Assembly (NCBI GenBank): GCA_964639285.1 | Contig: CAZXCI010000001.1 | Span: forward strand, 142,305-206,304 | DNA: 64,000 bases | Origin: an uncultured Candidatus Saccharibacteria bacterium | GTDB lineage: Bacteria; Patescibacteriota; Minisyncoccia; Phycocordibacterales; XYD1-FULL-46-19 | Reading direction: 5' to 3' | Shown: piece by piece, positions 1 to 64,000 of the stretch | How positions within the stretch are numbered: position 1 is the stretch's first letter | How the letters are laid out: each line of letters begins with the position of its first letter | Translations under genes and position numbers: made by a program | The notes under the pieces: generated by a model | Database searches by the model: none | The model's input: the letters and a program-made list of their open reading frames with translations, nothing else | Told to the model about the DNA's origin: nothing

Positions 1-88
1 GCCAAATCCGGTGAAGATTAATAAAATCCCAATAATACCAAAAGCGACCGAGGCATAAATAAATGTGAGTGTAGCTATTCTCTGCATA
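1..88 (-). CDS. partial small membrane protein; N-terminal 29 aa (MQRIATLTFIYASVAFGIIGILLIF...), ORF runs off the window start
   Basis: ATG at 86-88 on the minus strand, hydrophobic translation with no stop before the window edge; follows ORF 97..285 in the same orientation. Confidence 0.25.
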
Positions 89-96
89 TAATTGTA

Positions 97-285
97 TTAA
101 CTAAAATAAATAAGGTAACCAATAAAGAGTGCTAAGATAATATACCAAGCTGTCCAACCTTTGGTGAGAGGCAGGTAACGTTTGAAAAACTTAATATTAT
201 TCCAATAATCTCGATTGCCACACCAAGCAATATAACCAGCAACTAAACTGTCGATTATTAGAAGCCAAAAAATAATTTGTAACAT
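97..285 (-). CDS. hypothetical small membrane protein (62 aa)
   Basis: ORF track; two predicted hydrophobic helices; no recognisable family. Confidence 0.3.
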   Translation of the reverse strand: MLQIIFWLLIIDSLVAGYIAWCGNRDYWNNIKFFKRYLPLTKGWTAWYIILALFIGYLIYFS

Positions 286-369
286 AATTAAAATATTCTG
301 ATTAAGCTAATAGGCCTCGACTCGTCTAATTGTAGCATAACTTGAGCAGAGTCCATCAATTGGGATAAA

Positions 370-405
370 AAGAAAACCGCCTCCAACGGTTTTCGTTGTG
401 GGCGG
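370..405 (-). terminator. putative intrinsic terminator downstream of ORF 409..603
   Basis: minus-strand GC hairpin TCCGCC...GGCGG followed by TTTTCTTTTTAT. Confidence 0.45.
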
Positions 406-408
406 ATT

Positions 409-603
409 TTACCCAAAGAAAAGATTTCGAAAGGTGCCATTAAGGGGGATAATTCTCCCTCCTATTTGGTGGCAATGTTCCCGGTCTTGGGGTTCTTTGT
501 CTGGGTTGGGGCAGAGCCCTTCCATTTTCAGACTCTCTTGGTTCTTGCTTAAAGAGGTCACCTTGAGACACTTTAAACAATCAGGTATGTTAGTGTTCAC
601 CAT
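409..603 (-). CDS. hypothetical small Cys/His-containing protein (64 aa)
   Basis: ORF preceded by a strong SD (AAGGAGGG about 8 nt upstream of ATG) and followed by a hairpin plus T-tract; has CxxC and HCH motifs. Confidence 0.45.
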   Translation of the reverse strand: MVNTNIPDCLKCLKVTSLSKNQESLKMEGLCPNPDKEPQDREHCHQIGGRIIPLNGTFRNLFFG

Positions 604-1410
604 TTTCTCTCCCTCCTTCTGGGGCTTAGGTTTTATTCTCTAAAAAAGAAAAACACTCTGTTTTCATTTCTACCATATTTGCCACCGGGAAACAACAAAG
701 ATAAGTAATTTTAAAATAAGGTTTGTTATAGAATAGGGCATATGAAGAAAGCCCTCATAATTTTAGTTGTATTTATTGTTTTGTTGTTTGTCCCACTAAT
801 TTCTCAAAAAGCTCCTGTTGTTTGTGTCAAAGCGCCGTGCCCAGAATATGTGGTCTTCCACATTTCGATTTTTGAGTATATTGCCTCTACGTATTTTAAT
901 TGACGAAGCTCTCACTTGTTCAAGAATGAAAGGATTGAATACAAATAGCAGCTCTGGAGGGGTTAGAGATCATCTTTCTACTCCCTAGAAATGGACATGA
1001 ACATTGCCGTCAGCCTTCTTTTAAAATCTTCATTGGGAGAAAGATGTTCAATAATGCCCTGACTTCTTCCGACCTCTTCATACCCTTTATTGTCTATCGG
1101 ATGATTTGAACCAGTTACATGGTTTAAGAATACCAGCATTGCTTCTTGTCTCTTATTTAATTTTGAGCCCTCCTTGTCTTCGGAAGGATTGATCCCTTCT
1201 AAGTTCATATTTATTCAAATTATTTTATCAGCAACATTAATAATAGGTTAATTATAGCAAAATATGAACAGAAAAAGAAGAAAGGCTGTCCGAACCTGGA
1301 TAGGGGAGAACGAAGGCCTTTATTTTTTGTTGTTGGGGTAAAAAGAAAATCCCGCACTTAGACATTTTAGCTAATTCGAAAGCTTTCTAAGGTTATGCTA
1401 AAATAGCTCT

Positions 1411-1896
1411 GTGATTAAAACCAATATTTATATTGACGGCAATAATTTATATCGTGGGGCCAAAGAGCTTGGGTTTGAGATTGATTATAAAAAATTTTAT
1501 GGTTGGCTTCGGCAAAAATATGGCTCAGATAATATTTATCTTTTTGTCGGCTTAGTCCCAACCAGAACCAAATTTTACGAACATCTCCAAGAATGTGGTT
1601 TCATTTTAATTTTCAAACAAACTGTTTCGGTTGGGGGAGTGGTCAAGGGGAATTGCGACGCCGAACTGGTGTTAAAAACTGTTTCTGATTTTTATACTAA
1701 AGCATTTGATAAATGCATTCTAGTTTCTGGTGACGGCGATTTTGGTTGCCTGGTAGAATTTTTAGACGATAACTCTGTTTTGGATCGAATCATTTCTCCT
1801 GATGAAAATAAATGTTCAATTTTACTAAGAAACAAAAATACCGAGATTACTTTTCTCAATGAACATTACCATAAGTTTTCTCGAAAATCGCCTTAA
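1411..1896 (+). CDS. NYN-domain (LabA/DUF88-like) PIN-fold putative ribonuclease, GTG start
   Basis: motifs IDGNNLY, NCDAELV and SGDGDF are typical of NYN/LabA-like domains. Confidence 0.65.
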   Translation: MIKTNIYIDGNNLYRGAKELGFEIDYKKFYGWLRQKYGSDNIYLFVGLVPTRTKFYEHLQECGFILIFKQTVSVGGVVKGNCDAELVLKTVSDFYTKAFDKCILVSGDGDFGCLVEFLDDNSVLDRIISPDENKCSILLRNKNTEITFLNEHYHKFSRKSP

Positions 1897-2087
1897 ACCC
1901 TAACCCTAAAAGAAAAAGCCCCCGATGCAGACGTATCTACATAAGGGTCTCTTTCATAGTTATACTAATATAGTATACTTTTTATACAAATTGTCAATTT
2001 GTTCTAATTGGGCTCCGATGCTTGTTTTTGTCGCTTAAGAGCGAAGAAGGAGAGAGAAAACTAGAACTTATATGTAATTGAAAAATT

Positions 2088-3104
2088 TTAATATTTGCGT
2101 TTCTTAAGTTCTTTCTTGGCTGTTTTCATAAACTTTCCAAAGTCACGATCTTTTTCTCTTTTTTCAAGTTTATTCATTTCAAAATATTCAGCTTCCTTTT
2201 TTAGACTAATATAATTAGAATAGTGAGCTTTGTTTAATCTGCCCAAATCTAGAGCCGCTAATACTGCGCACCCAGATTCTTGGACATGGGTACAATCTTT
2301 ATATCTACATCTCTCTGCTAAGCTGGCTATCTCATCAAAGAAGTAATTTATCCCAACAAGATTGCCAGTCATCCCAACTTCGCGCATTCCGGGGTTATCT
2401 ATCACAATTCCTCCATTTTCTAAAAAATACATCTCTCTTTTTGTTGTGACATGTCTACCTCTGGTAGAGTGGGCTGAGATGTCTTCGGTTCTCAAGATGT
2501 TCTTCCCAAGCAATCTATTAATCAACGATGATTTGCCAACGCCAGACGAGCCGAGGAAACAATAGGTCTGGTCTTTTAAAATATGTTTTTTAAGATCATT
2601 TAAATCATTATCATCTATGATACTCGTTAGGATAACCTCTGTATTTTTAAACCTATTTTTTATTTGAGACAGAATTAGATCTAATTCTTCTTGAGAAATT
2701 AAATCGATTTTATTTAACACAATGGCTGTCTCAACCCCCCCATCATTAGCAAGAGCAAAATATCTTTCAAATCGATTGAGATTGAAGTCTCGATCAACCG
2801 ATTCAACGACGAAGGCTTTATCGATATTTGTCGCGATAATCTGCGATTCATTTTTATTATTGCTTTTTCTTTTTAGCATTGTCCTTCTTGGTAAAACTTT
2901 CTGAATCACGGCATTTTCTTGATCAGCCATACTAATAGCCACCCAGTCACCGACAGCTGGATAGTCCTCTCTAGATAGAGACTCAAACATTTGCTTTCCT
3001 GTTATTTTAGCAAAATATTCTCCAGACAAATTTTTTACCTTATAGGCTCCTCTATATTCAGCGACCACTCGCGCCTTTGTTGTTTCATTATTTGTTCTAT
3101 TCAT
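2088..3104 (-). CDS. rsgA: ribosome small-subunit-dependent GTPase A (RsgA/YjeQ)
   Basis: circularly permuted GTPase order NKID (G4) - GSSGVGKSS (G1) - DNPG (G3); N-terminal OB region; C-terminal Zn finger CRYKDCTHVQESGC. Confidence 0.85.
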   Translation of the reverse strand: MNRTNNETTKARVVAEYRGAYKVKNLSGEYFAKITGKQMFESLSREDYPAVGDWVAISMADQENAVIQKVLPRRTMLKRKSNNKNESQIIATNIDKAFVVESVDRDFNLNRFERYFALANDGGVETAIVLNKIDLISQEELDLILSQIKNRFKNTEVILTSIIDDNDLNDLKKHILKDQTYCFLGSSGVGKSSLINRLLGKNILRTEDISAHSTRGRHVTTKREMYFLENGGIVIDNPGMREVGMTGNLVGINYFFDEIASLAERCRYKDCTHVQESGCAVLAALDLGRLNKAHYSNYISLKKEAEYFEMNKLEKREKDRDFGKFMKTAKKELKKRKY

Positions 3105-3185
3105 TCATGGTCAATATACCAAAAATTCCTCAGAGGTTCTACGTCATATTAAGGGTATACAAAAAAGTCATGGCTTTTTAGTGCA

Positions 3186-3388
3186 AAAAGAAAAGCACCA
3201 GTGAAGCAATTCTTCCATAAGCGAATGCTTATGAGTGGGCGGTGTGAACAAGGCCTTGGGCGACCAAAACTTGCTCATGGGCCATTCGCTCGCCACTACT
3301 AGGCCCCCACAACTGGTGCTTTGGCTAACTCTCGTGCTCTAGGCACAGGGCAGGGGTAGCCATGTCCCCACCCGACTGACACCCACAT
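3186..3388 (-). ncRNA. candidate structured non-coding RNA (GC-rich island, class unassigned)
   Basis: roughly 200-nt GC-rich block in AT-rich intergenic DNA. A perfect 10-bp helix (3194-3203 with 3312-3321) encloses a domain with nested perfect helices (gcgaatg/cattcgc, atgag/ctcat, GGGG-N9-CCCC). On the minus strand a TTGACT -35 box lies upstream and TTCTTTTT follows the closing helix. Strand is tentative. Confidence 0.35.
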
Positions 3389-3423
3389 TAGTTTTTATTT
3401 TTTAAAAAGTCAAACAGCAAACC

Positions 3424-3443
3424 CCCTACCAGCTGGTAGGGGG
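3424..3443 (-). terminator. intrinsic terminator of ORF 3454..3849
   Basis: perfect 8-bp stem CCCCTACC-AGCT-GGTAGGGG directly after the stop, followed on the minus strand by a T-rich run. Confidence 0.6.
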
Positions 3444-3453
3444 TAAAATCACA

Positions 3454-3849
3454 TCAAAAAATTCCGCATTCCGCTGCACACTGGCTCGAACAGTATGGGG
3501 AATAATTTCCGGAAAAAAATTGGCAATTGCATCTTGGACAGATTCCTCCCGTCGACGGCACCTCTCCTTTTTTGTGATGGGGTAAAAATCCAGAGAGAAC
3601 CTGAATTTCTACATCAATCTCCAGTGCCTCGTTTAAGGCCGAGGCAATCTTCGCGGCTTCTTCCCCGTCGGTATCACGGACAACGAGATAAGGTGAGTCT
3701 CGATGTTGTTCCGACATATCAAGGCAACAGAGATCTGGACTGAAAGTAATTACTCCCTCGTCTGCCTTTATCCCCAGATCAGTCACAATTTTCGAGATTT
3801 CACTACAGATACCAATTGAACTATGACCGACGATAACTATGTTGGGCAT
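3454..3849 (-). CDS. hypothetical protein with C-terminal zinc-ribbon (CPRCNC...C...CAAEC)
   Basis: ORF track; small alpha/beta-like N-terminal region plus a Cys cluster; own terminator. Confidence 0.5.
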   Translation of the reverse strand: MPNIVIVGHSSIGICSEISKIVTDLGIKADEGVITFSPDLCCLDMSEQHRDSPYLVVRDTDGEEAAKIASALNEALEIDVEIQVLSGFLPHHKKGEVPSTGGICPRCNCQFFSGNYSPYCSSQCAAECGIF

Positions 3850-4033
3850 AAAATCACCTCCTTTCTGAGGTTAAAAAGTCTAGTTCTCGATACAAAAAAC
3901 TTCCGTCTATATTTCTGACAGATTATATACAATTAATCAATAGTTGCTAGTATTTTGCTAGCGTTAGGCTCTGATGCCTGTCCTCTGTCGCTTTAGAGCG
4001 AAGGGGGGTGGAAGGAAGTTAGAACTTGTCTCT

Positions 4034-4555
4034 TTAACTTGAAAATTCAATAGCCAGGCCTTTGGCATAACGAAAACGGCCAAGAAATTTGATAAGGGAG
4101 AGAGCAATGTCATATTTTGTCCCTTCTGAATTCTTGCCAATTTCTAACTCGTCGATCTTTATACTGTGTTTGTCAGTCATAATGGATAATGTTCCAGAAC
4201 GTTCTTTTTCCACAATGGAGTTTAGAATCTTTTTCTCCTTGTCAGTTAGATGCATCTTGCTAACTAATTCGCTGTATTCGAAGACAGAGTTTTCATATTC
4301 TCCACGTTCAGTGACAAGATCTGCCACTTGATTCAAAGCTAAGCCTTGATCAAAAAGCTGTTTAATATTTTTGGCTAGTTCTTTAGCTTTCTGGTTGATT
4401 TCACCGCCAATTTCCTCGGCCGAAACACCAAGGGCTAAGAGGTAAGAAATTTGAAGGTCAGAACCGCTAATCTTGTTGGCAATGACAAAATCTCTTAGTT
4501 GAGCAATTGATTCTTGTCCGTTTTGGTGTTCTTCAAATCTAATTATTGATTCCAT
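4034..4555 (-). CDS. hypothetical acidic protein (173 aa), member of the cassette-like array
   Basis: ORF track; conserved promoter motif TTTTTGATATAATT upstream; conserved 3' flank element downstream. Confidence 0.5.
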   Translation of the reverse strand: MESIIRFEEHQNGQESIAQLRDFVIANKISGSDLQISYLLALGVSAEEIGGEINQKAKELAKNIKQLFDQGLALNQVADLVTERGEYENSVFEYSELVSKMHLTDKEKKILNSIVEKERSGTLSIMTDKHSIKIDELEIGKNSEGTKYDIALSLIKFLGRFRYAKGLAIEFSS

Positions 4556-4627
4556 TTTTTATTATTTTTAACTTATCAACTTTTGTAATAATTAAATTAT
4601 ATCAAAAATCTCTCAACGATTCTATGT

Positions 4628-4664
4628 CCCTGCCCGCATTGCTATGCAAAGCGTTGCAGGCGGG
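4628..4664. repeat. GC-rich hairpin element 'core A' (CCCTGCCCGC-N18-GCAGGCGGG), copy 1
   Basis: 37-nt sequence identical to 8028..8064, inserted into different flanking repeat backgrounds; related copy in reverse orientation at 44402..44428. Confidence 0.6.
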
Positions 4665-5116
4665 CTACGAGAGGTAGCCAAAAACACGTTGTAAAATAAA
4701 GAGAAAAAATAGGTTCCGATGAATAGAAAAAGTTTTTACTACTTTTGTGTAGAGATGATTTTACTATCATTAATTACTTCAATTGCTTTAAAATTAAACT
4801 GGTTATTATAAACCCAAACCCCGATAAGATAGAAGCAATATCATAAGATAAGATACTTCCATTATCAATGATATTTATTAACCCATTGAATATTAAAAGA
4901 CCGGCGATAATAAATAATAAAATAATGAATAGTTTGTTCATTTATATTTTATCTAAAACTTATATAATTATATTTTGCCACAATCTCTTAAAAAATTCGA
5001 GTGTCTTATTTGAAAGAGGGATACAAAATAACCCCCGCTTTAAGGGCTATTTTAGTCTGCTAGCAAAATGCTAGCAATGGCTCCGTTGGGTAGAGAGAGT
5101 TGGAACCTATTTTGTC

Positions 5117-5983
5117 TTATTCAGACGATAAAGTCGGGGTCGAGCCATTATCAAAAACGGTGATCTTTGTCGACTTGCTAATTATATCTGTAGGGCCAGT
5201 AATTCCTAGATCATTAAGTTTAAAGTCTTTGACCGTAATACTATTACCAATCAATGTCGCTCGAATAGTTCTATTTTTTGAACCGGCATCAACCTCAGCT
5301 CTAAGAGCAATATCTACCCATTTATCTTTGAAAAATCCAATGTAGAATTGTTTAAAATGAAAATCAATCCTGCCTGATTCTGAAATCATATCAGTATCTA
5401 ATATTGAGACCCCAGGCTGATCGTCAACAATCTCTATCTTAAAGTTGCGAAATAAATCGGGATCGTAATTTTCAACGTTAAAACTCAAAGTGTGAAGCAT
5501 AATATCCTGATGTGGCCTTAAACTGAAGTTTCCCAAAATGATATTGTTACCCGTTGGGGATATTTTAAAAGTTTGAGTCGGCTCCTGATTTGGACTTAGT
5601 CGTGTATCTACTATAACTAAATTGGTGGCGCTTTCATTTGAAGCGTCGACCGAACTTGTTTGAATCATTGGTTTCTGATCTAAAACTTTAGGAGTTGTTT
5701 CTTTTTTTTCAGCACTATTCTTCTTTTGAGAATAGGTCTCTGTTTGATCTATGTCTTGAGGTGTTTCTGTGGGATTCCTTAAATCTTGATCTATGGGTTC
5801 CTTAACCTTTGTCTGTTGACTTTTTGATCCTATCGCTGGGGTAGTAGAGGCAATAGGAAAAATTTTTCCTTTGAAGAAAAAACTTGAGAAGATATTCCAA
5901 GAAAGGGGATTCCACCAAGAGGCATTAGTTAAAAAGGGGATAGAAACAATTAATAAAAGGAAAATTATTGATATCTTTTTCAT
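5117..5983 (-). CDS. hypothetical secreted protein (288 aa, signal peptide)
   Basis: N-terminal MKKISIIFLLLIVSIPFLTNA signal-like segment; conserved promoter and 3' flank elements. Confidence 0.55.
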   Translation of the reverse strand: MKKISIIFLLLIVSIPFLTNASWWNPLSWNIFSSFFFKGKIFPIASTTPAIGSKSQQTKVKEPIDQDLRNPTETPQDIDQTETYSQKKNSAEKKETTPKVLDQKPMIQTSSVDASNESATNLVIVDTRLSPNQEPTQTFKISPTGNNIILGNFSLRPHQDIMLHTLSFNVENYDPDLFRNFKIEIVDDQPGVSILDTDMISESGRIDFHFKQFYIGFFKDKWVDIALRAEVDAGSKNRTIRATLIGNSITVKDFKLNDLGITGPTDIISKSTKITVFDNGSTPTLSSE

Positions 5984-6087
5984 ATCATTGAATTATATCA
6001 AAAGTCTTTAACCCTATCTAGGTGTCTGCTAGCAAAAAGCTAGCAATTGCTCCGTTGGGTGGAGGAAGTTAGAAATTCTTTGACGAC

Positions 6088-6609
6088 CTAATTACCCACA
6101 GAAACTTTTATCGTACTTGAGATCACGCACTCATGTGATTCATCGAACGGTGTGCTTAAAATTGGGGAACATTTGTCTGTATCCCAGACCTTAAAAAGCA
6201 AGGTGTAATCATATGGTTTAAGATAGGCATAGGTGTGACTGAAAGAAATAGGTTTTGATTGATCATAGAGAACAGAAAAAGGGCCCTCAATACCATCTTC
6301 GCCTTCACCTCCCCACTCGATCTGATATTTTAAATTTGCCCCAGTTGGTGCCGTGATATTTGCTGTCCACTTGCCAGTCTCACCAATTTTAAGTGAGGTG
6401 GGCCCAGAGATAGAATCTATTGATAATTGAACAACCTTTTCGTCAACAATAGTATTGTCATCATTTTCTTTTAGTGAATTATCAGAAGAACTGTCGACTA
6501 GTTCATTGGGTGTAGTAGATTTTTCGTCGCTGACCTTTTTAAATACAAAATAATAAACTCCGCCGACAATCAAAATCAAAGTAACAACTCCAATTAAATA
6601 TTTTTTCAT
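6088..6609 (-). CDS. hypothetical secreted or membrane-anchored protein (173 aa)
   Basis: N-terminal TM/signal segment; promoter GATTTTTGATATAATT upstream; 3' flank element downstream. Confidence 0.55.
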   Translation of the reverse strand: MKKYLIGVVTLILIVGGVYYFVFKKVSDEKSTTPNELVDSSSDNSLKENDDNTIVDEKVVQLSIDSISGPTSLKIGETGKWTANITAPTGANLKYQIEWGGEGEDGIEGPFSVLYDQSKPISFSHTYAYLKPYDYTLLFKVWDTDKCSPILSTPFDESHECVISSTIKVSVGN

Positions 6610-6892
6610 TTTAATTTTTACTATTTAATAATTGGCTTAATTATATCAAAAATCCTCTAGCGATTCTACATCCTATTCGGGGTCACCAAAAAACATATTG
6701 TAAAATAACAAGAAAAAATTGGCTCGCTTGGCAGTCTGCGTTTCGAACTTATGATTGGAGTATGGCCATAGGCGATCTTAAGACAACAACCAAGGAAATC
6801 AACTATTTATTGTCTTTAGTTTGATTATACTCTCGGTAGGGGTGGGGTACCCCCAGATATTTGGTTCCATGTTTTGTATATAAACAACAAAC

Positions 6893-6952
6893 CCGCCTCG
6901 CTCACACGACGACTTGGGTTTGTCGCGGTGTTCGCGGGCGGGGCTAGTCTAC
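6893..6952 (-). terminator. terminator-like GC hairpin repeat (paralogue of 8165..8217) overlapping the stop of ORF 6944..7231
   Basis: AAACCCGCC...GGCGGGGCT hairpin followed on the minus strand by TTTGTTGTTTAT; same element about 1.3 kb away. Confidence 0.5.
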
Positions 6953-7231
6953 GTCAGGGGATTTTGGCTGAGAGAACTCCTCAAAAAGACCGATCGCTAC
7001 AAAACACAAAAAGAGGAACGCGAACCCCAAGACGTAAGGCAAAGGGTCTGTCACCCCACTGAGGGGTAAGAGCATCCCTAAGAGAAAACCGACGAGAAGA
7101 TTCTCTTTGAGCCCCATCTCCCAGGGGTTCTTCGGCTGTTTCCTCTTTATGTAGCTCACCACAAGGCAAGCGATAAGAGAAAGAATAATGTAGCCAAGAG
7201 CGGACAAGAGGTGGACGAAGATAATGTTCAT
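6944..7231 (-). CDS. hypothetical small membrane protein (95 aa)
   Basis: ORF track; three hydrophobic segments; the last two codons and stop (V-D-stop) lie inside the repeated terminator element. Confidence 0.4.
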   Translation of the reverse strand: MNIIFVHLLSALGYIILSLIACLVVSYIKRKQPKNPWEMGLKENLLVGFLLGMLLPLSGVTDPLPYVLGFAFLFLCFVAIGLFEEFSQPKSPDVD

Positions 7232-7456
7232 TTGGTATATCCTTTTCTGTTGAGGAACGTTTCAATGTCTAATTTGATCATAGCACTTACAATGTACTTT
7301 GTCAATATCTTAAATTTAATTTTAAGTTCGGACGTTCTTTTCGGGGTACAAAAATAACTCTTGTTTTAAGGGCTTCAATTTGCACTTCTGCCTGCCGGCC
7401 TCAGTGTCTTCCTTGTCTCCACTCGTTGAGCTCCGATGGGCAGAGGAGGTCCGAAC

Positions 7457-7990
7457 TTATTTTTTATAAAAACTATTATCAGATGCCGTAATCTGTATCA
7501 ACGCATTTCGAAGTGATTCTTCGAGACTGACCTCTCTTAAGATTGCTCCCCCAGAATATGTCCCCCAAGTATCATTTGGAAGTTTTCCAAATTCTTCCTC
7601 AATTAAATGCATAACATCACAGTGCTCCATTTTAAGTTCGTTCATTTTCTGGAGAATATAATCGGGTACCTTTAAACCGCTTGAGTATCCATAGAATTCC
7701 TTTCCATTTTTATCAATTATGGCTGTCCAAGCTTCCTCGTAAATATGTCCATAACGCTCAATTAGGCCACTTTCAAGCCCAATAAAAAAGTCAGCACCAG
7801 GCTCAGTGTTCTTAGCACCTAACGCTCGATTTCTTGATCCGTCGTAGGTTTGTTTATCGTAAGGGGTATCTGGTACTTTTGAATCTGAAGGACAACCCTC
7901 AACAGACACTGGCCCAGTGAATAATTGACTCACGACTTTTTGAGTAATTAAAATTTTTCTATCACTGGTTGAACCAAGAATAATTCTCAT
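7457..7990 (-). CDS. yjjX: non-canonical purine NTP pyrophosphatase, YjjX/DUF84 family (inosine/xanthosine triphosphatase)
   Basis: VSVEGCPSDSKVPDTPY...GSRNRALGA...ADFFIGLESG matches the YjjX signature block (AVESGVPEQPFG...GARNRV...ADFWVAIEAG). Confidence 0.7.
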   Translation of the reverse strand: MRIILGSTSDRKILITQKVVSQLFTGPVSVEGCPSDSKVPDTPYDKQTYDGSRNRALGAKNTEPGADFFIGLESGLIERYGHIYEEAWTAIIDKNGKEFYGYSSGLKVPDYILQKMNELKMEHCDVMHLIEEEFGKLPNDTWGTYSGGAILREVSLEESLRNALIQITASDNSFYKK

Positions 7991-8027
7991 GGCGTAATTC
8001 TATCAAATTTCGAATTAAAGTTCGAAC

Positions 8028-8064
8028 GTCCCTGCCCGCATTGCTATGCAAAGCGTTGCAGGCG
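8028..8064. repeat. GC-rich hairpin element 'core A', copy 2
   Basis: identical 37-mer to 4628..4664. Confidence 0.6.
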
Positions 8065-8164
8065 GGTCTACTCGGGGTACAAAAACAACCCTTATTTTAA
8101 GGGCTATTTTCACGAGCTCCGATGGATACATAAAGTTCGAACCACACTTATCTTTTCATAAACA

Positions 8165-8217
8165 ACAAACCCGCCTCACAACTGACAGCGGGTTGCTGTG
8201 GTTGTGGGCGGGGCTAG
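8165..8217 (-). terminator. terminator-like GC hairpin repeat (paralogue of 6893..6952) overlapping the stop of ORF 8214..8525
   Basis: AAACCCGCC...GGGCGGGGCTAGTCGAC; supplies the V-D-stop end of the upstream ORF. Confidence 0.5.
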
Positions 8218-8525
8218 TCGACAAGCGACCAGTCGATTTTGGCGAAGATGTCTTTGGTATCATACTCGCCATTTCCGCACATCATCAGGAAGAACGGAAG
8301 GAGGCTGGTGAGTTTCTCGGGATCGGCTTCGACCGTCTGGATGAACAATGTGCGTGTCAGGCAGGTATAACTCCCGTCACTGGAACCGGTGTACTTGCCA
8401 CTTGGCACGTGCACAGCCCTAACGAGTTCACCCCTGATTTCCTCTCGGCGTTCTTTCGAACAAGTCGGCGAGGAAGCCTCGATAACGAGATTCTTGATTG
8501 TTTGCTGGGACAACTTGCTAGCCAT
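8214..8525 (-). CDS. hypothetical protein (103 aa), second gene of a GC-richer two-gene module
   Basis: ORF track; about 50 % GC versus about 36 % in the neighbouring cassette genes; start overlaps the end of 8518..8841 by 8 nt. Confidence 0.4.
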   Translation of the reverse strand: MASKLSQQTIKNLVIEASSPTCSKERREEIRGELVRAVHVPSGKYTGSSDGSYTCLTRTLFIQTVEADPEKLTSLLPFFLMMCGNGEYDTKDIFAKIDWSLVD

Positions 8526-8841
8526 GACACATTTCCTTCTTGTCGGTTAAGCCAAGAAAGCCCAGCAATTTCTCGCGCCGTCTCTCGTCTTTAGCCAACA
8601 GTTCACGATCGTACGAGATGATCTGACGACGATGGTCGTGACGATCTAGCTCGAACTCCGATCCGTAGTCAACGGCACTGTCGTGGATCGAATTGTTCAA
8701 CCTCTCGCCGTGTTCAATCTCTTTGGTAAGCGTGGCAATTTGCCGATCCAAGAAAGCAAGTTCTTTTTGCCACTTGGCTCTCCTCCGTTCCTTCCACCTC
8801 TCAATCCAAACACGAAGAAACCACATCTTTCTATCCTCCAT
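8518..8841 (-). CDS. hypothetical charged/coiled-coil protein (107 aa)
   Basis: ORF track; Arg/Glu-rich; overlapping arrangement with 8214..8525. Confidence 0.4.
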   Translation of the reverse strand: MEDRKMWFLRVWIERWKERRRAKWQKELAFLDRQIATLTKEIEHGERLNNSIHDSAVDYGSEFELDRHDHRRQIISYDRELLAKDERRREKLLGFLGLTDKKEMCHG

Positions 8842-8920
8842 GGGTTAGACTCCAGTTTTCAACACAAAAACACTCTATCTATAATGTTAGCATATATAGA
8901 TAAATATGTCAATACCTTGC

Positions 8921-8992
8921 TCCGCGGGTAGGACTCGAACCTACGACCAACCCGTTAACAGCGGGCCGCTCTACCAACTGAGCTACCGCGGA
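8921..8992 (-). tRNA. tRNA-Asn (anticodon GTT)
   Basis: cloverleaf from the reverse complement: acceptor UCCGCGG/CCGCGGA, D-arm GCUC..GAGC, anticodon stem-loop GCCCG-CUGUUAA-CGGGU (U33, GUU, A37), T-arm GUAGG-UUCGAGU-CCUAC; CCA not encoded. Confidence 0.9.
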
Positions 8993-9061
8993 ATCTATAA
9001 ATTCTAAATGAACACGGCCTTCCAATTGAGGCTCCTAAATTTTAACAAAAATAATACAAAA

Positions 9062-9075
9062 TGCAATATTGCATA
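9062..9075 (+). promoter_or_regulatory. perfect 14-bp palindrome ATGCAATATTGCAT overlapping the extended -10 (TGCATAAT) of the ECF sigma gene
   Basis: read directly from the sequence; operator-like position. Confidence 0.35.
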
Positions 9076-9095
9076 ATTTGTGATTAAATGATCCA

Positions 9096-9641
9096 ATGGA
9101 AAAAAAGGAAGAATTGACGATTGAGAGGATTGTCAAAGAGTATCTAGCAATAATTTACCGTTTTGCCTATCGCTTGACGGGGGACGAAGCTGACGCCAGG
9201 GACATTGCTCAGGAGGTAATGGTGAAGGTCTGGAAGAATTTAGATAGGTTCGACGAGAATCAGGGCTTCAAGCCCTGGCTCTTCAAAATTGCTCGAAATA
9301 CGGCTATTGATTGGCTTAGGCGACGCCGGCAAATTCCTTTTAGTCAACTAGCTTCTACTGACGAAGAGGGGAATCAAAAAGATTTTTCTGAAAATATTGC
9401 CGACTTGGAATTATTACCGGACGAGATTTTTGCTCAGTCGGAGGTTAAGGAAAAGTTCAAACAGGCTCTTGGGGCGGTCCCCTTAGCCGAGAGAGAAATT
9501 CTCGTTCTTCATTTAGAAGAGGGGTTAACTTTTGATGAAATCTCTAAGATCGTAAAACGGCCTCTTAACACGGTGAAGAGTATTTACCGGCGATCTCTCT
9601 TTAGGTTGAGGGCCCTCTTGGTTGAAATTGCACCAAAATAG
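9096..9641 (+). CDS. RNA polymerase sigma-70 factor, ECF subfamily
   Basis: region 2 (ARDIAQEVMVKVWKNLDRFD...FKPWLFKIARNTAIDWLRRRR) and region 4 HTH (LAEREILVLHLEEGLTFDEISKIV). Confidence 0.85.
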   Translation: MEKKEELTIERIVKEYLAIIYRFAYRLTGDEADARDIAQEVMVKVWKNLDRFDENQGFKPWLFKIARNTAIDWLRRRRQIPFSQLASTDEEGNQKDFSENIADLELLPDEIFAQSEVKEKFKQALGAVPLAEREILVLHLEEGLTFDEISKIVKRPLNTVKSIYRRSLFRLRALLVEIAPK

Positions 9642-9674
9642 CGCTAATCGGCGTATCTAAAAAATAAGAGGTTT

Positions 9675-10085
9675 ATGAGCAAGAATATCAAACAATTATT
9701 TGAAATTACCCAGATTTCCGCTCCCGGGGCTGATTTGGAAGCAAGGGTTTTTTCTCGTATCGAAAAAGAAAAAAAGTTCTTGGCTCGTCGTAGCCTCTTG
9801 ATTTTTACCTTGGCTGATGTCTTGTCGGGGGCTGGTTTGGTCTTGTCTTTTTCCTATTTATTCAAATTGTTGGCAACTTCTGGATTCTATCATTATGCCT
9901 CTTTGTTCTGGTCGGACTTGGGGACGGCGAGTCTTTATTGGCAGGAGCTACTCTTGTCATTGGTTGAATCATTGCCAATGTTGGGGGTCATCGCTTTCTT
10001 GATGGTTACGCTAGTTTTAATTTTTTCTTTAGCCAAAACTGTTTCAAATTTTAAATTATTTTATTATCAAGTTAATCCTGTTTAG
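9675..10085 (+). CDS. putative membrane anti-sigma factor (136 aa)
   Basis: located immediately downstream of the ECF sigma gene; cytoplasmic N-terminus then TM helices; no sequence signature. Confidence 0.4.
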   Translation: MSKNIKQLFEITQISAPGADLEARVFSRIEKEKKFLARRSLLIFTLADVLSGAGLVLSFSYLFKLLATSGFYHYASLFWSDLGTASLYWQELLLSLVESLPMLGVIAFLMVTLVLIFSLAKTVSNFKLFYYQVNPV

Positions 10086-10103
10086 CAGGACAAATAAATT
10101 ATT

Positions 10104-10604
10104 ATGAAATGCTTAAAAGATTTTGGTTGCTCTAAGAATGTTCGCTGGGTCATTGCAATTATCGCTGTTGTTATTGTCTTATTGGTTGTCTTTCAAGCGG
10201 GTCGTTTTGTTGGCTTCCGTCAGGCGATCTTCTCTGGTCACCTTGGCGATAATTATTATCGGGCCTTTGAGGGACCAAAGCGTGGCCCAATGGGGAAGAT
10301 GATTCCTCGGGGCTTCTGGTCTGATGATCTACCCAATGGTCACGGGGCGATTGGCAAAATTATTAAGATTACTTTACCGACGATCGTTGTTCTTGGCCCG
10401 GACGATGTGGAGAAGATTGTAAAGGTAGGTGACGAGACGCTTGTTCGTAGTTTTCGCGATACGATAAAAGTGGGGGACCTTAAAGTTGGGGATATGATCG
10501 TGACGATTGGTACGGCCGATGATTCGTCGCAAATTGTGGCAAAGTTAATTCGTCTCTTGCCTCCGTTACCAACTCCTCCAGCTTCAACTACACCTAAACA
10601 GTAA
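10104..10604 (+). CDS. membrane-anchored DUF5666-like exported protein
   Basis: N-terminal TM; repeated KVGD beta-strand motifs similar to ORF 14183..14593. Confidence 0.45.
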   Translation: MKCLKDFGCSKNVRWVIAIIAVVIVLLVVFQAGRFVGFRQAIFSGHLGDNYYRAFEGPKRGPMGKMIPRGFWSDDLPNGHGAIGKIIKITLPTIVVLGPDDVEKIVKVGDETLVRSFRDTIKVGDLKVGDMIVTIGTADDSSQIVAKLIRLLPPLPTPPASTTPKQ

Positions 10605-10610
10605 AATTAT

Positions 10611-12188
10611 ATGAAAAATTATGTTCTTAGACATAAGATCTTCAGTGCCATTGTTTTAATTGTTCTTTTGGGTGGTGGTTATTGGGCTTACGCTAAATTA
10701 ACAGATACCAGCGACGAAACAAAATATGTTATTAGCGCGGTGGAGAAAGGGACAATTGTAGCGACGATCTCTGGCACGGGTCAAGTCTCAGCCAAAAGCC
10801 AGATAGAACTTAAACCTAAGGCTTCAGGAGAAATTGTTTATCTTGGGGCGAAGACTGGTGACTATGTCAGTGCTGGTCAGCTTATCTTACAGATTGATTC
10901 TCGGGATGCTGAGATTGACTTGAAGAATGCTAAACTTACTTTGCAAAAGATGGTGGAAGGGGTGGGGAGCCTGGGTGGAACTAGTGGCCTAGCTAAGGAT
11001 TATGAGGAGGGGATGAATAATGTCGACGAAGCCTTCTCTGGCTTGTCCGAAATTATGGAGGGTCTAGATATTATTCTTAACGACTATAAAACTTCTCCTT
11101 ACAAAATGAATTTGCCGAACGATACGGCTCGCACCTACTATAACAAGGCCGTCAAAAGCTATTTTTTGGCCAAGCCGATTTACGAGAAGAATCTTGCTAG
11201 GTACCAAAGTCTTAGTCGTCCTTTAACTAATGATAGCGTCGCTTCGACCCTGAATGAGACCTACTCAATGCTTCAAGTTCTTAGTCAGATGATTAAGGAC
11301 TCGAATGTTTATCTTGCTTATACCTATGACAAGTCAAGAGAGGACGAATCTCGAAGTGTTATTATGGCTACCGACAAGGACAATGTTGCTACTTGGCTCA
11401 AGACCGTTAGCAACAATCTCTCGGCGATTGGAGTGAGTCGCGATACGATTAAAAATTCGGCTCTTAATATTGAGTCGCAGAGATTGACCTTACAGCAAAA
11501 GGAATATGCTTATCAAAACTATTTTCTCTACGCGCCATTTAGTGGTCTGGCTCAAATTGACATCACGAGGAATGACTCAGTTAGTAATGGATCAAGTATT
11601 GGGTCCCTTGTTTCTGTCAATAAGGTGGCGACAATTTCCCTTAATGAGGTTGATGTAACAAAAGTTAAAGTTGGGCAAAAGGCAACCCTAACTTTTGATG
11701 CGATTGAGAACCTGACTATCTCTGGTCTTGTTTGGTCGGTTGATCAGGTCGGGACAGTTTCTTCGGGTGTTGTGAATTATAATGTTAAAATTTCTTTTGA
11801 CACTCAGGATCCTCGAGTTTTGCCAGGGATGAGCGTCAACGCTTCGATTGCTACCAATGCTCGCCAAGATGTCTTGATCGTCCCCTCTGGAGCCGTGAAG
11901 ATCTCGGGAGATATTTCTTATGTCCAGATGTTAGATCAAAGTTTGCCGGTAACAGGCAATCAAGGGGTAGCCTCCACTTTAATTCCCGCCGAACAGGAAG
12001 TTGTTGTTGGGATCTCTGACGATACTTCAACGGAGATTATCTCAGGATTAAAGGAGGGGGATAAAATAATTACCAGGATAATTGCCCCAGGAGCAGTTAA
12101 AGCAGCTAGTGCCCCGAGCTTGTTTGGTAGTACCGGCGGGAGTCGCAGCAGTGTTAGGGGCGCATCTGTTGGTAGTCTTGGTCACTAA
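10611..12188 (+). CDS. efflux transporter periplasmic adaptor subunit (HlyD/MacA family)
   Basis: N-terminal TM, biotinyl/lipoyl-like hairpin (GTIVATISGTGQVSA...SGEIVYLGAKTGDYVSAGQLILQIDS), long coiled-coil insert, C-terminal beta-barrel. Confidence 0.75.
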   Translation: MKNYVLRHKIFSAIVLIVLLGGGYWAYAKLTDTSDETKYVISAVEKGTIVATISGTGQVSAKSQIELKPKASGEIVYLGAKTGDYVSAGQLILQIDSRDAEIDLKNAKLTLQKMVEGVGSLGGTSGLAKDYEEGMNNVDEAFSGLSEIMEGLDIILNDYKTSPYKMNLPNDTARTYYNKAVKSYFLAKPIYEKNLARYQSLSRPLTNDSVASTLNETYSMLQVLSQMIKDSNVYLAYTYDKSREDESRSVIMATDKDNVATWLKTVSNNLSAIGVSRDTIKNSALNIESQRLTLQQKEYAYQNYFLYAPFSGLAQIDITRNDSVSNGSSIGSLVSVNKVATISLNEVDVTKVKVGQKATLTFDAIENLTISGLVWSVDQVGTVSSGVVNYNVKISFDTQDPRVLPGMSVNASIATNARQDVLIVPSGAVKISGDISYVQMLDQSLPVTGNQGVASTLIPAEQEVVVGISDDTSTEIISGLKEGDKIITRIIAPGAVKAASAPSLFGSTGGSRSSVRGASVGSLGH

Positions 12189-12193
12189 GAAAA

Positions 12194-12904
12194 ATGATTG
12201 AAGTTAAGAATATTACTAAAACTTATTTTACCGGGGATATTGATTTCTCGGCCCTTCGTGGGGTTTCTTTTACCATTAATGATGGAGAATTCGTAGCGAT
12301 TATGGGTCCGTCTGGTTCCGGTAAATCTACCCTAATGCATATTATTGGGGCCCTTGACACTCCGACAGAAGGGGCTTATTTCCTCGACCAGCGAGATGTC
12401 TCTAAGATGTCGGGGGACGAGTTGGCCGATATTCGTCGTGATAAAATCGGTTTTGTCTTCCAATCTTTTAATCTCTTACCTCGAACCTCAGTTTTGCGTA
12501 ATGTTACGCTACCTCTCATATATGATCGAGTCCCTGAGCTTGAGAGGAATAAGCGAGCCGAAGAAGCGCTTGTGGCGGCCGGGATGGATCGAGGACATTT
12601 TCACCATTTGTCGAATCAGTTGTCGGGTGGTCAGATTCAGCGGGTGGCTATTGCTCGAGCTCTGGTCAATAACCCTTCCCTTATCTTAGCCGATGAACCG
12701 ACAGGCAATCTTGATTCTAAGACTGGAGAGATTGTTCTTGATACATTCCAAAGATTGAACGAAGAGCAAGGGAAAACGATCGTCCTCATCACTCATGAAC
12801 ATGATGTGGCTGAACATGCTGATCGGATTATTTTAATAAAAGATGGTCTTGTCGTCTCTGATAACAAGCAACACCAGAAGCGAAGAGCCGGTCTTCCTAA
12901 ATAA
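12194..12904 (+). CDS. ABC transporter ATP-binding protein, MacB/LolD-type
   Basis: Walker A GPSGSGKST, signature LSGGQIQRVAIARAL, Walker B ILADEPTGNLD. Confidence 0.9.
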   Translation: MIEVKNITKTYFTGDIDFSALRGVSFTINDGEFVAIMGPSGSGKSTLMHIIGALDTPTEGAYFLDQRDVSKMSGDELADIRRDKIGFVFQSFNLLPRTSVLRNVTLPLIYDRVPELERNKRAEEALVAAGMDRGHFHHLSNQLSGGQIQRVAIARALVNNPSLILADEPTGNLDSKTGEIVLDTFQRLNEEQGKTIVLITHEHDVAEHADRIILIKDGLVVSDNKQHQKRRAGLPK

Positions 12905-12910
12905 TAAAAT

Positions 12911-14137
12911 ATGCACATTGTTGATATTTTGCACGAAACATATTCTGCTCTGTCATCGAACAAAGTTCGAACAGGTTTAACGATGCTCGGTATTATTATT
13001 GGCATTGGTTCGGTGATCGCGATGTTGGCGATTGGTCAAGGGGCGCAGAATTCTATCAAATCAAGTATTCAATCGATTGGTTCGAACTTAATTATTGTCA
13101 TGCCTGGGGCTCAACGAGGGCCGGGGATGATGGTGAGTGCGGGTCGAGGTTCGGCCAAATCGCTGACAATGGAAGATTACCGGGCTATCTCTTCTCAAGT
13201 AGATTCTATCAATGGTGTTGCTCCAGAAGTTAGTGGCCGTTATCAGGTTGTGTTTAGGGGTCAAAATACTAATACTCAAGTGACGGGGACGGTTCCATCT
13301 TATCAGACCGTTCGTAACGTTCAGGTGGCGGAGGGGGCGTTTATTTCTGACCAAAATATTCAGAGTGGCGCTAAGGTAGCAGTGCTTGGGCCGATGACTC
13401 GAGATGATTTGTTTGGCCTTGAGGCCGGTAATGTTATTGGTCAGAAGATTCGGATAAAACAAGTTGAGTTCAAGATTATTGGCATTACTCTGGCCAAGGG
13501 CGGTTCAGGTATGGGAAGCCAAGATGACGTCATTTATATTCCTCTTACTACGGCACAGAGATATTTTTCTGGCGATCAGTATGTCTCAACTATTAGTATC
13601 GCTGCGACTGATTCTGAGTCAGCAACTCAAGTTCAAGAGGATATCACTAGTTTACTCTTGAGCCAACATCATATTAAAGACCCCACTCAAGCCGATTTTA
13701 GTACAATGAATCAGGCTGACATTGTCTCTACGGCGACAAGTATCACGAGCATCTTCACCATCCTTCTTGGTTCGGTTGCCGGGATCTCTCTGGTGGTGGG
13801 CGGAATTGGAATTATGAATATGATGCTCACAACTGTGACTGAGAGGACAAGAGAGATTGGTTTGCGTAAGGCGATTGGGGCGAAGCGTCGGGATATTAGC
13901 TTGCAGTTTTTAATTGAGTCTGTTGCCTTAACCTTTATCGGGGGCATTCTCGGCATAATTCTTGGTTGGCTGGTCTCTTTTGTTATAACTTATTTTGGCA
14001 TACTTCAAACCCAGGTTTCACTTTTTTCTGTCTTGCTAGCTTTTGGTGTCTCGACCACAATCGGTATCGTTTTTGGTTATTATCCGGCTCGGCGAGCAGC
14101 TAGTCTTAATCCAATTGAGGCCCTAAGGTATGAATAA
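12911..14137 (+). CDS. ABC transporter permease, MacB/FtsX family
   Basis: N-terminal TM, large periplasmic domain, C-terminal FtsX-type four-helix region. Confidence 0.85.
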   Translation: MHIVDILHETYSALSSNKVRTGLTMLGIIIGIGSVIAMLAIGQGAQNSIKSSIQSIGSNLIIVMPGAQRGPGMMVSAGRGSAKSLTMEDYRAISSQVDSINGVAPEVSGRYQVVFRGQNTNTQVTGTVPSYQTVRNVQVAEGAFISDQNIQSGAKVAVLGPMTRDDLFGLEAGNVIGQKIRIKQVEFKIIGITLAKGGSGMGSQDDVIYIPLTTAQRYFSGDQYVSTISIAATDSESATQVQEDITSLLLSQHHIKDPTQADFSTMNQADIVSTATSITSIFTILLGSVAGISLVVGGIGIMNMMLTTVTERTREIGLRKAIGAKRRDISLQFLIESVALTFIGGILGIILGWLVSFVITYFGILQTQVSLFSVLLAFGVSTTIGIVFGYYPARRAASLNPIEALRYE

Positions 14138-14182
14138 TTAAAAATTAGTGAGAAATTATTAATTAATAACAAATATTTAATT

Positions 14183-14593
14183 ATGAAAAATACAACAAAA
14201 ATTATCATCGGGGTGCTTATTATTGTCGCCCTAGCTTTCTACGGTGGCTTCAAGTATGGTCAGAGTCAGAAAAGTTTTCCCGGCGGAGGCCAGATGAGCC
14301 GTTTTAGTGGCGTTGGCATGGCGGGGCAAAGAGGGTCGAGGGCCGATGTCGGCGGTGGGGTGGTCGCGGGCGAGATTTTAAACAAGGATGCCACTAGCAT
14401 AACTCTTAAGTTGCGCGATGGTGGTTCAAGAATAGTTCTTGTTTCTGGTTCCACTGAGGTGCAAAAAATGACCAAAGGCACTCTGGAAGATTTAGTGGTA
14501 GGGAATTCAGTTTCTGTTAATGGTTCAACAAACTCTGACGGTAGCCTTAGTGCTAAATCTGTTCAATTGCGAACTTTTCCCTTGGCCCGTTAG
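14183..14593 (+). CDS. DUF5666-like exported protein (Gly-rich)
   Basis: N-terminal TM then a Gly-rich linker and beta-rich domain (KLRDGGSRIV...VGNSVSVNG...SAKSVQL). Confidence 0.5.
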   Translation: MKNTTKIIIGVLIIVALAFYGGFKYGQSQKSFPGGGQMSRFSGVGMAGQRGSRADVGGGVVAGEILNKDATSITLKLRDGGSRIVLVSGSTEVQKMTKGTLEDLVVGNSVSVNGSTNSDGSLSAKSVQLRTFPLAR

Positions 14594-14639
14594 CTCTCAA
14601 GTGACAAATCGTCTAATCTTATGCTAAGCTTCTTAGGAC

Positions 14640-15512
14640 ATGGTTAACAGAAATAATCATCTGGTTTTTGAGTGGATTGTTAGCATCGCTTTATTTATAG
14701 CTGTGATTGCAATTGGTGTTGGTGGTTATTTTTTCTGGCAACTCGATCTTAAGAATAAAGAGTTATTAGAATCTAAGAAAGATTTAGAAAATAAGCTAGC
14801 TATTTCGCAAAATAATTTAGCCACGACAACCAATGCTCTCCAGGAAGAACGGACGAGGAACGACGCTTTTGCTAATCAATTGAGTGGTCTGGCCACGACC
14901 GTGGGGACACTTGATAAGTTGAGTAAAACTGATCGCGAATTACTGAAGAAATATTCTAAGATCTATTTTCTTAGTGAAAATTATATTCCTTCTAATCTGG
15001 CGACAATTACTCCTCAATATCTATTTGATCCCGAGAAGTCTCTCTTGATCCATGCTAGTGTCTTGCCCAAGTTAGAGAGCCTGATTCGATCGGCGTCCTC
15101 AGTTGGCATTACTCTGCAAATTAACTCTGCCTACCGTTCTTTTGGAACTCAGGAGGCACTTAAATATAATTACTCAGTTACTTATGGAGCAGGGACGGCT
15201 AATAAATTTTCGGCCGATCAGGGTTATTCGGAGCATCAACTCGGGACAACCATTGATTTTGGGACCCCAAGTATCAAGGGAGATCTTTCGAAGTTTGGTA
15301 AAACTGACGCTTATAATTGGTTAACAAACAATGCCTATCGTTTTGGTTTCGTTCTGTCCTACCCCGAGGATAATGATTACTATCAATATGAACCTTGGCA
15401 TTGGCGCTATGTTGGGGTAGCCTTGGCAACAAAACTTCATTTTGACAAACTTCATTTCTACGATTTTCCCCAGAGGTTGATTGATCAGTTTTTGGTAAAC
15501 ATTTTCGATTAG
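14640..15512 (+). CDS. D-alanyl-D-alanine carboxypeptidase, peptidase M15B (VanY-like), membrane anchored
   Basis: LAS-family motifs SEHQLGTTIDF (SxHxxGxAxD) and EPWHWRY; N-terminal TM plus coiled coil. Confidence 0.75.
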   Translation: MVNRNNHLVFEWIVSIALFIAVIAIGVGGYFFWQLDLKNKELLESKKDLENKLAISQNNLATTTNALQEERTRNDAFANQLSGLATTVGTLDKLSKTDRELLKKYSKIYFLSENYIPSNLATITPQYLFDPEKSLLIHASVLPKLESLIRSASSVGITLQINSAYRSFGTQEALKYNYSVTYGAGTANKFSADQGYSEHQLGTTIDFGTPSIKGDLSKFGKTDAYNWLTNNAYRFGFVLSYPEDNDYYQYEPWHWRYVGVALATKLHFDKLHFYDFPQRLIDQFLVNIFD

Positions 15513-15518
15513 GCCGAC

Positions 15519-15527
15519 TGTGGATAA
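15519..15527 (-). promoter_or_regulatory. perfect DnaA box (TGTGGATAA, reverse complement TTATCCACA)
   Basis: exact 9-mer consensus; one of three in the window. Confidence 0.4.
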
Positions 15528-15533
15528 CTTTTC

Positions 15534-15561
15534 TTGTTTTTGATTGGGACGATGGTATAAT
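15534..15561 (+). promoter_or_regulatory. sigma-70-type promoter (TTGTTT, 16-nt spacer, TGgTATAAT extended -10)
   Basis: read from the sequence; drives the downstream structured transcript. Confidence 0.45.
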
Positions 15562-15567
15562 CTTAAT

Positions 15568-15682
15568 GAGGTTAAGGATATTGACGGTCGTACTGTAAGG
15601 GAAAACCAATCAATTGTAATAATATTGATATTTATCCTTAGCCTCACAGAGAACCGTACGTTTTGGACGTAGGGTTTTTTGT
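15568..15682 (+). ncRNA. candidate small RNA or leader RNA: 78-nt stem-loop plus intrinsic terminator
   Basis: a 13-bp stem (GAGGTTAAGGATA / TATCCTTAGCCTC with one G-U pair) begins at the predicted transcription start; terminator CCGTACGT-TTGG-ACGTAGGG + TTTTTTGTTT at 15654..15682; the downstream gene has its own TGcTATAAT promoter at 15688..15696. Confidence 0.4.
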
Positions 15683-15731
15683 TTCTATGCTATAATTATC
15701 TAAGCTATTATAAGTTTTAATTAAAATTATT

Positions 15732-16115
15732 ATGTCAGGATATATCGCAAACATTGAGGAGAAGACTCAAGCCAACGATTATTTTCGCGAAGTTCTCTTC
15801 ACCGCGCCTCATTCTCAATTAGTCGTCATGAGTATTGCTCCCGGTGAAGATATCGGTGAGGAAGTTCACGACAAAGTTGATCAATTCTTAAGAGTCGAAT
15901 CAGGCGAGGGGAAGGCGATTCTCGATGGTGAGGAGACCGCTCTCAGTGACGGCTTCTGCGTTGTCGTCCCCGCTGGCGCTCGTCATAATCTTATCAACAC
16001 TTCAGCGACCGAAGCGCTTAAGCTCTACACTATCTATTCTCCGGCCAATCATCCCGATGGCACCATTCACAAGACCAAAGCCGAGGCCCTCGCCGACGAA
16101 GACGATCACGTTTAA
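15732..16115 (+). CDS. cupin-domain protein
   Basis: small beta-barrel pattern (LVVMSIAPGEDIGEEVH...GFCVVVPAGARH) typical of cupin_2 proteins. Confidence 0.6.
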   Translation: MSGYIANIEEKTQANDYFREVLFTAPHSQLVVMSIAPGEDIGEEVHDKVDQFLRVESGEGKAILDGEETALSDGFCVVVPAGARHNLINTSATEALKLYTIYSPANHPDGTIHKTKAEALADEDDHV

Positions 16116-16127
16116 TTCTTATAATCT

Positions 16128-17732
16128 ATGAGCAAAAGTTGGTTTATCAAATATCCTTTTGTTGTGTTTCTTTTTGTCGTTTTCTTCTTCCCTCTCTTCT
16201 CCCAAGCTTCCTCTTTCATCTCTACTGGTCTTCCCTGTAATGTCGACATCATCCCCGATGACAGCAATCGTTCCACTCTCGTCTATTGTCCCATCTGTCG
16301 AGACGAAGGCACCACCAAACTTAAATTAAAATGGGAGATAAATGACAGAAGTTTTACCAAACCTTTCTGTCAGGTTTCTTGTTCAAAAAGCGACGGCAAA
16401 AGTTGTGGTCTTTGGCATAGTAAAAACAAAGAGGGGATACTCAGTTCTGTTAACACTGACACCAGACTCAAACCCACCGATACCGTTTATCTAAGCAATG
16501 ACCAGCTTCCTCGTACCAGTACTTATAAATATCGGGTCGTCTGTCTGAGCACAGATGGATGCCCTAGTGGAGGGTGTTTCTCTACCAGCGCCTTGATTAC
16601 GGTATCTCCGGATTGTAGAGTACCGTGTGAAGTGCCGTTTGAGACGATTGCCACTGAGTTAGATGGCGAAGAGTGGAGTCTCAGCCGTTTTTTTAGAATT
16701 ACGATAACAGAAAAAGATCTCGCTAGTTGGGCCAATGACAAAACGGATCAAGATTCGCCTCTTAATATTGGTTCTGGCAATCAAGATGAGATTATCTCTT
16801 ATCTGATACAAACTCAAAATGGCTCCTATTCTCCAAAGAGTTCTTTGGTCAAGAACAAAGAGACTGGGCCAACTTGTCCTGTCGGAAGAAGTGTCTACTT
16901 CAATTCAGAGATTCGATATTTAGACCATCTTGATTCAATATTTTTCTCTCAGAAACTTAAATCTTACGTTAATGATTATGGCTATCCGATACAATTAAAG
17001 GTCAGAAATAAGGACTGGGAAGTCTTTGCTTATGATGAATCTGAAAGTTTAGGTGAAGTGGCACATGCTGTTATTGTTATATTTATGGAGGATCTTACCG
17101 AAGACAATATGGAACCCTATTTTAATTTAAAAATTCTTGATCCGAATGTGCCTGAAGAAATTATCAGTCTCAAAAATTGTAAACCAGCTTATCTCTATAT
17201 CTCTTCGTCAGGGTATGAGACACATGAATTTGGGGGCTTTGGTTGCACTCCCGATAATGATTGGTATGGAGAAACGTTTTATGGAGAAGAAATTTTTGTC
17301 TATTCTAATACTTCATCTTGGGGTTCGGAGCCTAGCCTTACTTGGATTGACAAATACCATGAGTTCAAGACCAGTCTGTGTTATAGTGGGTCAGCTCAAT
17401 TTTATACAGACTTTTGCCAGAGGGGGAGACTGACTGATTGGTTAAAAAATAATTTAACTAAACTCCAAAATCCTAGTGATGGGGGAGGTAATTGTTACGC
17501 TTGGACCATGTTTATGCTAAAGGTCGCTTATTTTGGCGACTTTGTTGGTACTGACTACCATCCCAACGATGGTAAATATGTCGGGGTTGACTGCGATGCT
17601 AACCATTATCCCATTACTAAAAAAACCAGCTTTCTCCCCGCCACACCTTGGGCTCTCTTAAGGTCTGGCGAGGGGAAGGAGGGTTGGATGGCGAACATCC
17701 TTGGACCGTTGGAAAATTTTAAGTTTAGGTAG
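16128..17732 (+). CDS. Cys-rich secreted protein (534 aa), possible C-terminal papain-like thiol-peptidase fold
   Basis: N-terminal signal/TM; more than 20 Cys; GGGNCYAWTMFML motif followed by a downstream His (DCDANHYP). Confidence 0.55.
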   Translation: MSKSWFIKYPFVVFLFVVFFFPLFSQASSFISTGLPCNVDIIPDDSNRSTLVYCPICRDEGTTKLKLKWEINDRSFTKPFCQVSCSKSDGKSCGLWHSKNKEGILSSVNTDTRLKPTDTVYLSNDQLPRTSTYKYRVVCLSTDGCPSGGCFSTSALITVSPDCRVPCEVPFETIATELDGEEWSLSRFFRITITEKDLASWANDKTDQDSPLNIGSGNQDEIISYLIQTQNGSYSPKSSLVKNKETGPTCPVGRSVYFNSEIRYLDHLDSIFFSQKLKSYVNDYGYPIQLKVRNKDWEVFAYDESESLGEVAHAVIVIFMEDLTEDNMEPYFNLKILDPNVPEEIISLKNCKPAYLYISSSGYETHEFGGFGCTPDNDWYGETFYGEEIFVYSNTSSWGSEPSLTWIDKYHEFKTSLCYSGSAQFYTDFCQRGRLTDWLKNNLTKLQNPSDGGGNCYAWTMFMLKVAYFGDFVGTDYHPNDGKYVGVDCDANHYPITKKTSFLPATPWALLRSGEGKEGWMANILGPLENFKFR

Positions 17733-17921
17733 AAAGGGGAAAAGTCGGGTTTAGCTTTTGCTTTCTAGGGTGACTTATGTTATATTTGTGACGCTAGTGT
17801 TCTCCATCGCTTCCATCTTTTAGTAACTTAGTTGACCGGCGTTTGGTCCTAAGAGGCGAGATGACCAAGTGATCGTGAGCCACGGTCGTCAAGCCAATTA
17901 AATTTTAATCTAAGTACGTTA

Positions 17922-18191
17922 ATGAATAATAAGTTGTTTGTCGGTAGCTTGCCTTGGGCGCTTACTGATCAAGAGTTAGGCAATCATTTTGCCTCTGCTG
18001 GTCAAGTTCTCTCGGCTAAGATCATCATCGACAAGGCGTCTGGTCGCTCCAAGGGCTTCGGTTTTGTGGAGATGTCTACGCCGGAGGAAGCGCAAAACGC
18101 TATCTCTACCTTAAATGGTTCTGACCTTGGTGGTCGCTCAATCAGTGTTGATTTTGCTAAGCCAATGGAGCCTCGCGATAATCGCAACTAG
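17922..18191 (+). CDS. RNA-binding protein with RRM domain
   Basis: RNP-2 KLFVGSL and RNP-1 KGFGFVEM. Confidence 0.85.
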   Translation: MNNKLFVGSLPWALTDQELGNHFASAGQVLSAKIIIDKASGRSKGFGFVEMSTPEEAQNAISTLNGSDLGGRSISVDFAKPMEPRDNRN

Positions 18192-18207
18192 GTTCTCTTG
18201 AGAACAA

Positions 18208-18238
18208 AAAAGACCCGACGCCGGGCCTTTTTTGTTTT
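18208..18238 (+). terminator. putative intrinsic terminator after the RRM gene
   Basis: AAAAAAGACCCGACGCCGGGCC + TTTTTTGTTTTTG. Confidence 0.45.
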
Positions 18239-18277
18239 TGTTTGCCTTTTTGCCTTCAATCGTTATACTGTAATAAT

Positions 18278-18832
18278 ATGATAGAAGAAGAGAAAAATCT
18301 TGCCCGACGCTTGTTTATTGCCCTCCCAGTGGAAGGATCTCTGAGGAGTGATGCTCTCACTTGGCAGGCTGACCATGTCGCTTGGCCGGTATCTTGGCTC
18401 TCAGGGGAGAGTTTCCATATTACCGTTGTTGCTCCCTGGCTGGAGACTGATGTTGACTTGATTATTAGGAAATTAGATGAATTCGCTAGTAAACCTCGCA
18501 ACACTTTCTTCATTGATTTTAATAAGGTAGTTTTTGGTCCTAACCGTCAAACGCCTCGACTTGTCTGGGCTGAGGGTAACCCACCTCAATCTCTGCTCAA
18601 ACTTAAAGATGATATCGAGGTAACTCTCAATCGGCCTGACCCCCGTTTCTATCGTTTGCACTTAACTCTAGCTCGCTTCAAAGCGCCAGATTTTGGTCCA
18701 ACTTTGCCGAACCTCTATGACCGAGTAGATTGGGGCGGGGAGATTAAAGGTTTTACCTTGATCGAATCGACCATGACTCCCGACGGTCCCACTTATACCA
18801 AAATCAAAGATTTTTCTTTTGCCGGCTTATAA
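18278..18832 (+). CDS. thpR: RNA 2',3'-cyclic phosphodiesterase (2H phosphoesterase, LigT/ThpR)
   Basis: two H-x-T-x motifs (FHITVV and LHLTLA); the start is probably the internal Met (MIEEEK) rather than 18242. Confidence 0.7.
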   Translation: MIEEEKNLARRLFIALPVEGSLRSDALTWQADHVAWPVSWLSGESFHITVVAPWLETDVDLIIRKLDEFASKPRNTFFIDFNKVVFGPNRQTPRLVWAEGNPPQSLLKLKDDIEVTLNRPDPRFYRLHLTLARFKAPDFGPTLPNLYDRVDWGGEIKGFTLIESTMTPDGPTYTKIKDFSFAGL

Positions 18833-18839
18833 TTAACCT

Positions 18840-19511
18840 ATGACTCTCTATCTCATTGGTACACCAATTGGTAATTTGGGCGACATCACGCCAAGGGCGA
18901 TTGAGATGATGAAGGCGGTGCCGGTTTTGGCCGTGGAGAAATGGACTGACACGGTTAAATTACTAAAACATCTTGAAGTGGGAGAGAAGAAAATCCTAAA
19001 TTATGATGACAAGAATAGTCGAAGGATGACACCGAAGATTTTAGAGATGTTAAAGTCCGAAGATGTCGCCCTTGTTACTTCGGCCGGGATGCCGGGTGTC
19101 TCGGATCCGGGTGCTTACCTGGTGGAGCAAGCGCGGGAAGCGGGGAATGATATTGTCCCGATTCCTGGGCCGTCGGCACTCTCGACGGCGATTGCTGTCT
19201 CGGGCTTTGCTGGCTCATTTTGGTTTGTTGAATTTTTACCTCGAACGCGAGGCAAGATTGTAAAACTCTTGAAGCAGGCCGAAGAACTAGAGACTAATTT
19301 AGTTTGTTTCGAATCAACTCATCGAATTGAGAAAACTCTAAAATTGTTGGAAGAACTTTATCCGACTACTGAGATTTTCTTAGGCAAAGAGATGACCAAG
19401 AAATTCGAGCAATATCTGGTAGGGACAGCTGAAATTTTTCTTCGAAAGATGAAGGAAGATAAACACTTTACTAAGGGTGAATTTACTTTAATTATCCACT
19501 TTGGCAAATAA
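18840..19511 (+). CDS. rsmI: 16S rRNA (cytidine1402-2'-O)-methyltransferase RsmI
   Basis: tetrapyrrole-methylase fold signature LYLIGTPIGNLGDITPRA. Confidence 0.8.
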   Translation: MTLYLIGTPIGNLGDITPRAIEMMKAVPVLAVEKWTDTVKLLKHLEVGEKKILNYDDKNSRRMTPKILEMLKSEDVALVTSAGMPGVSDPGAYLVEQAREAGNDIVPIPGPSALSTAIAVSGFAGSFWFVEFLPRTRGKIVKLLKQAEELETNLVCFESTHRIEKTLKLLEELYPTTEIFLGKEMTKKFEQYLVGTAEIFLRKMKEDKHFTKGEFTLIIHFGK

Positions 19512-19538
19512 GAGTTAATTTGTTAAAATAAACCTATT

Positions 19539-19937
19539 ATGAAGAAAAAAGCATTAATTATTATCGCTGTTCTTATTCTCATTATTATTGTTGGGGGCGT
19601 TTATTATTGGACTATGCCTAAGACCAAGGGAGATGTTTCTTCGGCTGAGGTTGAAGCCGTGCTCTCTAAGCTTGGAGCTCACATGATCCTCCCGTCCGGG
19701 GAAGTTCCTCAGGTTGGCCGAATTGATGATCCCGTTGGTGCTGCTAAGGCTCAACCTTTTGTCTCGGGGTCGGTTGAGGGAGACCTTCTTATTATTTATG
19801 CTAAAGCGGCTAAAGCTATTGTCTACAGTCCAAGTCGAGATATAATTGTTAATGTTGGCCCGGTTTCTATGAACCCTGAGGCTTCTTCTGATCCGGCTGA
19901 AGTTTCGGCAACCTCGACAGAAGAGGGCTCCAACTAG
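19539..19937 (+). CDS. hypothetical membrane-anchored protein (132 aa)
   Basis: N-terminal TM; no family recognised. Confidence 0.45.
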   Translation: MKKKALIIIAVLILIIIVGGVYYWTMPKTKGDVSSAEVEAVLSKLGAHMILPSGEVPQVGRIDDPVGAAKAQPFVSGSVEGDLLIIYAKAAKAIVYSPSRDIIVNVGPVSMNPEASSDPAEVSATSTEEGSN

Positions 19938-19980
19938 AGGGGTCCCTTGCTAAGTTGTGGGTTGAGAAAAGCTTTGTTTT

Positions 19981-20667
19981 GTGTTAAAGTCTTCAAATAT
20001 GAAGCCTCGCTATTTGATTTTAATTCTCATCATTGTTTTCTTCGCTGAGTCCTTTTTGGTTGTGCCTGAAGTTTGGGGTCCAGGAAAGCGATTTTTGGCG
20101 GCGGTCTTGCCGGCCCTAATTGTGGATTATACAAATATCGACCGAAGAGCTGACCAGAAGGGGCCTCTCAATGTCAATCCTCTGCTAACAAAAGCGGCCG
20201 AGCTTAAGGCTCTCGATATGGCCACACGGTCTTATTTTTCCCACCAAGGTCCTAAGGGCGAGACCCCCTGGAGTTGGTTTGATAAAGTTGGCTATAAGTA
20301 TGTCTATGCCGGAGAAAACCTCGCCCTCAATTTTTATGAGTCAAGTGAGGTCAATCAGGCCTGGATGAATTCGCCGAAGCATCGGGAAAATATTTTGGAT
20401 AAAAATTTCACAGATATCGGGATCGGTATGGCCCTGGGCAAATTTGAGGGTCGGGATAGCGTTTTCATTGTTCAATTTTTTGGCAGTACCCAGGAGTCAT
20501 TAACGAAACAGGCAAAAATGTCTCAAACTTTACCTCGTTTCAAACATACCAGTCTTGTCTCGGCCGCGGTTGGTTTATCTGACGGCGTCTTAATTAAGTT
20601 GAGATCAATCTCTTTGCCAGTTATTCACTTTTTTGGTTACCCGACAATTAACGGTCAAATTATTTAA
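19981..20667 (+). CDS. CAP/SCP/PR-1 domain protein (YkwD-like), membrane anchored
   Basis: ALDMATRSYFSHQGPKGETPWSWF...GENLALNF...WMNSPKHRENIL pattern of the CAP superfamily. Confidence 0.7.
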   Translation: MLKSSNMKPRYLILILIIVFFAESFLVVPEVWGPGKRFLAAVLPALIVDYTNIDRRADQKGPLNVNPLLTKAAELKALDMATRSYFSHQGPKGETPWSWFDKVGYKYVYAGENLALNFYESSEVNQAWMNSPKHRENILDKNFTDIGIGMALGKFEGRDSVFIVQFFGSTQESLTKQAKMSQTLPRFKHTSLVSAAVGLSDGVLIKLRSISLPVIHFFGYPTINGQII

Positions 20668-20670
20668 GTT

Positions 20671-21744
20671 ATGCTTCTTCGTTTTGGTCGACGAGCGAGT
20701 AAGATTGGGGTTTATCTTTTTGCTTTCATCGGCTTCGTTTTAGTTGTTGGTTGGTTTGGGCTTCGCTTTGGTCTGACGAAGACGGCGGGTAGGGTCGATT
20801 TTAATGACCGTTATTTTAAAGATGTTGCTGAACAGATTCGTCTTGTCGATCTCTCGGCTCCTTCAGCTAAGACGATTTTTTCTAATAACTGTCAGTTACT
20901 GGTGATTAATCGCCTTAACGCTCCGTTAGGGAGGAGCCTTCTAAACGTTTATAATGCGAGTCGTTCTGAGAAAGTTTTGGCCAAAGCCCTCTTAGCTTCG
21001 GATATTTTTCTAAAAGATAATCCTGCCTACAAAAATGGGCTTAAGTCTTGCAACGAGTTCTCTAGTAGCCTGGGCGGGGGGTCTTCTTCTGATCACTCTT
21101 ATTCTTGGCTCTCGACACCCGATTGGCAAGTCTTGAGGGTGGCTATTGCCAAGGACAAAGATCACATCAATAAGGCGGCAAAGGTCTCGGGGATTAACCC
21201 GCGATTGATCGTAGGGGTGTTGGTAGGGGAACAATTACGTCTTTATAATTCTGAGAGAGAAGTTTATAAACAAATTTTTCAACCATTAAAAATTCTTGGG
21301 GTTCAGAGTCAATTCTCCTGGGGGGTGACGGGTCTTAAGGAAGAGACAGCGGTTCAGATTGAGGATAATTTACGGGACAGGAAGTCTCCTTTTTATCTTG
21401 GTCAAGAGAAAGAAAATCTTCTCGATTTTAACACTGACAACCCTTCATCTGAGCGCTTTATGAGACTAACTGATAGTCACAATCATTATTATTCCTACCT
21501 CTATACTGGACTTTACCTCAAGCAACTTATTACCGAATGGCAAAAAGCCGGTTATAATATAGAAAACCGCCCGGAGATTTTGGCCACTCTCTTTAATCTC
21601 GGTTTTGCTAAGTCGAACCCTAAGCCCGACCCTAAGGTTGGTGGCGCCGAAATTGAGATTGGAGGTGAAGTTTATAGTTTTGGGAGCCTGGCTTATCAGT
21701 TCTATTATTCGGGAGAGTTAATCGAAGAATTTAATTGGCAATAA
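20671..21744 (+). CDS. hypothetical membrane-anchored protein (357 aa)
   Basis: N-terminal TM; no family recognised. Confidence 0.45.
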   Translation: MLLRFGRRASKIGVYLFAFIGFVLVVGWFGLRFGLTKTAGRVDFNDRYFKDVAEQIRLVDLSAPSAKTIFSNNCQLLVINRLNAPLGRSLLNVYNASRSEKVLAKALLASDIFLKDNPAYKNGLKSCNEFSSSLGGGSSSDHSYSWLSTPDWQVLRVAIAKDKDHINKAAKVSGINPRLIVGVLVGEQLRLYNSEREVYKQIFQPLKILGVQSQFSWGVTGLKEETAVQIEDNLRDRKSPFYLGQEKENLLDFNTDNPSSERFMRLTDSHNHYYSYLYTGLYLKQLITEWQKAGYNIENRPEILATLFNLGFAKSNPKPDPKVGGAEIEIGGEVYSFGSLAYQFYYSGELIEEFNWQ

Positions 21745-21753
21745 AATAATAAT

Positions 21754-22263
21754 ATGGTTTTAACTCCTCATGCTGTCGTCGGTGCTGCTCTTGCTTCAGC
21801 CTTTGGGCTTGGTCCTGGGGGCGCTCTGGTTGCCGGTTTTGTCAGCCACTTCTTGTTGGATAGTCTTCCGCACTGGGATTACAAATTAAGTTCGGCAAAT
21901 ATCGACGAGGAGAATCCTTTTAATGACGATATCCCCATAAGTCGAAAATCTCTCCGCGATTGGGCGAAGATTGGTTTGGACTTGGCTCTTGGGCTAGGCC
22001 TTATCTTCCTCTTCTTTTCTCTGAACGGGCAAGGTGTCAGAGTTGTCAGTCTGTTGGCAGGGGCGCTAGGCGGTCTTTTGCCCGATGGATTGCAGATTCT
22101 CTTTATGAAATTACGTCGCGAACCACTAAAAACTTTTTTTCGTTTTCATCTTTTTATGCACTCACCTCGACGGATTAGAGACACTCTTTGGGGCCCTTTT
22201 TGGCAAGGGATAATTCTTCTGCTCGCACTTATACTCGGGAATTGGAGCTTCTTTATTTGGTAA
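21754..22263 (+). CDS. membrane-bound metal-dependent hydrolase-like protein (YdjM/DUF457-like)
   Basis: multi-TM protein with a SHFLLDSLPHWD motif. Confidence 0.45.
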   Translation: MVLTPHAVVGAALASAFGLGPGGALVAGFVSHFLLDSLPHWDYKLSSANIDEENPFNDDIPISRKSLRDWAKIGLDLALGLGLIFLFFSLNGQGVRVVSLLAGALGGLLPDGLQILFMKLRREPLKTFFRFHLFMHSPRRIRDTLWGPFWQGIILLLALILGNWSFFIW

Positions 22264-22825
22264 TAAAGGTATCTACTTTACCTATAAGACCAGTAGCGTC
22301 ACCTTCGATTCCGGTAACCTCACCTTCTAAGCCGGAGACTTCACCGGTAATACTAGTGACATTGCCGCGTATTCTAGATGTATCGCCAATTAGGTTTGTC
22401 ACGTTGCCAGAGATCTCAGTGACGTCACCTTGGATACTTGAGACATCGCCAATTAGGTCGCTAACATTTCCTTTGATCTTGCTAACATCACCACGGATAT
22501 TGGAGACATCACCACGGATATTGGAGATATCACCATAGAGTCCAGAAATGTCTCCGCTGACATTTGTTGTGTCTCCTGTGAGGTGGGTAACGTTGCCACG
22601 GATATTGGAGACATCACCACGGATATCACTGACTGTTCCAAAAATGCCACTAATGTTCCCGCTGATATGGCTTGGGTTGCCGATAATCTGGTGGAGAGTG
22701 ACATCGCCATAGATCTTAGATACGTCACCGCGGAGCTTGGAGAAATCTCCCCAGATAGCCTCGTGAACATTCTCGACATTATCGGTATTCTCTTTAATTT
22801 TTGGATTAACTCTTTGTAGGGCCAT
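22253..22825 (-). CDS. tandem heptapeptide-repeat protein (about 20 repeats of G-[DN]-[VIT]-[ST]-x-[IL]-x)
   Basis: translation shows consecutive GDVSNIR/GDVSKIK/GNVSDLI/GDVSSIQ... units; the DNA has the matching 21-bp periodicity. Confidence 0.6.
   Translation of the reverse strand: MALQRVNPKIKENTDNVENVHEAIWGDFSKLRGDVSKIYGDVTLHQIIGNPSHISGNISGIFGTVSDIRGDVSNIRGNVTHLTGDTTNVSGDISGLYGDISNIRGDVSNIRGDVSKIKGNVSDLIGDVSSIQGDVTEISGNVTNLIGDTSRIRGNVTSITGEVSGLEGEVTGIEGDATGLIGKVDTFITK
22290..22760. repeat. imperfect 21-bp tandem repeats (coding; encode the heptapeptide repeats)
   Basis: visible periodicity in the sequence, e.g. repeated GATATTGGAGACATCACCACG units. Confidence 0.6.
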
Positions 22826-22851
22826 GATTATAATGATATTATCTAGTAATT

Positions 22852-23625
22852 ATGACCATTATAGCATCAATTATCCTAGGAATAGTAGAGGGGGTGACTG
22901 AGTTCCTACCTATTTCATCCACCGGACACCTGACTTTAACAGTTGACCTTTTGGGTATTGCTCAGACGGAATTTGTGAAGAGTTTTGAAGTGATCATCCA
23001 GCTGGGGGCAATTTTGGCTGTTGTTGCTCTCTATTGGCAGAAACTTTTGACCAACACTGCTGTCCTTAAACGAGTTATCGTTGCCTTTTTGCCGACAGCG
23101 ATCTTGGGTTTGACCTTCTATAAAGTGATCAAGACTTATCTCTTGGGCAATAGCCTTGTTGTTCTTATCTCCTTGTTTGTTGGCGGTTTAATTTTGATTC
23201 TCTTTGAACTTTTCTACCAAGAGAAGGACGATGACAAAGTTGACCTCGAACAAATATCTTATCCACAGGCCATTGCCCTTGGCCTTTGTCAGTCAATAGC
23301 CATGATCCCCGGTGTTTCTCGTTCGGCGGCAACGATTGTTGGGGGCTTGGCTTTGAGGATTAGACGAGAGACTATTGTTGAATTTTCTTTTTTGTTGGCG
23401 GTACCGACCATGGCAGCGGCGACCGGTTTAGACATCCTTAAGAGCTCTTTTGGTTTTTCTGCGGGGGAGTGGGGCTTGCTGACTTTGGGCTTCTTTGTTT
23501 CTTTTCTTTCTGCTCTGTTGGCTATTAAATCATTCTTAAATTATGTCCGCCATCACGATTTTATTGCCTTTGGCCTCTACCGAATTGTTATTGCCCTCGT
23601 TTTTCTCTCTATTTTCTTTGTGTGA
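22852..23625 (+). CDS. uppP: undecaprenyl-diphosphatase
   Basis: N-terminal signature GVTEFLPISSTGHL and a multi-TM profile. Confidence 0.9.
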   Translation: MTIIASIILGIVEGVTEFLPISSTGHLTLTVDLLGIAQTEFVKSFEVIIQLGAILAVVALYWQKLLTNTAVLKRVIVAFLPTAILGLTFYKVIKTYLLGNSLVVLISLFVGGLILILFELFYQEKDDDKVDLEQISYPQAIALGLCQSIAMIPGVSRSAATIVGGLALRIRRETIVEFSFLLAVPTMAAATGLDILKSSFGFSAGEWGLLTLGFFVSFLSALLAIKSFLNYVRHHDFIAFGLYRIVIALVFLSIFFV

Positions 23626-23638
23626 TAGAATATAAACT

Positions 23639-24385
23639 ATGTATAAGATTGTCTTGCTTCGCCATGGTGAAAGTGTCTGGAATAAGGAAAATCGTTTTAC
23701 CGGCTGGGTTGATGTTGACCTTTCCGAATTAGGCGAAAAAGAGGCCCATGAGGCGGGGAAAATACTAAAAGAGAAGGGTTTTCGTTTTGACCTAGCCTTT
23801 TCCTCTTTTCTTAAAAGAGCAAATAAGACTCTTGATATCGTCTTGTTAGAGATGGGAGAGGAGGGGATAGAAATTAAAAAATCATGGAAATTGAATGAGC
23901 GACATTACGGCGCCCTGCAGGGTCTCAGTAAGTCAGAGACGGCGGCTAAGTATGGCGAAGAACAAGTACAAGCCTGGCGCCGGGGTTATGATGTCGCTAT
24001 CCCGCCACTCACTAAAGATGATGGAATGTATCCAGGTAGAGATCCGCTCTATGCTGACTTAAGTGAAGTCGAAATTCCTCGGTCAGAGAATTTGAAAGAT
24101 GTGGTTGCACGAGTTGTTCCATATTGGCAAGAAGAGATCTTGCCAGAGATAAAAAAGGGCCGACAAATTATTGTCTCAGCTTCGGGTAATAGTCTGCGCG
24201 CTTTAATAAAATATTTAGATAATATTTCTGACGAAGAGATTGTTGAATTAAATATTCCAACGGGAATTCCTTTGGTTTATGAGTTAGACGAGAATCTTGA
24301 GCCTACCAAGCATTATTTCCTCGCTGATGAAGCGATCCTTCAATCGGCCTTGTCCAAAGTCGCCAACCAAGGCAAAAAAAGCTGA
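23639..24385 (+). CDS. gpmA: 2,3-bisphosphoglycerate-dependent phosphoglycerate mutase
   Basis: [23 protein letters not shown] with the catalytic RHG motif. Confidence 0.9.
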
Positions 24386-24410
24386 TCCCTACAAAATTGT
24401 GGATTAAATA

Positions 24411-24445
24411 CTCAAAAACCCTTATTGTGCGATATCCAATCTCGC
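24411..24445. terminator. bidirectional terminator hairpin between convergent gpmA and eno
   Basis: CCCTTATTGTGCGA-TATCCAATC-TCGCACAAGGG; its first 20 nt (CAAAAACCCTTATTGTGCGA) recur at 44382..44401. Confidence 0.55.
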
Positions 24446-24469
24446 ACAAGGGAAAATGAGTTTAGAGGT

Positions 24470-25780
<1,311 letters not shown>

Positions 25781-25838
25781 TTAACTGATTTGCTGAATAA
25801 GAACAAATAAGCTACAATTAAGGGGTTAGAGTTCTAAA

Positions 25839-26702
25839 ATGCTTGATCTTGCTCACTTAATTTCAATTAGGGAAATTTTTGACCTTCTGTTTGTCGCTGG
25901 GGGAATTTATTTTATCCTCTTCTTTATTAAGCAATCACGGTCTTATGTCTTGGCTTACTCGGTTGGGACACTAACCTTCTTTGTTTTTTTAATTCAGTTT
26001 TTTAAACTAAATTTGGCCCAGCAACTTCTTCAGATTCTCGGACCTCTTATCTTGTTTATTTTTGTTGTTGTTTTTCAGCGAGAATTAAGGCAATTTTTTG
26101 ATTGGATTTTTGTTTCAACTCGTCGTCTTACTTTTACTAATCGGCATATTTTGTCTGAAGATTCCTCCTTTGTCATTACGAAGACAATTCAGGAGTTGGC
26201 CGAAAAAAAGATCGGAGCTCTAGTCGTCTTTCCTGGAGAACTTCCTCTCGAGGGAGTAGTGGAGGGGGGGTTTGTTCTCGATGGTCGGATTTCTGGGCCA
26301 CTTGTTCTTTCTCTCTTTGATCAATCTAGCCCCGGTCATGACGGAGCCATGATTATTGATAATAATCGGATTAAGAAATTTGGAGCACACCTACCTTTGG
26401 CAGAAAATTATTCTAGTTTTCAAAAAACAGGGACAAGACACCGAGCCGCAGCTGGAGTGACAGAGAAGTCAGACTCGTTGGCAGTTGTTGTCTCCGAAGA
26501 AAGAGGAGAAATTTCTATCGCTGAACATGGAAAATTAGAAAAAATCGTTGAGCTTCACGTCTTAGAAGACCGGATTAGCAAATTTATTAGTCAGACTAAG
26601 AAACAAGAATTAAGTTTTTTCTGGCAAGTGTTCTTAATTCAAAATTTAAGACTAAAGGTTTTGGCCCTAGTCTTAGCCGTTGTTCTTTGGCAGATTGTTT
26701 GA
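25839..26702 (+). CDS. cdaA: diadenylate cyclase (c-di-AMP synthase), membrane-anchored CdaA type
   Basis: three N-terminal TM helices plus a DAC domain with GALVV, DGAMII and GTRHRAA motifs. Confidence 0.8.
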   Translation: MLDLAHLISIREIFDLLFVAGGIYFILFFIKQSRSYVLAYSVGTLTFFVFLIQFFKLNLAQQLLQILGPLILFIFVVVFQRELRQFFDWIFVSTRRLTFTNRHILSEDSSFVITKTIQELAEKKIGALVVFPGELPLEGVVEGGFVLDGRISGPLVLSLFDQSSPGHDGAMIIDNNRIKKFGAHLPLAENYSSFQKTGTRHRAAAGVTEKSDSLAVVVSEERGEISIAEHGKLEKIVELHVLEDRISKFISQTKKQELSFFWQVFLIQNLRLKVLALVLAVVLWQIV

Positions 26703-26798
26703 ATCGTTCCTTAAGACCCATTTGGTAATTTGTTACATATGCTATAATAGAGTTATAAAAGGCTCTCATTATCAGCTTAGCTTTTAACTAAAACTATT

Positions 26799-27161
26799 AT
26801 GAGAACTACTATTAAAGGGACGGGAATCGAGCTAACTACGGCTCTGACAAATTATGTCGACGAGAAGTTCGCGATGCTTGATAAATTAGTTGCCAACTTT
26901 GGTGATGTCTTGGCCGTCGTAGAAATTGGCAAAGAGACCACTCATCACAAAACTGGCAATCTATTTTTTGCCGAAGTAAATTTAAATTTTGACGGTAATG
27001 TCTTACGTAATGTTGTTGAAGAAGCTGATCTTTATGCGGCGATCGATAAGGTCAAGGATGGCTTAGCTGAGGAATTGCGTCGTTACGAGAAGAAGAAAAA
27101 ATCGCTCTTTCTTCGTGGAGCTCGAGCGATTAAAGATATCTTTATTCGAGAAGGCAAATAA
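26799..27161 (+). CDS. hpf: ribosome hibernation promoting factor (HPF/RaiA, short form)
   Basis: IKGTGIELTTALTNYVDEKF matches the YfiA/HPF N-terminus. Confidence 0.8.
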   Translation: MRTTIKGTGIELTTALTNYVDEKFAMLDKLVANFGDVLAVVEIGKETTHHKTGNLFFAEVNLNFDGNVLRNVVEEADLYAAIDKVKDGLAEELRRYEKKKKSLFLRGARAIKDIFIREGK

Positions 27162-28016
27162 TTATCGATTGAAGCCATTTAAGAAAGCGCTCCAACTCAT
27201 CTCGCGACGGCCAGCCGGAGTCACTTTGTCGTAAACAAGCTTGTTGTTCTCTAAGTGAGCTTCTTTAATTATAACGCGGATCTTTCCTTCTGGTCCGGGG
27301 TAATCTAAATAAGTGCCTGGCCAAGGATTAAGAGCGAGGATCTTTCGAGAGTTTGATAGGGGTAGATCTTGTAGGCCAAGTTGTCCATCTTCTTTAATAA
27401 ATTTCTTGGTATAAGTAGCTTGGTCATGATCTTGTTCTTTAGGAACGATCTTTTTATCAAGATAATCGGGAATGACTTGAGCGAGAAGCTCTGCTCCTAA
27501 GACAGCCAATTTATCACGTAGATTTTCGAAGTTGTATTTGTCTTTTAATTCAATTTTTTTCTCGGCGATGATCGGACCATGGTCCATCTCGGCATCGACA
27601 AGCATAATGGCGACACCCGTTTCTTCATCACCATTCAGAATGGCGGTCTCCAGGGGTGATGGTCCGCGATATTTAGGAAGAAGGGACGGATGTATGTTGA
27701 GGGTACCATGGGTAGGGATATCTAAAATGGCTTGAGGGATAATTTTGCCATAAGAGGCAACAATAAAAAGCTGGTAGCTTTTAGCTTCTAGCTTTTTAGG
27801 GTCAAAAGTTTTGAGTGAAACTGGTTGAATTATTTTGACGTCATTTTCTTCGGCCCAAATCTTAGTTGGTGGGGGAGTCAGTATCATTTTTCGGCCTTGG
27901 GGTTTATCAGGAACAGTAATAACAAGAGAGGGAATAAGACCACGATTCTTTAAAGTTTCTAGAACTTTGACGCTGAATTGGTCGGTGCCCAAAAAGGCAA
28001 AATTAAGTCTAGTCAT
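27162..28016 (-). CDS. fmt: methionyl-tRNA formyltransferase
   Basis: GTLNIHPSLLPKYRGPSPLETAILNGDEETGVAIM. Confidence 0.9.
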   Translation of the reverse strand: MTRLNFAFLGTDQFSVKVLETLKNRGLIPSLVITVPDKPQGRKMILTPPPTKIWAEENDVKIIQPVSLKTFDPKKLEAKSYQLFIVASYGKIIPQAILDIPTHGTLNIHPSLLPKYRGPSPLETAILNGDEETGVAIMLVDAEMDHGPIIAEKKIELKDKYNFENLRDKLAVLGAELLAQVIPDYLDKKIVPKEQDHDQATYTKKFIKEDGQLGLQDLPLSNSRKILALNPWPGTYLDYPGPEGKIRVIIKEAHLENNKLVYDKVTPAGRREMSWSAFLNGFNR

Positions 28017-28524
28017 GATCTTTCTCTGGCGGGGCGTATTCTTTTACCCCCTTAGCTTTTTCGGTAAAAAGAATGCCCTCTAGGTGGTCAACTTCGTGTT
28101 GGAAGATTTGGGCCAAGAGGCCAGAACCTGAACGAGTAAATTTCTTTCCTTGCTCATCGTAAGCTGAGATTGTAGCCTTAGTCGATCTCTTCACTTGACC
28201 GAAGAGCCAACGCACCGAGAGACAACCCTCTTCCATTTCTTCTTTTGCTTTTGACAGGCTAGTAATAACCGGATTGATAAAAATTAAGTCTGGCTTAATG
28301 GCTGTCTCGCCTTCTTGGTTAAAGATCTTTCCTGAGACGACAAAAATTCTAAGGGGTAGATTAATTTGGGGAGCAGCGAGAGCGACCCCGTCGTCTTCCT
28401 TAGCCAGGGCCTTGCTCATATCAGCTAGAATCTCCTTAAGTTTCGCGGTACCAAAAAGTTCCTTCCCTACCTCCTTGGCGGGTTCATGCAAGACGGGGCT
28501 TTCTTTTTGAACAATCTTGACCAT
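28009..28524 (-). CDS. def: peptide deformylase
   Basis: motifs GLAAPQI, EGCLS and QHEVDHLEG. Confidence 0.9.
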   Translation of the reverse strand: MVKIVQKESPVLHEPAKEVGKELFGTAKLKEILADMSKALAKEDDGVALAAPQINLPLRIFVVSGKIFNQEGETAIKPDLIFINPVITSLSKAKEEMEEGCLSVRWLFGQVKRSTKATISAYDEQGKKFTRSGSGLLAQIFQHEVDHLEGILFTEKAKGVKEYAPPEKDHD

Positions 28525-28560
28525 AATTTAATAACTCTAATTTACAACATTTTTTTCTTT

Positions 28561-30480
28561 TTACAAAACGCTTTCGGGGTCGACGCGGATGATGAAGGTT
28601 GGCGGGAGGTTTCTTAGAAGGGCGAGGAGTTTTTTGTTTGGCCAAGAGGCGGTAGGAAGTTTGATTAAGATGTTTAGAATCGGCAATCCGCTAACGTTTT
28701 TCCCTAACGAGGGATAACTGATTGGTTGCCATTCGGCCAGAGATTCTTCTAGTTGGGCCATGTCTTTCTTTATCTCGTCTTTTTTTCCTTCGCGCGAAAT
28801 TTTAATTAGAACTTTGAAGGGTGGGTAGCCGAGTTCTCGGCGTTCATCTATCTCGTCACGATAGAAATCAAGCAAATTTCCGGAGAGAACATAGGCAAAA
28901 ACTTTTTCTTCGGGATTTCGCGTCTGGATAAAGAGGCGTTTGCTGGCGAGAAGACGAAGACGGAGAAGTTCGCTGAATAATTTTTCTCCTAGGCGGTAGT
29001 CGGGCTTAGCGAAGAGGTGGTCGAGGCCAACCATAGCAATGTTTTCAATTTTATCACCAAGATAATTTAGGGCCATTTCAGTACCGATGAGAACCGAACC
29101 GGGCGAATTATAGAAAAGATCAACGACCTCTCGGGCTTTTCGGCTTGTTTTGGCCACATCGCTGTCGAGGCGAAAAGTTTTTATTTTTGGCAAATTATTT
29201 TTTATTTCTTCCTCAACTTTTTCTGTTCCTAAGCCGAGAAGGACGAGACGATTACCCTTGCAGTTGGGGCAACGGTCCTCAATCTCAATAACCTGTCCAC
29301 ATTTGTGACACAAGAAGAGGGGGGCGCGGTGGATGGCGAGGGCGGAGTGACAAACGTCGCAAGACATGACAAGTCCGCAATCGTTGCAGATTGTGATGGG
29401 GTTTAGCCCCCTTTGGCCGGCGAGAATAAAAAATCTTTCATTATCGTCATTGGCATTTTCAATTTGGGCGAGAAGCCGTTCGCCGAGAGAATTAAGAACG
29501 TCGCCCTCATCTTTTTTGTTCTTTTTTATTAAGGGCCAGAGAATTTGTTTGATATCTGAATAGACCCGATATTTGATAGCGTTGGCCGGGAGAATCTCAC
29601 CTCGGCCGAGTCGATAGATTGTCTCACTGCGAAGAGCGATGTCGCCGAAGATTAGTCGAATTTTTTTCTGTTCGGCTAATTTCTCAGCAAAGAAGCGCCA
29701 ATCAACGTGTGGTCGAGCAAAATTTTTATAATGGCTAGAATTTTCTTTTTCGAAAATTAGGGTGGTGATATCGGCTCGAGGCAAAGATAAGAAAAGAGGA
29801 GTAGCAATGATTAAAATTGGATGAGTCGTGCCCAGTGTCTTTTTCCAGAGGAGGAGAATTTGGTTTTTTGTCAATCCGCCGTGCAGAGTCACAACGTATT
29901 GTTCGATTCCTTTAGAAATCAAAGCCGAGACTCGCTCAATGTCAGCTAGTGTTGGGAGACAAAGAAAGACAGATTGTTTTTTCGCAAAACTTTCTCGGAT
30001 TAAGCTTTTATAGAAAGAGAGGCGTTCTTCGTCTGGCTCCTGGATAGCCATGATCTCGGGCGAAATCTTTTCTCGTGGATCTTTCCATTTTGATAACTTG
30101 AGATCAGGTAATTTTTCGAGAATTATTTGCGGGACAAGCGACTTGATCACCTGGCCCGTGAAGACAGCGTAATATTCTGCTGTTAAATTTGCGGCCTTAA
30201 TAAATTCGGGGGAGAAATAACCATCTTTTTTTACTCGATTTATTTTGCGCCAGCCAAAATCAGTTTTTTTTATTTGAGTCTTAAGATCTTTGACTGCCTT
30301 CTCGGCAACAACTAATCCGTCAATTGTTTTGTTTTTAATAGGGACAGAGACAAGAGAACCCAAGGAGACCTCTTGAGCGGTAAAATAAGAGAGAGATTCT
30401 CGCCAAATACCTTTGCTGAGGGGGACAACGCTAACAATCTTCATTGTTGGCAGTATATCGATTTTGAGAGATATCCACAA
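28561..30480 (-). CDS. priA: primosomal protein N' (PriA) homologue lacking Walker A and DExH motifs
   Basis: N-terminal 3'-DNA-binding region, central PriA Cys-rich Zn-binding region (CNDCG...CDVC...CHKCG...CPNC), and a helicase core alignable to PriA (VVTLHGGL...ILIIATPLFLSLP...) but with PDEER in place of GSGKT and FEKEN in place of DEEH. Confidence 0.75.
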   Translation of the reverse strand: MWISLKIDILPTMKIVSVVPLSKGIWRESLSYFTAQEVSLGSLVSVPIKNKTIDGLVVAEKAVKDLKTQIKKTDFGWRKINRVKKDGYFSPEFIKAANLTAEYYAVFTGQVIKSLVPQIILEKLPDLKLSKWKDPREKISPEIMAIQEPDEERLSFYKSLIRESFAKKQSVFLCLPTLADIERVSALISKGIEQYVVTLHGGLTKNQILLLWKKTLGTTHPILIIATPLFLSLPRADITTLIFEKENSSHYKNFARPHVDWRFFAEKLAEQKKIRLIFGDIALRSETIYRLGRGEILPANAIKYRVYSDIKQILWPLIKKNKKDEGDVLNSLGERLLAQIENANDDNERFFILAGQRGLNPITICNDCGLVMSCDVCHSALAIHRAPLFLCHKCGQVIEIEDRCPNCKGNRLVLLGLGTEKVEEEIKNNLPKIKTFRLDSDVAKTSRKAREVVDLFYNSPGSVLIGTEMALNYLGDKIENIAMVGLDHLFAKPDYRLGEKLFSELLRLRLLASKRLFIQTRNPEEKVFAYVLSGNLLDFYRDEIDERRELGYPPFKVLIKISREGKKDEIKKDMAQLEESLAEWQPISYPSLGKNVSGLPILNILIKLPTASWPNKKLLALLRNLPPTFIIRVDPESVL

Positions 30481-30528
30481 CCAGGGAAATTCTTCCTCTT
30501 TTTAAGTTTAGGTTGTATAATAAAAGGG

Positions 30529-31173
30529 ATGAAAGGAATTGCCTGGCTAATCACTGGCCTGATGCTCGCTCTTTTGCTAGTGAGCGGTGTTAGTGTTGGC
30601 TCACGGCTTTCTTTGTCTAACTATTTTCCTCTAACTCAAGACTTAAAATCCATTGGGCAGATTTCCCATCAAACTTTGATCCGAGCTAATCAAGGCTTTA
30701 AGGCGCAAAAGACCTTTCTTAATAATTCGGCTACGGTTGTTACCACTTGGGATCTTGTCTTTGGTTGGATTTCTCCAGTTATTGATTGGTTAGGTGATCT
30801 TTGGTTCAACATTGTCGAAGCCTGGCGGCGCTTTCTGGGCCTTTCTTCTAACGAACCTGAGCTTGCCGAGATTACTCCGGCGATGAGAGAACAATTGAAG
30901 CGAGAGCTGCTGGCAGAATTAGAAAGTCAGGGGCTCCTCGATTTTTCATCTTCGGCCGAGAATGTTTCTGGGATAAAGTATGGTGTGACAGTTGTTCCTT
31001 CAACGGGCTCGACAACAAGCGATGAGTTACTTAAGAAAAACTTAAACCAAATGTTCGCTGATCAGGTTCGCTTAAGGTTTGACCGGGACGGCTTGACGGG
31101 AGTCGTTACTCCAATCTTCAGAGACGGGAGCGAAGGGAGTGATTATATTTTTGTTTTAAGTCCTATACCCTAA
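30529..31173 (+). CDS. hypothetical exported or membrane-anchored protein
   Basis: the internal Met with an MKGIAWLITGLMLALLLVSG signal/TM is chosen; the longer ORF (30373) overlaps the priA start on the other strand. Confidence 0.45.
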   Translation: MKGIAWLITGLMLALLLVSGVSVGSRLSLSNYFPLTQDLKSIGQISHQTLIRANQGFKAQKTFLNNSATVVTTWDLVFGWISPVIDWLGDLWFNIVEAWRRFLGLSSNEPELAEITPAMREQLKRELLAELESQGLLDFSSSAENVSGIKYGVTVVPSTGSTTSDELLKKNLNQMFADQVRLRFDRDGLTGVVTPIFRDGSEGSDYIFVLSPIP

Positions 31174-31175
31174 AA

Positions 31176-33125
31176 ATGAAAAAATTCCTTATTTCTTCTA
31201 TATCTGTCCTTATTGTTTTTTTTGTCGCGAGTAATGTGTTGGCTTATGTGGCGGCAAGTCCTAATTATAAATTAGAGAAAGACAGTATTAATTTTGGGGG
31301 GACAGACTCCTCAGCCTCAACGATCTTTAAAAATAATAGCACCTTAGGGGAAATTATTTCTGGTATTACTAATGGTACGAATTATAACGCGAGCTCAGGC
31401 TATCGTTATATGAATCCTGATCAATCGACCGTTACCACTACTTCGGGTTGTAAGGATCCAGCGGCCAATAATTACGATAGCAGTTTTGACGTCGCAGACA
31501 ATACGCAATGCACCTATGATGTCACCTCTTGTATTGATTGTGGTGTTTTTGGGTGCAAAGATCCCAATGCTCTAAACTATAATCCTAATGTCACTAGCGT
31601 TGATAACAGCACTTGCACTTACGCCTCGTCAGGGGTTCGGGGTTGTACGAACCCCAAGGCTTCTAATTATGACTCACTCGCGACAATTAATGATGGTTCT
31701 TGTCTCTTTGGTGGTGGGCCAGGACCCTCGGACATTTTAGGCTGTACTGATCCGAAAGCTCAGAACTATAACCGTCTGGCTGACAAAGATGATGGGAGCT
31801 GCAATTATAGTCCATTTTATTCTACTTCGACCGAAGAGATTCTTGAACCAATCTCTGGCGGATGGGATTTTCTTTTTATTCAACCGCAAGAAAAGGTCAA
31901 GACTTTTGATTCGCGGATGAGGGTAAGGATTATTGGATCGAAGAACTTAACCATCCTTTTTAACCCCAATCTGGCCACTACGTCTCTAAAGACGATTGGA
32001 GTTACTCTAACTGATCCAGAGGATAGGACGAAGACTTTTTCTTTTCTGATGCACCGCAGTAGTGATAGGTCGGCTTATGAGGCAATTATTGGCCCACTTC
32101 TTCGTCCGGGGACTTATCCAATAGATTTTTATATTGTGAGTTATTATGATCAGATGGTGAAGCATATCAGGGGAAATCTGATTGTTTCGGGTCCTCTAGA
32201 TATCTGGGCTGTTTCCAAACAAGTTGTCCCCATTGCGGCGGCAACTGGGCTGGCCGTAGGATTTGGTTCGCCTCTTTATAACCTATTCCTTCTCCTTTTC
32301 CGTTTCTTGGCTTATTTCTTCGGTAAAAGAAAAGAAGAGAATCCCTGGGGGACAGTTTATGATTCTGAGACAAAACGTCCATTGGACCCGGTTTATTTGA
32401 CAGTAAATCAGGCCGGCTCCCCGGGAGGAGAAGTGGCAACGGCTATTACTGATATCGATGGACGTTTCAGTTTCTTTTTGCCGGCTGGGACTTATACGAT
32501 TAAGGCGGGGAAGACTCATTATCGCTTCCCCTCAGAGAGATTGGCAGGAAAAAGTTCTGACGAAATTTACGATCATCTTTATTTTGGTGGAGACCTGACG
32601 ACTAGTGGGCAGGAGATAATCAATATTAACATTCCTCTAGATCCGATTGATTTTGATTGGAATGAATTTGCTAAGACAAAGAAAAACTTTTTTGAATTTT
32701 ATAAACGAAAAGCTCTTTGGCTTAATCGTCTTTATGAAGTCATTTTCTTTCTTGGTTTTGCTTTGTCTGCCTACGCTCTCGTTATCTTCCCGTCTTGGTG
32801 GAATATTATAGTTTTGGCTCTTTACTTTGTTGTTCTCGCTCTTAATCATTTCTTGCATAACTATCATAAGCCCCTCCGGGTTGAACGAAATGGTGAACCC
32901 CTACCTTTCTCTATTGTTCGGATTTATCTGCCTGACCTTCATCAGCAGATTAAATATGCCGTGGCTGATAAACTAGGACGCTTCTATCTCTTGGTCCGGC
33001 CGGGAGTCTATTATTACACCGTGGAGGAGAAACAACCGGATGGTTCATACCTTAAAGTTTTCCAATCAGATCCAATTAATTTACCCAAAGGTGTTTTGAC
33101 TAAGGATATAATCCTTTCTTCCTAA
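31176..33125 (+). CDS. large surface protein: signal peptide, four tandem Cys-containing modules (GC[KT]DP.A.NY[DN]-N8-11-[DN].SC), carboxypeptidase-regulatory-like domain, C-terminal TM helices
   Basis: the repeat modules are visible in the translation (CKDPAANNYDS..., CKDPNALNYNP..., CTNPKASNYDS..., CTDPKAQNYNR...). Confidence 0.55.
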   Translation: MKKFLISSISVLIVFFVASNVLAYVAASPNYKLEKDSINFGGTDSSASTIFKNNSTLGEIISGITNGTNYNASSGYRYMNPDQSTVTTTSGCKDPAANNYDSSFDVADNTQCTYDVTSCIDCGVFGCKDPNALNYNPNVTSVDNSTCTYASSGVRGCTNPKASNYDSLATINDGSCLFGGGPGPSDILGCTDPKAQNYNRLADKDDGSCNYSPFYSTSTEEILEPISGGWDFLFIQPQEKVKTFDSRMRVRIIGSKNLTILFNPNLATTSLKTIGVTLTDPEDRTKTFSFLMHRSSDRSAYEAIIGPLLRPGTYPIDFYIVSYYDQMVKHIRGNLIVSGPLDIWAVSKQVVPIAAATGLAVGFGSPLYNLFLLLFRFLAYFFGKRKEENPWGTVYDSETKRPLDPVYLTVNQAGSPGGEVATAITDIDGRFSFFLPAGTYTIKAGKTHYRFPSERLAGKSSDEIYDHLYFGGDLTTSGQEIININIPLDPIDFDWNEFAKTKKNFFEFYKRKALWLNRLYEVIFFLGFALSAYALVIFPSWWNIIVLALYFVVLALNHFLHNYHKPLRVERNGEPLPFSIVRIYLPDLHQQIKYAVADKLGRFYLLVRPGVYYYTVEEKQPDGSYLKVFQSDPINLPKGVLTKDIILSS

Positions 33126-33186
33126 GGGTTTGCTTTAAATAGCTGAGACAGGTAGAATTGCCTTATAAAACTTATAAGGGTCATTT

Positions 33187-34200
33187 ATGGCTATTTTAAC
33201 GACAAAATTAGGGATTGATTTGGGTACAGCTAATACGCTGGTCTATGTTCCTGGCAAGGGGATTGTCCTTAACGAGCCCTCAGTAGTAGCTGTTAACCAG
33301 AATGATAATCGTGTGGTGGCGGTTGGCTCAGAAGCTAAAGACATGGTTGGCAAAGCGCCGGATAGTATTATGGTCTACAAACCAATGAAGGATGGGGTTA
33401 TTGCTGATTATCGAATTACCGAAGCCATGCTTCGTTATTATATTTCTAAGGCCCTTGGCCGTTTTAATCTTTTCAAACCAGATATTATGGTTTCGGTACC
33501 AGCCGGAGTCACTTCAACAGAGAGACGGGCAGTGATTGAAGCAACGATGCGTGCTGGAGCCAAGAATGCTTATGTGGTCAAAGAGCCTATTCTTGCTGCC
33601 ATCGGAGCCGGTATCCCTATTTACGAAGCGCATGGTCACATGGTGGTGGATATTGGTGGCGGAACGATCGATGTCGCTGTCATCTCTCTTGGCGGAATTG
33701 TTTCTTCTACTTCAGTCAAGCATGCAGGCAACAAAACAGATCAAGCGATTGCTGATTATATTAAGAAGACCTTCAATCTTGCTATTGGTGACAAGACCGC
33801 CGAAGAGGTTAAAATGTCAATTGGTTCGGCCATACCAGTCGAGGAGGAATTATCCTATATTATTAAAGGCCGAGATTTTTTGACTGGATTGCCTCGTTCG
33901 GCTGAGATCAGGACCAACGAAATTGTTCGAGCGATTGACAACGAGCTGAAGGAGATTGTTCGAGCGATTAAAGTTGTCTTTCAAGAAACTCCACCTGAGT
34001 TATCGGCTGATGTTATTGATCAGGGGATTACCTTAACGGGTGGTTCTTCTCAACTTCGCAACTTGGCCGAGCTTGTTTTTCGTAAGACGGGAGTGAAGGC
34101 TTATGTAGCTGACGATCCTCTTTATTGTGTTGCTAAGGGTACGGGTATTGCCCTCGAACATCTTGATGTCTACAAAAAAAGCATCATCTCTAAACGCTAA
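33187..34200 (+). CDS. mreB: rod shape-determining protein MreB (paralogue 1)
   Basis: actin-fold signatures GIDLGTANTLVYV and DIGGGTIDVAVIS. Confidence 0.9.
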   Translation: MAILTTKLGIDLGTANTLVYVPGKGIVLNEPSVVAVNQNDNRVVAVGSEAKDMVGKAPDSIMVYKPMKDGVIADYRITEAMLRYYISKALGRFNLFKPDIMVSVPAGVTSTERRAVIEATMRAGAKNAYVVKEPILAAIGAGIPIYEAHGHMVVDIGGGTIDVAVISLGGIVSSTSVKHAGNKTDQAIADYIKKTFNLAIGDKTAEEVKMSIGSAIPVEEELSYIIKGRDFLTGLPRSAEIRTNEIVRAIDNELKEIVRAIKVVFQETPPELSADVIDQGITLTGGSSQLRNLAELVFRKTGVKAYVADDPLYCVAKGTGIALEHLDVYKKSIISKR

Positions 34201-34894
34201 AGCAAGCAAAAGTTTCTTTTCTCATCAAGCTTCTCTGCTTGTTGGAGACAGAAATTATTGGAAAAATTTTTTGATAGAAAAGTTAAGGGATTTTCTTCGA
34301 GTTGAAAATTTAAATAGCTCACCTGACGTCTCATGGCAGAGCTATGAATCTTTTGGGATTAAAGATAGTCATAACTTGATTGAGAAAGAAGTCCAAAAAT
34401 CTTTCACTGGCCAAGGTCGATTTTTTATATTAGAGATTTCTTCTATTACACCTGAGGCACAGAATGCTTTGCTCAAAACTTTTGAAGAGCCAATGGCTGA
34501 TACCCACCTCTTCTTAATTGTCCGCACGGCCGAGATTTTGTTGCCAACCTTGCTCTCGCGTTTGGTTGTCTTCAATCAAGCGGACGAAGTTGGACTTCGG
34601 GCTCACTTGAAGTCCAACTTCGGGGGCGCCACCAAATTTCTCAAACTCGACTTGCCTGACCGTCTTGATTTCATCCAAAAAGAGTTTCTTAAGGATAGGG
34701 ACGTAAAGAAGAGTGAAATAATCAATTTTGTCTCTAACTTAGAGAAAACCTTTCGCTCGCAAATCAAGATGAAGGAAATAACTAAAGACGAAGAAATTGC
34801 TCTCCATGAACTAGAGAAATGCCAACGTTATCTCCAGAACCCTCGCTCCTCCAACCGACTTATTCTCGAACACTTAGCCTTGATATTACCTTAG
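34166..34894 (+). CDS. holB: DNA polymerase III delta'-like clamp-loader subunit (short, no P-loop)
   Basis: EAQNALLKTFEEP...HLFLIVRTAEILLPTLLSRL matches the delta'/tau sensor region; the start is an internal Met that overlaps the mreB end. Confidence 0.5.
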   Translation: MSTKKASSLNAKASKSFFSHQASLLVGDRNYWKNFLIEKLRDFLRVENLNSSPDVSWQSYESFGIKDSHNLIEKEVQKSFTGQGRFFILEISSITPEAQNALLKTFEEPMADTHLFLIVRTAEILLPTLLSRLVVFNQADEVGLRAHLKSNFGGATKFLKLDLPDRLDFIQKEFLKDRDVKKSEIINFVSNLEKTFRSQIKMKEITKDEEIALHELEKCQRYLQNPRSSNRLILEHLALILP

Positions 34895-34946
34895 GTTAAG
34901 AATTTTGGTGTTTGGTTTTTTGGGAGAGATGCGATAAAATATAATT

Positions 34947-35495
34947 ATGTATAATTTTTCATCATTTAAAACAAAATTAGGGGAAGTGGAAGAGTGGCTC
35001 GGGCGAGAATATTTAGGGGTTAGGACGGGGAAAGCTTCTCCTGCTGTCTTAGACAATGTCATGGTAGATTCTTATGGCTCCAAGACTCCACTTAAGCATG
35101 TAGCGGCCATTGGGACTGAAGATGCGCGAACTATTCGTGTAACTCCTTGGGACAAGAGCCAACTAAATGCTATCCAGACGGCTATTGACGTGGCGAATCT
35201 CGGACTTTCTGTTTCGCCGGACGAGACGGGATTAAGGGTGATTTTCCCTGTTTTGACCGAAGAGCGACGCAAAATGCTGATTAAAATAATGGGGGAGAAG
35301 CTTGAAGATGCTCGCATCTCGGTGCGCAAAGAGCGAGAAAAAATCTGGGCCGATATCCAGGCCGAAGAGAAGGCCGGGAAGCTTAGCGAGGACGAGAAAT
35401 TCAAGGCCAAAGATGAATTACAAAAATTGATCGATGAAGCCAACAAAAAGCTAGAAGATTTGTCGAAACGTAAAGAAACCGAAATAATGTCGTAA
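34947..35495 (+). CDS. frr: ribosome recycling factor
   Basis: full-length match to the RRF pattern (ASPAVLDNVMVDSYGSKTPL...). Confidence 0.9.
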   Translation: MYNFSSFKTKLGEVEEWLGREYLGVRTGKASPAVLDNVMVDSYGSKTPLKHVAAIGTEDARTIRVTPWDKSQLNAIQTAIDVANLGLSVSPDETGLRVIFPVLTEERRKMLIKIMGEKLEDARISVRKEREKIWADIQAEEKAGKLSEDEKFKAKDELQKLIDEANKKLEDLSKRKETEIMS

Positions 35496-35497
35496 TC

Positions 35498-35581
35498 ATT
35501 AATCAGCTCATACTTCTAAAAAGTCCTCGGATCTCCTCACTCCGTTCGGCCAGACATTTTTATAAGAATGAGCTGATTAAT
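35498..35581. repeat. composite element: perfect 14-bp inverted repeat (ATTAATCAGCTCAT / ATGAGCTGATTAAT) enclosing 'core B' (AAAGTCCTCGGATCTCCTCACTCCGTTCGGCCAGACATTT)
   Basis: core B recurs at 55647..55686 and 55724..55745 and partially at 45651..45663, there with different flanks. Confidence 0.6.
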
Positions 35582-35592
35582 TAAATAATAAA

Positions 35593-36702
35593 ATGACCAT
35601 AATTCTTTTCATTGTTGTTCTTGCTATCTTAATCCTCACTCATGAGCTTGGGCATTTTTTGACGGCGAAGTGGGCGAAAATTCGAGTTGATGAATTTGGC
35701 CTTGGTCTCCCACCCAAAATTTGGGGGATTAAGTGGGGGGAGACTGTCTATTCTATCAATTGGTTGCCTCTCGGAGGCTTTGTCAAAATTTTTGGTGAGG
35801 ATCCCAATGAAGAAAATATTAGTGGACCCGATAGTGCTCGTTCTTTTGTTAATCGGCCGAAGTGGGTCCAGGCTGTCGTTTTGGTGGCTGGCGTTACTCT
35901 TAATTTTGTCCTGGCCTGGGTTCTAATCTCCATTAATCTTGGGATTGGGATGCCGGCTGGTCTTGAGGATTTGCCGCGTGGGCTTCAGGTGAGAAATGAA
36001 TCACTCTCCATCGTTAATGTCTTAAGAGAATCTCCAGCCTCTGAAGCGGGCCTTCAGGTTGGAGACAAATTGATTTCTTTTTCTTCGGGAGAAGAAAAGA
36101 TTATTGATCTCTCTGTTGAGTCGGTCCATAATTTTACCAAGAAATTTCCTGATCAACCGATCAAGGTTGAATATGTTCGCTCAGACTCTAGCTCGGGACA
36201 GAATTCTGTTGCCACGGTTATTCCTAAGTTGGGGGTAACGGGGAACGAAGCCGCGATTGGTATTGCCACACAGAAGATTGGGATTGTATCGGCCTCTTGG
36301 TGGCAGACTCCTTTCTATGGTCTTTTCTTTTCTTATCATCTGACAATTAACACATTGCTTGCTTTTGGTGATTTCTTCTCCAACATCTTTTCTTCGGGGC
36401 GAGAGGCGCTGGGAGCAATTGCTGGACCGATTGGTATTTATAGTTTGATTGATGACGCGAGCCGTCTTGGTTTTGTCTATATTCTAAATTTTGTAGCTTT
36501 AATCTCTATCAACTTGGCGATTCTCAACCTCCTCCCTTTCCCAGCTCTCGATGGTGGTCGGCTACTCTTCGTCATTATTGAAGCTGTTATTCGTCGACCA
36601 ATCAATCCCAAAGTGGCCAGTGCTCTCAACTTGATTGGCTTTGTCCTCCTGATTCTGCTTATGTTCATCATCGCCGTGAGCGATATCTTCAAACTATTAT
36701 AA
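35593..36702 (+). CDS. rseP: RIP zinc metalloprotease RseP (site-2 protease, M50)
   Basis: HELGHF (HExxH) in the first TM, PDZ domain, C-terminal LDGG motif. Confidence 0.85.
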   Translation: MTIILFIVVLAILILTHELGHFLTAKWAKIRVDEFGLGLPPKIWGIKWGETVYSINWLPLGGFVKIFGEDPNEENISGPDSARSFVNRPKWVQAVVLVAGVTLNFVLAWVLISINLGIGMPAGLEDLPRGLQVRNESLSIVNVLRESPASEAGLQVGDKLISFSSGEEKIIDLSVESVHNFTKKFPDQPIKVEYVRSDSSSGQNSVATVIPKLGVTGNEAAIGIATQKIGIVSASWWQTPFYGLFFSYHLTINTLLAFGDFFSNIFSSGREALGAIAGPIGIYSLIDDASRLGFVYILNFVALISINLAILNLLPFPALDGGRLLFVIIEAVIRRPINPKVASALNLIGFVLLILLMFIIAVSDIFKLL

Positions 36703-36845
36703 AATAAGGCTTAATGGAGGTCTCGCCTCCATGGCTAAGATATGTAGAAGGACCGTCCTTGGTAGGAAGGTAAAATGTGTTGTAATAATATTCTTATGAT
36801 TTTAGACTTTTTGACCCTAGGGGGGTTTTGCGTTAAGATAGGGGC

Positions 36846-38096
36846 ATGAGACAGTCTCAATTATTTACCAAAACTCGTAAGGAAGATCCGAAGGACGAAG
36901 TAGCCAAGAATGCCAAATTGTTGATTCGAGCTGGTTTTATTAATAAAGAAATGGCAGGAGTTTATTCTTATTTGCCACTTGGCTTAAGGGCTTTAGAGAA
37001 GGTAAAGAATATCATCCGAGAAGAAATGAACGAAGTTGGCGGAGTCGAAGTCCAAATGACAACGCTCCAAAATTCTGAACTCTATGAGAAAACAAATCGT
37101 TGGGATGATGAAGTCGTAGATAATTGGTTCAAAACTGAATTAAAGTCTGGTGGCAAAATTGGTTTGGGTTTGACCCACGAAGAGGCAATTACGGCCATGC
37201 TTGCGGGTCAAGTTAGTTCATATAAAGATTTGCCGGTGGCGGTGTATCAAATCCAGAAAAAGTTTCGTAATGAAATTAGGGCCAAGAGTGGTATCATGCG
37301 TGGTCGTGAGTTCATGATGAAGGATCTCTATTCTTTCCACGCTAACGAAGAAGATCTTAACGATTTTTACGACAAAGTTAAGGGCGCCTATGAACGAATT
37401 TTTGAGCGCGTTGGTTTAGCTGACACGACCTACTTCACTTTTGCTAGTGGGGGAATTTTTAGCAAATATAGCCACGAATTTCAGACTTTGTCTGAAGCTG
37501 GAGAAGACACAATTTATGTTTGTGAGGAGAAAAAGTTTGCTATCAACAAAGAAGTCTTAGACGAAGAAATATTGTCTGAATTTGGTATTTCTCAAGATGA
37601 CCTCGTTGAGAAAAGGGCAATTGAAACAGGTAATATCTTCAAACTTGGGACAAGATATTCTGAACCTCTGGGGTTAAAATTTGTCGATGAGAACGGCGAA
37701 TCGAAGCCGGTAATTGCCGCTAGTTATGGTCTTGGCGTTGATCGTCTATTGGGCACTATTGCTGAGGTTTTTGCTGATGATCGTGGCCTGATTTGGCCCA
37801 AGAGCGTAGCGCCTTATCTTGTCCACTTGGTTTGGATTCCGGGCGAAGGTTCTGTCTCGAGGGAGCTGGCGGATAAGCTTTATGATAGTTTAACTGAGGC
37901 GGGGGTTGAAGTCCTCTATGATGACCGCGTGGCTTCAGCCGGAGAAAAATTTGCCGAAGCGGATTTATTGGGCTTACCTTATCGGGTGATTGTTTCAGAT
38001 AAGACTTTGGTCGAGGGCCGATTTGAATTGAAAGAACGCGCGACAGGGAAAATTTGTTTTGTTTGCGAAGAAGAATTATTCGATTTACTAAAATAA
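36846..38096 (+). CDS. proS: proline--tRNA ligase
   Basis: class II aaRS motifs and a ProRS-type N-terminus (LPLGLRALEKV). Confidence 0.9.
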   Translation: MRQSQLFTKTRKEDPKDEVAKNAKLLIRAGFINKEMAGVYSYLPLGLRALEKVKNIIREEMNEVGGVEVQMTTLQNSELYEKTNRWDDEVVDNWFKTELKSGGKIGLGLTHEEAITAMLAGQVSSYKDLPVAVYQIQKKFRNEIRAKSGIMRGREFMMKDLYSFHANEEDLNDFYDKVKGAYERIFERVGLADTTYFTFASGGIFSKYSHEFQTLSEAGEDTIYVCEEKKFAINKEVLDEEILSEFGISQDDLVEKRAIETGNIFKLGTRYSEPLGLKFVDENGESKPVIAASYGLGVDRLLGTIAEVFADDRGLIWPKSVAPYLVHLVWIPGEGSVSRELADKLYDSLTEAGVEVLYDDRVASAGEKFAEADLLGLPYRVIVSDKTLVEGRFELKERATGKICFVCEEELFDLLK

Positions 38097-38097
38097 T

Positions 38098-39150
38098 ATG
38101 TGGCGGAATATCCCAAAATTTTTTTCCAGTGCCATCGGGGTTGATTTGGGTACTTCCAACACTCTTATTTATGTTAAGGGTAATGGGATAGTCATCGTTG
38201 AACCTTCAATTGTTGCGATTAATCAGAAAACGGGTCGTGTCGTGGCTGTGGGCGAGGATGCTAGCCAGATGATCGGCCGAACGCCCGCTCATATCCAGGC
38301 GATTCGCCCGCTGGTTAACGGCGTTATTTCTAATTTCGAAATGGCCGAGGAGATGCTCTCTTATTTTCTTAAGAAAGCGGCGAACCTTAGTGGTAACAAT
38401 TTTTTTCGACCTCAAGTTGTCGTTGGGGTTCCCTCGAGTATTACCAATGTGGAAAGACGGGCCGTGCGGGATGCCTTGATCAATGCTGGAGCGAGAGAGG
38501 TTCACGTTATCGAGGAGCCAATGGCGGCGGCGATCGGCATTAATATGCCAGTTTATGATCCGGTGGGGAATATGATTGTCGACATCGGTGGCGGAACGAC
38601 AGATATTGCGGTGATTTCTCTTGGAGGTGTTGTTCGTTCTAAGAGTTTGCATGTTGCCGGCGAGCGATTTAACCAAGACATTATTAATTATGTTCGTGAT
38701 GAGTTTAAGATTCTTCTGGGCGAAAGGACGGCCGAAGAAGTTAAGGTTGCGATTGGCTCGGCCCTGCGTCAAGATTCGGGGAACGAAACTTTGGTTCGTG
38801 GTCGGGATCTTGTTACTGGTCTTCCTCGTGAAGTGGCCATTACTGATTCAGACATTCGAGAAGCAATTTTCAATTCCCTAGCTATTTTTGTTGATGCGGT
38901 TAAAGAGGTCCTTGAATCAACTCCGCCTGAAGTTGTCTCTGATATTATGCGCCGGGGATTGGTTTTAACGGGAGGAAGCGCCACTTTGCGTGGATTGCGA
39001 GAATTGCTTGAGAAAGAATTGGAGATTCCTATTCACTTGGCTGAGGATCCCTTGATGGCCGTCGTGCGAGGGACGGGGGTTGTCTTAGATGATCTCGACC
39101 AGTACCGTGATATTTTAATTGATAATGAAGATGAATTACCCCCACGTTAG
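38098..39150 (+). CDS. mreB: rod shape-determining protein MreB (paralogue 2, upstream of mreCD)
   Basis: GVDLGTSNTLIYV and DIGGGTTDIAVIS. Confidence 0.85.
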   Translation: MWRNIPKFFSSAIGVDLGTSNTLIYVKGNGIVIVEPSIVAINQKTGRVVAVGEDASQMIGRTPAHIQAIRPLVNGVISNFEMAEEMLSYFLKKAANLSGNNFFRPQVVVGVPSSITNVERRAVRDALINAGAREVHVIEEPMAAAIGINMPVYDPVGNMIVDIGGGTTDIAVISLGGVVRSKSLHVAGERFNQDIINYVRDEFKILLGERTAEEVKVAIGSALRQDSGNETLVRGRDLVTGLPREVAITDSDIREAIFNSLAIFVDAVKEVLESTPPEVVSDIMRRGLVLTGGSATLRGLRELLEKELEIPIHLAEDPLMAVVRGTGVVLDDLDQYRDILIDNEDELPPR

Positions 39151-39957
39151 ATGTTGGACTATCATAATCGCAAAAACAAAAAATTTTGGTGGCCCATTGG
39201 TCTAACTGTTTTAGTTATTATTCTCGTTTCTGTCCTTGGGAGTTTTGCCCGGGATTTATTGTCAGGTCCTGTTATCTTTTTTACCAAACCATTATGGCAA
39301 GGGAGCGATAATTTGGGGACCTTTCTCTCAGTTCAGGCCTCTGGCTTAGGGCAGACGCGTCAAGCTCTTCTCTTTGAAAACAAAAATTTGCGTGAAGAAG
39401 TTAACAAATTTAAAAATTTACTCTTAGCAAAGAAAAATGTTGAGGCCGACAATAATAAGCTAAGAGCGATCCTTGGTCGAGCTGGAGAGACAGAGAAGCC
39501 ACTCGTCGCTCGGGTTATCTTCTTGCCCAACTTCGTTCCTTATAACAATCTGCTTCTTGATATTGGGCAGAAGAATTGCACCCGTCCTTTCAAGGTGGGG
39601 GATCTCGTGGTGGCCGATGGAGTTGTCTTGGTGGGGAAAATTGTTAGTATTGATGATGAATATTCAAAGGTCAAACTTTTGTCGGCCGAGACAAAATTGG
39701 CAGTGATTATTGGAGATAAAAATGTCCCTGGCCTAGCGGTCGGTTCTGGTGCAGGGAACTTCACGATTAGTTTGCCTAAAGATACACCAATTTTTGTTGG
39801 TGACCGAGTGAGAGTGCCGCTTTTAAATAATTATTTGATCGGTTTGGTAGGACACATTGAGAAGGTGGCGAGTCGTCCGACGCAGACAGTCTTGGTTCGA
39901 ACCCCTGTCAATCTTTTTCAATTAAAATGGTTAGAAATTTATGACGCAAAGATTTAG
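39151..39957 (+). CDS. mreC: rod shape-determining protein MreC
   Basis: N-terminal TM, coiled coil, beta-domain (GDLVVADGVVLVGKIVSID); position between mreB and mrdA. Confidence 0.7.
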   Translation: MLDYHNRKNKKFWWPIGLTVLVIILVSVLGSFARDLLSGPVIFFTKPLWQGSDNLGTFLSVQASGLGQTRQALLFENKNLREEVNKFKNLLLAKKNVEADNNKLRAILGRAGETEKPLVARVIFLPNFVPYNNLLLDIGQKNCTRPFKVGDLVVADGVVLVGKIVSIDDEYSKVKLLSAETKLAVIIGDKNVPGLAVGSGAGNFTISLPKDTPIFVGDRVRVPLLNNYLIGLVGHIEKVASRPTQTVLVRTPVNLFQLKWLEIYDAKI

Positions 39958-40183
39958 CCTGACTCTCTTAGTCCTTCTTTCCTCTGTCTTGTTACCTTGG
40001 TGGTTTAATGTTTTTGTCTTACTTTTTTTGATCTTTCTCTTTTCCTGGTATTATGAAGCGGGAGTGTTAGTTTTTGTTTTCGAGTTAATTTATGGTTCAG
40101 GCCATTTTTGGCTAACGATCATAGTTATCACTCTTATACCTTTGATAGAATGGCTTAAAAAGAGGTTATATGTTTTTTCCTAG
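39941..40183 (+). CDS. mreD: putative MreD (short, 80 aa, polytopic)
   Basis: called by position and hydrophobicity only. Confidence 0.35.
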   Translation: MTQRFSLTLLVLLSSVLLPWWFNVFVLLFLIFLFSWYYEAGVLVFVFELIYGSGHFWLTIIVITLIPLIEWLKKRLYVFS

Positions 40184-41852
40184 ATTCAAAAAAAGATGGC
40201 GTTATAACGATCTCTCCCCAGACGAAATTTTTGTTGATGCCAGTAATTTGCCTTCTTATAACGAGCAACAATTTGAGGGTCGAATCGAGAGACCGATCAA
40301 TCGCCAGACTTTTGTCGGTGTAGCCTTTTTTTGTTTTGCGATTGCTTTGATTTTTGTTGTCAGAATCTTTTTTCTTCAGGTTATTAATGGAGCAGATTAT
40401 GCTGAGCGAAGCCGTAGTAATAGTTTGAGTTTTACTCCTATCTTTGCCGAACGAGGAAATATTTATGACCGAACAGGGCAAGAGCTGGCCTGGACGGATA
40501 AGTCTCGTGTTTACTTGGCCGAAGAAGGGTTGGGCCATGTTCTCGGTTATGTCAGTTATCCTAATGAAAAAGAAATGGCCACGGGAAAATATGACCCTAA
40601 AGAATACTTAGGGCGCGCTGGAATTGAAAAAGTTAATAATGACGATCTGCTTGGGGGCCGAGGAGTTCAGATTATCGAAGTGGATGCGAAAGGACAAAAA
40701 TTATCGGATCATATTGTGAAGAAGCCTTTGCCAGGCAAAGAGTTAAGACTTTCTATTGACCACCGAGTTCAAAATCAATTTTATCTAGCCATCAAGCAAT
40801 TGGCCTTAGATCGAGGTTTTTCTGGTGGGAGTGGTGCGATTATGGATGTCGAGACCGGAGAAGTTCTTGCTCTTGTTAGTTATCCCGATTTTGATTCGAA
40901 TATTCTCTCGGACGGTAAAGATGTGGAAACTATTAACAAATATTTTTCTGACAAACAAAATACGATGCTCAATCGAGCCGTTGGTGGGCTCTATACTCCA
41001 GGTTCAATTTTTAAACCTTTTGTTGCTCTTGGAGCTCTCGCCGAGAAGACAGTCGATCCACTAAAATCTTTTGTGACCAACGGCGAACTTGTTATCCCCA
41101 ATCCTTATGATAAAACCAAGAAAACTGTTTTTAAAGACTGGAAAAATAATGGAGTAGTAGATATGCGGCGAGCTATTGCTGTATCTTCGAATGTCTATTT
41201 TTATATCATTGGTGGTGGCTTTGGTGAGCAGAAAGGTTTGGGGATAGACAATATTGGAAGATACGCCAAGCTTTTTGGTTTAAGCCAGGAGACGGGAATT
41301 GGTTTGCCGGGCGAAGAAGAGGGGGTTATTCCTAGCCCTGCTTGGAAGGCTGAGACCTTCGGTGGGGAACCTTGGCGACTAGGGGATACTTATCATACCT
41401 CCATTGGCCAGTATGGTGTCTTGGTTACGCCAATTCAAATGGTCCGAGCTTATGCGGCTATTGCTAATAAGGGTAGATTAATTCAACCAACACTCCTTTC
41501 TATTAAGCCAGAGCAAGCAGTAATTCAAGCTTCTGTTCCTATTGGTGCCGATAATTTCAAAATTATTCATGAAGGGATGAGACGGGTTGTTTTAGAGGGG
41601 ACAGCTCAGGGTCTAAATATGCCAAATGTTGAAATTGCCGCTAAGACGGGGACGGCCGAATTGGGGGTAACCAAGGAAAAAGTTAATTCTTGGGCCGTCG
41701 GTTTTTGGCCTTATAATTCACCACGTTTTGTCTTCGCTGTTGCTATGGAGAAGGGATCAAGAGCCAATTTGTTTGGCGGTGTCTATGCCATGCGCCAACT
41801 CTTCGACTGGATGACAATCAATACCCCAGAATATCTATTGCCCAAAGTTTGA
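40170..41852 (+). CDS. mrdA: penicillin-binding protein 2 (elongasome transpeptidase)
   Basis: SxxK (GSIFKP), SxN (SSN), KTG (KTGTAE). Confidence 0.85.
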   Translation: MFFPRFKKRWRYNDLSPDEIFVDASNLPSYNEQQFEGRIERPINRQTFVGVAFFCFAIALIFVVRIFFLQVINGADYAERSRSNSLSFTPIFAERGNIYDRTGQELAWTDKSRVYLAEEGLGHVLGYVSYPNEKEMATGKYDPKEYLGRAGIEKVNNDDLLGGRGVQIIEVDAKGQKLSDHIVKKPLPGKELRLSIDHRVQNQFYLAIKQLALDRGFSGGSGAIMDVETGEVLALVSYPDFDSNILSDGKDVETINKYFSDKQNTMLNRAVGGLYTPGSIFKPFVALGALAEKTVDPLKSFVTNGELVIPNPYDKTKKTVFKDWKNNGVVDMRRAIAVSSNVYFYIIGGGFGEQKGLGIDNIGRYAKLFGLSQETGIGLPGEEEGVIPSPAWKAETFGGEPWRLGDTYHTSIGQYGVLVTPIQMVRAYAAIANKGRLIQPTLLSIKPEQAVIQASVPIGADNFKIIHEGMRRVVLEGTAQGLNMPNVEIAAKTGTAELGVTKEKVNSWAVGFWPYNSPRFVFAVAMEKGSRANLFGGVYAMRQLFDWMTINTPEYLLPKV

Positions 41853-41886
41853 TTATCCGCTTCAGGTCTGCTATAATCTCTCCGAC

Positions 41887-42351
41887 ATGGTAGTTGCTAA
41901 TCATTATCTCAGCCAGAAAAAATATGAAGAGCTCAAGCAAGAGCTTGTTTATCTCAAGACTGAGGAACGCAAGAAAATTGCCGAGAGTTTGGAGTATGCC
42001 AAATCTCTGGGGGATCTTTCTGAAAACGCCGAATATCACGAAGCTCGTGATAAACAGGCTGATGTCGAAGACCGAATTCTTGAACTTGAGGAGATCCTGA
42101 AGGAGACTCAGATTATCTCGGCTCATCACTCTAATACTGTTGAGGTTGGGACAACTGTCTCGACCAAACGAGACGACGGACGAAAAGAGGATTTTGAGAT
42201 CGTCGGACCAGAAGAGGCTGATCTACCGACAGGCAGGATCTCCCATGAGTCTCCCTTGGGCGCGGCACTTCTTGGACATAAAAAAGGTGATACAATAACA
42301 GTATCAACTCCACGAGGAGAAATTAACTACAAAATCATCGAGATTAAATAA
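41887..42351 (+). CDS. greA: transcription elongation factor GreA
   Basis: LGDLSENAEYHEARDKQ signature. Confidence 0.9.
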   Translation: MVVANHYLSQKKYEELKQELVYLKTEERKKIAESLEYAKSLGDLSENAEYHEARDKQADVEDRILELEEILKETQIISAHHSNTVEVGTTVSTKRDDGRKEDFEIVGPEEADLPTGRISHESPLGAALLGHKKGDTITVSTPRGEINYKIIEIK

Positions 42352-43830
42352 ATGGCATCTTTAGAAGAATTAAGGAGAGAACGAATAAAGAAGCTTGAAG
42401 CCCTTAAATCAGCTGGTTATAATCCTTATCCAGCTCAGACCGAAATTAATATTAGCTTAGAGAAAGTTCTCCAAGACTTCGACGAGATTGTCGATGGGAA
42501 AGAAGTTACTCTTGGTGGCCGAATCATGGCTCTTCGACGTCAGGGCGGGCTTATTTTCATCGATTTGGTTGAAGGAGCCAATCGCTTACAAGGGTTACTT
42601 AAAGAAGATGAGCTCAAAGCCCAGTTTGACTTATTTGTGGAGACGGTGGATATCGGCGATTTTGTCCAAATTACCGGGAAGCTGATGATTACTAAGAGGG
42701 GGGAGAAGACCATCCAAGCTCTTGGTTGGAAGATTTTGTCTAAAAGCCTTCGTCCTTTGCCTGACCAATGGTCGGGCCTGCAAGATACCGAAGAACGTTT
42801 GCGCAAACGCTATCTCGACATTCTTCTAAATGAAGAAGTTCGAGCGATGGTGGTGAAGAAGGGAGAATTTTGGCAAGCCGTTCGCAATTTCTTATTAAAC
42901 CATAATTTTGTTGAAGTTGAGACTCCAATTTTAGAAAATACGGCGGGTGGGGCTGATGCCAAACCGTTTGTTACCCATCACAATGCTCTTGATCTTGATG
43001 TTTTTCTTCGTATCTCAACCGGAGAGCTCTGGCAGAAGAAATTAATGGTGGCTGGTTTTGATCGAACTTTTGAAATTGGTCGTCAATTCCGAAATGAGGG
43101 TATGGATGCTGAGCATCTCCAAGATTATACTCAGATGGAATTCTATATGGCTTATGCTGACTATGAGAAAGGGATGCAATTGGTAGAGGAGCTCTACAAG
43201 CATGTGGCCCAAAAAGTTTTTGGCACCCTCCAGTTCACAATTGGCGAGTTTGAGGTTGATTTGAGCAAAGACTGGGAAAGGTATGATTTTTGCGAGACGG
43301 TTGAGAAGATGACCGGAGTCAATGTCCTTGAGGCTAGTTTGCCTGAGATTGAAGCCAAATTAAAAGAGTTGGGGGTTGATTATGACAAAAAAGGTTTCAA
43401 TATTACTCGTGGTATTGATAATCTTTGGAAGTATTGTCGCAAGCAGATTGCTGGTCCGGGTTTTCTTGTTGGGACGCCAATTGATATTTCTCCTTTAGCT
43501 AAACGTGATGAAAAGAATCCACGTTTAGCCCAACGTTTCCAACCCATTATTGCTGGCTCTGAACTTGGCAATGGTTATAGTGAGCTCAATGACCCTCTTG
43601 ATCAGCTCACTCGTTTTAACGAACAAGCTAAATTGCGTGAGGCCGGTGATGAAGAGGCTCAGATGAAGGATGAAGAATTTGTCGAGGCACTCGAGTATGG
43701 CATGCCACCAACTTGTGGTTTCGGTATGAGCGAACGCGTCTTTGCTTTCCTTGCCAACAAATCAATGCGCGAGGCCCAAATTTTCCCACTGATGCGACCC
43801 CTCCGCCCCTCCCCATCAGACCTCAAGTGA
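42352..43830 (+). CDS. lysS: lysine--tRNA ligase (class II)
   Basis: OB anticodon-binding domain plus class II motifs. Confidence 0.95.
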   Translation: MASLEELRRERIKKLEALKSAGYNPYPAQTEINISLEKVLQDFDEIVDGKEVTLGGRIMALRRQGGLIFIDLVEGANRLQGLLKEDELKAQFDLFVETVDIGDFVQITGKLMITKRGEKTIQALGWKILSKSLRPLPDQWSGLQDTEERLRKRYLDILLNEEVRAMVVKKGEFWQAVRNFLLNHNFVEVETPILENTAGGADAKPFVTHHNALDLDVFLRISTGELWQKKLMVAGFDRTFEIGRQFRNEGMDAEHLQDYTQMEFYMAYADYEKGMQLVEELYKHVAQKVFGTLQFTIGEFEVDLSKDWERYDFCETVEKMTGVNVLEASLPEIEAKLKELGVDYDKKGFNITRGIDNLWKYCRKQIAGPGFLVGTPIDISPLAKRDEKNPRLAQRFQPIIAGSELGNGYSELNDPLDQLTRFNEQAKLREAGDEEAQMKDEEFVEALEYGMPPTCGFGMSERVFAFLANKSMREAQIFPLMRPLRPSPSDLK

Positions 43831-43847
43831 GCCCGAGGTCTGATGGG
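43812..43847 (+). terminator. 13-bp perfect hairpin (CCCATCAGACCTC-N10-GAGGTCTGATGGG) spanning the lysS stop codon
   Basis: read from the sequence; the loop plus stem 21-mer CCTCAAGTGAGCCCGAGGTCT recurs at 62089..62109. Confidence 0.5.
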
Positions 43848-43856
43848 CCAAGAAAT

Positions 43857-44375
43857 ATGGAAAATCACGAAAATTTAAATAGAGCTATTGTTTCTGACGG
43901 GCATTTTCTTTTTGCCGGGAATGATTGGCGTTGCGCTATTGGTCCCGGAGGAGTCAAGACAGACAAAAAAGAAGGAGACGGAGCGACTCCGGCGGGATCC
44001 TTCCATATCCTTAAATTATTTTACCGAGCTGATAAAGGGGGAAAGCCAGAAACGGCAATCCCGGCCGAGAAGATTAGCCTTGATGACGGTTGGTGTGACG
44101 AACCTGGTGACCCTAACTATAATCAGTTAGTTAAGTTGCCTTATGATAAAAGTCACGAGGATCTCTGGCGACCCGATGACGACCTCTATGATCTTATTGG
44201 TGTTCTTGATTATAATTATCCAGAGGCTGAACCGGGCAAGGGTAGTTGTGTCTTCCTCCATGTCGCTCGCGAAACCTATTCGCCGACAGGTGGTTGTATT
44301 GCCATGTCTAAAGAAGATCTTCTCGCCTTCCTTAAACTTGCTACTCCTGAGACTGTTATTGAAGTAAAACCCTAA
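43857..44375 (+). CDS. L,D-transpeptidase catalytic-domain (YkuD-like) protein, no obvious signal peptide
   Basis: FLHVARETYSPTGGCIAM resembles the H...S.GC active-site motif; the start is taken at the internal Met after lysS. Confidence 0.5.
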   Translation: MENHENLNRAIVSDGHFLFAGNDWRCAIGPGGVKTDKKEGDGATPAGSFHILKLFYRADKGGKPETAIPAEKISLDDGWCDEPGDPNYNQLVKLPYDKSHEDLWRPDDDLYDLIGVLDYNYPEAEPGKGSCVFLHVARETYSPTGGCIAMSKEDLLAFLKLATPETVIEVKP

Positions 44376-44401
44376 AAAACCCTTATTGTGCGAGACCCGC
44401 C

Positions 44402-44428
44402 TGCCTAGGCATTTCGGGCAGGTTGGAT
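44402..44428. repeat. 'core A'-related hairpin element (reverse orientation, shorter loop) inserted into a terminator-like inverted repeat
   Basis: CCCGCCTGC-N11-GGGCAGG has the same termini as the reverse complement of core A; flanks TGTGCGA / TTGGATATCGCACA are halves of the hairpin seen intact at 24411..24445. Confidence 0.55.
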
Positions 44429-44460
44429 ATCGCACATTTTATGCTATAATGTAAAGACTT

Positions 44461-45540
44461 ATGAAAAAAGTCTTATTTTTATTGTTTATATTGCTTAGTC
44501 CGGCTATTTTGGAGGCTAAGACCTTAGAATTTTCGGCTTGGGTGCCATATTGGAAGAAGACGGCGGCGGTAGCTGAAACTCAAGTTAATCTTACAAAATT
44601 ATCAACCATCATGCCCTTCGCTTATGAGGTTAAGTCTGATGGAACGATTTGGGATCCGATGAAAATTACCAAAGAACCTTGGTCAGCGATGATTGCCTCG
44701 GCTCGCGCTAATAAGGTGAAGATTTTACCATCTATTTTGTGGATTGATGGTGAGGCGATGGAGAAGGTTCTTGGGACGAAGAAGTCTCGCGATGCTCATG
44801 TTAAGCAAATTGTCGATTTGGTTAGAGGTAATAATTTCGATGGTATTGATATTGATTATGAGGGGAAAAAAGTTGAGAGTTTTCGTACTTTCTCCGCTTT
44901 TATCAGTAGTCTCTCTATTGCTTTGCACAAAGATCCTGGCCAGACAGGTAAGAAAATCTTATCTTGTACTATCGAACCACGTCTTCCTCCGACTTCGCGC
45001 TTTCTTAAGATCCCGGAGATAATTATGTATGCCAATGATTATGTTAGGATCAATAAATATTGCGATGAAATAAGAATCATGGCCTACGACCAGATGACTG
45101 TTGATGTCCTCTTAAATAAAAGTAAGAGGTCACTGGGCCATTATATCCCTGTGGCGGACATTGATTTTGTGAAGAAGGTCATCACTTATGCTAGTTACCA
45201 AATTTCACCCGCCAAGATTATTCTTGGAGTGGCCAATTATGGTTATGCATACCAGGTGATAGACAAAGGAACTTTTTATGATTATAAAAAATTAAGAGCT
45301 TTAAGTTATAAAACCTTTATGGACTTAGCTAAGAGCACTGGTTCAATTCCCGTGCGCGGAGCCTCAGGTGAGTTAAATTTTGTCTACCAGAAAGAGGGGG
45401 AGACTCGTTTTGCCACTCTATCTGACTCGGTGGCGATTGCCTCGAAAGTAGAATTAGCTAAGACCCTTGGCCTCAAAGGTGTGGCCCTTTTCAAAGTAGA
45501 TGGTGAAAGTGATCCAAATTTGTGGGAGGTTTTGAAGTAA
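44461..45540 (+). CDS. glycoside hydrolase family 18 (chitinase-like) secreted protein
   Basis: signal peptide; catalytic DGIDIDYE (DxxDxDxE) motif. Confidence 0.75.
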   Translation: MKKVLFLLFILLSPAILEAKTLEFSAWVPYWKKTAAVAETQVNLTKLSTIMPFAYEVKSDGTIWDPMKITKEPWSAMIASARANKVKILPSILWIDGEAMEKVLGTKKSRDAHVKQIVDLVRGNNFDGIDIDYEGKKVESFRTFSAFISSLSIALHKDPGQTGKKILSCTIEPRLPPTSRFLKIPEIIMYANDYVRINKYCDEIRIMAYDQMTVDVLLNKSKRSLGHYIPVADIDFVKKVITYASYQISPAKIILGVANYGYAYQVIDKGTFYDYKKLRALSYKTFMDLAKSTGSIPVRGASGELNFVYQKEGETRFATLSDSVAIASKVELAKTLGLKGVALFKVDGESDPNLWEVLK

Positions 45541-45588
45541 CTAAATGTTAGTTATCCGATGGCTAAAATTTAGCGAACATTAATAGAA

Positions 45589-45619
45589 CCCCCCGTTTTG
45601 CCGAAGGCAAAACGGGGGG
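45589..45619 (+). terminator. intrinsic terminator after the GH18 gene
   Basis: 13-14-bp perfect stem CCCCCCGTTTTGCC-GAA-GGCAAAACGGGGGG + TTTAT. Confidence 0.7.
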
Positions 45620-45667
45620 TTTATGTTATGGTCATTCGACCATTGCTCCGCTCACTCCGTTCGCGGG

Positions 45668-45676
45668 TTATCCACA
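45668..45676 (+). promoter_or_regulatory. perfect DnaA box TTATCCACA upstream of mraZ
   Basis: exact consensus 9-mer; preceded by the core-B-like 13-mer CTCACTCCGTTCG. Confidence 0.4.
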
Positions 45677-45737
45677 GTTTTGGGTGGGTGGGGGTTGTTG
45701 TGAAGTGGTGCAAAGTGGGATAAAATGGGAAGTAATG

Positions 45738-46169
45738 TTAATTGGGGAATTTAGACATACCATTGATGATAAAAAACGCATCTCCATGCCTGCCTCTTTT
45801 CGGCGTGAAGTTGGCAAGAAAATGGTAATTACTAAAGGCCTCGATGCTTGTCTCTTCGCTTATACTATCGATGGTTGGAAGAAAGTCTCGGCCGAAATCG
45901 ACAAATTGCCCATGACCCAAAGTGCCGCCCGCAGTTTCTCCCGCTTCATCTTGGGGAGCGCCTTCGAAGTGGAGCTTGATTCTATGGGCCGAGTGCTGAT
46001 CCCTGATCATCTCAAAGACTTCGCTGACCTCAAGAGTCGAGTGGTGGTGGTGGGCTTAAATGACCGCATCGAAATTTGGGAGGAGAAGAAGTGGAAGGAG
46101 AATATCGATAAGGTAGAGAAGCAGGCTGACGTGCTGGCCGAGCGTCTCAGTGAGATAGGAATGTTTTAG
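45738..46169 (+). CDS. mraZ: division/cell-wall cluster transcriptional regulator MraZ
   Basis: MLIGEFRHTIDDKKRISMP N-terminus and the duplicated MraZ domain. Confidence 0.85.
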   Translation, partial: LIGEFRHTIDDKKRISMPASFRREVGKKMVITKGLDACLFAYTIDGWKKVSAEIDKLPMTQSAARSFSRFILGSAFEVELDSMGRVLIPDHLKDFADLKSRVVVVGLNDRIEIWEEKKWKENIDKVEKQADVLAERLSEIGMF

Positions 46170-46170
46170 T

Positions 46171-47061
46171 ATGCACGAACCAGTTCTTTTACAACCAACA
46201 ATTGAGTTACTGGATATTAAGGAGGGTGAGACTGTTGTCGACGCCACCTTGGGCCTGGCTGGTCACGCGCGAGAGGTTGCTAAGCGTTTAGGTTCGGATG
46301 GGACACTGATTGGCTTTGATGCTGATGCGGGCCTGCTCGCTAAGGCGGAGAAAAATCTCCAAGACATTAAGAGCCGAAAGATTTTTATAAATACCAATTT
46401 TCGCAATATTAAGTCGGCACTAGATAAGGAGGGGATAGAGACGGTGGACAAAGCCTTGTTTGATCTCGGGTTGAATTCAGAACATTTTGACACTTCAGGA
46501 AGAGGTTTCAGTTTCCAGAAAGATGAGCTGTTGTTGATGACGCTTAATTCTAACCCTAGCGACGAAACTCTGACAGCGCGGGAGATAGTGAATACCTGGG
46601 CCGAGGAGAGTCTAGCTGACATCATCTATGGCTACGGTGAGGAGAGGTCTTCGCGACGAATTGCTCATGCGATTGTCGAAGCGAGAAAAATTAAGCCAAT
46701 CGAGACAACTTTTGATCTGGTCGAGGTTATCAAGGGGGCAATGCCTAAGAATAGACTATATGGGAAGATTCATTTTGCCACCAAAACTTTTCAAGCTCTA
46801 AGAATTACCGTTAATGATGAGATCGGTGCCCTAAAGGAGGGGTTAGCCGGTACCTGGCAAAAATTAAGCCGTGGGGGGAGGGTGGCTGCCATTTCCTTCC
46901 ACAGCTTAGAGGCCAGAGTTGTCAAGAATTTTTTTAAAGAAAAAGTCAGCCAAGGTGAGGGTCGTTTAGTTATCAAAAAGGCATTGGCTCCAGATCGCGC
47001 CGAAGAAATGTCTAATCCTCGTTCGCGGAGTGCTCAATTGCGGGTAATCGAAAAAATATAA
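46171..47061 (+). CDS. rsmH: 16S rRNA (cytosine1402-N4)-methyltransferase RsmH (MraW)
   Basis: HEPVLLQ N-terminus, SAM-binding DATLGLAGH. Confidence 0.9.
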   Translation: MHEPVLLQPTIELLDIKEGETVVDATLGLAGHAREVAKRLGSDGTLIGFDADAGLLAKAEKNLQDIKSRKIFINTNFRNIKSALDKEGIETVDKALFDLGLNSEHFDTSGRGFSFQKDELLLMTLNSNPSDETLTAREIVNTWAEESLADIIYGYGEERSSRRIAHAIVEARKIKPIETTFDLVEVIKGAMPKNRLYGKIHFATKTFQALRITVNDEIGALKEGLAGTWQKLSRGGRVAAISFHSLEARVVKNFFKEKVSQGEGRLVIKKALAPDRAEEMSNPRSRSAQLRVIEKI

Positions 47062-47345
47062 TGTTGGGAAGAAAATTAAAATTGATAATTATCGTCATGA
47101 TCCTCGTCTTAGCCGGGACCTATGTCTATTTGGTTAAGAGCTCCGTTTTCTCGGTGGCTGAACGAAACGATAATGAGGAAAAAATTTCTCAACTTGAAGC
47201 AGACGTCTCAACCTTAGAAGCAGACTATATGACACGGTCTAATAATGTTACACTAGAGTTGGCCCGATCACTTGGTTTTCTTGACGCTACCGGTAAGGCC
47301 GGCTTCGCGCTTAAGAATCGCCCGGTGGGAATGGCTAATAATTAG
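47061..47345 (+). CDS. ftsL: cell division protein FtsL-like (TM plus coiled coil)
   Basis: position between rsmH and ftsI; single TM followed by a heptad-like region. Confidence 0.5.
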   Translation: MLGRKLKLIIIVMILVLAGTYVYLVKSSVFSVAERNDNEEKISQLEADVSTLEADYMTRSNNVTLELARSLGFLDATGKAGFALKNRPVGMANN

Positions 47346-49063
47346 TGATGAAGACAAGTGTTTCGAGAATTAGGTTTTTGGGCTTGGCCACTTTCGCGGT
47401 GGCTATTTTGTTTGTCATTCGACTTTTTTTTATTCAGGTAGTGCAAGCTGATTACTATTCTGGCTTGGCTGATCGTCAATATCTCCGGCCAAGTGTTGGA
47501 GCCTTCGACCGGGGGAGCATCTTTGCGTTGAAGCGAGACGGGACAATTTTTTCTCTGGCTGGTTTGCGGACAGCCTATATCGTGGCGATTGCCCCTAAAC
47601 AATTAATTGCCAACGGCGTCAAAGCCGAAGAGCTCTACGAGAAATTAAACAAGATTGTGCCAGTTGATAAAGAATCCTTCATGAAGTCGATGGCTAAGGC
47701 AGAAGACCCTTATGAAGAAGTGGCGACAAAAGTTGACCAAGCGACAGCTGACAAGATTAAACAGCTTAACATTAAGGGCGTTAATTTATATAAGCAAAAG
47801 CTCCGATCTTATCCCTTAGGTTCGACGGCCGCTCATGCTATTGGTTTGCTTGGTTATAAGGGTGATGACCTGGCCGGACGTTATGGCCTAGAGCGTTCTT
47901 ATGATGAAATTTTGTCACGCAAAGGAGAGACCACTTTTGCCAATTTTTTTGTGGAGCTTTTCTCGGGTTTAGGGAAAAGCTTGACGAATGATAAAGATAA
48001 TAATCAGGGCGACATTACTACTACCATTGAACCAATTACTCAAAAATTATTGGAAAAAGAATTATCAACGGTTAAGGAGAGATGGCAGGCCGATAGTGCG
48101 GGAGGGATTATCCTTGACCCTAAGACTGGTGAAATTTTTGCGTTGTCGGCCTTCCCCAATTTTGATCCCGGACAGAAACAAACTGATCTTGCTGTTCTAT
48201 CTAATCCTTTGGTTGAAAAAGTTTATGAGATGGGCTCGATTGTCAAACCTTTAACCATGGCGGCGGCCCTAGATGCCGGTGTGGTGACGGAGACAACAAC
48301 TTATGAGGACAAGGGTTGTATAACTTTGAACAAAAAAGAAATTTGTAATTATGATGGTAAGGCTCGCGGAGTGGTGCCGATGCAAGAAATTCTCAGTCAA
48401 TCTCTAAACTTAGGAGCAACCTTTGTTCAGCAGAAATTGGGGCCAGAGCGCTTCCGTGATTACTTTACTGCTTTTGGCCTAGGAGAGCCGACGGGGATAG
48501 ATCTACCGAGCGAAGGTTCGGGTTTGATTAAAAACTTGAAGAGCTCTTATCCGGTAGACTTGGCCAATATCTCCTTCGGGCAGGGGATTGCGATGACCCC
48601 GATTGAGATGACGCGAGCCTTATGCGTGCTTGGTAATGGTGGCTATCTCATTGAGCCTCACTTGGTGAAGAAGATTGATTATCAGAACAAATTATCACGG
48701 GTGATTGAACCTAAGATCGGAGCCCAGGTTATTAAGAAAGAAACAAGCGAGCGTATCACTCGAATGTTAGTGGCGGTGGTTGACAAGAAACTAGCTAATG
48801 GCAAAGCTAAGATGGAGAACTACTCGATTGCCGCTAAGACAGGTACAGCCCAGATTTCTAATCCGGCGACGGGCAAGTATTATCCTGACCGCTACCTTCA
48901 TTCCTTCTTCGGCTATTTCCCGGCTTATGAACCACGTTTTCTCGTTTTCATGTATATAGTGTATCCTAAGGGAGTGCGCTATTCCTCCGAGACCTTGACT
49001 GAGCCCTTTATCAATATTTCCCGATCTTTGTTAAACTATTATCAAGTCCCACCAGATAGATAA
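47345..49063 (+). CDS. ftsI: penicillin-binding protein (FtsI/PBP3-type transpeptidase)
   Basis: SxxK (GSIVKP), SxN (SQSLN), KTG (KTGTAQ). Confidence 0.85.
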   Translation: MMKTSVSRIRFLGLATFAVAILFVIRLFFIQVVQADYYSGLADRQYLRPSVGAFDRGSIFALKRDGTIFSLAGLRTAYIVAIAPKQLIANGVKAEELYEKLNKIVPVDKESFMKSMAKAEDPYEEVATKVDQATADKIKQLNIKGVNLYKQKLRSYPLGSTAAHAIGLLGYKGDDLAGRYGLERSYDEILSRKGETTFANFFVELFSGLGKSLTNDKDNNQGDITTTIEPITQKLLEKELSTVKERWQADSAGGIILDPKTGEIFALSAFPNFDPGQKQTDLAVLSNPLVEKVYEMGSIVKPLTMAAALDAGVVTETTTYEDKGCITLNKKEICNYDGKARGVVPMQEILSQSLNLGATFVQQKLGPERFRDYFTAFGLGEPTGIDLPSEGSGLIKNLKSSYPVDLANISFGQGIAMTPIEMTRALCVLGNGGYLIEPHLVKKIDYQNKLSRVIEPKIGAQVIKKETSERITRMLVAVVDKKLANGKAKMENYSIAAKTGTAQISNPATGKYYPDRYLHSFFGYFPAYEPRFLVFMYIVYPKGVRYSSETLTEPFINISRSLLNYYQVPPDR

Positions 49064-49066
49064 AAC

Positions 49067-50371
49067 ATGAAAAGAGTTATCAAATTAATCATCTCCACCA
49101 TTCTCCAATTTGAGGCGCGTTTGGTCCTTAAGAAATATAAGCCTAAGATTATCGGGATTACTGGTAGTGTGGGGAAGACCTCGACCAAAGATGCCATTGC
49201 CTCTGTCCTCGGCAAGAGCTTGTCGGTGCGAGCGAGTGAGAAGAGTTACAACAGTGAGGATTTTGGCATTGCCTTGACAGTTCTTGGTTGTCATTCGGCT
49301 TGGAATGACCTCTTTGGTTGGGTGGAGATTATGATTTATGGTTTGGTCTTAATAATTTTCAAAAGAGATTATCCGGCTTGGCTAGTGCTTGAAGTGGGAT
49401 TAGAATATCCGGGCGAAATAAAAAAAATTCTTAAGTGGGTTAAATTTGATTTGGCGGTTATTACTCTTCTGCCCGATGTCCCGGTACACGTGGAATTTTT
49501 CAAAGATAAAGAAGAGGTCATTAATGAGAAAATGCTTCTAGCTAAGTCGGTACCGGCTAGTGGTCAGGTTTTCTTAAATGCTGATGATCCTAATTCTTTA
49601 AAATTTTTATCCGAAATTAAAGCCGAGGTCTCGACGCTTGGTTTTTCTTCCCAAGCCGATTATCAAGCTCTTGCTCCGGCAATTACTTATCGACTTGAGG
49701 GCGAAAACTCTGTCCCGACCGGTTTAACCTTTGAGCTCAAGCGTAATGAAAAGAATTTGGTTGTTCAGGTCGGAGGGGTTGTCGGTGAACACCAAATTTA
49801 TCCTGTTCTCACGGCTCTGGCTGTGGGAGATAAGCTTGGCCTCAAGATGATAGAGATGATTTCTTCTCTTAGCGAATATCAGCCACCAGCCGGGCGCTTA
49901 AGATTGATCACGGGGATTAAAGAAACAATGATTCTTGATGACACCTATAACGCTTCGCCTTCAGCTGTCTCAGCTGGTCTCGTCACCCTTGGTAACTTTG
50001 TGGTGACGGGACGGAAGATTGCTGTTCTTGGTGATATGCTCCAATTGGGCAAATATACTGTCGAGGCGCATAAAGCAATTGGCTATCAAGCTAAAGAGAT
50101 CTGTGACCTGGTGGTAACGGTTGGTTTGCGTTCAAAATTTATCGAAGAAGCCTTGCGGGAGAAAAAATTTGGCGAACGCAAGATGAAACATTTTGCTGAT
50201 TCGGTAGAAGCGGGGGAATATGTGCAGAAGATCATGAAAGCTGGAGATCTTATCTTTGTTAAGGGTTCGCAGGGGATGCGAATGGAGAAAGTAGTAGAAG
50301 AGATAATGGCCGAGCCAGACAAGAAAGAAAAACTCTTGGTGCGCCAGGAACGCGAGTGGCAGAAGTGTTAG
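49067..50371 (+). CDS. murF: UDP-N-acetylmuramoyl-tripeptide--D-alanyl-D-alanine ligase
   Basis: Mur-ligase P-loop GITGSVGKTSTKD and the central/C-terminal Mur ligase domains. Confidence 0.85.
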   Translation: MKRVIKLIISTILQFEARLVLKKYKPKIIGITGSVGKTSTKDAIASVLGKSLSVRASEKSYNSEDFGIALTVLGCHSAWNDLFGWVEIMIYGLVLIIFKRDYPAWLVLEVGLEYPGEIKKILKWVKFDLAVITLLPDVPVHVEFFKDKEEVINEKMLLAKSVPASGQVFLNADDPNSLKFLSEIKAEVSTLGFSSQADYQALAPAITYRLEGENSVPTGLTFELKRNEKNLVVQVGGVVGEHQIYPVLTALAVGDKLGLKMIEMISSLSEYQPPAGRLRLITGIKETMILDDTYNASPSAVSAGLVTLGNFVVTGRKIAVLGDMLQLGKYTVEAHKAIGYQAKEICDLVVTVGLRSKFIEEALREKKFGERKMKHFADSVEAGEYVQKIMKAGDLIFVKGSQGMRMEKVVEEIMAEPDKKEKLLVRQEREWQKC

Positions 50372-50410
50372 TCTCTCGAATTAAATTTTCATAAAAACAT
50401 TTAGCCCCCG

Positions 50411-50443
50411 GAACGATAAATCGTTCCGGGGGCTGGGCACAAG
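50411..50443 (+). terminator. intrinsic terminator-like hairpin after murF
   Basis: 12-bp perfect stem GCCCCCGGAACG-ATAAAT-CGTTCCGGGGGC. Confidence 0.6.
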
Positions 50444-50644
50444 GCCACTTATTAGGAGAATGCCTGTATTTTAGGGTTTTGGAATCTGTTTGCCATCTTA
50501 GCATAACCAAAATTGTTTGTCAAACCTAGAGAGCCTTATCTTAGCTAAGTTTAGCTGAGGTTACCTGTTGCTCGGAAAAGGCTTAGATGTTACTATATTT
50601 TAGTCGAGTTTAATGAATTTGGTTTATCCCCAATAAATTTTATT

Positions 50645-50719
50645 GGCCCTATCGTCTAACGGTTAGGACATCGCCTTCTCAAGGCGGTAATCAGGGTTCG
50701 ATTCCCTGTAGGGTCACCA
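50645..50719 (+). tRNA. tRNA-Glu (anticodon CTC), CCA encoded
   Basis: acceptor GGCCCUA/UAGGGUC, anticodon stem-loop UCGCC-UUCUCAA-GGCGG, T-arm CAGGG-UUCGAUU-CCCUG, 3' ACCA. Confidence 0.85.
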
Positions 50720-51318
50720 TGTTCACCACTGCGCAAGTTATCGCTTTGCTCCAGACTTATGGTTATTTGTTAATTTTCCCAATTGCTTTCGTCGAGGGGC
50801 CAATTATTGCCATCCTTTGTGGTTGGTTCTCGGCCTTAGGGATCCTCAATATTGTTGTTGCTTATGTCCTTCTCATTGTGGGCAACTTGGCAGGGGATGC
50901 TTTTTATTATTCTATTGGTTATTGGGGTGGGCCCCCTCTGATCAAAAAATGGGGGCATTGGTTAAGGCTTGATCTCGATAAGACGATGAAACTAAAGGGC
51001 CACTTTGATAATCACGGCGGTAAGATCCTTTTGTGGGCTAAGCTGGCACCAGACATGACGACAACTTTTATTTTAGCTGGAGCTGGTTTGGCTAAATATA
51101 ATTTTAAACTCTTTTTTCGCTACGGCTTGATGGTCGAGATACCGAAGACGGCTATTCTACTGACTATTGGTTATTTTGTCGGTGATGCTTATCAGAAGAT
51201 TGTGGTCTATCTCGATTACGTTGGAGCGGCCACTTCTATTCTCTTAGCTTCTGTAATTGCTTTTGGACTTTTTTATTATTGGCAAAAGAACAAGAAAAAA
51301 AATAACAGATGCATATAG
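50719..51318 (+). CDS. DedA/SNARE-associated family membrane protein
   Basis: polytopic; VEGPIIAILCGWF...GNLAGD pattern. Confidence 0.55.
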   Translation: MFTTAQVIALLQTYGYLLIFPIAFVEGPIIAILCGWFSALGILNIVVAYVLLIVGNLAGDAFYYSIGYWGGPPLIKKWGHWLRLDLDKTMKLKGHFDNHGGKILLWAKLAPDMTTTFILAGAGLAKYNFKLFFRYGLMVEIPKTAILLTIGYFVGDAYQKIVVYLDYVGAATSILLASVIAFGLFYYWQKNKKKNNRCI

Positions 51319-52514
51319 CTATTTTTTCTGATACTTTCTATCCCAATCTGGGCGGGCTTGAGGATTCTACGGCCATTCTGGCTAAAACGTTAGGTGAAGA
51401 AGGGCACCAGGTGCATCTTTGTGTCCCAAATTTCTCAGAACAAGACTTCTCTCGTCGAGGGCTACCTTTTGAGGAGATCGACCTTGGGCCCAATGTTAAG
51501 ATTTCGCGTCTTTTTGCTCTACCTCTTCCAAAGTGGCTTTTGAGTGCGCGCTTGGCGATACCAACTTTGACCGGCTATCGTCTCTTGAAGAGGGATCGGC
51601 CAGATATCATCCATACCCAAACAATTTTTAGTCTTGGCCTCGAGGCCCTCTGGGCAAGCTCTCTCCTTAAGATTCCCCTAGTCGGCACTAACCACAGTAT
51701 CATCTCAGAGTTTGGGGCTTATTTTCCTTTTGCCAAAAAAGCTTTTGTTAAATTTTTTGTCTGGTATGAAATTTGGTATTACAACCACTGCACTCTTTTC
51801 TCTGTTCCTTCTCAAGTTGCTCTCCTGGTGATGCAGAAAAATGGGATCAAGCGCGAAGGAATCTTTATTTCTAATATTATTGATACTAACAACTTTCGGC
51901 CTCAAATGTCTATTGATAAGGATAAATTGAAGGGAGAGTTTGGTTTGGCTTCTCACCCCGTTGTCTCTTTTGCCGGACGCTTTGCCATTGAGAAAAAAGT
52001 TGATATTCTCCTGCGAGCGATTCTCCTTGTCCGAGGACAGATCCCTAGAGTTGTCTTGGCTTTAGCGGGCTTTGGATCAGAACGAGACAATTGGGAGAAA
52101 TTGATTCGGGACCTTGGTTTGCAAGATAATGTGAAGTTTGTCGGTGCTCTCGATAAACCACAATTAGTCAAACTCTTCCAAGCTTCAGACGCTTTTGCTA
52201 TCGCTAGCTCGATTGAATCACAAGGGATGGTTGCTCTCCAGGCCATGGCCTGTGGTTTGCCGGTTGTTGGCGTCAATGGCCGGGCCTTGCCCGAATATGT
52301 GAATGAAGAGAATGGTTTCATCGTCCCGGTTGATGATTATCATCAGATGGCCGAAGCCTTGGTAAGGTTATTAAATAATCCGGCCCGTTCGCGTGAGCTT
52401 GGACAAGCGGGGAGAGAGAAAGTTCAGAAATATTCTAAACAAAATATCATCAAAGAATGGACAGCTCTTTATCAACAAGCGATCTCTAATTTCTCGGCGG
52501 GGGAAAATAAATAA
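51309..52514 (+). CDS. glycosyltransferase family 4 (GT-B)
   Basis: MHIAIFSDTFYPNLGGLE N-terminus; C-terminal E-x7-E region (GLPVVGVNGRALPEYV). Confidence 0.75.
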   Translation: MHIAIFSDTFYPNLGGLEDSTAILAKTLGEEGHQVHLCVPNFSEQDFSRRGLPFEEIDLGPNVKISRLFALPLPKWLLSARLAIPTLTGYRLLKRDRPDIIHTQTIFSLGLEALWASSLLKIPLVGTNHSIISEFGAYFPFAKKAFVKFFVWYEIWYYNHCTLFSVPSQVALLVMQKNGIKREGIFISNIIDTNNFRPQMSIDKDKLKGEFGLASHPVVSFAGRFAIEKKVDILLRAILLVRGQIPRVVLALAGFGSERDNWEKLIRDLGLQDNVKFVGALDKPQLVKLFQASDAFAIASSIESQGMVALQAMACGLPVVGVNGRALPEYVNEENGFIVPVDDYHQMAEALVRLLNNPARSRELGQAGREKVQKYSKQNIIKEWTALYQQAISNFSAGENK

Positions 52515-52515
52515 G

Positions 52516-53256
52516 ATGAAACTTAGCATCGTTATTCCCGCTTATAATGAGGAAAAAGGTTTAGCTATTTGTTTGCAAAAAATAGTGGATCAAGTCTTGA
52601 CTTCAGAGCGGGAAATTGAAATTATCTTGGTAAATAATGCGAGCACTGACAAGACGGGAGAAATTGCCCGGTCTTTTGATAAAGTTAAAGTTGTTGATGA
52701 AGAAAAAAAGGGACTAGTTAGAGCCCGTCAGGCCGGCTTCCTCGCTTCAACCGGCGATCTGATCGCCAACGTTGATGCTGACAGCATTATTCCTGATGGT
52801 TGGATTGAGAAGATTTTTATTGAGTTTGAGAAAAACCCTAACCTCGTCGCTCTCTCTGGCCCTTATTTTTACTATGACTTACCTCAATGGTTTAATCTCG
52901 CTTCTAAAATTTATTATTTTTTTGGTTTGGTTTTCACTTATCTTAATCTCAATTCTGCTCGCCATGGGGCGATGCTCCAAGGGGGGAATTTTATCTTGCG
53001 TCGGACGGCCTTAGAAAAGATTGGTGGTTATCGTTTCGAAAAGTTTGATTTCTATGGCGAAGAAACAGATGTGGCCATGCGAATTTGCGAAGTTGGTAAA
53101 ATTAAATTTACTTTTGCTCTCCCAATGGTCACCTCTGGTCGGCGGATGTCTGAGGAGGGGATTTTGCGAGTAGCTTGTCGCTACGCTGTAAACTTCTTCT
53201 GGACTATCTTCTTCAATCGGCCATATACTAAGCAAAACGCGGATATCAGGAAATAA
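52516..53256 (+). CDS. glycosyltransferase family 2
   Basis: MKLSIVIPAYNEE...DADS (DxD) pattern; start taken at the internal Met. Confidence 0.75.
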   Translation: MKLSIVIPAYNEEKGLAICLQKIVDQVLTSEREIEIILVNNASTDKTGEIARSFDKVKVVDEEKKGLVRARQAGFLASTGDLIANVDADSIIPDGWIEKIFIEFEKNPNLVALSGPYFYYDLPQWFNLASKIYYFFGLVFTYLNLNSARHGAMLQGGNFILRRTALEKIGGYRFEKFDFYGEETDVAMRICEVGKIKFTFALPMVTSGRRMSEEGILRVACRYAVNFFWTIFFNRPYTKQNADIRK

Positions 53257-53261
53257 AAGAC

Positions 53262-53284
53262 CCCACCTTTTTAGGGGTGGGGGG
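53262..53284 (+). terminator. terminator-like hairpin after the GT2 gene
   Basis: ACCCCACC-TTTTTA-GGGGTGGGG. Confidence 0.5.
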
Positions 53285-53330
53285 AGATAAAGACGGGTGG
53301 ATCCCAAGAGTTGTAGCTATGAACTACCAT

Positions 53331-53372
53331 GGCGACAGGGGAAGGGGAGGGGAGGAAGTGGGGGGGGAAACC
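53331..53372 (+). repeat. G-tract block with G-quadruplex potential (GGGGAAGGGGAGGGGAGGAAGTGGGGGGGG)
   Basis: four or more G-runs of at least 4 within 42 nt in an intergenic region. Confidence 0.5.
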
Positions 53373-53502
53373 TGCCACCAAGATAACAGCTCCATAACCC
53401 TTGAGTCCACCACAAAAAAATGAAAAAAACGATTTATTAGGTCTGACCCTATGCTACCAGATTTGAATTTTTTGTCAAGGGGTTGGGGGGAAGTTTGTCT
53501 TT

Positions 53503-53511
53503 TGCTATAAT
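53503..53511 (+). promoter_or_regulatory. extended -10 box TGcTATAAT, 7 nt upstream of the rmuC ATG (leaderless-type)
   Basis: read from the sequence. Confidence 0.4.
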
Positions 53512-53518
53512 AAGCGCA

Positions 53519-54580
53519 ATGAACACTATTGTTTTTGTTATTATCCCGTTGGTTGGGGGCTTTGTTCTGGCCCTCTTCGCTTTCAAATTTTTGGTTTCTA
53601 AAAAGGAGGAGGGGAAGGGGGATAATGGGGCGATGATGCTTCTTCAAAATCAGATTGAGAATCTCACCAAGGCTCTCGATAACCGCTTACATGAGTCAAC
53701 CAAACTTTCAAGTGAGAATGCTCGGGCCCAATTCAACGAATTTTCGCGCTTGTCGCGTGAGGTGACGGAGAAACTAGTACGTCTTGAAGAGACCAACAAA
53801 CAGGTCGTCAATTTTACTGATCAACTCCAATCACTACAAGATATTCTCAAGAATCCTAAGCAGAGAGGAATTGTGGGCGAATATTACCTCGAGACTTTGC
53901 TTAAGAATATTATGCCACCGGGTTCGTATCAGATGCAATATTCCTTTCCTGATGGCACAATTGTGGATGCTGTCGTCTTTGTAAAAGACAAAATAATCCC
54001 GATTGATTCTAAGTTCTCGCTCGAGAATTATAATCGAATTGTGGGAGAGAGGAATGAGGCCGAGAAAGAAAAATACGAGAAAATTTTTATAAATGACCTG
54101 AAAAACCGCATTACTGAGACGGCCAAATATGTTCAGCCTGATAAGGGGACGATGGAGTTTGCCTTCATGTTTATCCCCCACGAAGCTATTTATTATGATT
54201 TGCTAATTAATAAAATTGGGGCTCTTCAGGATGAAAATACCGAGAATTTGATTCAACGGGCCGCCTCCAAATATCACGTAATTATCGTTTCTCCGACATC
54301 TTTCTTGGCCTATCTCCAGACCGTCCTCCAGGGCCTCAAAGCCCTCCAGATCGAAGAATCGGCTAAGGAGATACGTAAGCGGGTGGAGGAGCTAGGCAAG
54401 CATATTGGGGCCTATGAGGGCTATATGGCTGATTTGGGCAAGACTCTCGGCACCAGTGTTAATAAGTATAATTTAGCTTATAAAGAGCTTAAGAAGGTAG
54501 ACAAGGATGTTCTTAGGGTTACAGGCTCTTCGGCCGGCTTTGAGCCTCAGGCTATAGAGAAGCCCAACTTGGAGGACTAG
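53519..54580 (+). CDS. rmuC: DNA recombination protein RmuC
   Basis: N-terminal TM, long coiled coil, C-terminal RmuC nuclease-like region (EFAFMFIPHEAIYYDL). Confidence 0.8.
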   Translation: MNTIVFVIIPLVGGFVLALFAFKFLVSKKEEGKGDNGAMMLLQNQIENLTKALDNRLHESTKLSSENARAQFNEFSRLSREVTEKLVRLEETNKQVVNFTDQLQSLQDILKNPKQRGIVGEYYLETLLKNIMPPGSYQMQYSFPDGTIVDAVVFVKDKIIPIDSKFSLENYNRIVGERNEAEKEKYEKIFINDLKNRITETAKYVQPDKGTMEFAFMFIPHEAIYYDLLINKIGALQDENTENLIQRAASKYHVIIVSPTSFLAYLQTVLQGLKALQIEESAKEIRKRVEELGKHIGAYEGYMADLGKTLGTSVNKYNLAYKELKKVDKDVLRVTGSSAGFEPQAIEKPNLED

Positions 54581-54629
54581 GGCAAGGAGGCCTTGATTTC
54601 CTTAATCTTTTGTGTATAATATTAGGGTT

Positions 54630-54941
54630 ATGTTTGCTATTATCGAAACAGGAGGAAAGCAGTACAAGGTCGCCGCTGGTGACTCTTTAAAGGTGGAAAA
54701 ACTGGCTGAAGCGAAGGAAAAAGGGGAGGTTGTTTTCGACAAAGTTCTCATGATCGCCGATGGCGACAAGGTCAAGGTTGGCACCCCTTATCTTGAGGGA
54801 GCGACGGTTACCGCCAAGTTTGAATTAGAGGGCCGAGCTAGGAAAATCACTATTATCAAGTACAAGGCTAAGTCCAATTACCGCGTCAAACAGGGTCATC
54901 GCCAAACTTTTACTAAAGTCAAAATTGAAAAAATCGCCTAA
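54630..54941 (+). CDS. rplU: 50S ribosomal protein L21
   Basis: [18 protein letters not shown]. Confidence 0.9.
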
Positions 54942-54973
54942 GGGGCGATTTTTTCAATCTGCCTGGTGGAGTT

Positions 54974-55612
54974 TTAGCTACGGTTTTTGAGGGCATTTTT
55001 GATAGTCTCGGGGTCAGCGTACTCGAGCTCGCTCCCCGTGGAAAGACCTCGGCCAAGAAGAGAAATCTTGAGGCCTGCCCCAGATGGAGTCGGGGGATTA
55101 GTTACGTTGCGTAATTTATTGATCAACCAGTCAGTGGTATGGTCACCTTCGGTAGTGGCCGAGAGAGCAATGATTACTTCTTTTAGTCCGTCTTCTTTCT
55201 GCCGTCTTTTTAGTTCCTTTAAGAGGGGAAAAAAACGAATATGGTTCTCTGGTTCGGGGTCAAGAATAGGGACATTGCCACCAAGGACAAAATAATAGCC
55301 GTTATAAATCTTGGCCCTCTCGATGGCATCGAGATCAATATCTTTCTCGACAATAAGAAGACTTGATTTGTCTCGTTGTTCATCAGCACAAATTTTGCAT
55401 TTATCAGTCTGAAGTGGATAACCATTACTGAAGAAGCGACCACAGGAGAGGCATTGCTTAATATCTTTCTTAATATTTTGAACCTTCTCCCCCAGCTGAT
55501 TGAGATAATTTTGATCAGTTGATAATAAATAATAGACAAAACGTCGGGCTTGGCGAGGACCGATACCGGGGAATTTTTTAAACAAATCAGTTAGTGAATT
55601 TATTGTTTCCAT
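54974..55612 (-). CDS. recR: recombination protein RecR
   Basis: HhH (LFKKFPGIGPRQARR), C4 zinc finger (CLSCGRF...CKIC), Toprim; start taken at METINSL. Confidence 0.9.
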   Translation of the reverse strand: METINSLTDLFKKFPGIGPRQARRFVYYLLSTDQNYLNQLGEKVQNIKKDIKQCLSCGRFFSNGYPLQTDKCKICADEQRDKSSLLIVEKDIDLDAIERAKIYNGYYFVLGGNVPILDPEPENHIRFFPLLKELKRRQKEDGLKEVIIALSATTEGDHTTDWLINKLRNVTNPPTPSGAGLKISLLGRGLSTGSELEYADPETIKNALKNRS

Positions 55613-55623
55613 TTTTGCCTTCG

Positions 55624-55710
55624 GGGCAAGAAATGTTGTTTTTAAAAAGTCCTCGGATCTCCTCACTTTGTTCGGCCAGACATTTTAAAAAAACAACATT
55701 TCTTGCCCCT
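55624..55710. repeat. composite element: perfect 21-bp inverted repeat (GGGGCAAGAAATGTTGTTTTT / AAAAACAACATTTCTTGCCCC) enclosing core B copy 2; partial third copy at 55724..55745 abutting the dnaB stop
   Basis: read from the sequence. Confidence 0.6.
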
Positions 55711-55751
55711 TCGTTAAATTTTAAAGTCCTCGGATCTCCTCACTTCTATTT

Positions 55752-57107
55752 TTAAAAACTGCCAAAATCTCCCTTTTCAATATCTGAAAAACTGGTGCGG
55801 GCGGAGTCGAAATAAAGTTCGGCTTTCCCGGTTGGGCCGTTGCGGTGTTTCTCAATGAGAATCTCGGTAATACTCTTCTTCTCATTAGTATCTTCATCTT
55901 TCTCTCGATGGATGAAGAGGACGACGTCGGCGTCCTGCTCAATCGAACCAGAGTCGCGGAGGTCCGAGAGACGGGGTCGACCGCCACGTTGCTCGACGGC
56001 GCGGTTGAGCTGGGAGAGAGCAAGAACGGGGACATCAATCTCGCGGGCCAGAGCCTTAAGTGAACGAGAGACTTCGGTGATTTGCTGGACGAGGGAGTCT
56101 GTCTCCTTGCGGGGGACCATGAGTTGTAAGTAGTCGACAATGATTAAGCCTAGTCCGTGTTCGGTCTTAAGTTTGCGGGCCTCCGACTTCATACGCAAAA
56201 TATTGTTTGATGGTTCATCGTCAATGAAGATGGGAGCTTGAGCAAGGGAGTCCATCGCATCACGTAAACGAGCGAAGTCCTCGTCGGCGCGGACAGCGCC
56301 AGTGCGCAATTTCCACGAATCGACAAAACTCTCGGCGGCGAGCAGGCGGTCGGTTAATTGTTGGGTGCTCATTTCGAGAGAAAAGATACAGGTGGGAACT
56401 TTGTTGCGACAAGCGGCATGACGGGCAATATCTAGAGCCAAAGAAGTTTTACCCATCGATGGTCGAGCGGCCAAGATAATGAGGTCAGACTTTTGTAACC
56501 CGGCCAATTTGCTATCAATATCACGGAAGCCGGTGGAGACACCGCGAAGAGAGCCGTCAGTCTTGCTTAAGTGGTCGAAGCGTTCCCAAGCTTCAGAGAG
56601 AGCCTCTTTGATGTTAGTAACTTTCTTGTTGGCATAGGATCCAAGATTAAAAATAATTTTTTGGGCGCGGTCTAAGATATCGGTGACATCTTCGTGTTCA
56701 CGATAACCCAGTTCGGAGATCTGATCGGCTGAACTAATGAGTCCGCGGAGAGCTGCCTTCTTGTGAACTAATTCGGCGTAGTGCCTGATATTAGAAGCAG
56801 AGGGAACTTTGTTAGCCAGTTCGGCAATATAACTAGAGCCGCCCACACTCTCTAATTGCCCTAGATCCTTAAGCTTAGATGAAACCGAGACAAGGTCTAC
56901 TGGTTGACCGACATCTGAGAGGTCGAGCATGGCATGATAAATCTTCTGATTACGGGTGGAGTAAAAATCTTCAGGTTTTAAGAAATCAGCAATCTCGCCC
57001 AGGACCTTGGGGCTAATCATAATTGATCCGAGCAGAGCTTGCTCGGCATCACCGTCATTGGGGGGGATTCTCAATTTTGTGTTAGTAAAAGCCGGCTTGG
57101 TAGGCAT
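55752..57107 (-). CDS. dnaB: replicative DNA helicase DnaB
   Basis: N-terminal domain (LGSIMISPKVLGEI), Walker A ARPSMGKTSLALDIA, RecA-like motifs. Confidence 0.9.
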   Translation of the reverse strand: MPTKPAFTNTKLRIPPNDGDAEQALLGSIMISPKVLGEIADFLKPEDFYSTRNQKIYHAMLDLSDVGQPVDLVSVSSKLKDLGQLESVGGSSYIAELANKVPSASNIRHYAELVHKKAALRGLISSADQISELGYREHEDVTDILDRAQKIIFNLGSYANKKVTNIKEALSEAWERFDHLSKTDGSLRGVSTGFRDIDSKLAGLQKSDLIILAARPSMGKTSLALDIARHAACRNKVPTCIFSLEMSTQQLTDRLLAAESFVDSWKLRTGAVRADEDFARLRDAMDSLAQAPIFIDDEPSNNILRMKSEARKLKTEHGLGLIIVDYLQLMVPRKETDSLVQQITEVSRSLKALAREIDVPVLALSQLNRAVEQRGGRPRLSDLRDSGSIEQDADVVLFIHREKDEDTNEKKSITEILIEKHRNGPTGKAELYFDSARTSFSDIEKGDFGSF

Positions 57108-57204
57108 GCTCTTATTCTACCATAGGGCGAAACTTAAAAGAAAAGCCCCAAAATCGCATAATTACCAGCAATTTGGGGACAAAAAGTGTACAAGCTGTTT
57201 CCAT

Positions 57205-58464
57205 TTAGGCTAATTTAAGCCCCAAAACTTGGTCGAATTTGCTGATGAGGTCGAGCTTTTGGGCGGGGGAGAGATCTTTGGCTGAGAGTACAGATTGAAG
57301 TGAGGCGAGGGCGGAGGCGGTGTTGAGAGAGGAGATTTTTGTGGTGAAGTTGGAGAGAAAAATTTCTTGAGCTTCCCGAGGAGAGACCTCGGCCTGCCCG
57401 CAATGCTTTGTAACGCAAGGCAGGCGGGGCTCACTAGAGGACTCACCTCCGGAAGCTTGGGCTTCGTCGGCAATTTGGGCAATTTTCTTCTTCAAATTAT
57501 CATAACCCTTCTGGGCGGCTTCGAGGGACTCCCAAGTAAAATTAACTTTTTGTTTGTAATTTGTCTGGAGGAGAAGGTAACGGTAGGCGAGGGGATTGTA
57601 GCCCTTTTTCTCTAAATCTTCTAAGGTAAAAATATTGCCTAAAGATTTGCTCATCTTTTTGTTGTCGACAAGGATGTGCTCGGAGTGGAGCCAAGTCTCG
57701 ACAAATTTGTGACCAGTGAGCGCCTCACTCTGAGCAATCTCGTTGGTATGGTGGGGGAAAATTAAATCGACACCACCGGTATGGATATCGGTCACCTCGC
57801 CTTTGAAGGCGATCTCGTTGATCGCCGAGCACTCAATATGCCAACCGGGCCGGCCTTCGCCTAAGACGGGATGGGGCCAGAAGATGTTGGCGTCACCTAC
57901 TTCGTGCGCCTTCCAAAGAGCAAAATCGCTCAAATTATCTTTCTCATACTCGTCTACCTTAACCCGCGCCCCAATCTTCTTCCCCTCTAAGAATTTCTCC
58001 CCAACTAGTTCACCATAATGGCCAAAGTCTTGTTGGTATTTCTCGATGTTGAAGTAGGTGCTCCCGTCCTCAGCCTTATAAGCATAGCCTTTATCAATTA
58101 GTTTAACGATGAAGTTTTGAATTTGGGGAATAACGTCGCTAACCTTAAGAAGTTCTATCTCAGAAACAGAGACATTTAATTTTTCTAAATCTTGGAGAAA
58201 TATCTTAGTGTATCTCTCTGTATATTTTTTTAAATCCTCCGTCCCAGTTTCTTGGCCAAATTCTTCGATAGTGTTACGAATAGTTTTGTCGTCAATGTCG
58301 GTGATGTTCATTGCCCATTTAGGGCTTCGTCCTTCAAATTTTTTGGACCGAAAGACAAGATCGGCGAAAACGTAAGATCGCAGATTGCCAATATGGGCCA
58401 TATTATAAACGGTTGGCCCGCAGGTGTATAAGTTGAGAGCAGATTTTTGGGGGTTTAGATCCAT
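57205..58464 (-). CDS. cysS: cysteine--tRNA ligase
   Basis: HIGN and KMSKS motifs; N-terminal CGPTVY. Confidence 0.9.
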   Translation of the reverse strand: MDLNPQKSALNLYTCGPTVYNMAHIGNLRSYVFADLVFRSKKFEGRSPKWAMNITDIDDKTIRNTIEEFGQETGTEDLKKYTERYTKIFLQDLEKLNVSVSEIELLKVSDVIPQIQNFIVKLIDKGYAYKAEDGSTYFNIEKYQQDFGHYGELVGEKFLEGKKIGARVKVDEYEKDNLSDFALWKAHEVGDANIFWPHPVLGEGRPGWHIECSAINEIAFKGEVTDIHTGGVDLIFPHHTNEIAQSEALTGHKFVETWLHSEHILVDNKKMSKSLGNIFTLEDLEKKGYNPLAYRYLLLQTNYKQKVNFTWESLEAAQKGYDNLKKKIAQIADEAQASGGESSSEPRLPCVTKHCGQAEVSPREAQEIFLSNFTTKISSLNTASALASLQSVLSAKDLSPAQKLDLISKFDQVLGLKLA

Positions 58465-59441
58465 TTTTTCGCTTTAGCAATGACCGTCATCACGATACCA
58501 GTAATGGCCATTAAAGCTACCGCGATATAGAAGCCGTCGGGGGATTTAATAATCGGCATGTTGACATCGGATCCACTCATGCCGAAGATTGTGCCGATTA
58601 GGGCTACTGGCAAGAAGATGGCCGTGACGGTTGTTAAGGCCATCATGGTGTTATTAGTCTTGATAGAGAGGAGAGATTCATTGGTTGAACGAAGTTCGGA
58701 GAAGTTCTCTCTATTACTATCGACGATATTAGAAATCTTCTCGTACTCCCCAGTAATTGATTGGAGATAATAATTAAATTTTTCTCCATAGAATTCTTTG
58801 GCCGAAACAGACAGAGACTCGAGGATCTCTCGATGAAATTTGAGAGACCACTTGAAGTCGAGAAGACAGCGATTAAGACCAGAAAGGGATTTGATCATCT
58901 CAGCTTCTTGGCCGGAAAAAATTTTCTGCTCTGCTCGTTTGAGGCTAGTGTTTATACTATTTAAACCAGTTTCTAGTGATTGATAGAGTTGACGCAGGAT
59001 GTAATAGAAGAGGTGTCCGGCGTGGATATTCTTATCCTTTCTGTTATTGATAAGGCTGGAGCTAGCCTCAAGGATATTTGCAAATTCTTCTAATGGAGGA
59101 ATGTTCTCATAATGGGCGGTGATAAGAAAATCTTTGCCCAGAATAAAATCTACCTCATAGGTGTCGTCGTTGTGCAAATCTTCACCATAATGAGGCTGGC
59201 AGACTTTATCAATAGGGAAGTGGAGGATCAGGTAAATATAATCATCATAGACATCAACCTTAGCCCGGACACTGGGGTTACGTAACTCTTCGCGGACAAG
59301 GGGGTGGATATTATTTTCCTCGCCAAGCTTCGTAACTTCTTCTTTGGTCGGGGCGATGAGGCTAATCCAGGTGATATTCTGATACTTTAATTGTTTGATC
59401 ATTATTGGGTCAATTATAGCTTTTTCGCTGTTTGACCACAA
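58455..59441 (-). CDS. corA: CorA-family magnesium/cobalt transporter
   Basis: cytoplasmic domain plus two C-terminal TM helices with an FGMSGSDVNMP (GMN-like) motif. Confidence 0.75.
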   Translation of the reverse strand: MWSNSEKAIIDPIMIKQLKYQNITWISLIAPTKEEVTKLGEENNIHPLVREELRNPSVRAKVDVYDDYIYLILHFPIDKVCQPHYGEDLHNDDTYEVDFILGKDFLITAHYENIPPLEEFANILEASSSLINNRKDKNIHAGHLFYYILRQLYQSLETGLNSINTSLKRAEQKIFSGQEAEMIKSLSGLNRCLLDFKWSLKFHREILESLSVSAKEFYGEKFNYYLQSITGEYEKISNIVDSNRENFSELRSTNESLLSIKTNNTMMALTTVTAIFLPVALIGTIFGMSGSDVNMPIIKSPDGFYIAVALMAITGIVMTVIAKAKKWI

Positions 59442-59468
59442 GGGGATAGTTTGCGATAATAGAGGGTA

Positions 59469-60713
59469 ATGGTTAATCGCCCACCTGCCAAATTTGTTGT
59501 TTGGCTTATTATATTTGTTACTTTGGTCGTCACCTTTAATCTTGGCAGTTATTGGGGTGAATCCAAATCTCTTAGCCAGAGGATGGCGACAAATATCGTT
59601 GGGCAGGAAACGGGCGAACCAGAAGGAGTTGACTTTTCTCCTTTTTGGAAAGCTTGGAATCTAATCAACGAAAGATATATCGTTGATAATGGCAATAGTC
59701 GCAGTACGACAACTAAAGTTGTAACTAACCAAGATAAAGTTTGGGGGGCGGTCGGTGGTTTGGCTGATTCTCTTGGAGACCCTTACTCTGTTTTCTTGCC
59801 ACCAGAAAAGAAGAAACGTTTTGAAGAAGATATCCAAGGTAATTTTAGTGGCGTGGGAATGGAGGTGGGGATTAAAGATGAAACTCTCACGGTGATCTCT
59901 CCTTTGCCTAATTCACCAGCTCAAAGGGCTGGAGTTAAGGCTGGCGATAAGATTATTAAGATTGATGAGACAATTACGATGGGACTCTCAGCTGACGAAG
60001 GAGTTAATCTCATTCGGGGGGATCAAGGGACGACCGTTCGCTTGACTTTGGTTCGAGGGCAAGGAGAACAATTCGAAATTTCGATCGTTCGCGATGTGAT
60101 AAATATCCCAGTGATTGAGACAAAGAAATTAGAAGGCAATATTTTTGAAATTCGACTCTTCAGTTTCTCGGCAACTTCACCTAACCTGTTCCGTGATGCT
60201 TTGCGTCAATTTGTTGAATCGGGCTCAGACAAATTAATTATCGATTTGCGGGGTAACCCGGGTGGTTTCCTTGATGCGTCTGTTAGCATGGCGAGCTGGT
60301 TCTTGCCAGCGGGGAAGCCAGTGGTCATTGAGAAGCATGGCGGGAAGACTGAGGATAAAATTTATCGCAGCCAGGGTTATGATATCTTTTCTGACAATCT
60401 TAAGATGGTAATTCTGATTGATCGTGGAAGTGCCTCAGCCTCAGAGATTCTCGCTGGAGCTCTGTCTGAATATGGTAAAGCGATTTTAGTAGGGGAGAAG
60501 ACCTTCGGCAAGGGTTCGGTCCAAGAACTTATACCGGTGACGAGCGATAGCTCTCTCAAGCTGACAATTGCTAAGTGGTATACGCCGAAGGGCCATTCAA
60601 TCTCAAACAATGGCCTGGTTCCCGATATTCTTGTATCGGTAACTGAAGATGATATTAAAAATTTGCATGATCCTCAATTGGCCAAAGCTATTGAAATTTT
60701 GAAGAATAAATAA
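59469..60713 (+). CDS. ctpA: carboxyl-terminal processing protease (S41, Ctp/Prc-like) with PDZ domain
   Basis: PDZ (GVKAGDKIIKID) and the S41 catalytic region DLRGNPGGFLD. Confidence 0.85.
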   Translation: MVNRPPAKFVVWLIIFVTLVVTFNLGSYWGESKSLSQRMATNIVGQETGEPEGVDFSPFWKAWNLINERYIVDNGNSRSTTTKVVTNQDKVWGAVGGLADSLGDPYSVFLPPEKKKRFEEDIQGNFSGVGMEVGIKDETLTVISPLPNSPAQRAGVKAGDKIIKIDETITMGLSADEGVNLIRGDQGTTVRLTLVRGQGEQFEISIVRDVINIPVIETKKLEGNIFEIRLFSFSATSPNLFRDALRQFVESGSDKLIIDLRGNPGGFLDASVSMASWFLPAGKPVVIEKHGGKTEDKIYRSQGYDIFSDNLKMVILIDRGSASASEILAGALSEYGKAILVGEKTFGKGSVQELIPVTSDSSLKLTIAKWYTPKGHSISNNGLVPDILVSVTEDDIKNLHDPQLAKAIEILKNK

Positions 60714-60741
60714 ATTATTAAACTAATAAATTTCTAACAGA

Positions 60742-61182
60742 ATGAAAATAATCTTACTCCAAGATGTTGCCAAAGTGGGACGCAAAAATGAGATCAAAGA
60801 GGTTAATGATGGCTTTGCCCGCAATTTCTTGTTAGGGCAGGGGAGAGCGATCATGGCCACTCCGGCTAATGTCGCTCGGATTGAGGGTCTCAAGCAGGGT
60901 AAGGTGGCCGAACAGGGTAAGGTTGTCTCTTCGGCTCAACAACTATTCGAAACTTTGGGTGATAAGGCAGTAGAGATTAAAGCGAAGGCGAGTCCGGAGG
61001 GGCATCTCTTTGCCGCTCTGCATGCCAAAGATATAATTGCTGAAGTTAAAAAACAGTACGACCTAGATCTGGCTGAACATATTATCGACTTACCTAAACC
61101 GATCAAACAATTGGGTGAACACAAAATCGCCCTTCGATTGGGCGATCGCGACGTGCCTCTTAAGATTTCTCTAACGTCTTAG
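60742..61182 (+). CDS. rplI: 50S ribosomal protein L9
   Basis: [21 protein letters not shown]. Confidence 0.9.
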
Positions 61183-61466
61183 TGAGACTCAACAGGGTAA
61201 ACTTCTACTGTTGACTTAGTCAACACCGTACCGTCGAAGCCAAGCTTACGTTTGGTGCCGAATTTTACTATACCATCAATACGAGAAGAGATGGTGTGGT
61301 CTTTGCCGAGAAGGGTATTCTTGCCGGGCATGATCTTAGTGCCTCGTTGGCGAACGATAATACTCCCTGGCTTGGCCGTCTGGCCGTCAGCAAGCTTTGT
61401 CCCGAGATATTTTGGTTGGGAATCACGTAGGTTTTTTGCAGTACCCCCTGCTTTTCTATGTGCCAT
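61179..61466 (-). CDS. rpmA: 50S ribosomal protein L27
   Basis: [12 protein letters not shown]...[11 protein letters not shown]. Confidence 0.9.
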
Positions 61467-61485
61467 ATTGGTATAATATTAACTG

Positions 61486-61675
61486 TATGAGTATAAAGGA
61501 TTTAATTGAAAAAGGCAAGGTTTATCCGTCCTTGGTGCGGGTTTATGAGAAGGAATTATTTGTGGCCCTGCTTGTTGTCCTGGTGGCCCTTCTGGCTTTC
61601 GGTCTGGGACGCTTGTCGCGTCTTGAGGCAGACAAACAGCCTATCCAAATAGAAAATGCCGTCCCAGTAACTTAG
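61486..61675 (+). CDS. hypothetical small membrane protein (63 aa)
   Basis: internal Met of ORF 61397..61675 (the longer form overlaps rpmA on the other strand); one TM. Confidence 0.3.
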
Positions 61676-61702
61676 GGACGGCATAAAAGTGTTAAGAGCT
61701 TA

Positions 61703-61868
61703 TTAGTTGTTTTGCCTGGAGAGAACGGCTTTCAGAGTTTCCCCTCCGCAGGTCATCCATCCTCGGGGCTTATTTTCTTTTTTTTTCTTCCTGAGTTTTT
61801 CTTTGGCAATTTCAGCAAGGCTCTTTTGGGGGACGGGGGAGTCTTTCCTCTTCTTCTTTCTCGACATC
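61703..61868 (-). CDS. candidate small, highly basic protein (55 aa: MSRKKKRKDSPVPQKSLAEIAKEKLRKKKKENKPRGWMTCGGETLKAVLSRQNN); not in the supplied ORF track
   Basis: my own translation of the minus strand; the plus-strand ORFs here are low-complexity Phe-rich. Confidence 0.25.
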
Positions 61869-62011
61869 TTTTTTTCTTCCTTTTTTTAGGAACAACACAT
61901 CCTGAACCATCCATAGTTCAGGGTCAAAATATCCAAAAATAAGTATATCGCAAAATAAGACGAATTGTCAAATTTGTAAAGGATATTTCGGGGGAGGGCT
62001 TTTGATCCCTC

Positions 62012-62020
62012 TGTGGATAA
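62012..62020 (-). promoter_or_regulatory. perfect DnaA box (TGTGGATAA)
   Basis: exact 9-mer; the third copy in the window. Confidence 0.35.
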
Positions 62021-62239
62021 CTATTAGGTATGTCGCACAACATAGATTTTGCGACATGGTGCTCCTAGGGAAACCCGCCGAGGTGAGTCCTCAAGTGAGC
62101 CCGAGGTCTCTCCCCGGCACTTCCCCACTACTGGCAAAAAAATTCTCTGAATTAATTTAATTAAAAATATTTCCCGCTCACTTCTCCGTCAACCCATCAC
62201 TAAATTTCTAACTAATAAATTACCAATTAATCCAAAAAC

Positions 62240-62283
62240 TCGTCTAATGCCAGATGGCACTAAACGAGTTTTTGGATTTTTTT
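62240..62283. terminator. 12-bp perfect hairpin terminator (CCAAAAACTCGT-N20-ACGAGTTTTTGG) downstream of the SLT gene
   Basis: read from the sequence; T-run on the plus side, A/T-rich on the minus side. Confidence 0.65.
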
Positions 62284-62310
62284 AGATTTGGTTTAGATAG
62301 GCCTAAATGA

Positions 62311-62763
62311 TTAGGCGGTCTCTTTGCCCCAACAGGGCTTGCTCCAGTTCCAGTGCCGATTACCCTCTTTTTTCATCAACCACATGGCATATTCGATATT
62401 GCCTTCAGTGGTGTGAATGTCGAGGCTTAAGGCCTGGCTTTGGCTCAAGTGCCATTTCTTGTTGATTTGGAAGACTCCAACATCAGCGGGATTCTGCTTC
62501 CCGTGGAGGACGTCGCCATCCTCATTGTATTGTCTAAGGTTGCTTTCGCAATTAGCAATACGGAGGGCGGTGTCGGTATGGATTCCATACTCAACACTTT
62601 TGTTGATAATCTGATCATAGACCTTGGCACTAACAGTGCTTTCTGGTCGTTTGACCGAATAAGTTTGAACCACTTGAGGTTTCTCAAACTGATCGGTGAT
62701 TATCGGGTTAAGAGCTAAGGCTGGTCCAGAAGTTGAACCGGCCGTAATAATGAGGCTTGCCAA
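62311..62763 (-). CDS. lytic-transglycosylase-like (SLT-domain, Rpf-like) secreted protein
   Basis: signal peptide; ALRIANCESNLRQYN...GKQNPADVGVFQINKKWH resembles the SLT E-S...Q...GxxQ core. Confidence 0.6.
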   Translation of the reverse strand: MASLIITAGSTSGPALALNPIITDQFEKPQVVQTYSVKRPESTVSAKVYDQIINKSVEYGIHTDTALRIANCESNLRQYNEDGDVLHGKQNPADVGVFQINKKWHLSQSQALSLDIHTTEGNIEYAMWLMKKEGNRHWNWSKPCWGKETA

Positions 62764-62999
62764 GCCTATTTGTAGGGTTTGTAAAATAAGTCAATTTAAA
62801 AACTACCTATCGCTTTTGGGCCAACAACAGCCTAGCGGTAAATAGTCACATAAAGCACCTTTTTTTCTTAATTTCGACGGTGCTTGTCTGACGACAAGCG
62901 AATCCTACTAAACTTAAACTCTCGTGTACTTCTTACTCTTGACAATAGTAGGATCTATGTAGTCTAGCATAAGAGGGATAATAAGTCAAGCAAAAACTC

Positions 63000-63018
63000 C
63001 GCTAAAAGCGGAGTAGAT
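63000..63018 (-). terminator. terminator hairpin (ACTCCGCTAAAAGCGGAGT) downstream of ORF 63061..63306
   Basis: followed on the minus strand by TTTTTG. Confidence 0.5.
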
Positions 63019-63060
63019 TAATAAAAAACCTATATTTTGCAACGTATTTTTGATGAATAG

Positions 63061-63306
63061 CTATTTGTCAAAAAGGGAGCTTGCCTTGTCCCAAATGGGA
63101 CCAATCGCCCCAGAGAGGTATTGTTGGTATAAAGCGGAGAGCCAATCCCAAGCCTTGAGGATCATTTGCCAAACGTAGCTAAAATTGGCCCGGCCGGTCT
63201 CGGACTCGGCAATTTTTTGGATATTAATGCCCAAGTAACTAAGAATTATGATTACTGCGATAATTAAAATTATTAATTTTATGATACCAGCTTGATTTGT
63301 TTTCAT
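63061..63306 (-). CDS. hypothetical small membrane protein (81 aa)
   Basis: start taken at the internal Met preceding the TM helix; the longer ORF overlaps the M23 gene. Confidence 0.35.
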   Translation of the reverse strand: MKTNQAGIIKLIILIIAVIIILSYLGINIQKIAESETGRANFSYVWQMILKAWDWLSALYQQYLSGAIGPIWDKASSLFDK

Positions 63307-63352
63307 AAGTTTTATATTTATAAAGTTAATTATAACAAATAATCCGTAAGCA

Positions 63353-64000
63353 TCATAGATAATTGAGTGGATTAAGGTAGGCGTTGTAAGAAGCAATTGG
63401 TAAGGTGTAGGTACCACAGCCCGCTACCTTGCTCTTGAGGGAGCTAATCTTAACTCCGCCTGAAGCATAGAGGCCAAAGTGGAGGTGGGGGCCGGTCGAG
63501 TAGCCTGTATTTCCTGAGAGGGCGATTGTTTCCCCCCTCGTTACTCGTTGATTGGCATCGACCTTGATTACTGAGAGATGGGCATATAAGGTGGAGAGAC
63601 CATTGTCGTGTTTAATCAATATCCATTTGCCTAAGGAGGCACCTTGGCAAGTTTTGTCAGTGTCTCCTGCCCCAACAACGGTGCCGTTTTCAGCTGAGTA
63701 GACTTGGGTCCCAAGATTAGCTGCTAAATCTATACCATTGTGCCCTTTGCCACTATAGACAGATTGATGGCTCTGGGCAAAAGCTGTGTTGCCGAAGCCT
63801 TGGGTAATGGTATGTTTCAAGAGGGGCCAACCAATGGTACCTGTCCCAGTGCTTGGCAATTTGCTTGGATCAAGGGCGTATTTTAGTTCAGCTTCGGCCT
63901 TGGCAATCTCAGCTTCGACCTCTTGCCTCTTCTTTTTTCTGTCGGCCAGGAGTTCTTGGTAGGCTGACTCCTTACTCTTAGTTTTGGTCAGTAGAGTATC
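63353..64000 (-). CDS. M23 family peptidase (LytM-like) with N-terminal coiled coil; partial, continues beyond the window end
   Basis: HNGIDLAANLGTQVYSAENGTVV and GNTGYSTGPHLHF (HxGxD and HxH motifs); the frame stays open upstream to coordinate 64000. Confidence 0.8.
   Translation of the reverse strand, partial: DTLLTKTKSKESAYQELLADRKKKRQEVEAEIAKAEAELKYALDPSKLPSTGTGTIGWPLLKHTITQGFGNTAFAQSHQSVYSGKGHNGIDLAANLGTQVYSAENGTVVGAGDTDKTCQGASLGKWILIKHDNGLSTLYAHLSVIKVDANQRVTRGETIALSGNTGYSTGPHLHFGLYASGGVKISSLKSKVAGCGTYTLPIASYNAYLNPLNYL

Follow-up and report, generated by a model that had tools for sequence, protein, structure and literature searches.

What kind of element is the GC-rich, structure-rich stretch that lies next to rsgA in an uncultured Candidatus Saccharibacteria bacterium? 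We analysed a window of 64,000 nt (the whole stretch of DNA considered here, from contig CAZXCI010000001.1 of assembly GCA_964639285.1), in which a preliminary description had singled out positions 3186-3388 as an unclassified structured RNA of about 200 nt between rsgA and a Zn-ribbon protein gene.

A non-coding, GC-rich island separates rsgA from a tautomerase-like gene

The first of these neighbours was confirmed: rsgA is a 338-aa ORF (2088-3104, minus strand; Pfam RsgA_GTPase, E = 1e-48) whose best non-self relatives are at most 74% identical and are annotated as Paceibacteria, Pacebacteria or Parcubacteria. The second did not turn out as proposed. The gene on the other side of the island from rsgA (3454-3849, minus strand) encodes a product that starts with Met-Pro and combines a tautomerase-superfamily domain with a Cys-rich tail. 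A Pfam search with this product gave no match; its family, which comprises about 76 clusters of ~93-aa proteins, lacks a Pfam model. Its predicted fold is confident (pLDDT 85 with a 55-sequence alignment, used instead of an AlphaFold run with two sequences that gave pLDDT 45) and is MIF/D-DT/cis-CaaD-like, with an N-terminal Pro (Foldseek E = 1e-5, from the predicted structure). The transcription unit of this gene is closed before the island by an intrinsic terminator with a 10-bp stem and a U-rich tail (3421-3444, minus strand), and on the minus strand the island is co-oriented with both flanking genes. Past the 3' end of rsgA, on the opposite strand, lies a gene for an NYN-domain (PIN-like nuclease) protein (1411-1896, plus strand), for which no link to the island was found.

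The island itself spans 233 bp (3171-3403) of non-coding, GC-rich and highly self-complementary DNA, and is bracketed by two copies of the 9-bp direct repeat AAAAAGTCA, one proximal to rsgA (3162-3170) and one distal (3404-3412). The GC content of positions 3186-3388 is 0.547, compared with a window mean of 0.428 and 0.30-0.37 in the flanks. Only 1.6% of 203-nt windows are equally GC-rich, and all the others are in coding DNA. The island is thus sharply GC-rich, as had been claimed, against its local AT-rich flanks, but only moderately so against the genome.

Could the island be a decayed gene or an ordinary RNA? Stop codons interrupt all six frames, and the longest ORF has 42 aa and a GTG start. 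A six-frame pseudo-protein query of 5.8 billion proteins by word-indexed search, aimed also at relatives of the island annotated by mistake as ORFs, returned nothing at E <= 10. A degraded coding gene is not supported by these results, which bear out the description of a non-coding, structure-rich and GC-rich island. Rfam 15 at gathering thresholds revealed only two tRNAs in the window, both elsewhere, and nothing in the island. At E <= 10, the region 3100-3480 gave only chance matches of at most 18 bits, which lay outside the core and concerned models that are tiny or irrelevant, and ARAGORN predicted no tRNA or tmRNA gene within 2900-3700. These searches agree with the earlier remark that the island matches none of RNase P, SRP, 6S or tmRNA, and no ordinary family was found to account for it. 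The island is of the size class of 6S RNA and shares with 6S, RNase P, SRP and tmRNA the GC-rich look of housekeeping RNAs; however, it is predicted to fold into a multi-branched junction followed by another domain, whereas 6S is a rod.

Two patches of the island are near-copies of conserved rRNA sites

Comparison of the island with contig L010, which encodes a homologue of the tautomerase-like protein (see below), yielded a common 13-mer, CTAGTAGTGGCGA, which is the core of the universally conserved 23S helix-13 loop. A scan of public genomes and metagenomes for this 13-mer with CTGGTG returned chance coding matches together with three deltaproteobacterial 23S rRNA genes, and it is through these genes that the rRNA identity of the patch was recognised.

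The patch (3279-3306, minus strand, read from 3306 to 3279) reproduces the hairpin of 23S helix 13 as GGGCC-UAGUAGUGGCGAGCGAAU-GGCCC, with a stem pairing probability of 0.74. Its loop and adjoining bases are 21/22 identical to deltaproteobacterial 23S (positions 237-258), and 15 of 16 positions are identical to E. coli 23S 241-256. The CCCC/GGGG closing stem of the rRNA is swapped in the island for a different, perfect 5-bp Watson-Crick stem, and the hairpin shape is preserved. Thirty nt downstream, and like the first patch in sense orientation on the minus strand, lies a copy of 16S rRNA 1386-1404 with flanking bases (3232-3260), corresponding to the 3' strand of h28 and the base of h44. Its core, 3255 to 3237 (GGCCUUGUUCACACCGCCC), is 18/19 identical to 16S 1386-1404 of both E. 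coli and deltaproteobacteria, and a hand alignment over 3260 to 3232 matches at about 23/29 positions.

The LSU and SSU models of Rfam do not register either patch. In a search of the 64-kb window with E. coli and deltaproteobacterial rRNAs, from which the organism's own rRNA may differ, the helix-13 and 16S patches were the two best rRNA-like matches (E = 0.002 and 0.42, respectively), followed by 14-mers elsewhere. The chance rate was calibrated on about 280 kb of non-redundant unrelated DNA (322 kb in all). Matches scoring like the 16S patch occur by chance at about 0.02 per kb, or roughly 0.005 for the island, and the score of the helix-13 patch was reached by no unselected match in the about 280 kb. 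On an unrelated contig (L055), coding regions contain matches of 16/16 (1598-1613) and 19/20 (4135-4154) to conserved 16S and 23S segments, which shows that this score range arises by chance at a low rate.

The resemblance to rRNA ends with these two patches. Further rRNA-like matches of 8-13 nt (23S 1832-1844, 16S 1181-1188 and others) were dismissed, being no more frequent than expected by chance and without preference for either strand. The flanks of the helix-13 patch aligned to the adjoining 23S segments, including universally conserved ones, no better than shuffles did (z <= 0), and such shuffle tests led us to reject a collinear, miniaturised 23S domain I as an account of the entire island. 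An rRNA gene or pseudogene fragment was rejected as well, the collinear similarity to references that are not the organism's own rRNA extending no further than 22 nt and about 19-29 nt. Like orphan rRNA fragments, the island carries rRNA-identical sequence outside an operon and is GC-rich relative to its surroundings. Unlike rRNA pseudogenes, it has only two patches of about 22-29 nt with unaligned flanks, and these come from different rRNAs in an order (23S position ~240, then 16S position ~1390) that is not that of the rRNA operon.

By hand comparison, the 16S patch departs from the universal sequence at A1394U, at G1405A and by an inserted C, and all three departures create a pair with the helix-13 patch. 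The helix between the two patches is present in the predicted folds. Judged from the sequence, these pair-creating departures mildly suggest selection on RNA structure. The rRNA copies shift the question raised by the island, which is now whether it is an rRNA mimic, an anti-rRNA RNA or a scrap derived from rRNA.

An 11-bp closing helix in the predicted fold of the island

All the helices named in the preliminary description are present, with small errors in their coordinates. The closing helix had been given as AAGCACCAGT at 3194-3203 pairing with ACTGGTGCTT at 3312-3321. The former lies one base away, at 3193-3202, and the helix, hereafter P1, has 11 bp instead of 10 (AAAGCACCAGT at 3192-3202 with ACTGGTGCTTT at 3312-3322), with pairing probabilities of 0.78 (minus strand) and 1.0 (plus strand). 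Among shuffles of the island, 0.7% contained a perfect inverted repeat of at least 11 bp. Between the arms of P1 are the helices GCGAATG/CATTCGC (3221-3227 with 3283-3289) and ATGAG/CTCAT (3231-3235 with 3274-3278), the palindrome CAAGGCCTTG (3249-3258), a 4-bp hairpin GAAG-CAATT-CTTC (3203-3215) and a perfect 7-bp hairpin CATAAGC-GAAT-GCTTATG (3216-3233; pairing probability 1.0 on the minus strand), which competes with the long-range GCGAATG/CATTCGC helix. The second domain (3323-3373) comprises a GTGC/GCAC hairpin (3334-3337 with 3343-3346) and a GGGG/CCCC hairpin (3353-3356 with 3366-3369), the latter extending on the minus strand to 8 bp with two G.U pairs.

Part of this region has a counterpart elsewhere in the window. 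Bases 3310-3356 (domain 2) resemble, on the opposite strand, the promoter-proximal intergenic module at 4615-4690 (TTTGGCTAMCTCTCGT plus GGGCAGGG), and may be a recycled intergenic module. This likeness, the abundance of repeated intergenic hairpins and palindromes in the region and the 9-bp direct repeat at both sides would fit a composite intergenic element acting at the DNA level (for example stacked hairpins with a regulatory role, sites bound by proteins, or remnants of terminators) or a non-autonomous mobile element. We regard this as quite improbable, however: the island occurs as a single copy in 64 kb, the 11-bp inverted repeat is not at the island ends and so is not MITE-like, a search of viral contigs for the closing-helix/terminal-repeat pattern produced only four matches, all coding and unrelated, and the rRNA copies would be left unexplained. 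A MITE or other small non-autonomous transposon in particular was rejected, the inverted repeat lying 22 nt and 82 nt inside the direct repeats and the window holding one copy.

Folding and transcription signals point to different strands

The plus strand of the island folds at -79 kcal/mol (z = -3.7), which none of 200 shuffles equalled. The minus strand reaches -78 kcal/mol, which is not significant (z = -1.4; 16 of 200 shuffles as good). Thermodynamics therefore favours the plus strand. In the plus-strand ensemble, P1 encloses a 13-bp helix in which both anti-rRNA stretches pair together. The two G.U pairs of this helix become A.C mismatches on the minus strand. The minus-strand ensemble begins with a 5' hairpin of GGGUGGGG and CCCCUGCCC containing two G.U pairs, followed by the small GUGC/GCAC hairpin and then by P1. 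Enclosed by P1 are the helix-13-like hairpin, a hairpin that uses the start of the 16S-like patch as its 3' strand, a single-stranded ACACCGC, the perfect 7-bp hairpin and the 4-bp hairpin.

Transcription signals on the minus strand are partial. The near-consensus -35 box reported upstream, TTGACT, is present, not at about 3421 but at 3413 to 3408, where it is overlapped by the distal copy of the direct repeat. It is followed after 17 nt by TAATGT (3390 to 3385), which matches the -10 consensus at 3/6 positions, and the resulting promoter-like site (3385-3413, minus strand) was not reported by a sigma-70-like promoter scan. At the other end, the U-rich run that had been noted after the closing helix was also seen: UCUUUUU forms part of the tract UUU-UCUUUUU (3185-3194, minus strand), directly after P1. 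This tract is not a canonical terminator, since its "hairpin" would be a 130-nt branched domain. With a weak minus-strand promoter, no canonical terminator and a better-folding plus strand, an independently transcribed RNA of about 200 nt is not established. The minus strand is nevertheless favoured by the arrangement of the genes, the terminator ahead of the island, the -35-like box, the U-tract and the intact, sense-oriented helix-13 hairpin.

If the plus strand were transcribed, the product would be a small RNA antisense to rRNA, with 19-22-nt complementarity to 16S 1386-1404 and the 23S helix-13 loop, that could pair with nascent rRNA, its own or its host's, during ribosome assembly. The significant plus-strand fold argues for such an RNA, as does the fact that several plus-strand helices, including the 13-bp anti-rRNA helix, use G.U pairs that correspond to A.C mismatches on the minus strand. 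A U-rich run (3391-3402) also follows the island on the plus strand, and in L010 the strand on which the helix-13 13-mer is antisense carries strong terminators and a strong promoter, TTGACT-17-TAATAT. We nonetheless judge this reading unlikely. No plausible plus-strand promoter was found where the divergent rsgA promoter occupies the region, and the two antisense stretches would be sequestered by their mutual pairing in the predicted fold. Moreover, targets that are universal would allow no discrimination between self and non-self, and the region in L010 may be no more than the gene of a 70-76-aa protein.

Archaeal and eukaryotic C/D box sRNAs offer a parallel, as a plus-strand island RNA would likewise be complementary, in two places, to rRNA sites that are conserved. 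These stretches exceed typical guides in length, though, and the organism is bacterial. No C/D-box or H/ACA-like motifs were detected: a scan found no box C (RUGAUGA) on either strand of the island, and its sole CUGA, at 3376 on the plus strand, is neither positioned as a box D nor adjacent to the complementary stretches. We know of no bacterial precedent for a small RNA antisense to rRNA. A shade less credible again is the fuller proposal that a plus-strand RNA, with perfect or near-perfect complementarity of 19-22 nt to one universal site in the rRNA of each subunit, would bind rRNA during its synthesis, and either chaperone or brake ribosome assembly or serve an episymbiont as an effector against ribosomes.

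The island looks like a lineage-specific insertion

In contigs L007-L009, three independent assemblies from the same species, the region is 100% identical, so that they carry no information on its conservation. DNA of this organism is contained in the Logan runs SRR8925803, SRR8925805 and SRR8925775. Blastn and nhmmer comparisons showed that the island is absent from the rsgA loci of the closest relatives (L001, L004 and L005), in keeping with a lineage-specific element. A promoter-like motif, GACGTAGAACC...ATTTTTGGTATATT, lies between the island and the rsgA ATG (3114-3147, minus strand), and its form GGACRTAGAAYC...ATTTTTGGTATATT immediately precedes the rsgA start codon in L001 and L004, both of which lack the island, but not in L005. 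The proximal copy of AAAAAGTCA falls within the conserved region upstream of rsgA, in sequence common to the window and L004. Since the island is missing in the nearest relatives that keep the rsgA promoter motif, and since it is flanked by the 9-bp direct repeat, it looks, from this comparison of loci, like a lineage-specific insertion. With the promoter of rsgA itself downstream of the island, the island does not look like a conserved rsgA leader.

The motif GGACRTAGAAYC-N~12-ATTTTTGRTATAWT recurs ahead of several genes, ending a few bases from the start codon, at minus-strand sites in the window (3114-3147, about 4600-4640, 5985-6030, 6640-6685 and 7995-8030) and in the relatives (L001, 2950-2995; L004, 2975-3012). 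It is most simply read as a putative extended -10 promoter serving near-leaderless mRNAs in this lineage.

No homologue of the island was found in any collection searched. Phage and plasmid collections, searched in distant mode, contained nothing similar. The pattern TCGCCACTACTAG-N5-35-CTGGTG, sought in viral, genome and metagenome collections, gave only chance matches in coding DNA and true 23S genes, and neither the combined helix-13 and 16S pattern nor the exact helix-13 variant was found in viral contigs. The 13-mer also occurs in the repeat DNA of a gene for a 1154-aa Cys-rich protein with repeated CASSGEC motifs on the Patescibacteria contig L027 (3718-7182, minus strand), and likewise on L052.

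The word-indexed protein search returned a single homologue of the tautomerase-like protein (P0122, 52% identical), encoded on L010 (Logan SRR30949882). Next to the P0122 gene is a 300-nt GC-rich region (L010 280-640) that contains the helix-13 13-mer, a 70-76-aa ORF and, on the minus strand, a near-consensus promoter (TTGACT-17-TAATAT) with two or three terminators; either an RNA or a small protein could be encoded there, and Rfam found nothing in this region of L010/L011. L010 was rejected as a homologue of the island: only the helix-13 13-mer and CACCAG are common to both, and the overall alignment is not significant (z of 0.3-1.0 upstream and about 2.1-2.7 downstream). A functional link between the island and the tautomerase-like protein was also discarded, given its enzyme-like fold and three other loci of the family that have neither the island nor a helix-13-like motif.

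An insertion of this kind could be non-functional filler, a short patchwork copied as DNA or cDNA from the genes or transcripts of rRNA and perhaps mixed with other sequence, whose GC-richness and apparent structure would be by-products of its rRNA origin. We consider this possible, and hold it tentatively. Near-identity to rRNA at 21/22 and 18/19 positions suggests recent copying, and the absence of the island from all relatives examined, the direct repeat on both sides and the lack of a homologue in the collections searched are as expected of such an event. The same can be said of the absence of convincing promoter or terminator signals on either strand, and other intergenic modules have been shuffled and duplicated in the same part of the genome. 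However, only about 50 of the 233 nt are rRNA-like, with flanks that do not align to 23S, and the step from 23S position 240 to 16S position 1390 does not follow the operon. An 11-bp helix as rare among shuffles as P1, a 7-bp hairpin and an exactly re-closed helix-13 loop would be unexpected in scrap, and a GC content of 0.55 shows no decay toward the roughly 0.3-0.35 of neighbouring spacers.

Other intergenic sequences of the window are repeated. A 39-nt hairpin-forming sequence, GTCCCTGCCCGCATTGCTATGCAAAGCGTTGCAGGCGGG, is present at 4626-4664 and 8028-8066 in copies that are 100% identical, each just upstream of the promoter motif. The palindrome GCTAGCAAAATRCTAGCAA (3944-3962, 5059-5077 and 6028-6046) occupies three intergenic regions of a cluster of paralogous small genes and looks like an operator site. 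From 4034 to 8000, the window consists of small minus-strand genes without Pfam matches, separated by paralogous spacers (repeat families D1-D11), with a GC content of 0.24-0.40, below the rest, which suggests a region of tandemly duplicated cassettes.

A minus-strand rRNA mimic as a tentative explanation

The explanation we put forward, as a doubtful but coherent possibility that we rate neither above nor below filler in probability, is that the lineage-specific insertion encodes a minus-strand RNA that mimics rRNA. Transcription would start past the terminator of the tautomerase-like gene, near TTGACT-17-TAATGT, and end at the U-tract that follows P1. Inside P1, the RNA would display the helix-13 hairpin copy in sense orientation, then the 16S 1386-1404 strand (the junction of ribosome neck and decoding centre), also in sense, and then short hairpins. 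It may act as a decoy that titrates one or more factors which assemble ribosomes or bind rRNA. RsgA checks the 16S decoding centre, and on this basis the position of the island directly upstream of rsgA may couple the supply of RsgA to the demand for ribosome assembly. The sequence and its capacity to pair, the two rRNA copies with their common orientation, the absence from relatives and the want of coding capacity are observed; the transcription of the island, its strand, its binding of proteins and its regulatory effect are all things that we infer.

What speaks for a mimic is, first, the rRNA copies themselves, the top two rRNA-like matches of the window, 30 nt apart and in the same sense, in which the helix-13 loop was kept while its stem was replaced by another perfect 5-bp stem and each of the three departures of the 16S copy, compared by hand, pairs with the helix-13 copy. 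The structural context is compatible: the closing helix is rare in shuffles (0.7%), and the minus-strand ensemble contains P1 (0.78), the helix-13-like stem (0.74) and the 7-bp hairpin (1.0) together. The site is also apt, lying after a terminator and before the rsgA promoter, co-oriented with both genes and equipped with a -35-like box and a U-tract, and the island is non-coding and outside all Rfam families. Finally, the 30S decoding centre is the binding site of RsgA (PMC5499641), and regulation by rRNA mimicry is an established principle (PMC7247131), which a review cited there documents as well (PMC11633770).

Several observations weigh against a mimic. The want of a homologue means that there is neither covariation nor a sign of conservation. 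The relatives' rsgA genes do without the island, downstream of which the rsgA promoter lies. The minus-strand fold (z = -1.4) does not stand out from shuffles as the plus-strand fold does (z = -3.7), the -10 box is weak and no canonical terminator is present. Identity at 21 of 22 positions looks like recent copying of rRNA rather than evolved mimicry, and a neutral insertion would account just as well for the 9-bp direct repeat at the flanks. The neighbouring protein has an enzyme-like tautomerase fold, not that of an RNA binder, and we know of no factor that needs both 23S helix 13 and 16S 1400.

How far does the island resemble known rRNA mimics? The 23S-methyl motif, found upstream of rRNA methyltransferase genes, is a regulatory RNA that mimics rRNA. 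Like rRNA-mimicking leaders such as those of ribosomal-protein genes, the island is a candidate structured non-coding RNA by a ribosome-related gene and reproduces part of an rRNA site. Known leaders of this type, however, belong to the 5' UTR of the gene they regulate, show conservation across many genomes and as a rule imitate a shape or a handful of nucleotides, whereas the island is near-identical over 18-22 nt to two rRNAs, is not conserved and has the rsgA promoter after it. The resemblance to rRNA sites thus holds for the island, but a 5'-UTR location and conservation with rsgA do not, as the loci L001, L004 and L005 indicate.

The island is real and statistically unusual; its reading as a structured RNA is partly supported, and a function for it is something we infer. 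Interest in the locus rises with the two rRNA copies, which no known family explains, and what was a vague "unknown sRNA" has become three sharply testable alternatives. If the island were only filler, it would document the capture of short rRNA patches into intergenic DNA and serve as a warning that GC-rich "structured" islands can be rRNA debris. If the antisense reading were true, it would be the first trans-acting anti-rRNA RNA of bacteria. Should the island prove to be a functional RNA, bacteria would have a stand-alone RNA with literal copies of conserved sites of the two ribosomal subunits at its core. Such an RNA would give a natural handle on assembly factors or proteins that recognise isolated 23S helix 13 and the 16S neck/decoding strand, and it would add a rare non-coding RNA gene to the gene-poor and little-studied CPR bacteria.

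Follow-up and report, generated by a model that had tools for sequence, protein, structure and literature searches.

The locus described here is an accessory (cargo) gene array in the genome of a member of the Patescibacteria (CPR), situated 3′ of tRNA-Asn, and it probably arose by accretion at a site-specific integration hotspot, with elements encoding large serine recombinases (LSRs) inserting at this tRNA. In the window (the whole 64,000-nucleotide stretch of DNA that was analysed) the array spans 8918 to 2012 in a row of eight units; having no recombinase, it could be remodelled only in trans. The evidence throughout comes from metagenome assemblies. Such arrays have seemingly gone undescribed in Patescibacteria so far.

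A one-directional row of units starts at tRNA-Asn

As the first-pass annotation had stated and the ORF list bears out, all ten ORFs between 2088 and 8841 lie on the minus strand (Table 1). Its proposal of a modular cargo locus adjoining tRNA-Asn also holds: the 3′ elements that close the units all belong to one family, and the modular reading is supported by the slot content being replaced in a relative (L008) and from part of the array having moved between species (L085). Rather than ending at tRNA-Asn, as had been proposed, the array starts at the tRNA 3′ end and runs beyond the left edge of 3454-8992 to the site 3′ of rsgA at 2012-2067. The GC content of 3454-8992 is 40.1%, not about 36% as first given, versus 43.5% for the remainder of the window, and ranges from 27% to 48.5% per unit. 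The description of the products as mostly secreted or surface proteins was overstated, since under half of them fit it: approximately four of the nine non-RsgA products (4774, 5117, 6088 and 6944) have a hydrophobic signal or anchor start, as read from the translations. Unit a gave no Pfam, PHROG or PADLOC match. A Pfam scan of the 60 ORFs in the window found no integrase, recombinase or transposase, in agreement with the earlier report of none.

Table 1. Features of the array, listed from tRNA-Asn onwards
Feature	Position	Strand	Details
tRNA-Asn(GTT)	8919..8992	-	ARAGORN; Rfam 71 bits
Mobile block (units a+b+c)	6717..8922	-	blastn, junction sequences
Unit a	8116..8918	-	GC 48.5%
Unit a promoter	8912-8907 (TTGACA)	-	TTGACA-17-TAACAT
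Unit a ORFs	8518-8841; 8214-8525	-	107 aa; 103 aa
Unit a 3′ part	~8158-8213; 8116-8142	-	terminator T1; 27-nt site
Unit b	7430..8115	-	terminator hairpin B 8067-8105; hairpin C 8028-8066; extended -10 7996-8007
Unit b gene and site	7457-7990; 7430-7456	-	leaderless yjjX/NTPase_I-T; 27-nt site
Unit c	6722..7429	-	hairpin B 7336-7374; promoter TTGACA-17-TATGAT
Unit c ORF	6944-7231	-	95-aa membrane ORF
Unit c 3′ part	6880-6952; 6749-6874; 6722-6748	-	terminator T1; ~150-nt conserved element; A2-type 27-nt site
Unit d	6049..6721	-	AT-rich promoter module with extended -10 at 6639-6650
Unit d ORF and site	6088-6609; 6049-6075	-	173 aa, N-terminal anchor; site (TTTC variant)
Unit e	5080..6048	-	GCTAGC hairpin 6024-6046; extended -10 5991-6002
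Unit e ORF and site	5117-5983; 5080-5106	-	288 aa, signal peptide; 27-nt site
Unit f	4713..5079	-	GCTAGC hairpin 5055-5077; terminator B 5010-5048; GC 27%
Unit f ORF and site	4774-4941; 4713-4729	-	55-aa membrane ORF; truncated site TTTCTATTCATCGGAAC
Unit g	3968..4712	-	promoter module with hairpin C 4626-4664 and extended -10 4595-4606
Unit g ORF and site	4034-4555; 3968-4025	-	173 aa; 58-nt site variant with inserted hairpin CTTCGCTCTAAAGCGACAG
Segment h	2012..3967	-	131-aa Cys-rich ORF 3454-3849; GC-rich 350-nt spacer 3105-3453
Segment h rsgA and site	2088-3104; 2012-2067	-	rsgA with conserved promoter module; 56-nt site variant

The near-identical extended -10 block reported before four genes is present, with TTTGATATAATT or a one-mismatch variant upstream of 4034-4555, 5117-5983, 6088-6609 and yjjX, and TTTGATATAATT-type matches number eight in the window versus 0.99 expected by chance. 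Its supposed specificity for the array was not borne out: the core TGnTAnAAT also lies 5′ of genes in other parts of the window, among them dnaB, hpf, a PBP gene and a cupin gene, there often 15-19 nt before the ATG, and is the generic promoter type of the organism. A longer promoter module is found 5′ of rsgA as well, both in the window and in two relatives (L005 and L008), and the earlier idea of one regulatory logic for the array is therefore not supported. The first-pass count of at least four intergenic repeat families proved conservative, as there are at least five besides the 3′ element: terminator hairpin B, duplicate C (39 nt, exact, at 4626-4664 and 8028-8066), the GCTAGC hairpin, terminator T1 and the promoter module (~70 nt). 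In a self-BLAST of the window the repeat families occur only within 2000-8222.

The units end in a 27-nt site that resembles the tRNA-Asn 3′ end

The key element is a 27-nt GTTC-N19-GAGC site, typically aaacaGGTTCTAACTTCCTCTAYCCAWCGGAGC, of which the window holds five clean and three degenerate copies, all on the minus strand and downstream of tRNA-Asn. The pattern TTCNNAYNYNNTNNRYCCAWCGGAGC has four matches versus 0.02 expected; they lie between 5080 and 8141 on the minus strand, 3′ of stop codons, and confirm the conserved 3′ element noted earlier; the site family is absent from the other 55 kb (9-64 kb), even allowing two mismatches, and an HMM search agrees with this picture. The longer variants at 2012-2067 and 3968-4025 carry an identical hairpin insertion (CTTCGCTCTAAAGCGACAG), and 3964-4003 resembles 2008-2046. 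A site is also present after rsgA and one ORF in L005; L008 has none. The 27-nt arm is conserved across several candidate lineages of Patescibacteria, and the right flanks of the sites fall into many classes.

The tRNA-Asn 3′ end reads GTTCGAGTCCTACCCGCGGAGC (8940-8919), i.e. GTTC-N14-GAGC. The 27-nt site resembles it, except that the distal motif lies 5 bp farther away, and this spacing is kept at 27 nt in three divergent site subfamilies versus 22 nt in the tRNA. Judging by these sequences, the 3′ element appears to be a recombination site akin to the 3′ end of tRNA-Asn, and the latter would be an attB-type left half-site that anchors the array; the evidence for the anchor includes an LSR-bearing element in L085 that is placed precisely at this junction. 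For LI integrase, the motif for the zinc-ribbon domain is shifted by 5 bp between attP and attB, and the 27- versus 22-nt spacing matches this attP/attB half-site rule of LSRs (PMC3783163). Sites followed by LSR remnants show a dyad, TACCC-N16-GGGTA, centred on GGAGC^C as read from the sequences (a caret marks the breakpoint here and below). Counting against an LSR site, the right half-sites are poorly conserved and barely symmetrical. An HMM of the 27-nt site misses the tRNA 3′ end, so the common descent of site and tRNA rests on a short alignment.

Blocks shared between genomes begin and end at the sites

The block 8922-6717, with four genes, is 99.9% identical over 2206 bp (blastn) to L085:9069-11274 from a different species, and beyond it L085 matches the window only in short stretches of at most ~80-86% identity. 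At the left breakpoint the sequence is tRNA ...CGCGGAGC^AAGGTATTGACA for the window versus ...CCAAGCGAGC^AAGGTATTGACA in L085, the left partner thus being the tRNA (GGAGC^) in the former and a 27-nt A2 site (GAGC^) in the latter; the right breakpoint follows GTTCGAAACGCAGACTGCCAAGCGAGC^ in both. Upstream of the shared block, L085 carries a copy (80% identity) of the unit c 150-nt element together with an A2 site. In five contig pairs besides this one, blocks of identity likewise stop at the sites.

Empty and occupied states of the locus both occur. In L109 and L070 the empty tRNA-Asn reads tRNA^ACTTGACAAG; in L113 the tRNA is followed by ^GAGTCATT, ~8.8 kb that open with a 504-aa LSR, and then AGTTCTGAACGCGTCCAGTTCAGGGAGCAAA^ACTTGACAAG. 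The same pattern is seen for L116 and L054 versus L156. Relative to L163, L130 has a 2.26-kb insert exactly between GGAGC^ and TGACGAAA, with its own site at its end, and comparison of L121 with L163 gives another block bounded by sites. A single ~340-nt unit is 94% identical between L077 and L099, with differing neighbours, and the strain variant L001 and the window part precisely where the unit d site ends (6052). The synteny check around tRNA-Asn suggested in the first-pass annotation showed L008 to be syntenic for the sigma operon, tRNA-Asn and rsgA, but with an AbiEii module in the slot between tRNA-Asn and rsgA. All sites share one strand in 29/29 multi-site loci. Fifteen of the 29 tRNAs in site-bearing loci are tRNA-Asn, and in 15/15 of these loci tRNA-Asn is co-oriented with the sites and upstream of them.

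LSR genes and remnants abut the sites

Three loci have a full LSR gene adjoining tRNA-Asn or a site: the gene 3′ ends overlap tRNA-Asn in L113 and L147 and a 27-nt site in L155. All three encode Resolvase and Recombinase domains, with a Zn_ribbon in addition in L113 and L147. Remnants of LSR C-termini adjoin sites in four more loci (L099, L130, L148 and L082), and L085 has an LSR and a Prim-Pol gene at the matching element end. The recombinase missing from the window is most likely an LSR encoded by elements at the same site in other genomes. On the other side of the balance, the three full genes and four remnants come from ~95 site-bearing loci, and two loci with homologues of the L085 enzyme (55-66% identity) have neither sites nor tRNA-Asn. 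Searches found no circular form or free attP, and viral contigs gave no matches.

Discussion

The data are best explained by the following scheme. The tRNA-Asn 3′ end and the DNA just beyond it would be the attB used by mutually divergent LSR-encoding integrative elements of Patescibacteria, whose attP left arm would be the 27-nt tRNA-Asn look-alike GTTC-N19-GAGC, with the distal GTTC set 5 bp farther out from the crossover than its tRNA counterpart. Strand exchange would take place at GGAGC or directly after it, each insertion depositing the 27-nt arm at the far end of the inserted DNA. If elements inserted repeatedly beside the tRNA or an older site, and the core with the recombinase was then excised or decayed, a one-directional row of cargo units would remain, each with its own promoter and terminator and a 27-nt scar at its end. 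Excision via a more distal scar could take adjoining units along and deliver them to another genome. We infer the LSR as the acting enzyme, and likewise the order of events given here and the movement of single units on their own.

Two explanations without a dedicated recombinase have to be weighed against LSR-mediated accretion. Homologous or slipped recombination between the 27-34-nt repeats, or transformation with flanking homology, with the repeats kept for some other reason, would suit a window that lacks a recombinase; moreover, the two sites flanking the L130/L163 insert differ at just 2/27 positions, so that a direct-repeat deletion would yield the same junctions. We nevertheless consider this unlikely, because in three independent pairs the left partners differ (22-nt tRNA end versus 27-nt site) and have no more than GAGC and a few bases in common at the breakpoint, which would not suffice for homologous exchange, and because LSR genes lie exactly at the junctions and the 5-bp difference in spacing agrees with the geometry of LSR sites. 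It is decidedly unlikely that the repeats are an ordinary intergenic architecture of the lineage, or a MITE/BOX-like mosaic repeat, with no part in gene movement. Under that reading a ‘terminator plus outward promoter’ element, bounded by short inverted ends (GGTTCTA...TAGAACC), would be mobile or duplicated and spread through intergenic DNA. The intergenic regions are indeed mosaics of modules, 8008-8150 folds well (z = -5.3, closing stem GGUUCGAAC/GUUCGAACU), and the generic extended -10 and the promoter module 5′ of rsgA in three genomes would fit. Such a repeat does not account for the strict strand bias and tie to tRNA-Asn or for the 55 kb devoid of sites; identity blocks begin and end at GAGC^ and not at the supposed inverted ends, the right one of which (TAGAAC) is missing from most sites and, as read from the sequences, sits as a promoter -35, 17 nt from TATRAT; and no target-site duplication was seen.

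That the site acts in RNA, as a tRNA-like 3′-UTR signal for processing, stability or termination of each mRNA under RNA selection, is very improbable, even though on the transcribed strand of the window it directly follows stop codons or terminators, resembles the tRNA T-arm and acceptor end, and could form a small CUCY/GGAG hairpin. The site has no Rfam match even at E = 10, the hairpin is gone in the CTTTATGTATCC subfamily, positions 14, 16 and 20 vary in all combinations and so give no sign of covariation, units of other arrays hold genes on either strand, and neither the GAGC^ breakpoints nor the link to LSR genes would be explained. We give next to no credence to an integron/CALIN-type array of IntI tyrosine-recombinase cassettes with attC sites and an integrase elsewhere or lost. 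Short one-directional units, often of one gene, with a conserved site at the end and no nearby integrase are what it would predict, but the 27-nt site is not an imperfect palindrome, has conserved ends GGTTC... and ...GGAGC in place of R''(RYYYAAC) ... R'(GTTRRRY) boxes, and is crossed over after GAGC and not inside GTT; the units have their own promoters, and the junction recombinases are serine enzymes, not tyrosine ones.

Among known systems, LSR integration (attP × attB; LI, phiC31 and Bxb1 type) shares with this locus a Resolvase/Recombinase/Zn-ribbon enzyme encoded beside the attachment site and a crossover confined to a few bases. It differs in that the predicted target here is the tRNA-Asn 3′ end, mimicked by the P-arm, and in that many P-arm scars pile up in tandem. 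Furthermore, canonical LSRs recombine attP with attB only, a selectivity that forbids the insertions seen beside an existing 27-nt (P-type) site in L130 and L155; these call for a relaxed rule or another history, e.g. deletion between direct repeats. The element-side distal motif lying 5 bp further out than the host-side one is shared with LI integrase (PMC3783163).

Prochlorococcus tycheposons similarly form islands adjoining specific tRNAs in streamlined genomes, with newer elements pushing older ones inward, partial tRNAs and degraded elements across the island, and some elements combining an LSR with a replication module, as the LSR and Prim-Pol of L085 do here (bioRxiv 10.1101/2020.12.28.424599). 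A lineage-specific tyrosine recombinase is found in 910/937 of those elements and seven tRNAs are used (bioRxiv 10.1101/2020.12.28.424599), whereas all linked enzymes seen here are LSRs, only tRNA-Asn is used, and the repeats are a distinct 27-nt arm and not plain partial tRNAs. Integrons and CALINs share one-directional arrays of small units, each ended by a recombination site, with the tRNA here in the role of attI; the present array lacks IntI, attC structure and R boxes, its units have their own promoters and terminators, and the linked recombinases are serine enzymes.

Staphylococcal SCC composite islands, with Ccr LSRs at the rlmH 3′ end and recombinase-less pseudo-SCC units between direct repeats, may be the analogous case of serine-recombinase elements at the 3′ end of one conserved gene. 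Both have tandem units bounded by short direct repeats; by analogy, recombinase-less units would be movable in trans, and excision via alternative repeats could move composite blocks. Host phylum, target (tRNA here, rlmH there) and site sequence differ, and at 0.35-2 kb, often with a single gene, the present units are far smaller. The accretion-mobilisation model of streptococcal ICE CIMEs offers a further possible parallel in recombinase-less, att-flanked modules that accrete in tandem and could be moved in cis with a neighbouring element; CIMEs, however, depend on a tyrosine integrase, target the fda 3′ end and are much larger. Elements of the kind proposed here would move cargo genes between species.

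An accessory slot between conserved flanks

The whole window has a GC content of about 43%, and from 9.1 kb onward it holds densely packed housekeeping operons, mostly on the plus strand. Its first 9 kb contain 10 ORFs with long spacers, all on the minus strand between 2088 and 8841. Pfam names just three products here, RsgA, NTPase_I-T/YjjX and an NYN protein (see the table), and Pfam, PHROGs and PADLOC gave nothing further on cargo function. The nearest RsgA proteins are those of Paceibacterota/Parcubacteria MAGs, which places the organism in Patescibacteria (CPR). The first-pass annotation had described the region as an accessory locus of mostly secreted products, with a GC content of about 36% and no integrase or transposase in the window. 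GC content measured 40.1% over 3454-8992, ranging from 27% to 48.5% among units, and fewer than half of the translated products look secreted or membrane-bound. The lack of a recombinase was borne out: among the 60 window ORFs scanned there is none, and specifically no large serine recombinase (LSR; Resolvase + Recombinase + Zn ribbon).

The accessory character of the locus also held up. The related locus L008 has the same order as the window (ECF-sigma/ABC operon, tRNA-Asn, slot, rsgA; RsgA 74% identical), and its slot is taken up by an AbiEii module of 2.6 kb on the other strand, with none of the 27-nt sites in which the window units end. A second relative, L005, has a different small-gene array with at least nine sites upstream of rsgA. 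The flanks are therefore conserved and the content is not; a region syntenic and conserved throughout the relatives, which would have told against the first-pass reading, was not what was seen. The AbiEii module (L008:7573-9829) is of the type IV toxin-antitoxin or abortive-infection kind. Beyond rsgA (window 1-2087; L001:4281-6500 in a strain variant), the NYN gene is accompanied by a number of ORFs of 53-76 aa; this stretch, which precedes conserved 135-aa/sigma/130-aa genes, is about 2.2 kb long in the window versus about 0.7 kb in L005, and rsgA is therefore flanked by a second slot of variable content.

Features of the window array and recombinases at related junctions
Feature	Location	Strand	Remarks
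tRNA-Asn(GTT)	8919-8992	minus	same strand as the ten ORFs
RsgA	2088-3104	minus	Pfam
NTPase_I-T/YjjX	7457-7990	minus	Pfam
NYN protein	1411-1896	opposite to array	Pfam
Site copy starting TTTC	6049-6075	minus	
Degenerate site copy	4713-4729	minus	
Degenerate site copy	3968-4025	minus	
Degenerate site copy	2012-2067	minus	
Close -10 box, yjjX	7991-8007		
Close -10 box, 288-aa ORF	5984-6002		
Close -10 box, rsgA	3105-3125		
Close -10 box, dnaB	57108-57125		
LSR, 504 aa	L113	opposite	Resolvase + Recombinase + Zn_ribbon_recom; 3' end overlaps tRNA-Asn 3' end
LSR, 537 aa	L147	opposite	Resolvase + Recombinase + Zn_ribbon_recom; 3' end overlaps tRNA-Asn 3' end
LSR, 552 aa	L155		Resolvase + Recombinase; 3' end overlaps 27-nt site

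A 27-nt site recurs on one strand downstream of tRNA-Asn

Against an expectation of 0.02, the pattern TTCNNAYNYNNTNNRYCCAWCGGAGC was found four times in the window, on the minus strand only and within 5080-8141; with two mismatches allowed, no extra match appeared in the remaining 55 kb. The strict form GTTC-N19-GAGC finds four sites, including the A2 variant at 6722-6748, and its two stray coding matches (14835 and 34845) are close to chance expectation. Two of the degenerate copies (those at 3968-4025 and 2012-2067) share an inserted hairpin. Rfam had no match at the sites, either at the gathering threshold or at E <= 10, and the window's two tRNAs alone match at threshold. From 38 sites, the consensus aaacaGGTTCTAACTTCCTCTAYCCAWCGGAGC was derived; the subfamilies are named A, A2 and GTTCTGAAC...GGGAGC.

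Scanning species-representative genomes returned 74 stretches, about half of them chance coding matches (ABC-transporter Walker A); around 28 of the 74 come from MAGs labelled Vogel-, Zambryski-, Pacei-, "Sacchari-" or Parcubacteria. Metagenomes yielded 76 further stretches. When an HMM of the 27-nt site was run on all fetched DNA, a strong site was present in 95 loci. Two or more sites occur in 29 loci, and in every one of these (29/29) all sites lie on a single strand, spaced 0.35-1.5 kb apart, with as many as 7-9 sites per 8 kb (L030, L058, L005/L118). tRNA-Asn accounts for 15 of the 29 tRNA genes in site-bearing loci and is located upstream of the sites, in shared orientation, in 15/15 cases. 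This association is not circular, because the search pattern is unable to match the tRNA. Among 178 non-redundant sites, the sequence to the right sorts into recurrent classes, which combine freely with differing site variants: a TTGACA promoter some 5 nt past the site, an AT-rich promoter module, terminator hairpins and a GCTAGC hairpin. Searches of viral contigs, whether for the site pattern, the A2 site or two LSR proteins, turned up chance coding matches at most. At the head of one array, L116:10120-10177 (= L054:6590-6648), a tRNA-Asn-like 3' half (…GTAAGCGATTGGTCGTAGGTTCGAATCCTACCCGCGGAGC) occupies the B-type (attB-side) position; ARAGORN does not call it as a tRNA.

Genomes diverge at or just after GAGC

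L085, a contig of 32.6 kb that stems from an unrelated sequencing project, was found through its YjjX protein, which is identical to that of the window. Window 8922-6717 (units a-c) corresponds to L085:9069-11274 at 99.9% identity over 2206 bp, and beyond this block short stretches at 76-91% alone are shared. At the left breakpoint (marked by a slash) the window reads ...CCTACCCGCGGAGC/AAGGTATTGACA, the former being the tRNA end, versus ...GTTCGAAATGCAGACTGCCAAGCGAGC/AAGGTATTGACA in L085; at the right breakpoint both read GTTCGAAACGCAGACTGCCAAGCGAGC/ and diverge thereafter. We infer that an assembly chimera is an unlikely source of the L085 junction, because a window-like genome cannot yield the junction k-mers.

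Empty and occupied attachment sites are provided by L109/L070 and L113, which are alike in tRNA-Asn and the downstream units, with about 8.8 kb inserted between the two in L113. The empty attB (L109/L070) reads ...GTCCAGTCCGCGGAGCAAA/ACTTGACAAG; attL of L113 has the left side of attB (...GTCCAGTCCGCGGAGCAAA) followed by /GAGTCATTACC, and attR, which is a 27-nt site, reads AGTTCTGAACGCGTCCAGTTCAGGGAGCAAA/ACTTGACAAG. The exchange is therefore placed within GGAGCAAA. The attP of L113 was reconstructed as CAATAGTTCTGAACGCGTCCAGTTCAGGGAGCAAAGAGTCATTACCCACC.

Other pairs of loci part at the same position. The same sequence follows a partial tRNA-Asn in L116/L054 versus an A2-type site in L156, so that empty (attB) and occupied (attL/attR) states are seen in this comparison as well as in L109/L070 versus L113 and window versus L085. 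L130 and L163 differ by a 2.26-kb insert, located precisely between GGAGC/ and TGACGAAA and ending in its own site; in L121 versus L163, sites bound the common block at each end; and L077 and L099 share one unit of about 340 nt (94% identical) between differing neighbours. The 99.6%-identical strain variant L001 leaves the window at 6052, at the end of the unit d site, and has an A2-like site instead. Taken together, the crossover is narrowed to GGAGC(AAA) and the sites are, judged from these breakpoints, recombination junctions.

Large serine recombinases are found at the junctions

Besides the LSR genes that overlap tRNA-Asn or a site (see the table), C-terminal LSR remnants adjoin sites in L099, L130, L148 and L082. 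In L085, an LSR gene opens the element, with a Prim-Pol gene next, and the A2 site ahead of the block shared with the window marks the element's other end. The LSRs at junctions are mutually just 23-35% identical. Two loci with other LSR homologues (L092/L093 and L094) have neither sites nor tRNA-Asn, and the link to the sites is therefore limited to particular LSR lineages. A small HTH_17 protein in L113 is a candidate directionality factor (RDF). In the integrated state, the LSR frames (L113:60-90, L147:78-118) continue into the complement of the tRNA-Asn T-arm and end in ...LLRGLDSNQ (L113) and ...LLRRQDSNLRPID (L147) before the stop; the C-terminus of the enzyme would therefore differ between the free and integrated states. 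Ahead of the A2-type site of the window lies a conserved stretch of about 150 nt (ATGGAACCAAATATCTGGGGGTACCCCACCCC...TTTCCTTGGTTGTTGTCTTAAGATC...), at 6749-6874, of which a second, 80% identical copy stands at the end of the LSR element (L085:8922-9045); this stretch could be a small RNA or else belong to attP as an accessory part.

Serine integrases read a zinc-ribbon-domain motif that lies 5 bp nearer the centre in attB than in attP (PMC3783163). On the left arm, all array, attR and attP-type sites of the three subfamilies have GTTC-N19-GAGC, versus GTTC-N14-GAGC in tRNA-Asn, and the distance from the distal motif GTTC(K)AA to GAGC is 27 nt in all site subfamilies versus 22 nt in the tRNA. 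Assessed on this arm, the spacing fits the 5-bp attP/attB shift. In sites followed by LSR remnants, a TACCC-N16-GGGTA dyad, identified by eye, is centred on GGAGC/C, the observed breakpoint. The site HMM did not match the tRNA 3' end, and the proposed homology of site and tRNA rests on a hand alignment of CTACCC(G/AA)CGGAGC plus GGTTC. A 22-nt string resembling the B-type tRNA 3' end, GTTCAATTCCCGTGCGCGGAGC, lies on the plus strand within a GH18 gene (45341-45362), probably by chance.

Spacers are mosaics of promoters, terminators and hairpins

With at most one mismatch, TTTGATATAATT matches eight times in the window versus about one expected, and four of these copies lie upstream of the four ORFs for which the first-pass annotation had proposed a shared extended -10 block. 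The intergenic repeats that it noted were borne out by repeat finding and self-BLAST, which gave several families, all within 2000-8222. What did not survive is the notion of a promoter logic specific to the array, as the extended -10 core is a generic promoter of this genome and also stands ahead of dnaB, a PBP gene, hpf and others. This core often lies 15-19 nt ahead of the ATG, a spacing that suggests many mRNAs to be leaderless. yjjX, the 288-aa ORF, rsgA and dnaB lack a Shine-Dalgarno sequence and start at an ATG just 6-10 nt past the end of the -10 box, suggesting that leaderless translation is widespread in this organism. A genuine repeat is the longer promoter module ...CAACGTGTTTTT..GGTACCCC..GGACGTAGAACCGC..GATTTTTGGTATAAT; rsgA has it upstream too, both in the window and in the relatives L005 and L008.

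Every spacer, followed along the minus strand, combines a conserved block, hairpins and a promoter into a mosaic. The block, GTTCNAAC...CCAWCGGAGC, directly follows a stop codon or terminator. By single-sequence folding, hairpins B and T1 are intrinsic terminators and hairpins C and GCTAGC plain palindromes. Hairpin C (39 nt, GTCCCTGCCCGCATTGCTATGCAAAGCGTTGCAGGCGGG) occurs as exact duplicates at 4626-4664 and 8028-8066, 3.4 kb apart, and a 79% similar sequence lies within the cysteinyl-tRNA synthetase gene (57393-57440). Logan contigs of the same strain break within this hairpin (L083-87 start at 8057, L002/L003 at 4655). The unrelated ORFs 6944-7231 and 8214-8525 share the ending ...GAC TAG CCCCGCCC; a shared terminator family (6880-6952 and 8158-8222) therefore overlaps the final codons and stop of both, as if the terminator module supplied their gene ends. 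The 350-nt spacer between the 131-aa ORF and rsgA (3105-3453) is markedly GC-rich amid AT-rich DNA and could fold; it has no Rfam match, and neither L005 nor L008 conserves it ahead of rsgA.

Discussion

The layout of the array is integron-like, yet all tests of integron membership, as far as sequence can tell, came out negative. Integrons and CALINs rely on IntI, a tyrosine recombinase acting at attI, which the window lacks, and the enzymes at junctions elsewhere are serine recombinases. attC is an imperfect palindrome with RYYYAAC...GTTRRRY boxes and a crossover in GTT, whereas the consensus of 38 sites has no dyad, its R boxes are wrongly arranged and the breakpoints follow GAGC. Integron cassettes are, moreover, mostly promoterless (Pc), while the window units carry matches to the TTGACA-17-TATAAT or extended -10 consensus. 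Tycheposons are defined by a lineage-specific tyrosine recombinase and hallmark genes (bioRxiv 10.1101/2020.12.28.424599), and here too the enzymes linked to the arrays differ in being LSRs. In their working, the arrays resemble serine-integrase elements, staphylococcal SCC composite islands and tycheposon islands.

Readings of the site as something other than a junction of serine recombinases were rejected as well. A structured RNA or ribozyme is at odds with the empty Rfam result at the repeats, with folds that are mainly terminators, and with a small site hairpin that is not kept and shows no covariation. For a Xer/dif-like 11-6-11 site, the arms would have to be inverted repeats, and by hand they match at 3/11 positions. 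The GGTTCTA/TAGAACC pair would suit the ends of a MITE, but the right end coincides with the -35 of a single promoter class, and most sites lack it; a MITE, Correia or BOX repeat is further opposed by the single orientation in 29/29 arrays, the heterogeneous right flanks and the lack of duplication at junctions.

In the most likely mechanism, LSR elements would integrate at tRNA-Asn and leave the P-arm, a tRNA mimic, at the distal junction. Later insertions, excision of the recombinase-bearing core and decay, to which the LSR remnants bear witness, would build up a one-directional cargo array in which each unit ends in a P-arm scar. Excision that used a distal scar would carry adjoining units with it, which would explain why window units a-c stand behind an LSR element in another species. 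The window array itself is recombinase-less, and its tRNA/AAGGTATTGACA junction is, by this comparison, the putative intact target that is occupied in L085. A bolder reading is an LSR-run, integron-like gene-capture platform in Patescibacteria, with the tRNA-Asn 3' end as the attI analogue and the 27-nt arm as the attC analogue, where single promoter-equipped genes would be excised, swapped between species and reinserted singly by recombinases acting in trans, P-type x P-type events included. We consider this possible but rather doubtful. Recombination between two P-type sites is not performed by canonical serine integrases.

Patescibacteria (CPR) have tiny genomes and are largely uncultured, and their mobile elements and routes of gene flow are poorly charted. 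In the literature, which we covered incompletely, neither such arrays nor tRNA-Asn-specific LSR elements turned up for Patescibacteria, and we saw nothing tying the group to integrons, tRNA-anchored islands or serine recombinases. Our findings raise the question of whether serine recombinases are able to support integron-like capture of single genes. The highly divergent LSRs (23-35% identity) form a natural set with one target design, which is relevant to how serine integrases distinguish attP from attB and to the search for new integrases for genome engineering. The four-gene block, 99.9% identical in two species, is direct evidence for recent interspecies gene transfer. Finally, tRNA-Asn followed by co-oriented GTTC-N19-GAGC sites constitutes a signature of accessory hotspots in several candidate lineages of Patescibacteria, which should help to annotate strain-variable regions better and account for the assembly breaks there.

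Follow-up and report, generated by a model that had tools for sequence, protein, structure and literature searches.

A small GC-rich DNA hairpin in Patescibacteria and other bacteria, and its association with minimal GIY-YIG nuclease cassettes

An imperfect GC-rich palindrome of about 36 nt (hereafter referred to as E; consensus CCTGCCCGCAATGCTACGCATAGCGTTGCAGGCGGG, arms CCYGCCYGC / GCRGGCRGG) is present in four copies in the 64-kb window, i.e. the whole stretch of 64,000 nucleotides that was analysed, and belongs to a family that occurs in well over 100 species. E is added precisely at the DNA level and without target duplication, retains its hairpin through compensatory changes and regularly accompanies a minimal GIY-YIG nuclease gene in cis. 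It is very probably a mobile selfish hairpin acting at the level of DNA. The best explanation overall, held with moderate confidence, is that E represents a trans-mobilised hairpin mini-element of a selfish GIY-YIG cassette.

A search of the window for the exact 37-mer CCCTGCCCGCATTGCTATGCAAAGCGTTGCAGGCGGG identified two sites, 4628-4664 and 8030-8066, and no match was obtained across 100 shuffles of the window. The arm pattern CCTGCCCG-N5-30-GCAGGCGGG identified four copies, with none expected by chance, and a covariance model run with the filters off over the whole 64 kb detected no E copy beyond these four. The first-pass annotation of this DNA, made from the sequence, had described three copies, consisting of the exact 37-mer pair and a shorter copy in reverse orientation. 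Both the pair and the short copy are real, but the second 37-mer had been placed at 8028-8064, off by 2, and the short copy at 44402-44428 instead of 44396-44422, while the fourth copy at 57393-57428 had been missed. The 9-bp imperfect outer stem that it had proposed for the ends of the element is indeed formed, with one G.T and one C.A. The four copies, the gene hosting the fourth and the unoccupied homologues of the other host sites are listed below.

4629..4664, plus strand: E copy 1 (36 nt; 58.3 bits), with its unoccupied counterpart at 6672|6673
8031..8066, plus strand: E copy 2 (same sequence as copy 1), with its unoccupied counterpart at 7335|7336
44396..44422, minus strand: E copy 3 (short 27-nt form; 34.4 bits), with its exact unoccupied counterpart at 24439|24440
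57393..57428, plus strand: E copy 4, 36 nt, in-frame in cysS, 52 bits
57205..58464, minus strand: cysS (cysteine--tRNA ligase), host of copy 4; Pfam tRNA-synt_1e, 7e-87
6640..6725, plus strand: unoccupied homologue of the copy 1 host repeat; junction 6672|6673 = 4628|4665
7316..7379, plus strand: unoccupied homologue of the copy 2 host repeat; junction 7335|7336 = 8029/8030|8067
24419..24452, plus strand: unoccupied homologue of the copy 3 host hairpin; CCCTTATTGTGCGA-TATCCAA-TCTCGCACAAGGG

The repeats interrupted by copies 1 and 2 are modules that recur upstream of small minus-strand genes, copy 1 being located about 75 nt upstream of the gene at 4034-4555 and copy 2 41 nt upstream of an NTPase gene at 7457-7990. 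TATAAT promoter-like boxes are found directly downstream of both. Copy 3 occupies the loop of a terminator-like hairpin (44380-44436) downstream of a YkuD gene. No T-run flanks any of the four copies on either strand, so that none qualifies as an intrinsic terminator. The G+C content of the window is about 43%, and its sequence resembles that of a Patescibacteria (CPR) genome. Rfam 15 assigned only two tRNAs in the window at the gathering score and no family at E, either at gathering or at permissive thresholds (E-value up to 10). The 354 ORFs of the window include neither a GIY-YIG nor a Y1 gene, in agreement with the earlier statement that no Y1 transposase is encoded here, and the four E copies are solo copies without a nuclease gene in the 64 kb.

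Collinear, uninterrupted versions of the repeat backgrounds had also been reported in the first-pass annotation; a comparison of the occupied and the empty sites, with the junctions of the empty homologues in part read by eye, located exact junctions in them. For copy 3, the junction 24439|24440 (TGTGCGATATCCAA|TCTCGCACAA) corresponds to the exact flanks of the 27-nt element, and these flanks are identical at the two loci. The insertion point in the terminator loop reads CCAA|TCTC, and the identity of the 20 nt preceding the hairpin, claimed earlier for the two loci, extends over 19-20 nt. Target duplication was observed at none of the three resolvable window sites. The identity between copies 1 and 2 exceeds E itself, with GTC at the left and (T)CTAC at the right, and their right flanks are homologous; the two copies may therefore descend from one insertion, which was duplicated with, or converted between, paralogous upstream modules of about 100 nt. 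For this pair only, such an origin is a serious possibility, rated a little below even. The left flanks of the two copies are, however, unlike (GATTCTATGTC vs GTTCGAACGTC), and two further modules of the same families as their hosts are empty.

Copy 4 is located at about codon 345 of the 419 codons of cysS, and the gene is intact on both sides of it. The copy is read through as RLPCVTKHCGQA, which is added to the linker following the catalytic domain. The 12 residues encoded by E are absent from all the 21 closest CysS homologues (65-82% identity), which read SSSEP|EVSPRE without a gap at this site; the named close homologues (about 72% identity and below) belong to Candidatus Paceibacterota. 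In the DNA, the copy adds 36 nt between GAGC and CCGAGG, without loss or duplication. Its interior has diverged with compensatory changes, from A16-U26 to U16-A26 and from U17.G25 to U17-A25, and the frame used contains no stop codon, in particular not the TAG that the other window copies would carry there.

The extent of the family was examined by scanning one genome per species with the pattern CCTGCCCGMAWTGC-N1-25-GCAGGCGGG, which identified at least 120 loci; about 2 chance matches are expected for such a scan, by our own estimate from the pattern and the size of the collection. About 46 of the 80 matches listed belong to many lineages of Patescibacteria, including Nomura-, Sacchari-, Paceibacterota, Microgenomates, Berkel-, Falkow- and Moranbacteria and others. 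Another 13 of the 80 are from MAGs of the PVC group (Verrucomicrobia, Kiritimatiellia, Lentisphaerae; locus G+C 0.54-0.60) and 13 are from low-GC MAGs labelled 'uncultured Gammaproteobacteria', while a few of those listed resemble chance hits in high-GC genomes. E is not a species-specific REP, but part of a cross-phylum superfamily. The 126 copies collected comprise 84 sequence variants, with lengths of 36 nt (72 copies), 39 nt (21 copies), 37 nt (11 copies) and, for the rest, 24 to 48 nt. A model search of 658 kb of E loci identified about five copies besides the one by which each locus was ascertained, and the copy number per genome is therefore modest; with 4 copies in 64 kb, the window is rich in E by comparison. 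E was also found in 15 IMG/VR contig stretches, some of which hold three to five identical copies, and when the consensus was searched by BLAST, neither GenBank phages nor PLSDB plasmids gave a match.

In the predicted fold, an unpaired 5' tail of 4 nt (CCTG/CCCG) leads into a stem of 12 bp, which is interrupted by two small internal loops and capped by a loop of 3 nt. The arms are uninformative on covariation because they are fixed by the search pattern. In the interior, the pair 16-26 occurs as U-A (14), A-U (13), G-C (4) and G-U (2), with a covariation score reached by 0 of 500 shuffles, and the second helix (8-14 with 18-24) is backed by the pair 11-21, which is A-U in 21 cases and U-A in 6. 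A plain 14-bp hairpin (1-14 with 23-36) was rejected, as 26 of 38 variants have no pairing at 11-26 and its score is lower than those of the shuffles. Two 'mutually exclusive' inner hairpins acting as a switch were also considered, and are better explained by mirror-image forms of E. The reverse complement of the CATTGC..CAAAGC form, to which window copies 1 and 2 belong, scores 37 bits against the model, and folding with DNA parameters predicts that it folds like the canonical top strand; the E family therefore has two mirror forms. Both strands of the window 37-mer fold, and on these predictions either strand of any E copy can fold.

E is tolerated in spacers, in hairpin loops and in protein linkers, where it is translated. 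Nearly a third of the copies (41 of 126) are found inside stop-free frames of at least 40 codons on each side, read as PARNASHSDAGG (n=22), as LPAMLRIAMQAG (n=10) and in three other ways, in genes such as lepA, an aminoacyl-tRNA synthetase and the N-termini of ribosomal proteins. About ten further copies are located in the first 35 codons of long ORFs or just upstream, and many copies lie in variable K/E-rich linkers or AT-rich spacers. Variants that compensate in the stem yield different peptides (SHSD, THSV, AHSA), and the constraint is therefore on the nucleic acid and not on the protein. E as a primarily coding module was rejected on the same ground, and also because four different frames are used.

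The flanks of E carry no conserved target motif or tetranucleotide, although a bias is seen, with A at -1 in 51% of the copies and few A at +1. The element had earlier been described as repeatedly landing inside pre-existing palindromes. A weak tendency of this kind exists, as flanking inverted repeats of at least 8 nt are seen in 6.4% of 125 copies against 1.4-2.1% in two controls, but it is not a rule. Flanking direct repeats of at least 8 nt, of variable length, are found in 11.2% of the copies and in 1.2-2.7% of the controls. For 7 of 125 E copies, and for 1 of 2415 controls, the target is also present uninterrupted at a distance of at most 700 nt, and the five such sites inspected in detail are tRNA D- or T-loop fragments. 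Other hairpins are nested in the loop of E at four loci (L126, L141, L145 and L148).

Genes associated with E were searched for by all-against-all clustering of the ORFs over 120 E loci. The clusters are mostly of housekeeping genes; besides these, two small families recur, an IS200-like Y1 family (PF01797) and a GIY-YIG family (PF01541). The GIY-YIG protein is a stand-alone protein of about 78-90 aa, matching Pfam PF01541 at 5e-16, and for five of the nine such genes in loci ascertained by E, the distance from the start to an upstream E is 130 nt or less. Ascertainment independent of E was achieved by searching metagenome contigs with the GIY-YIG protein alone (a 3-sequence alignment), which yielded 71 distinct loci. 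A hairpin of the E superfamily is located 9-58 nt upstream of the start codon in 45 of these, with arms in the E orientation in 12, reversed in 16, symmetric (CCCGCCCGC/GCGGGCGGG) in 12 and mixed in 5, and several of the remaining loci carry more diverged hairpins of a similar kind.

In 36 of the 45 loci, the gene directly after the GIY-YIG stop codon is intact, and a duplicate of its 5' end, 25-50 nt in length, is split by the hairpin. The architecture of the cassette is thus A-E-B-ORF-A-B-C, as exemplified by locus L176 with the layout TGGGGAGTGGTGTAA-E-TGGTAACACACC-gacaat-ATG...stop-att-TGGGGAGTGGTGTAATGGTAACACACC..., the final part of which is tRNA-Gln. The tRNA hosts of the cassettes are those for Gln, Asn, Lys, Thr, Leu, Val, Ile and Met; the few protein-gene hosts are hit in conserved motifs, among them a GGAGFIG Rossmann motif, a glycosyltransferase N-terminus and the DLGTTNS motif of dnaK. 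The position of the hairpin in the tRNA 5' fragment varies from after about nt 5 to nt 19, mostly in the D arm, and either orientation is found. Cassettes lacking the ORF (A-E-B-spacer-A-B-C) also exist, adjoining tRNAs and dnaK, as do cassettes at the 3' end, with the hairpin in the T loop. The intact target persists in the functional gene copy directly downstream of the cassette.

The GIY-YIG proteins consist of the catalytic domain only, without a DNA-binding domain. Profile searches identified the UPF0213 proteins 1zg2 and 1ywl and SLX1, a structure-specific endonuclease, as the closest solved relatives, with I-TevI behind. The family comprises at least 7626 clusters, and every named cluster belongs to Patescibacteria; the E loci labelled as PVC showed no GIY-YIG gene.

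The GIY-YIG nuclease probably mobilises E, although confidence in this step is only somewhat better than even. An enzyme made elsewhere in the genome may recognise and cleave folded hairpin or cruciform DNA, with the cut falling either in E or in target loops such as the D and T arms of tRNA genes and terminators, and E would then be installed by host repair or ligation. GIY-YIG enzymes hydrolyse DNA and have no joining activity, and ligation or repair steps must therefore be assumed. A one-sided duplication may sometimes accompany E and thereby rescue an essential gene. The four copies in the window would be non-autonomous members, related to the cassettes as REPs are to RAYTs. A point against such a mechanism is that simple homing logic fails to explain why an uninterrupted target is kept in the intact host gene. 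The association with the cassette could also reflect selection and not catalysis, a hairpin that breaks a direct repeat serving to stabilise the cassette.

More tentatively, the hairpins and the gene of about 78 aa may together constitute a previously unrecognised class of prokaryotic mobile element. In such a class, the cis-element of a structure-selective nuclease of the SLX1/UPF0213 type would be a DNA hairpin in its folded state. The nuclease would settle at the ends of conserved genes, in tRNA D/T arms and nucleotide-binding motifs, and the gene end would be duplicated rather than the gene being split; trans-mobilised hairpins of 36 nt would become new peptide segments in essential CPR proteins. 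Searches of open-access full text, by sequence words and by topic, returned no published description of E, nor was one found there of a cassette combining a GIY-YIG gene, a hairpin and a split duplicate. The connection between E and GIY-YIG cassettes that carry the host-gene end as a split duplicate thus appears to be undescribed.

The solo copies of E might alternatively be by-products of the homing or recombination of GIY-YIG cassettes and not be independently mobile, since conversion from an 'A-E-B' donor, or deletion between the duplicated B segments, would leave E at an old cassette site. The A-E-B-ORF-A-B-C architecture predicts solo copies free of target duplication, and both the ORF-less versions next to tRNAs and dnaK and the ten or so copies near the starts of long ORFs fit this route. 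The cassettes, however, duplicate only 25-50 nt at gene ends, which does not suit the copy deep within cysS, and neither the terminator loop of copy 3, nor the hairpins nested in E loops, nor the linker and spacer copies represent cassette sites. As copies far from gene ends or in loops cannot be explained in this way, the by-product route is ranked second and considered unlikely. A very low probability is given to E being a structured element useful to its host, such as an RNA stabiliser, a terminator/insulator or a protein-binding site, that is maintained by selection and spreads only secondarily. The strong conservation of the arms across phyla (imposed in part by the search pattern), the covarying stem and the positions of copies 1 and 2 just upstream of TATAAT-like boxes and of copy 3 in a terminator are consistent with such a role. 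Both orientations of E are nevertheless found beside the same gene family, and essential genes that are unrelated to one another contain E within their coding sequence, in several reading frames; no T-run follows it, no Rfam family matched it, and the closest cysS orthologues are without it.

A further alternative, that E is REP/REPIN-like or derived from IS200/IS605 and is moved by a Y1 HUH transposase (RAYT/TnpA) encoded elsewhere, is improbable. E shares with REPs and REPINs the size (20-40 nt), a GC-rich imperfect palindrome, an unpaired tetranucleotide and the absence of target duplication, along with dispersed solo copies, a hairpin-flanked protein-coding 'master' locus and occasional intragenic copies (PMC3733652). 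The likeness to REP/BIME or IS200/IS605-RAYT elements proposed in the first-pass annotation accordingly stands for the small GC-rich hairpin and its precise insertion, but not for the tag, the fixed target or the linkage to Y1. REPs are marked by an unpaired tetranucleotide, GTAG or CGTC, located at one of the palindrome's ends (PMC3733652). No more than 5 of 126 E copies have either motif 7 nt or less from the correct end, which is about chance, and no conserved nucleotide motif is present 5' of the insertion. A PF01797 Y1 protein is encoded in 5 of the 120 E loci, but the distance of these five genes from E is 0.6-3 kb, and four of them have flanking palindromes of their own, which are lineage-specific and bear no relation to E; the window, too, is devoid of a Y1 gene. 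REPs are mostly lineage-specific, extragenic and high-copy, and often occur as inverted pairs, whereas E is one sequence family in many phylum-level lineages, has a third of its copies translated (the 41 of 126 in ORFs), occurs as singletons in the window and rarely has a second copy, and has a GIY-YIG nuclease as its partner in place of a Y1 HUH transposase. The IS200/IS605 mini-elements (PATE-like) have a fixed tetra- or pentanucleotide target and distinct end hairpins, in contrast to the single hairpin of E and its lack of a target motif. E therefore resembles a REP-type mini-element in its working, yet lies outside the REP/RAYT and IS200/IS605 families.

Comparison of E with other known systems reveals partial likenesses. 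The arms of E can be read as 14-bp TIRs of a DDE-type MITE, but the fixed-length target duplication is absent at the three resolvable window sites. The Rickettsia palindromic elements (RPE), reportedly described by Ogata et al. 2000 as 'selfish DNA in protein-coding genes', resemble E in being palindromic repeats located in-frame in essential genes and translated as an extra surface peptide. Compared by description, they are about 100-150 bp long, confined to Rickettsia and without a known partner enzyme, whereas E is 24-48 nt long and nuclease-linked. The GC clusters of yeast mtDNA and the double-hairpin elements of fungal mtDNA are short GC-rich palindromes in AT-richer genomes that, like E, enter spacers, other repeats and occasionally genes in-frame, and no mobilising activity is known for them. 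They differ in being organellar and unrelated in sequence to E, often with short target duplications, and in having no adjacent nuclease cassette.

Free-standing homing endonuclease genes show a likeness to the cassettes themselves. SegB of phage T4 is a free-standing GIY-YIG homing endonuclease gene in a tRNA gene cluster, and genes of this type share with the E-ORF units the location of a GIY-YIG gene beside tRNA genes, the use of conserved host genes as landing sites, probable spread by break repair and the catalytic domain itself (PF01541, E = 5e-16). Unlike homing endonucleases, the cassette proteins lack a separate DNA-binding domain and are closer to UPF0213/SLX1 than to I-TevI; moreover, the target is not lost but remains intact beside the cassette, with a hairpin upstream in 45 of 71 loci and a split duplicate in 36. 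Integron gene cassettes are similar in combining a small promoterless ORF with an imperfect palindrome (attC), a folded palindrome with extrahelical bases being what would be recognised as the substrate in both. The E cassettes are, however, devoid of an integrase, attI and arrays, have the hairpin upstream of the ORF and are unrelated to attC in sequence and size.

If the proposed association of E with the nuclease is true, CPR/Patescibacteria would possess an equivalent of the REP-RAYT system that is their own and uses another enzyme fold, and a testable function would be available for the large uncharacterised family of GIY-YIG (UPF0213-like) proteins of about 78 aa. It would also account for a source of short insertions, specific to particular lineages, that recur in essential proteins such as aminoacyl-tRNA synthetases, LepA and the N-termini of ribosomal proteins. 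Invasion of an essential gene by means of a hairpin-split duplicate of its end, with the gene left intact, would differ from the strategies of introns and inteins, and a minimal pair of hairpin and nuclease with precise, scarless insertion would be of interest for the development of genome-editing tools.

Near-identical strains from other samples carry the same E copies. Exact-protein look-ups detected no presence/absence polymorphism of E among near-identical strains, L121 and L221 both carrying E; the exact-protein look-up of the YkuD protein of the window returned no record. Logan contigs of near-identical strains often end inside E, including copies 1 and 2, in keeping with E being a repeat, and if the proposed reading is right, E would account for some of the assembly breaks in CPR metagenomes.

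The linker of CysS that hosts a copy of the mini-element E, a GC-rich hairpin of about 36 nt, carries further repeated sequence. The palindrome CCGAGGAGAGACCTCGG, which codes for ..EVSPRE.., directly adjoins this copy (E copy 4) and belongs to a repeat family of the window (D12):

57371-57394, 55031-55054 and 18322-18345: palindrome CCGAGGAGAGACCTCGG and its relatives

The corresponding peptide, SRGESSSEPEVSPRE, is found repeatedly among the CysS homologues and, therefore, the linker hosting E may itself be derived from another repeat. Short insertions other than E are also shared by CysS homologues scattered over the phylogeny (alignment columns 189-196, 222-229 and 383-400): GAGSTGSPQ occurs in five and GFDKLT(T/A)G in two of the 22 aligned sequences, and WWQRLF/FFKSLLAK-type segments occur in the linker that hosts E. 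As judged from the alignment, these recurrent insertions look like additional families of translated mini-insertions.

Outside the window, E occurs in several copies at some loci. In IMG/VR, three to five identical copies are present on related putative viral contigs whose G+C content is about 0.5 (L206-L220, e.g. UViG_3300024048_000009), and several of these copies are flanked by the direct repeat TCTGTGTCC; such flanks would be a 9-nt duplication, and none was seen at the E sites of the window. Four copies lie within 8 kb in a ribosomal protein operon of a Saccharibacteria MAG (L010), several being read through within N-terminal extensions, e.g. MGKTKIIPARNASQSDAGGEEK...; by visual inspection, the products of the ORFs bearing them resemble ribosomal proteins and might be S9- and S11-like.

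Among the 71 loci found through the GIY-YIG protein alone, a stand-alone nuclease of about 78 aa and the proposed partner of E, the hairpin is absent in 11 (L173, L181, L183, L185, L191, L195, L197, L198, L201, L202 and L204). There the GIY-YIG gene is nested within another gene, which from its flanking translation looks like that of a four-helix-bundle protein of the 23S rRNA intervening-sequence type, and the GIY-YIG gene is directly preceded by (C)CTGCCC(T/G)GTTAAATAGCTTGAGG, the start of which resembles the left arm of E. This arrangement is a different one and possibly intron-like. IS200-like/RAYT-like Y1 genes in four loci (L028, L068, L094 and L095) are each framed by their own lineage-specific palindrome, such as CCCAAATTTGCAAGCCCGTCGGGCTTGCAAATTTGGG in L068; thus, CPR genomes hold classical REPtron-like units beside the E system.

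Positions 4000-8150 of the window hold a series of small minus-strand genes (173, 288, 173, 95 and 177 aa). In front of every one of them lies a repeated module of about 100 nt bordered by (A)AGTTCGRAC palindromes. A contig of a different sample (L121, positions 4274-6534) is 99.9% identical, but its gene content left of window position 6717 differs and includes a TfoX_N protein. By sequence comparison, the region looks like a cassette-swapping hot spot. An ORF of 182 aa without a Pfam match (8046-8594, plus strand) has its start ATG within E copy 2 and may be spurious; it equals L121:2397-2945, where a gene is called on the Logan contig.

Near 8 kb, genes turn from minus to plus (region 1-10000) and the cumulative GC skew reaches its minimum, so that a replication origin could be located here. 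In the region 54900-59500, the skew stays positive even though dnaB (55752-57107) and cysS belong to a block of minus-strand genes. Other repeats of the window are:

35514-35565 and 55640-55691: 52-nt repeat, 90% identical (families D7/D10), unrelated to E
55723-55745: partial third copy of this repeat, 77 nt away
22301-22758: diverged repeat (family D1), eight in-register copies at 21-nt spacing

The D1 copies lie inside overlapping ORFs (22253-22825, minus strand) and probably encode a repeat protein.

Follow-up and report, generated by a model that had tools for sequence, protein, structure and literature searches.

A candidate stand-alone structured small RNA gene with a conserved upstream DnaA box in a Paceibacterota clade

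Bacterial small RNA genes generally have a sigma-70 promoter of their own and a Rho-independent terminator, and their products are 50-300 nt long. Bacteria of the CPR (Patescibacteria) have tiny genomes with few known regulators; to our knowledge almost no regulatory RNAs have been characterised in them, and we know of no Hfq- or ProQ-type partner in the CPR genomes considered here. DnaA is known to control the promoters of dnaA and mioC in E. coli, and in well-studied bacteria one DnaA box on its own makes a weak site. The promoter of P. aeruginosa gidA is likewise DnaA-controlled (PMC13438810), and in Caulobacter the cell-cycle-regulated non-coding RNA CcnA is driven by CtrA, not by DnaA (PMC8959179). 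Among the structured RNAs the nearest resemblance to the one described here is found in sRNA-Xcc1, an 88-nt integron-cassette sRNA of Xanthomonas and other Proteobacteria, which often lies upstream of symE (PMC2996969; bioRxiv 10.1101/2025.06.18.660453). In the literature on CPR sRNAs and on DnaA-controlled sRNAs we found no description of this RNA or of any DnaA-box-controlled structured sRNA.

Here we suggest that an intergenic unit of the window (the whole stretch of 64,000 nucleotides that was analysed) is a stand-alone structured sRNA gene of about 115 nt belonging to a Paceibacterota clade. We consider this account as a whole probable, and its core statement, namely, that the unit is an independent structured RNA gene, highly probable. 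An independent RNA of this length with its own promoter and terminator had been proposed in a sequence-only reading of the DNA, and the proposal is borne out by conservation and covariation in 14 distinct sequences, from which we infer that the unit is transcribed. Like generic stand-alone sRNAs, it combines a promoter, a structured body and a terminator hairpin that would form the 3' end of the RNA, and it is intergenic and independent of its neighbours. Unlike them, it is nearly all base-paired, has no conserved single-stranded seed and is not represented in Rfam 15. The elements of the unit and the flanking genes are listed in Table 1.

Table 1. Positions of the predicted RNA gene, its elements and the flanking genes in the window.
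Feature	Position	Strand	Basis or remark
Intergenic space with the RNA unit	15513-15731		Between the VanY-type gene and the Cupin_2 gene
Perfect DnaA box, TGTGGATAA on +, TTATCCACA on − (reverse complements)	15519-15527		6 nt upstream of the −35 hexamer
−35 hexamer TTGTTT of the putative RNA promoter	15534-15539	+	Sequence; 16-nt spacer to the −10
Extended −10 TGgTATAAT of the putative RNA promoter	15553-15561	+	Sequence; predicted start ~15567-15568
Predicted sRNA transcript, ~115 nt: three-way-junction domain, then terminator hairpin	15568-15684	+	Fold, covariance model, covariation
P1-closed domain (78 nt); P1 = 15568-15580 with 15633-15645	15568-15645	+	13 bp including one U·G pair
P2, irregular hairpin with GNRA tetraloop cap GUAA at 15595-15598	15586-15607	+	Alignments A5, A8
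P3, hairpin UCAAU...AUUGA with variable-length loop	15610-15628	+	14-sequence alignment
Intrinsic terminator; hairpin 15646-15682, T-run 15675-15680	15646-15684	+	Fold, covariation
Separate extended −10 promoter TGcTATAAT, assigned to the cupin gene, outside the RNA	15688-15696	+	Sequence, RNA-less orthologous loci
Cupin_2 gene, usual downstream neighbour; ATG at 15732	15732-16115	+	Pfam PF07883, E = 1.4e-15
VanY-type D-Ala-D-Ala carboxypeptidase gene, upstream neighbour	14640-15512	+	

The + strand RNA folds with −45.7 kcal/mol, compared to −24.2 ± 3.3 kcal/mol for 200 dinucleotide shuffles (z = −6.4, none of the 200 as good), and the fold of the same unit on the − strand is weaker (−28.3 kcal/mol). 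Searches against Rfam 15, with the whole window at the gathering threshold and with the region at E ≤ 10, gave no family match; only chance-level matches (C0465, snoRNAs) appeared. A resemblance to hammerhead or 5S rRNA was also considered and dropped, as the core motifs are absent and Rfam gives no match, and a tRNA/tmRNA search of the unit found none. A peptide gene can be excluded because the indels in the P3 loop are not multiples of three and no start codon is conserved: both the AUG at 15566 and a 42-aa TTG open reading frame (15544-15672) lack conservation among the homologues. The latter frame begins upstream of the predicted transcription start.

The covariation test was performed on an alignment of 14 sequences with 41 consensus pairs (preceded by a nine-sequence version of the same analysis), against 500 shuffles and, as a control, with the 3' partner slid by 1-3 columns. 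Standard base pairs occupy 94.6% of the cells. Changes on both sides are found in 19 of the 41 pairs versus 8.0 ± 1.7 in the shuffles, none of which (0/500) reaches 19; counted by cell, there are 51 such changes versus 12.6 ± 3.3. The slid-partner controls give at most five pairs with changes on both sides. Hence, the stem seen in the single copy is conserved in relatives. The alignment also contains U·G and G·U pairs that are invariant (14/14), including the U·G pair of P1 in alignment columns 11/83. Since these would be C-A mismatches on the other strand, they fix the RNA to the + strand, and the invariant G·U pairs therefore argue against a purely DNA-level palindrome. By this comparison the unit is a real, conserved structured RNA on the + strand.

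The 13-bp stem of the sequence-only reading is found where it had been placed; however, its “52-nt loop” is made of two hairpins, P2 and P3, which together with the closing helix P1 form a three-way junction. P1 comprises 15 consensus pairs in the alignment, 8 of them compensatory, with 95.7% of the cells paired. P2 is the part of the RNA with the highest sequence conservation. Its outer pairs covary (AU 5, GC 5, GU 4), its interior is purine-rich and non-canonical, with the inner two pairs often non-canonical as well, and its tetraloop is GUAA or GCAA in all members. P3 consists of five pairs, 100% paired in the 14 sequences and with two of them compensatory, and carries a loop whose length varies from 2 to about 11 nt across the members. 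The terminator hairpin, with 15 consensus pairs (6 compensatory), follows directly after P1, the U-tract being paired to its A-rich 5' arm. Within this A-tract/U-tract pairing one position is A-U in seven cases and U-A in five; therefore, the long form of the hairpin itself appears to be under selection. The intrinsic terminator proposed earlier thus stands as regards both the hairpin (15646-15682) and the T-run, with one correction: the window copy carries one G·G mismatch.

The sigma-70-type promoter elements lie where they had been described and their position is conserved; the description of the promoter as a good one is weakened by the −35 box, as TTGTTT matches only three of the six positions of TTGACA. 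Because of this the window promoter is missed by a simple consensus scan. In the homologues the same alignment column holds TTGACA, TTGACC or TTGCCT. The −35 and −10 elements occupy the same alignment columns in at least eight homologues with a diverged spacer sequence between them, and the −10 stands 6-7 nt ahead of the first base of P1 in all homologues. The simple scan lists TTGACA-17-TAAACT in one relative (L006) and TTGACA-16-TATCAT in another (L098), and it also lists the homologous terminator of L098; the terminator of the window copy is absent from its list. Taken together, a positioned promoter of its own, a terminator before the next gene, covariation on one strand and independence of the neighbours, i.e., four of the features that define a stand-alone sRNA, are found. 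Other readings of motifs in this region were discarded: GGATAAC as part of an ECF-sigma promoter, for which alignment A9 has no conserved −10-like CGT at the right distance; GATAAC as a Fur-family box, whose palindromic partner is absent by inspection; and an attC-like recombination site, whose GTTRRRY / RYYYAAC-like ends are, by inspection, in reversed order.

In total, 14 distinct sequences of the RNA are available, all on Paceibacterota-like (“Vogelbacteria”-like) contigs of genomes and metagenomes, and as far as sampled the family is restricted to a clade of the Paceibacterota (CPR). Five contigs of the same population carry a 100% identical element. The nearest cupin loci belong to Candidatus Vogelbacteria / Paceibacterota MAGs. 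A recognisable RNA is found upstream of the cupin orthologue in three of them (L006, L007 and L008), and two others that are as close (L010 and L011) have no RNA and retain the ATGyTATAAT promoter of the cupin gene. A covariance model of four sequences led to the diverged copy of L070; covariance model matches to the unit score 115-126 bits. Scanning JGI metagenomes with a context-free pattern gave 14 loci, 11 of them true members and three (L087, L088 and L094) chance matches inside a coding region; a further five distinct members, together with three more RNA-less cupin loci, were obtained via cupin homologues. The RNA is absent from four cupin loci of close relatives, and its presence varies among close relatives at one syntenic site. 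In the metagenome Ga0172379 the ends of four contigs fall within or at one and the same RNA sequence, which has two different upstream and two different downstream contexts; therefore, that population should have at least two copies. By this distribution the RNA is an accessory element, occasionally duplicated or relocated, and is found with the cupin cluster in most cases, though not in all.

Such a distribution might also be expected of a DNA-level feature without RNA function, either a palindromic repeat or MITE, or simply a junction of the upstream operon's terminator region and the cupin promoter. In its favour, the element has a long inverted repeat (P1) at its ends, some close relatives carry it and others lack it at the same syntenic site, and in one metagenome contigs break at it as they do at repeats. 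However, compensatory changes and invariant G·U pairs point to selection at the RNA level on one strand, and the positionally conserved promoter starts exactly at P1. The many dispersed copies of a MITE- or REP-type repeat are not seen: the 64-kb window has one copy, and about 0.56 Mb of related loci from 88 sources have none beyond the orthologous ones. The arms of P1 covary, unlike the non-covarying terminal repeats of such elements. A phage origin is not supported either, as blastn against 50,697 phage records gave no match. Hence, we regard an explanation at the DNA level as hardly credible and retain that of a structured RNA gene.

The genes upstream of the RNA in the window encode an ECF sigma factor, HlyD, an ABC ATPase, a MacB/FtsX permease, DUF5666 and VanY, and those downstream encode the cupin, a 534-aa protein without Pfam match, an RRM protein and a LigT-like protein. 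The RRM gene, at 17922-18191, is conserved in the neighbourhood, and its product could be a candidate partner of the RNA. The RNA and the cupin gene share their strand with nearly all genes of this genome region. Across the members the upstream gene varies (VanY, DUF5666, AI-2E transporter, PG-binding protein, a truncated ECF-sigma fragment). The RNA lies directly upstream of a cupin orthologue and in the same orientation in 11 of the 14 distinct members, a count biased by the retrieval of many loci via the cupin gene, so that the strength of the link is uncertain. With the same cupin-biased sampling, the remaining members comprise one that is antisense and others followed by genes for an EamA-like, a HIT-like and a secreted protein. 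In one lineage (L091/L104) two genes are inserted between the RNA and the cupin gene. In L070 the RNA is located 1 kb downstream of the cupin gene and on the other strand, opposite to both of its flanking genes (a PlsY-like membrane protein and a DEAD-box helicase). In relatives Nramp and P-type ATPase genes follow the cupin gene. We note that the co-oriented adjacency to the cupin gene could reflect a cis or local function.

This arrangement makes it necessary to consider a riboswitch or attenuator in a long leader of the cupin (–Nramp–P-type ATPase) operon, where the terminator would serve as expression platform to an aptamer, the P1 domain, whose ligand might be a metal ion. The sequence-only reading had offered this as an alternative. 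As in terminating riboswitches, a P1-closed multi-helix domain is followed by an intrinsic terminator upstream of a co-oriented gene; the nucleotides of the junction and of P2 are conserved, and the Nramp and P-type ATPase genes that follow the cupin gene in relatives also count for this reading. However, the gene has its own promoter between the terminator and the start codon. The TGnTATAAT element is conserved downstream of the terminator and, with its spacing to the cupin ATG unchanged, is also kept in orthologous loci without the RNA (L010, L011 and L107). This confirms the earlier assignment of TGcTATAAT to the cupin gene and speaks against the converse possibility that the RNA promoter is simply the cupin promoter with the hairpin in a long 5' UTR. 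In L006, L007 and L111 the terminator and the cupin promoter are set apart by about 80 nt of inserted sequence. By this evidence the RNA gene is independent of the cupin promoter. Moreover, two members (L090 and L093) precede unrelated genes that start 8 nt after a TGnTATAAT-type −10 box; these genes are therefore leaderless, and leaderless mRNAs would thus not be translatable from a read-through transcript. L070, in turn, is antisense to its neighbours.

The antiterminator that a riboswitch of this kind would use is also not conserved. The pairing between UCGUAC of the former loop and GUACG of the terminator 5' arm, noticed earlier, is rejected as specific to the window copy. The inner region pairs strongly with the terminator 5' arm only in the window (−11.2 kcal/mol versus −5.9 ± 2.0 in shuffled sequences), and among the nine members tested the eight other homologues are at or below the shuffled level. 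In nascent-transcript folds the terminator 5' arm is unpaired. P1 is very long (13-15 bp) and the P1 domain has −18 to −28 kcal/mol, so that no ligand is needed for its formation. A riboswitch or attenuator thus appears very improbable to us. Antisense pairing of the inner region with the translation-initiation region of the cupin gene was also considered and gave no signal (z from −0.4 to +1.9 in 11 loci).

The structure of the stand-alone RNA may be compared in more depth with that of sRNA-Xcc1. Both are three-way junctions about 80-90 nt long in which the two ends pair as P1, with a GNRA-capped P2 followed by GAA and with an adjacent P3, and both lie a short distance upstream of a co-oriented gene in variable genomic contexts; the core sequence, the GC content and the host phylum differ. 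The window-type RNA could be a very distant member of this family of mobile integron-cassette sRNAs. The most divergent homologue, that of L070, aligns end to end with RF02221 in cmscan (16.2 bits), with the same order of P1, P2 (with an internal loop, and with GAA after its GNRA-capped tip) and P3, and the two have a common UACC-GNAA-GGGAA core. Genuine Xcc1 copies are also located about 40 nt upstream of co-oriented genes, and the window-type RNA likewise occurs in varying contexts, with at least two copies in one sample. However, the score of L070 is far below the gathering score of 53 and its E-value is 1.3, and the window copy gives no RF02221 match even at E ≤ 10 (89-nt query). In the reciprocal search four genuine Xcc1 loci, which score 69-73 bits with Rfam RF02221, reach only 5-6 bits with our model R2. 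The conserved AAUACAAUA stretch of Xcc1 has no counterpart in the window RNA family. No integrase, integron or symE is seen within the loci examined, where the neighbours are VanY, DUF5666, AI-2E transporter, cupin and Nramp genes. Hence, membership is rejected on the scores and has a slight chance at best, and sRNA-Xcc1 is kept as the nearest resemblance to what we consider a separate RNA gene.

Next to the RNA promoter lies the DnaA box. The sequence-only reading was right that it is a perfect one, and the box is conserved in relatives; its distance to the −35 hexamer is 6 nt and not 10 nt as given before. The window has four perfect DnaA 9-mers versus 0.45 expected. The loci retrieved, about 583 kb in all, contain 16 perfect boxes, and six of these precede the RNA. 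Considering the 15 upstream contexts, the box is perfect in nine. In seven loci (the window, L106, L008, L091, L095, L108 and L111) it stands in direct orientation at a fixed offset of −49/−50 from P1, 5-6 nt upstream of the −35; in two (L097 and L115) the perfect 9-mer is inverted and a few bases further upstream. Two contexts (L006 and L098) have the box with one mismatch, L070 has a perfect box about 200 nt upstream and a one-mismatch box beside it, and the box is absent from three of the 15 (L007, L109 and L086). Alignment A9 shows hardly any variation in the block TGTGGATAACTTT(T)cTTGAC, and neither the sequence upstream of the block nor the promoter spacer can be aligned. In L095 and L097 the RNA and the promoter are identical from the −35 onwards and the upstream sequences differ, with a perfect box in both. 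There is thus good comparative evidence that the upstream box is functional.

The consensus TTATCCACA is that of DnaA binding sites, by which DnaA would be the protein that binds at 15519-15527. As in DnaA-controlled promoters, a consensus 9-mer adjoins the promoter core, an arrangement through which DnaA acts as a transcription factor. Unlike in those promoters, there is one box at the window promoter and no pair or cluster. CcnA provides a precedent for a cell-cycle regulator driving a regulatory non-coding RNA; it is unrelated to the window RNA in sequence and structure. As to a possible oriC near the RNA, the cumulative G-C minimum of the window is at 9057, and there is no cluster of DnaA boxes at that point.

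We suggest the following mechanism for the RNA gene. Transcription would start from the sigma-70-type promoter at the first base of the P1 helix (13-15 bp). P1 would close the three-way junction that bears the irregular, purine-rich, GNRA-capped P2 and the short P3 with its variable loop, and the long U-tract hairpin right after P1 would terminate the transcript, so that the neighbouring downstream gene would be transcribed from its own promoter. The most likely role of the DnaA box 6 nt upstream of the −35 would be to place the RNA promoter under the replication initiator DnaA; we see an even chance that DnaA does control this promoter. In the least certain step, the RNA would work through its fold, as a particle to which a protein or another ligand binds, and not via an extended antisense seed. 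This step is suggested by the location of the conserved nucleotides in the junction and in P2, while the sizeable P3 loop varies freely. Binding of a protein or ligand rather than antisense pairing is plausible, and we propose it tentatively as a reading that is somewhat short of probable. The comparison of sequences shows the gene boundaries, the strand, the secondary structure, the independence of the cupin promoter and the conservation of the DnaA box.

Last but not least, we consider what the RNA may mean for these bacteria. No new principle is involved, as stand-alone sRNAs and DnaA-controlled promoters are both already known. A bolder and rather unlikely possibility is that the RNA represents a new class of CPR sRNAs whose promoter is directly controlled by DnaA and which reports the status of replication initiation downstream, and that it may be a protein- or ligand-binding particle tied to the cupin–Nramp–P-type ATPase metal-homeostasis cluster. 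Irrespective of this, a lineage-specific structured sRNA is a concrete CPR candidate that could be entered in Rfam and mapped at the transcript level straight away. The retention of the DnaA box, in one or the other orientation, amid diverged surroundings leads to the testable hypothesis that DnaA doubles as a regulator of an RNA gene, and the frequent linkage to the cupin–Nramp–P-type ATPase genes provides a second testable lead.

The unit encoding the predicted structured RNA of about 115 nt is present in at least two copies in the population behind metagenome Ga0172379, and interrupts assembly there as a repeat does. Four contigs of this metagenome (L090, L093, L095 and L097) terminate inside or at the RNA, whose copies on them are identical; these copies have upstream contexts of two kinds and downstream contexts of two kinds, from which the minimum copy number follows. 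Genes for a HIT-like and an EamA-like protein lie 3' of the RNA in L090/L093, starting 8 nt past a TATAAT box. The mRNAs of these genes are probably leaderless.

The copy of the RNA in the related locus L086 seems to be fused to a truncated sigma gene. The 56-aa ECF sigma factor fragment found there has 49% identity to residues 3-57 of the ECF sigma factor ORF of the window (9096-9641), and its TGA overlaps the first bases of P1, the closing helix of the RNA. Neither an own promoter nor a DnaA box is recognisable for this copy. Three other RNA-bearing loci (L006, L007 and L111) have an insertion that separates the RNA terminator from the promoter of the downstream cupin gene: a GC-rich hairpin, CGCCAGACC...GGTCTGGCG, with a T-run after it. 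The hairpin also occurs upstream of this promoter in L107, a locus without the RNA; it may act as a second terminator or represent a small mobile palindrome.

The family of nearest resemblance is sRNA-Xcc1 (RF02221). In two plasmid loci with genuine copies of it, L102 and L103, the copy ends about 40 nt before a co-oriented gene starting at 1318. The product of this gene is a hypothetical protein in the case of L102, and belongs to the BRO family in L103. The two loci hint that sRNA-Xcc1 may be cis-linked to the downstream gene, rather than purely trans-acting.

Four perfect DnaA boxes occur in the 64-kb window, counting the one at the RNA, versus 0.45 expected. The arrangement of box and -35 hexamer seen at the RNA promoter is absent at the other three. 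In L070 a short hairpin, CCGACTTCGCAAGTCGG, is flanked by a perfect and a one-mismatch DnaA box. The window is origin-like at about 7990-9100, where gene orientation switches (minus-strand ORFs before 7990, plus-strand ORFs from 8046 on) and the cumulative G-C count reaches its minimum, at 9057, beside a tRNA (8920-8992, minus strand) and the ECF sigma gene. DnaA boxes are not clustered in this origin-like region.

Positions of features in the window and in related loci (L-numbers)
Feature	Locus	Position (strand)	Remark
Perfect DnaA box	window	23259-23267 (+)	
Perfect DnaA box	window	45668-45676 (+)	
Perfect DnaA box	window	62012-62020 (-)	
Perfect + one-mismatch DnaA box (TGTTGATAA)	L070	4720-4760 (-)	divergent promoter region, RNA / DEAD-box helicase gene
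Identical RNA copy	L090	5361-5484 (-)	
Identical RNA copy	L093	5214-5337 (-)	
Identical RNA copy	L095	12265-12355 (+)	
Identical RNA copy	L097	14462-14552 (+)	
TATAAT box and start of downstream gene	L090	about 5340-5360 (-)	
TATAAT box and start of downstream gene	L093	about 5195-5213 (-)	
sRNA-Xcc1	L102	1182-1272	plasmid
sRNA-Xcc1	L103	1198-1280	plasmid
GC-rich hairpin	L006	2902-2960	
GC-rich hairpin	L007	about 2900-2960	
GC-rich hairpin	L111	2875-2945	
GC-rich hairpin	L107	about 960-1010	
ECF sigma fragment, 56 aa	L086	2256-2430 (-)	directly upstream of RNA
Cupin orthologue	L104, L108, L109, L115	about 3001	
Cupin orthologue	L107	1048	
RRM_1 RNA-binding protein gene	window	17922-18191	
LigT-like 2',5'-RNA-ligase / cyclic phosphodiesterase gene	window	18242-18832	

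No Shine-Dalgarno sequence precedes the cupin gene. An ATTATTAR motif recurs about 10-14 nt past the -10 box of this gene (window 15697-15731, with equivalents in L006-L011, L086, L098 and L106-L115), is found whether the RNA is present or absent, and forms a perfect palindrome, GCTAATTATTAGC, in L108. We suggest that this motif could be an operator, perhaps for a Fur-family regulator. The RRM_1 and LigT-like genes lie at a conserved place, several kb past the cupin locus, in the window and in L006, L011, L106, L113 and L115; some of these relatives lack the RNA. An Nramp transporter gene follows the cupin orthologue in L104, L107, L108, L109 and L115, and a P-type ATPase gene is also found after cupin/Nramp in L107, L108 and L109. 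The place held by Nramp/P-type ATPase in these relatives is occupied in the window (16128-17732) by a secreted protein of 534 aa that is rich in cysteine and matches no Pfam family. The gene content suggests that cupin, Nramp and P-type ATPase form a metal-homeostasis cluster.
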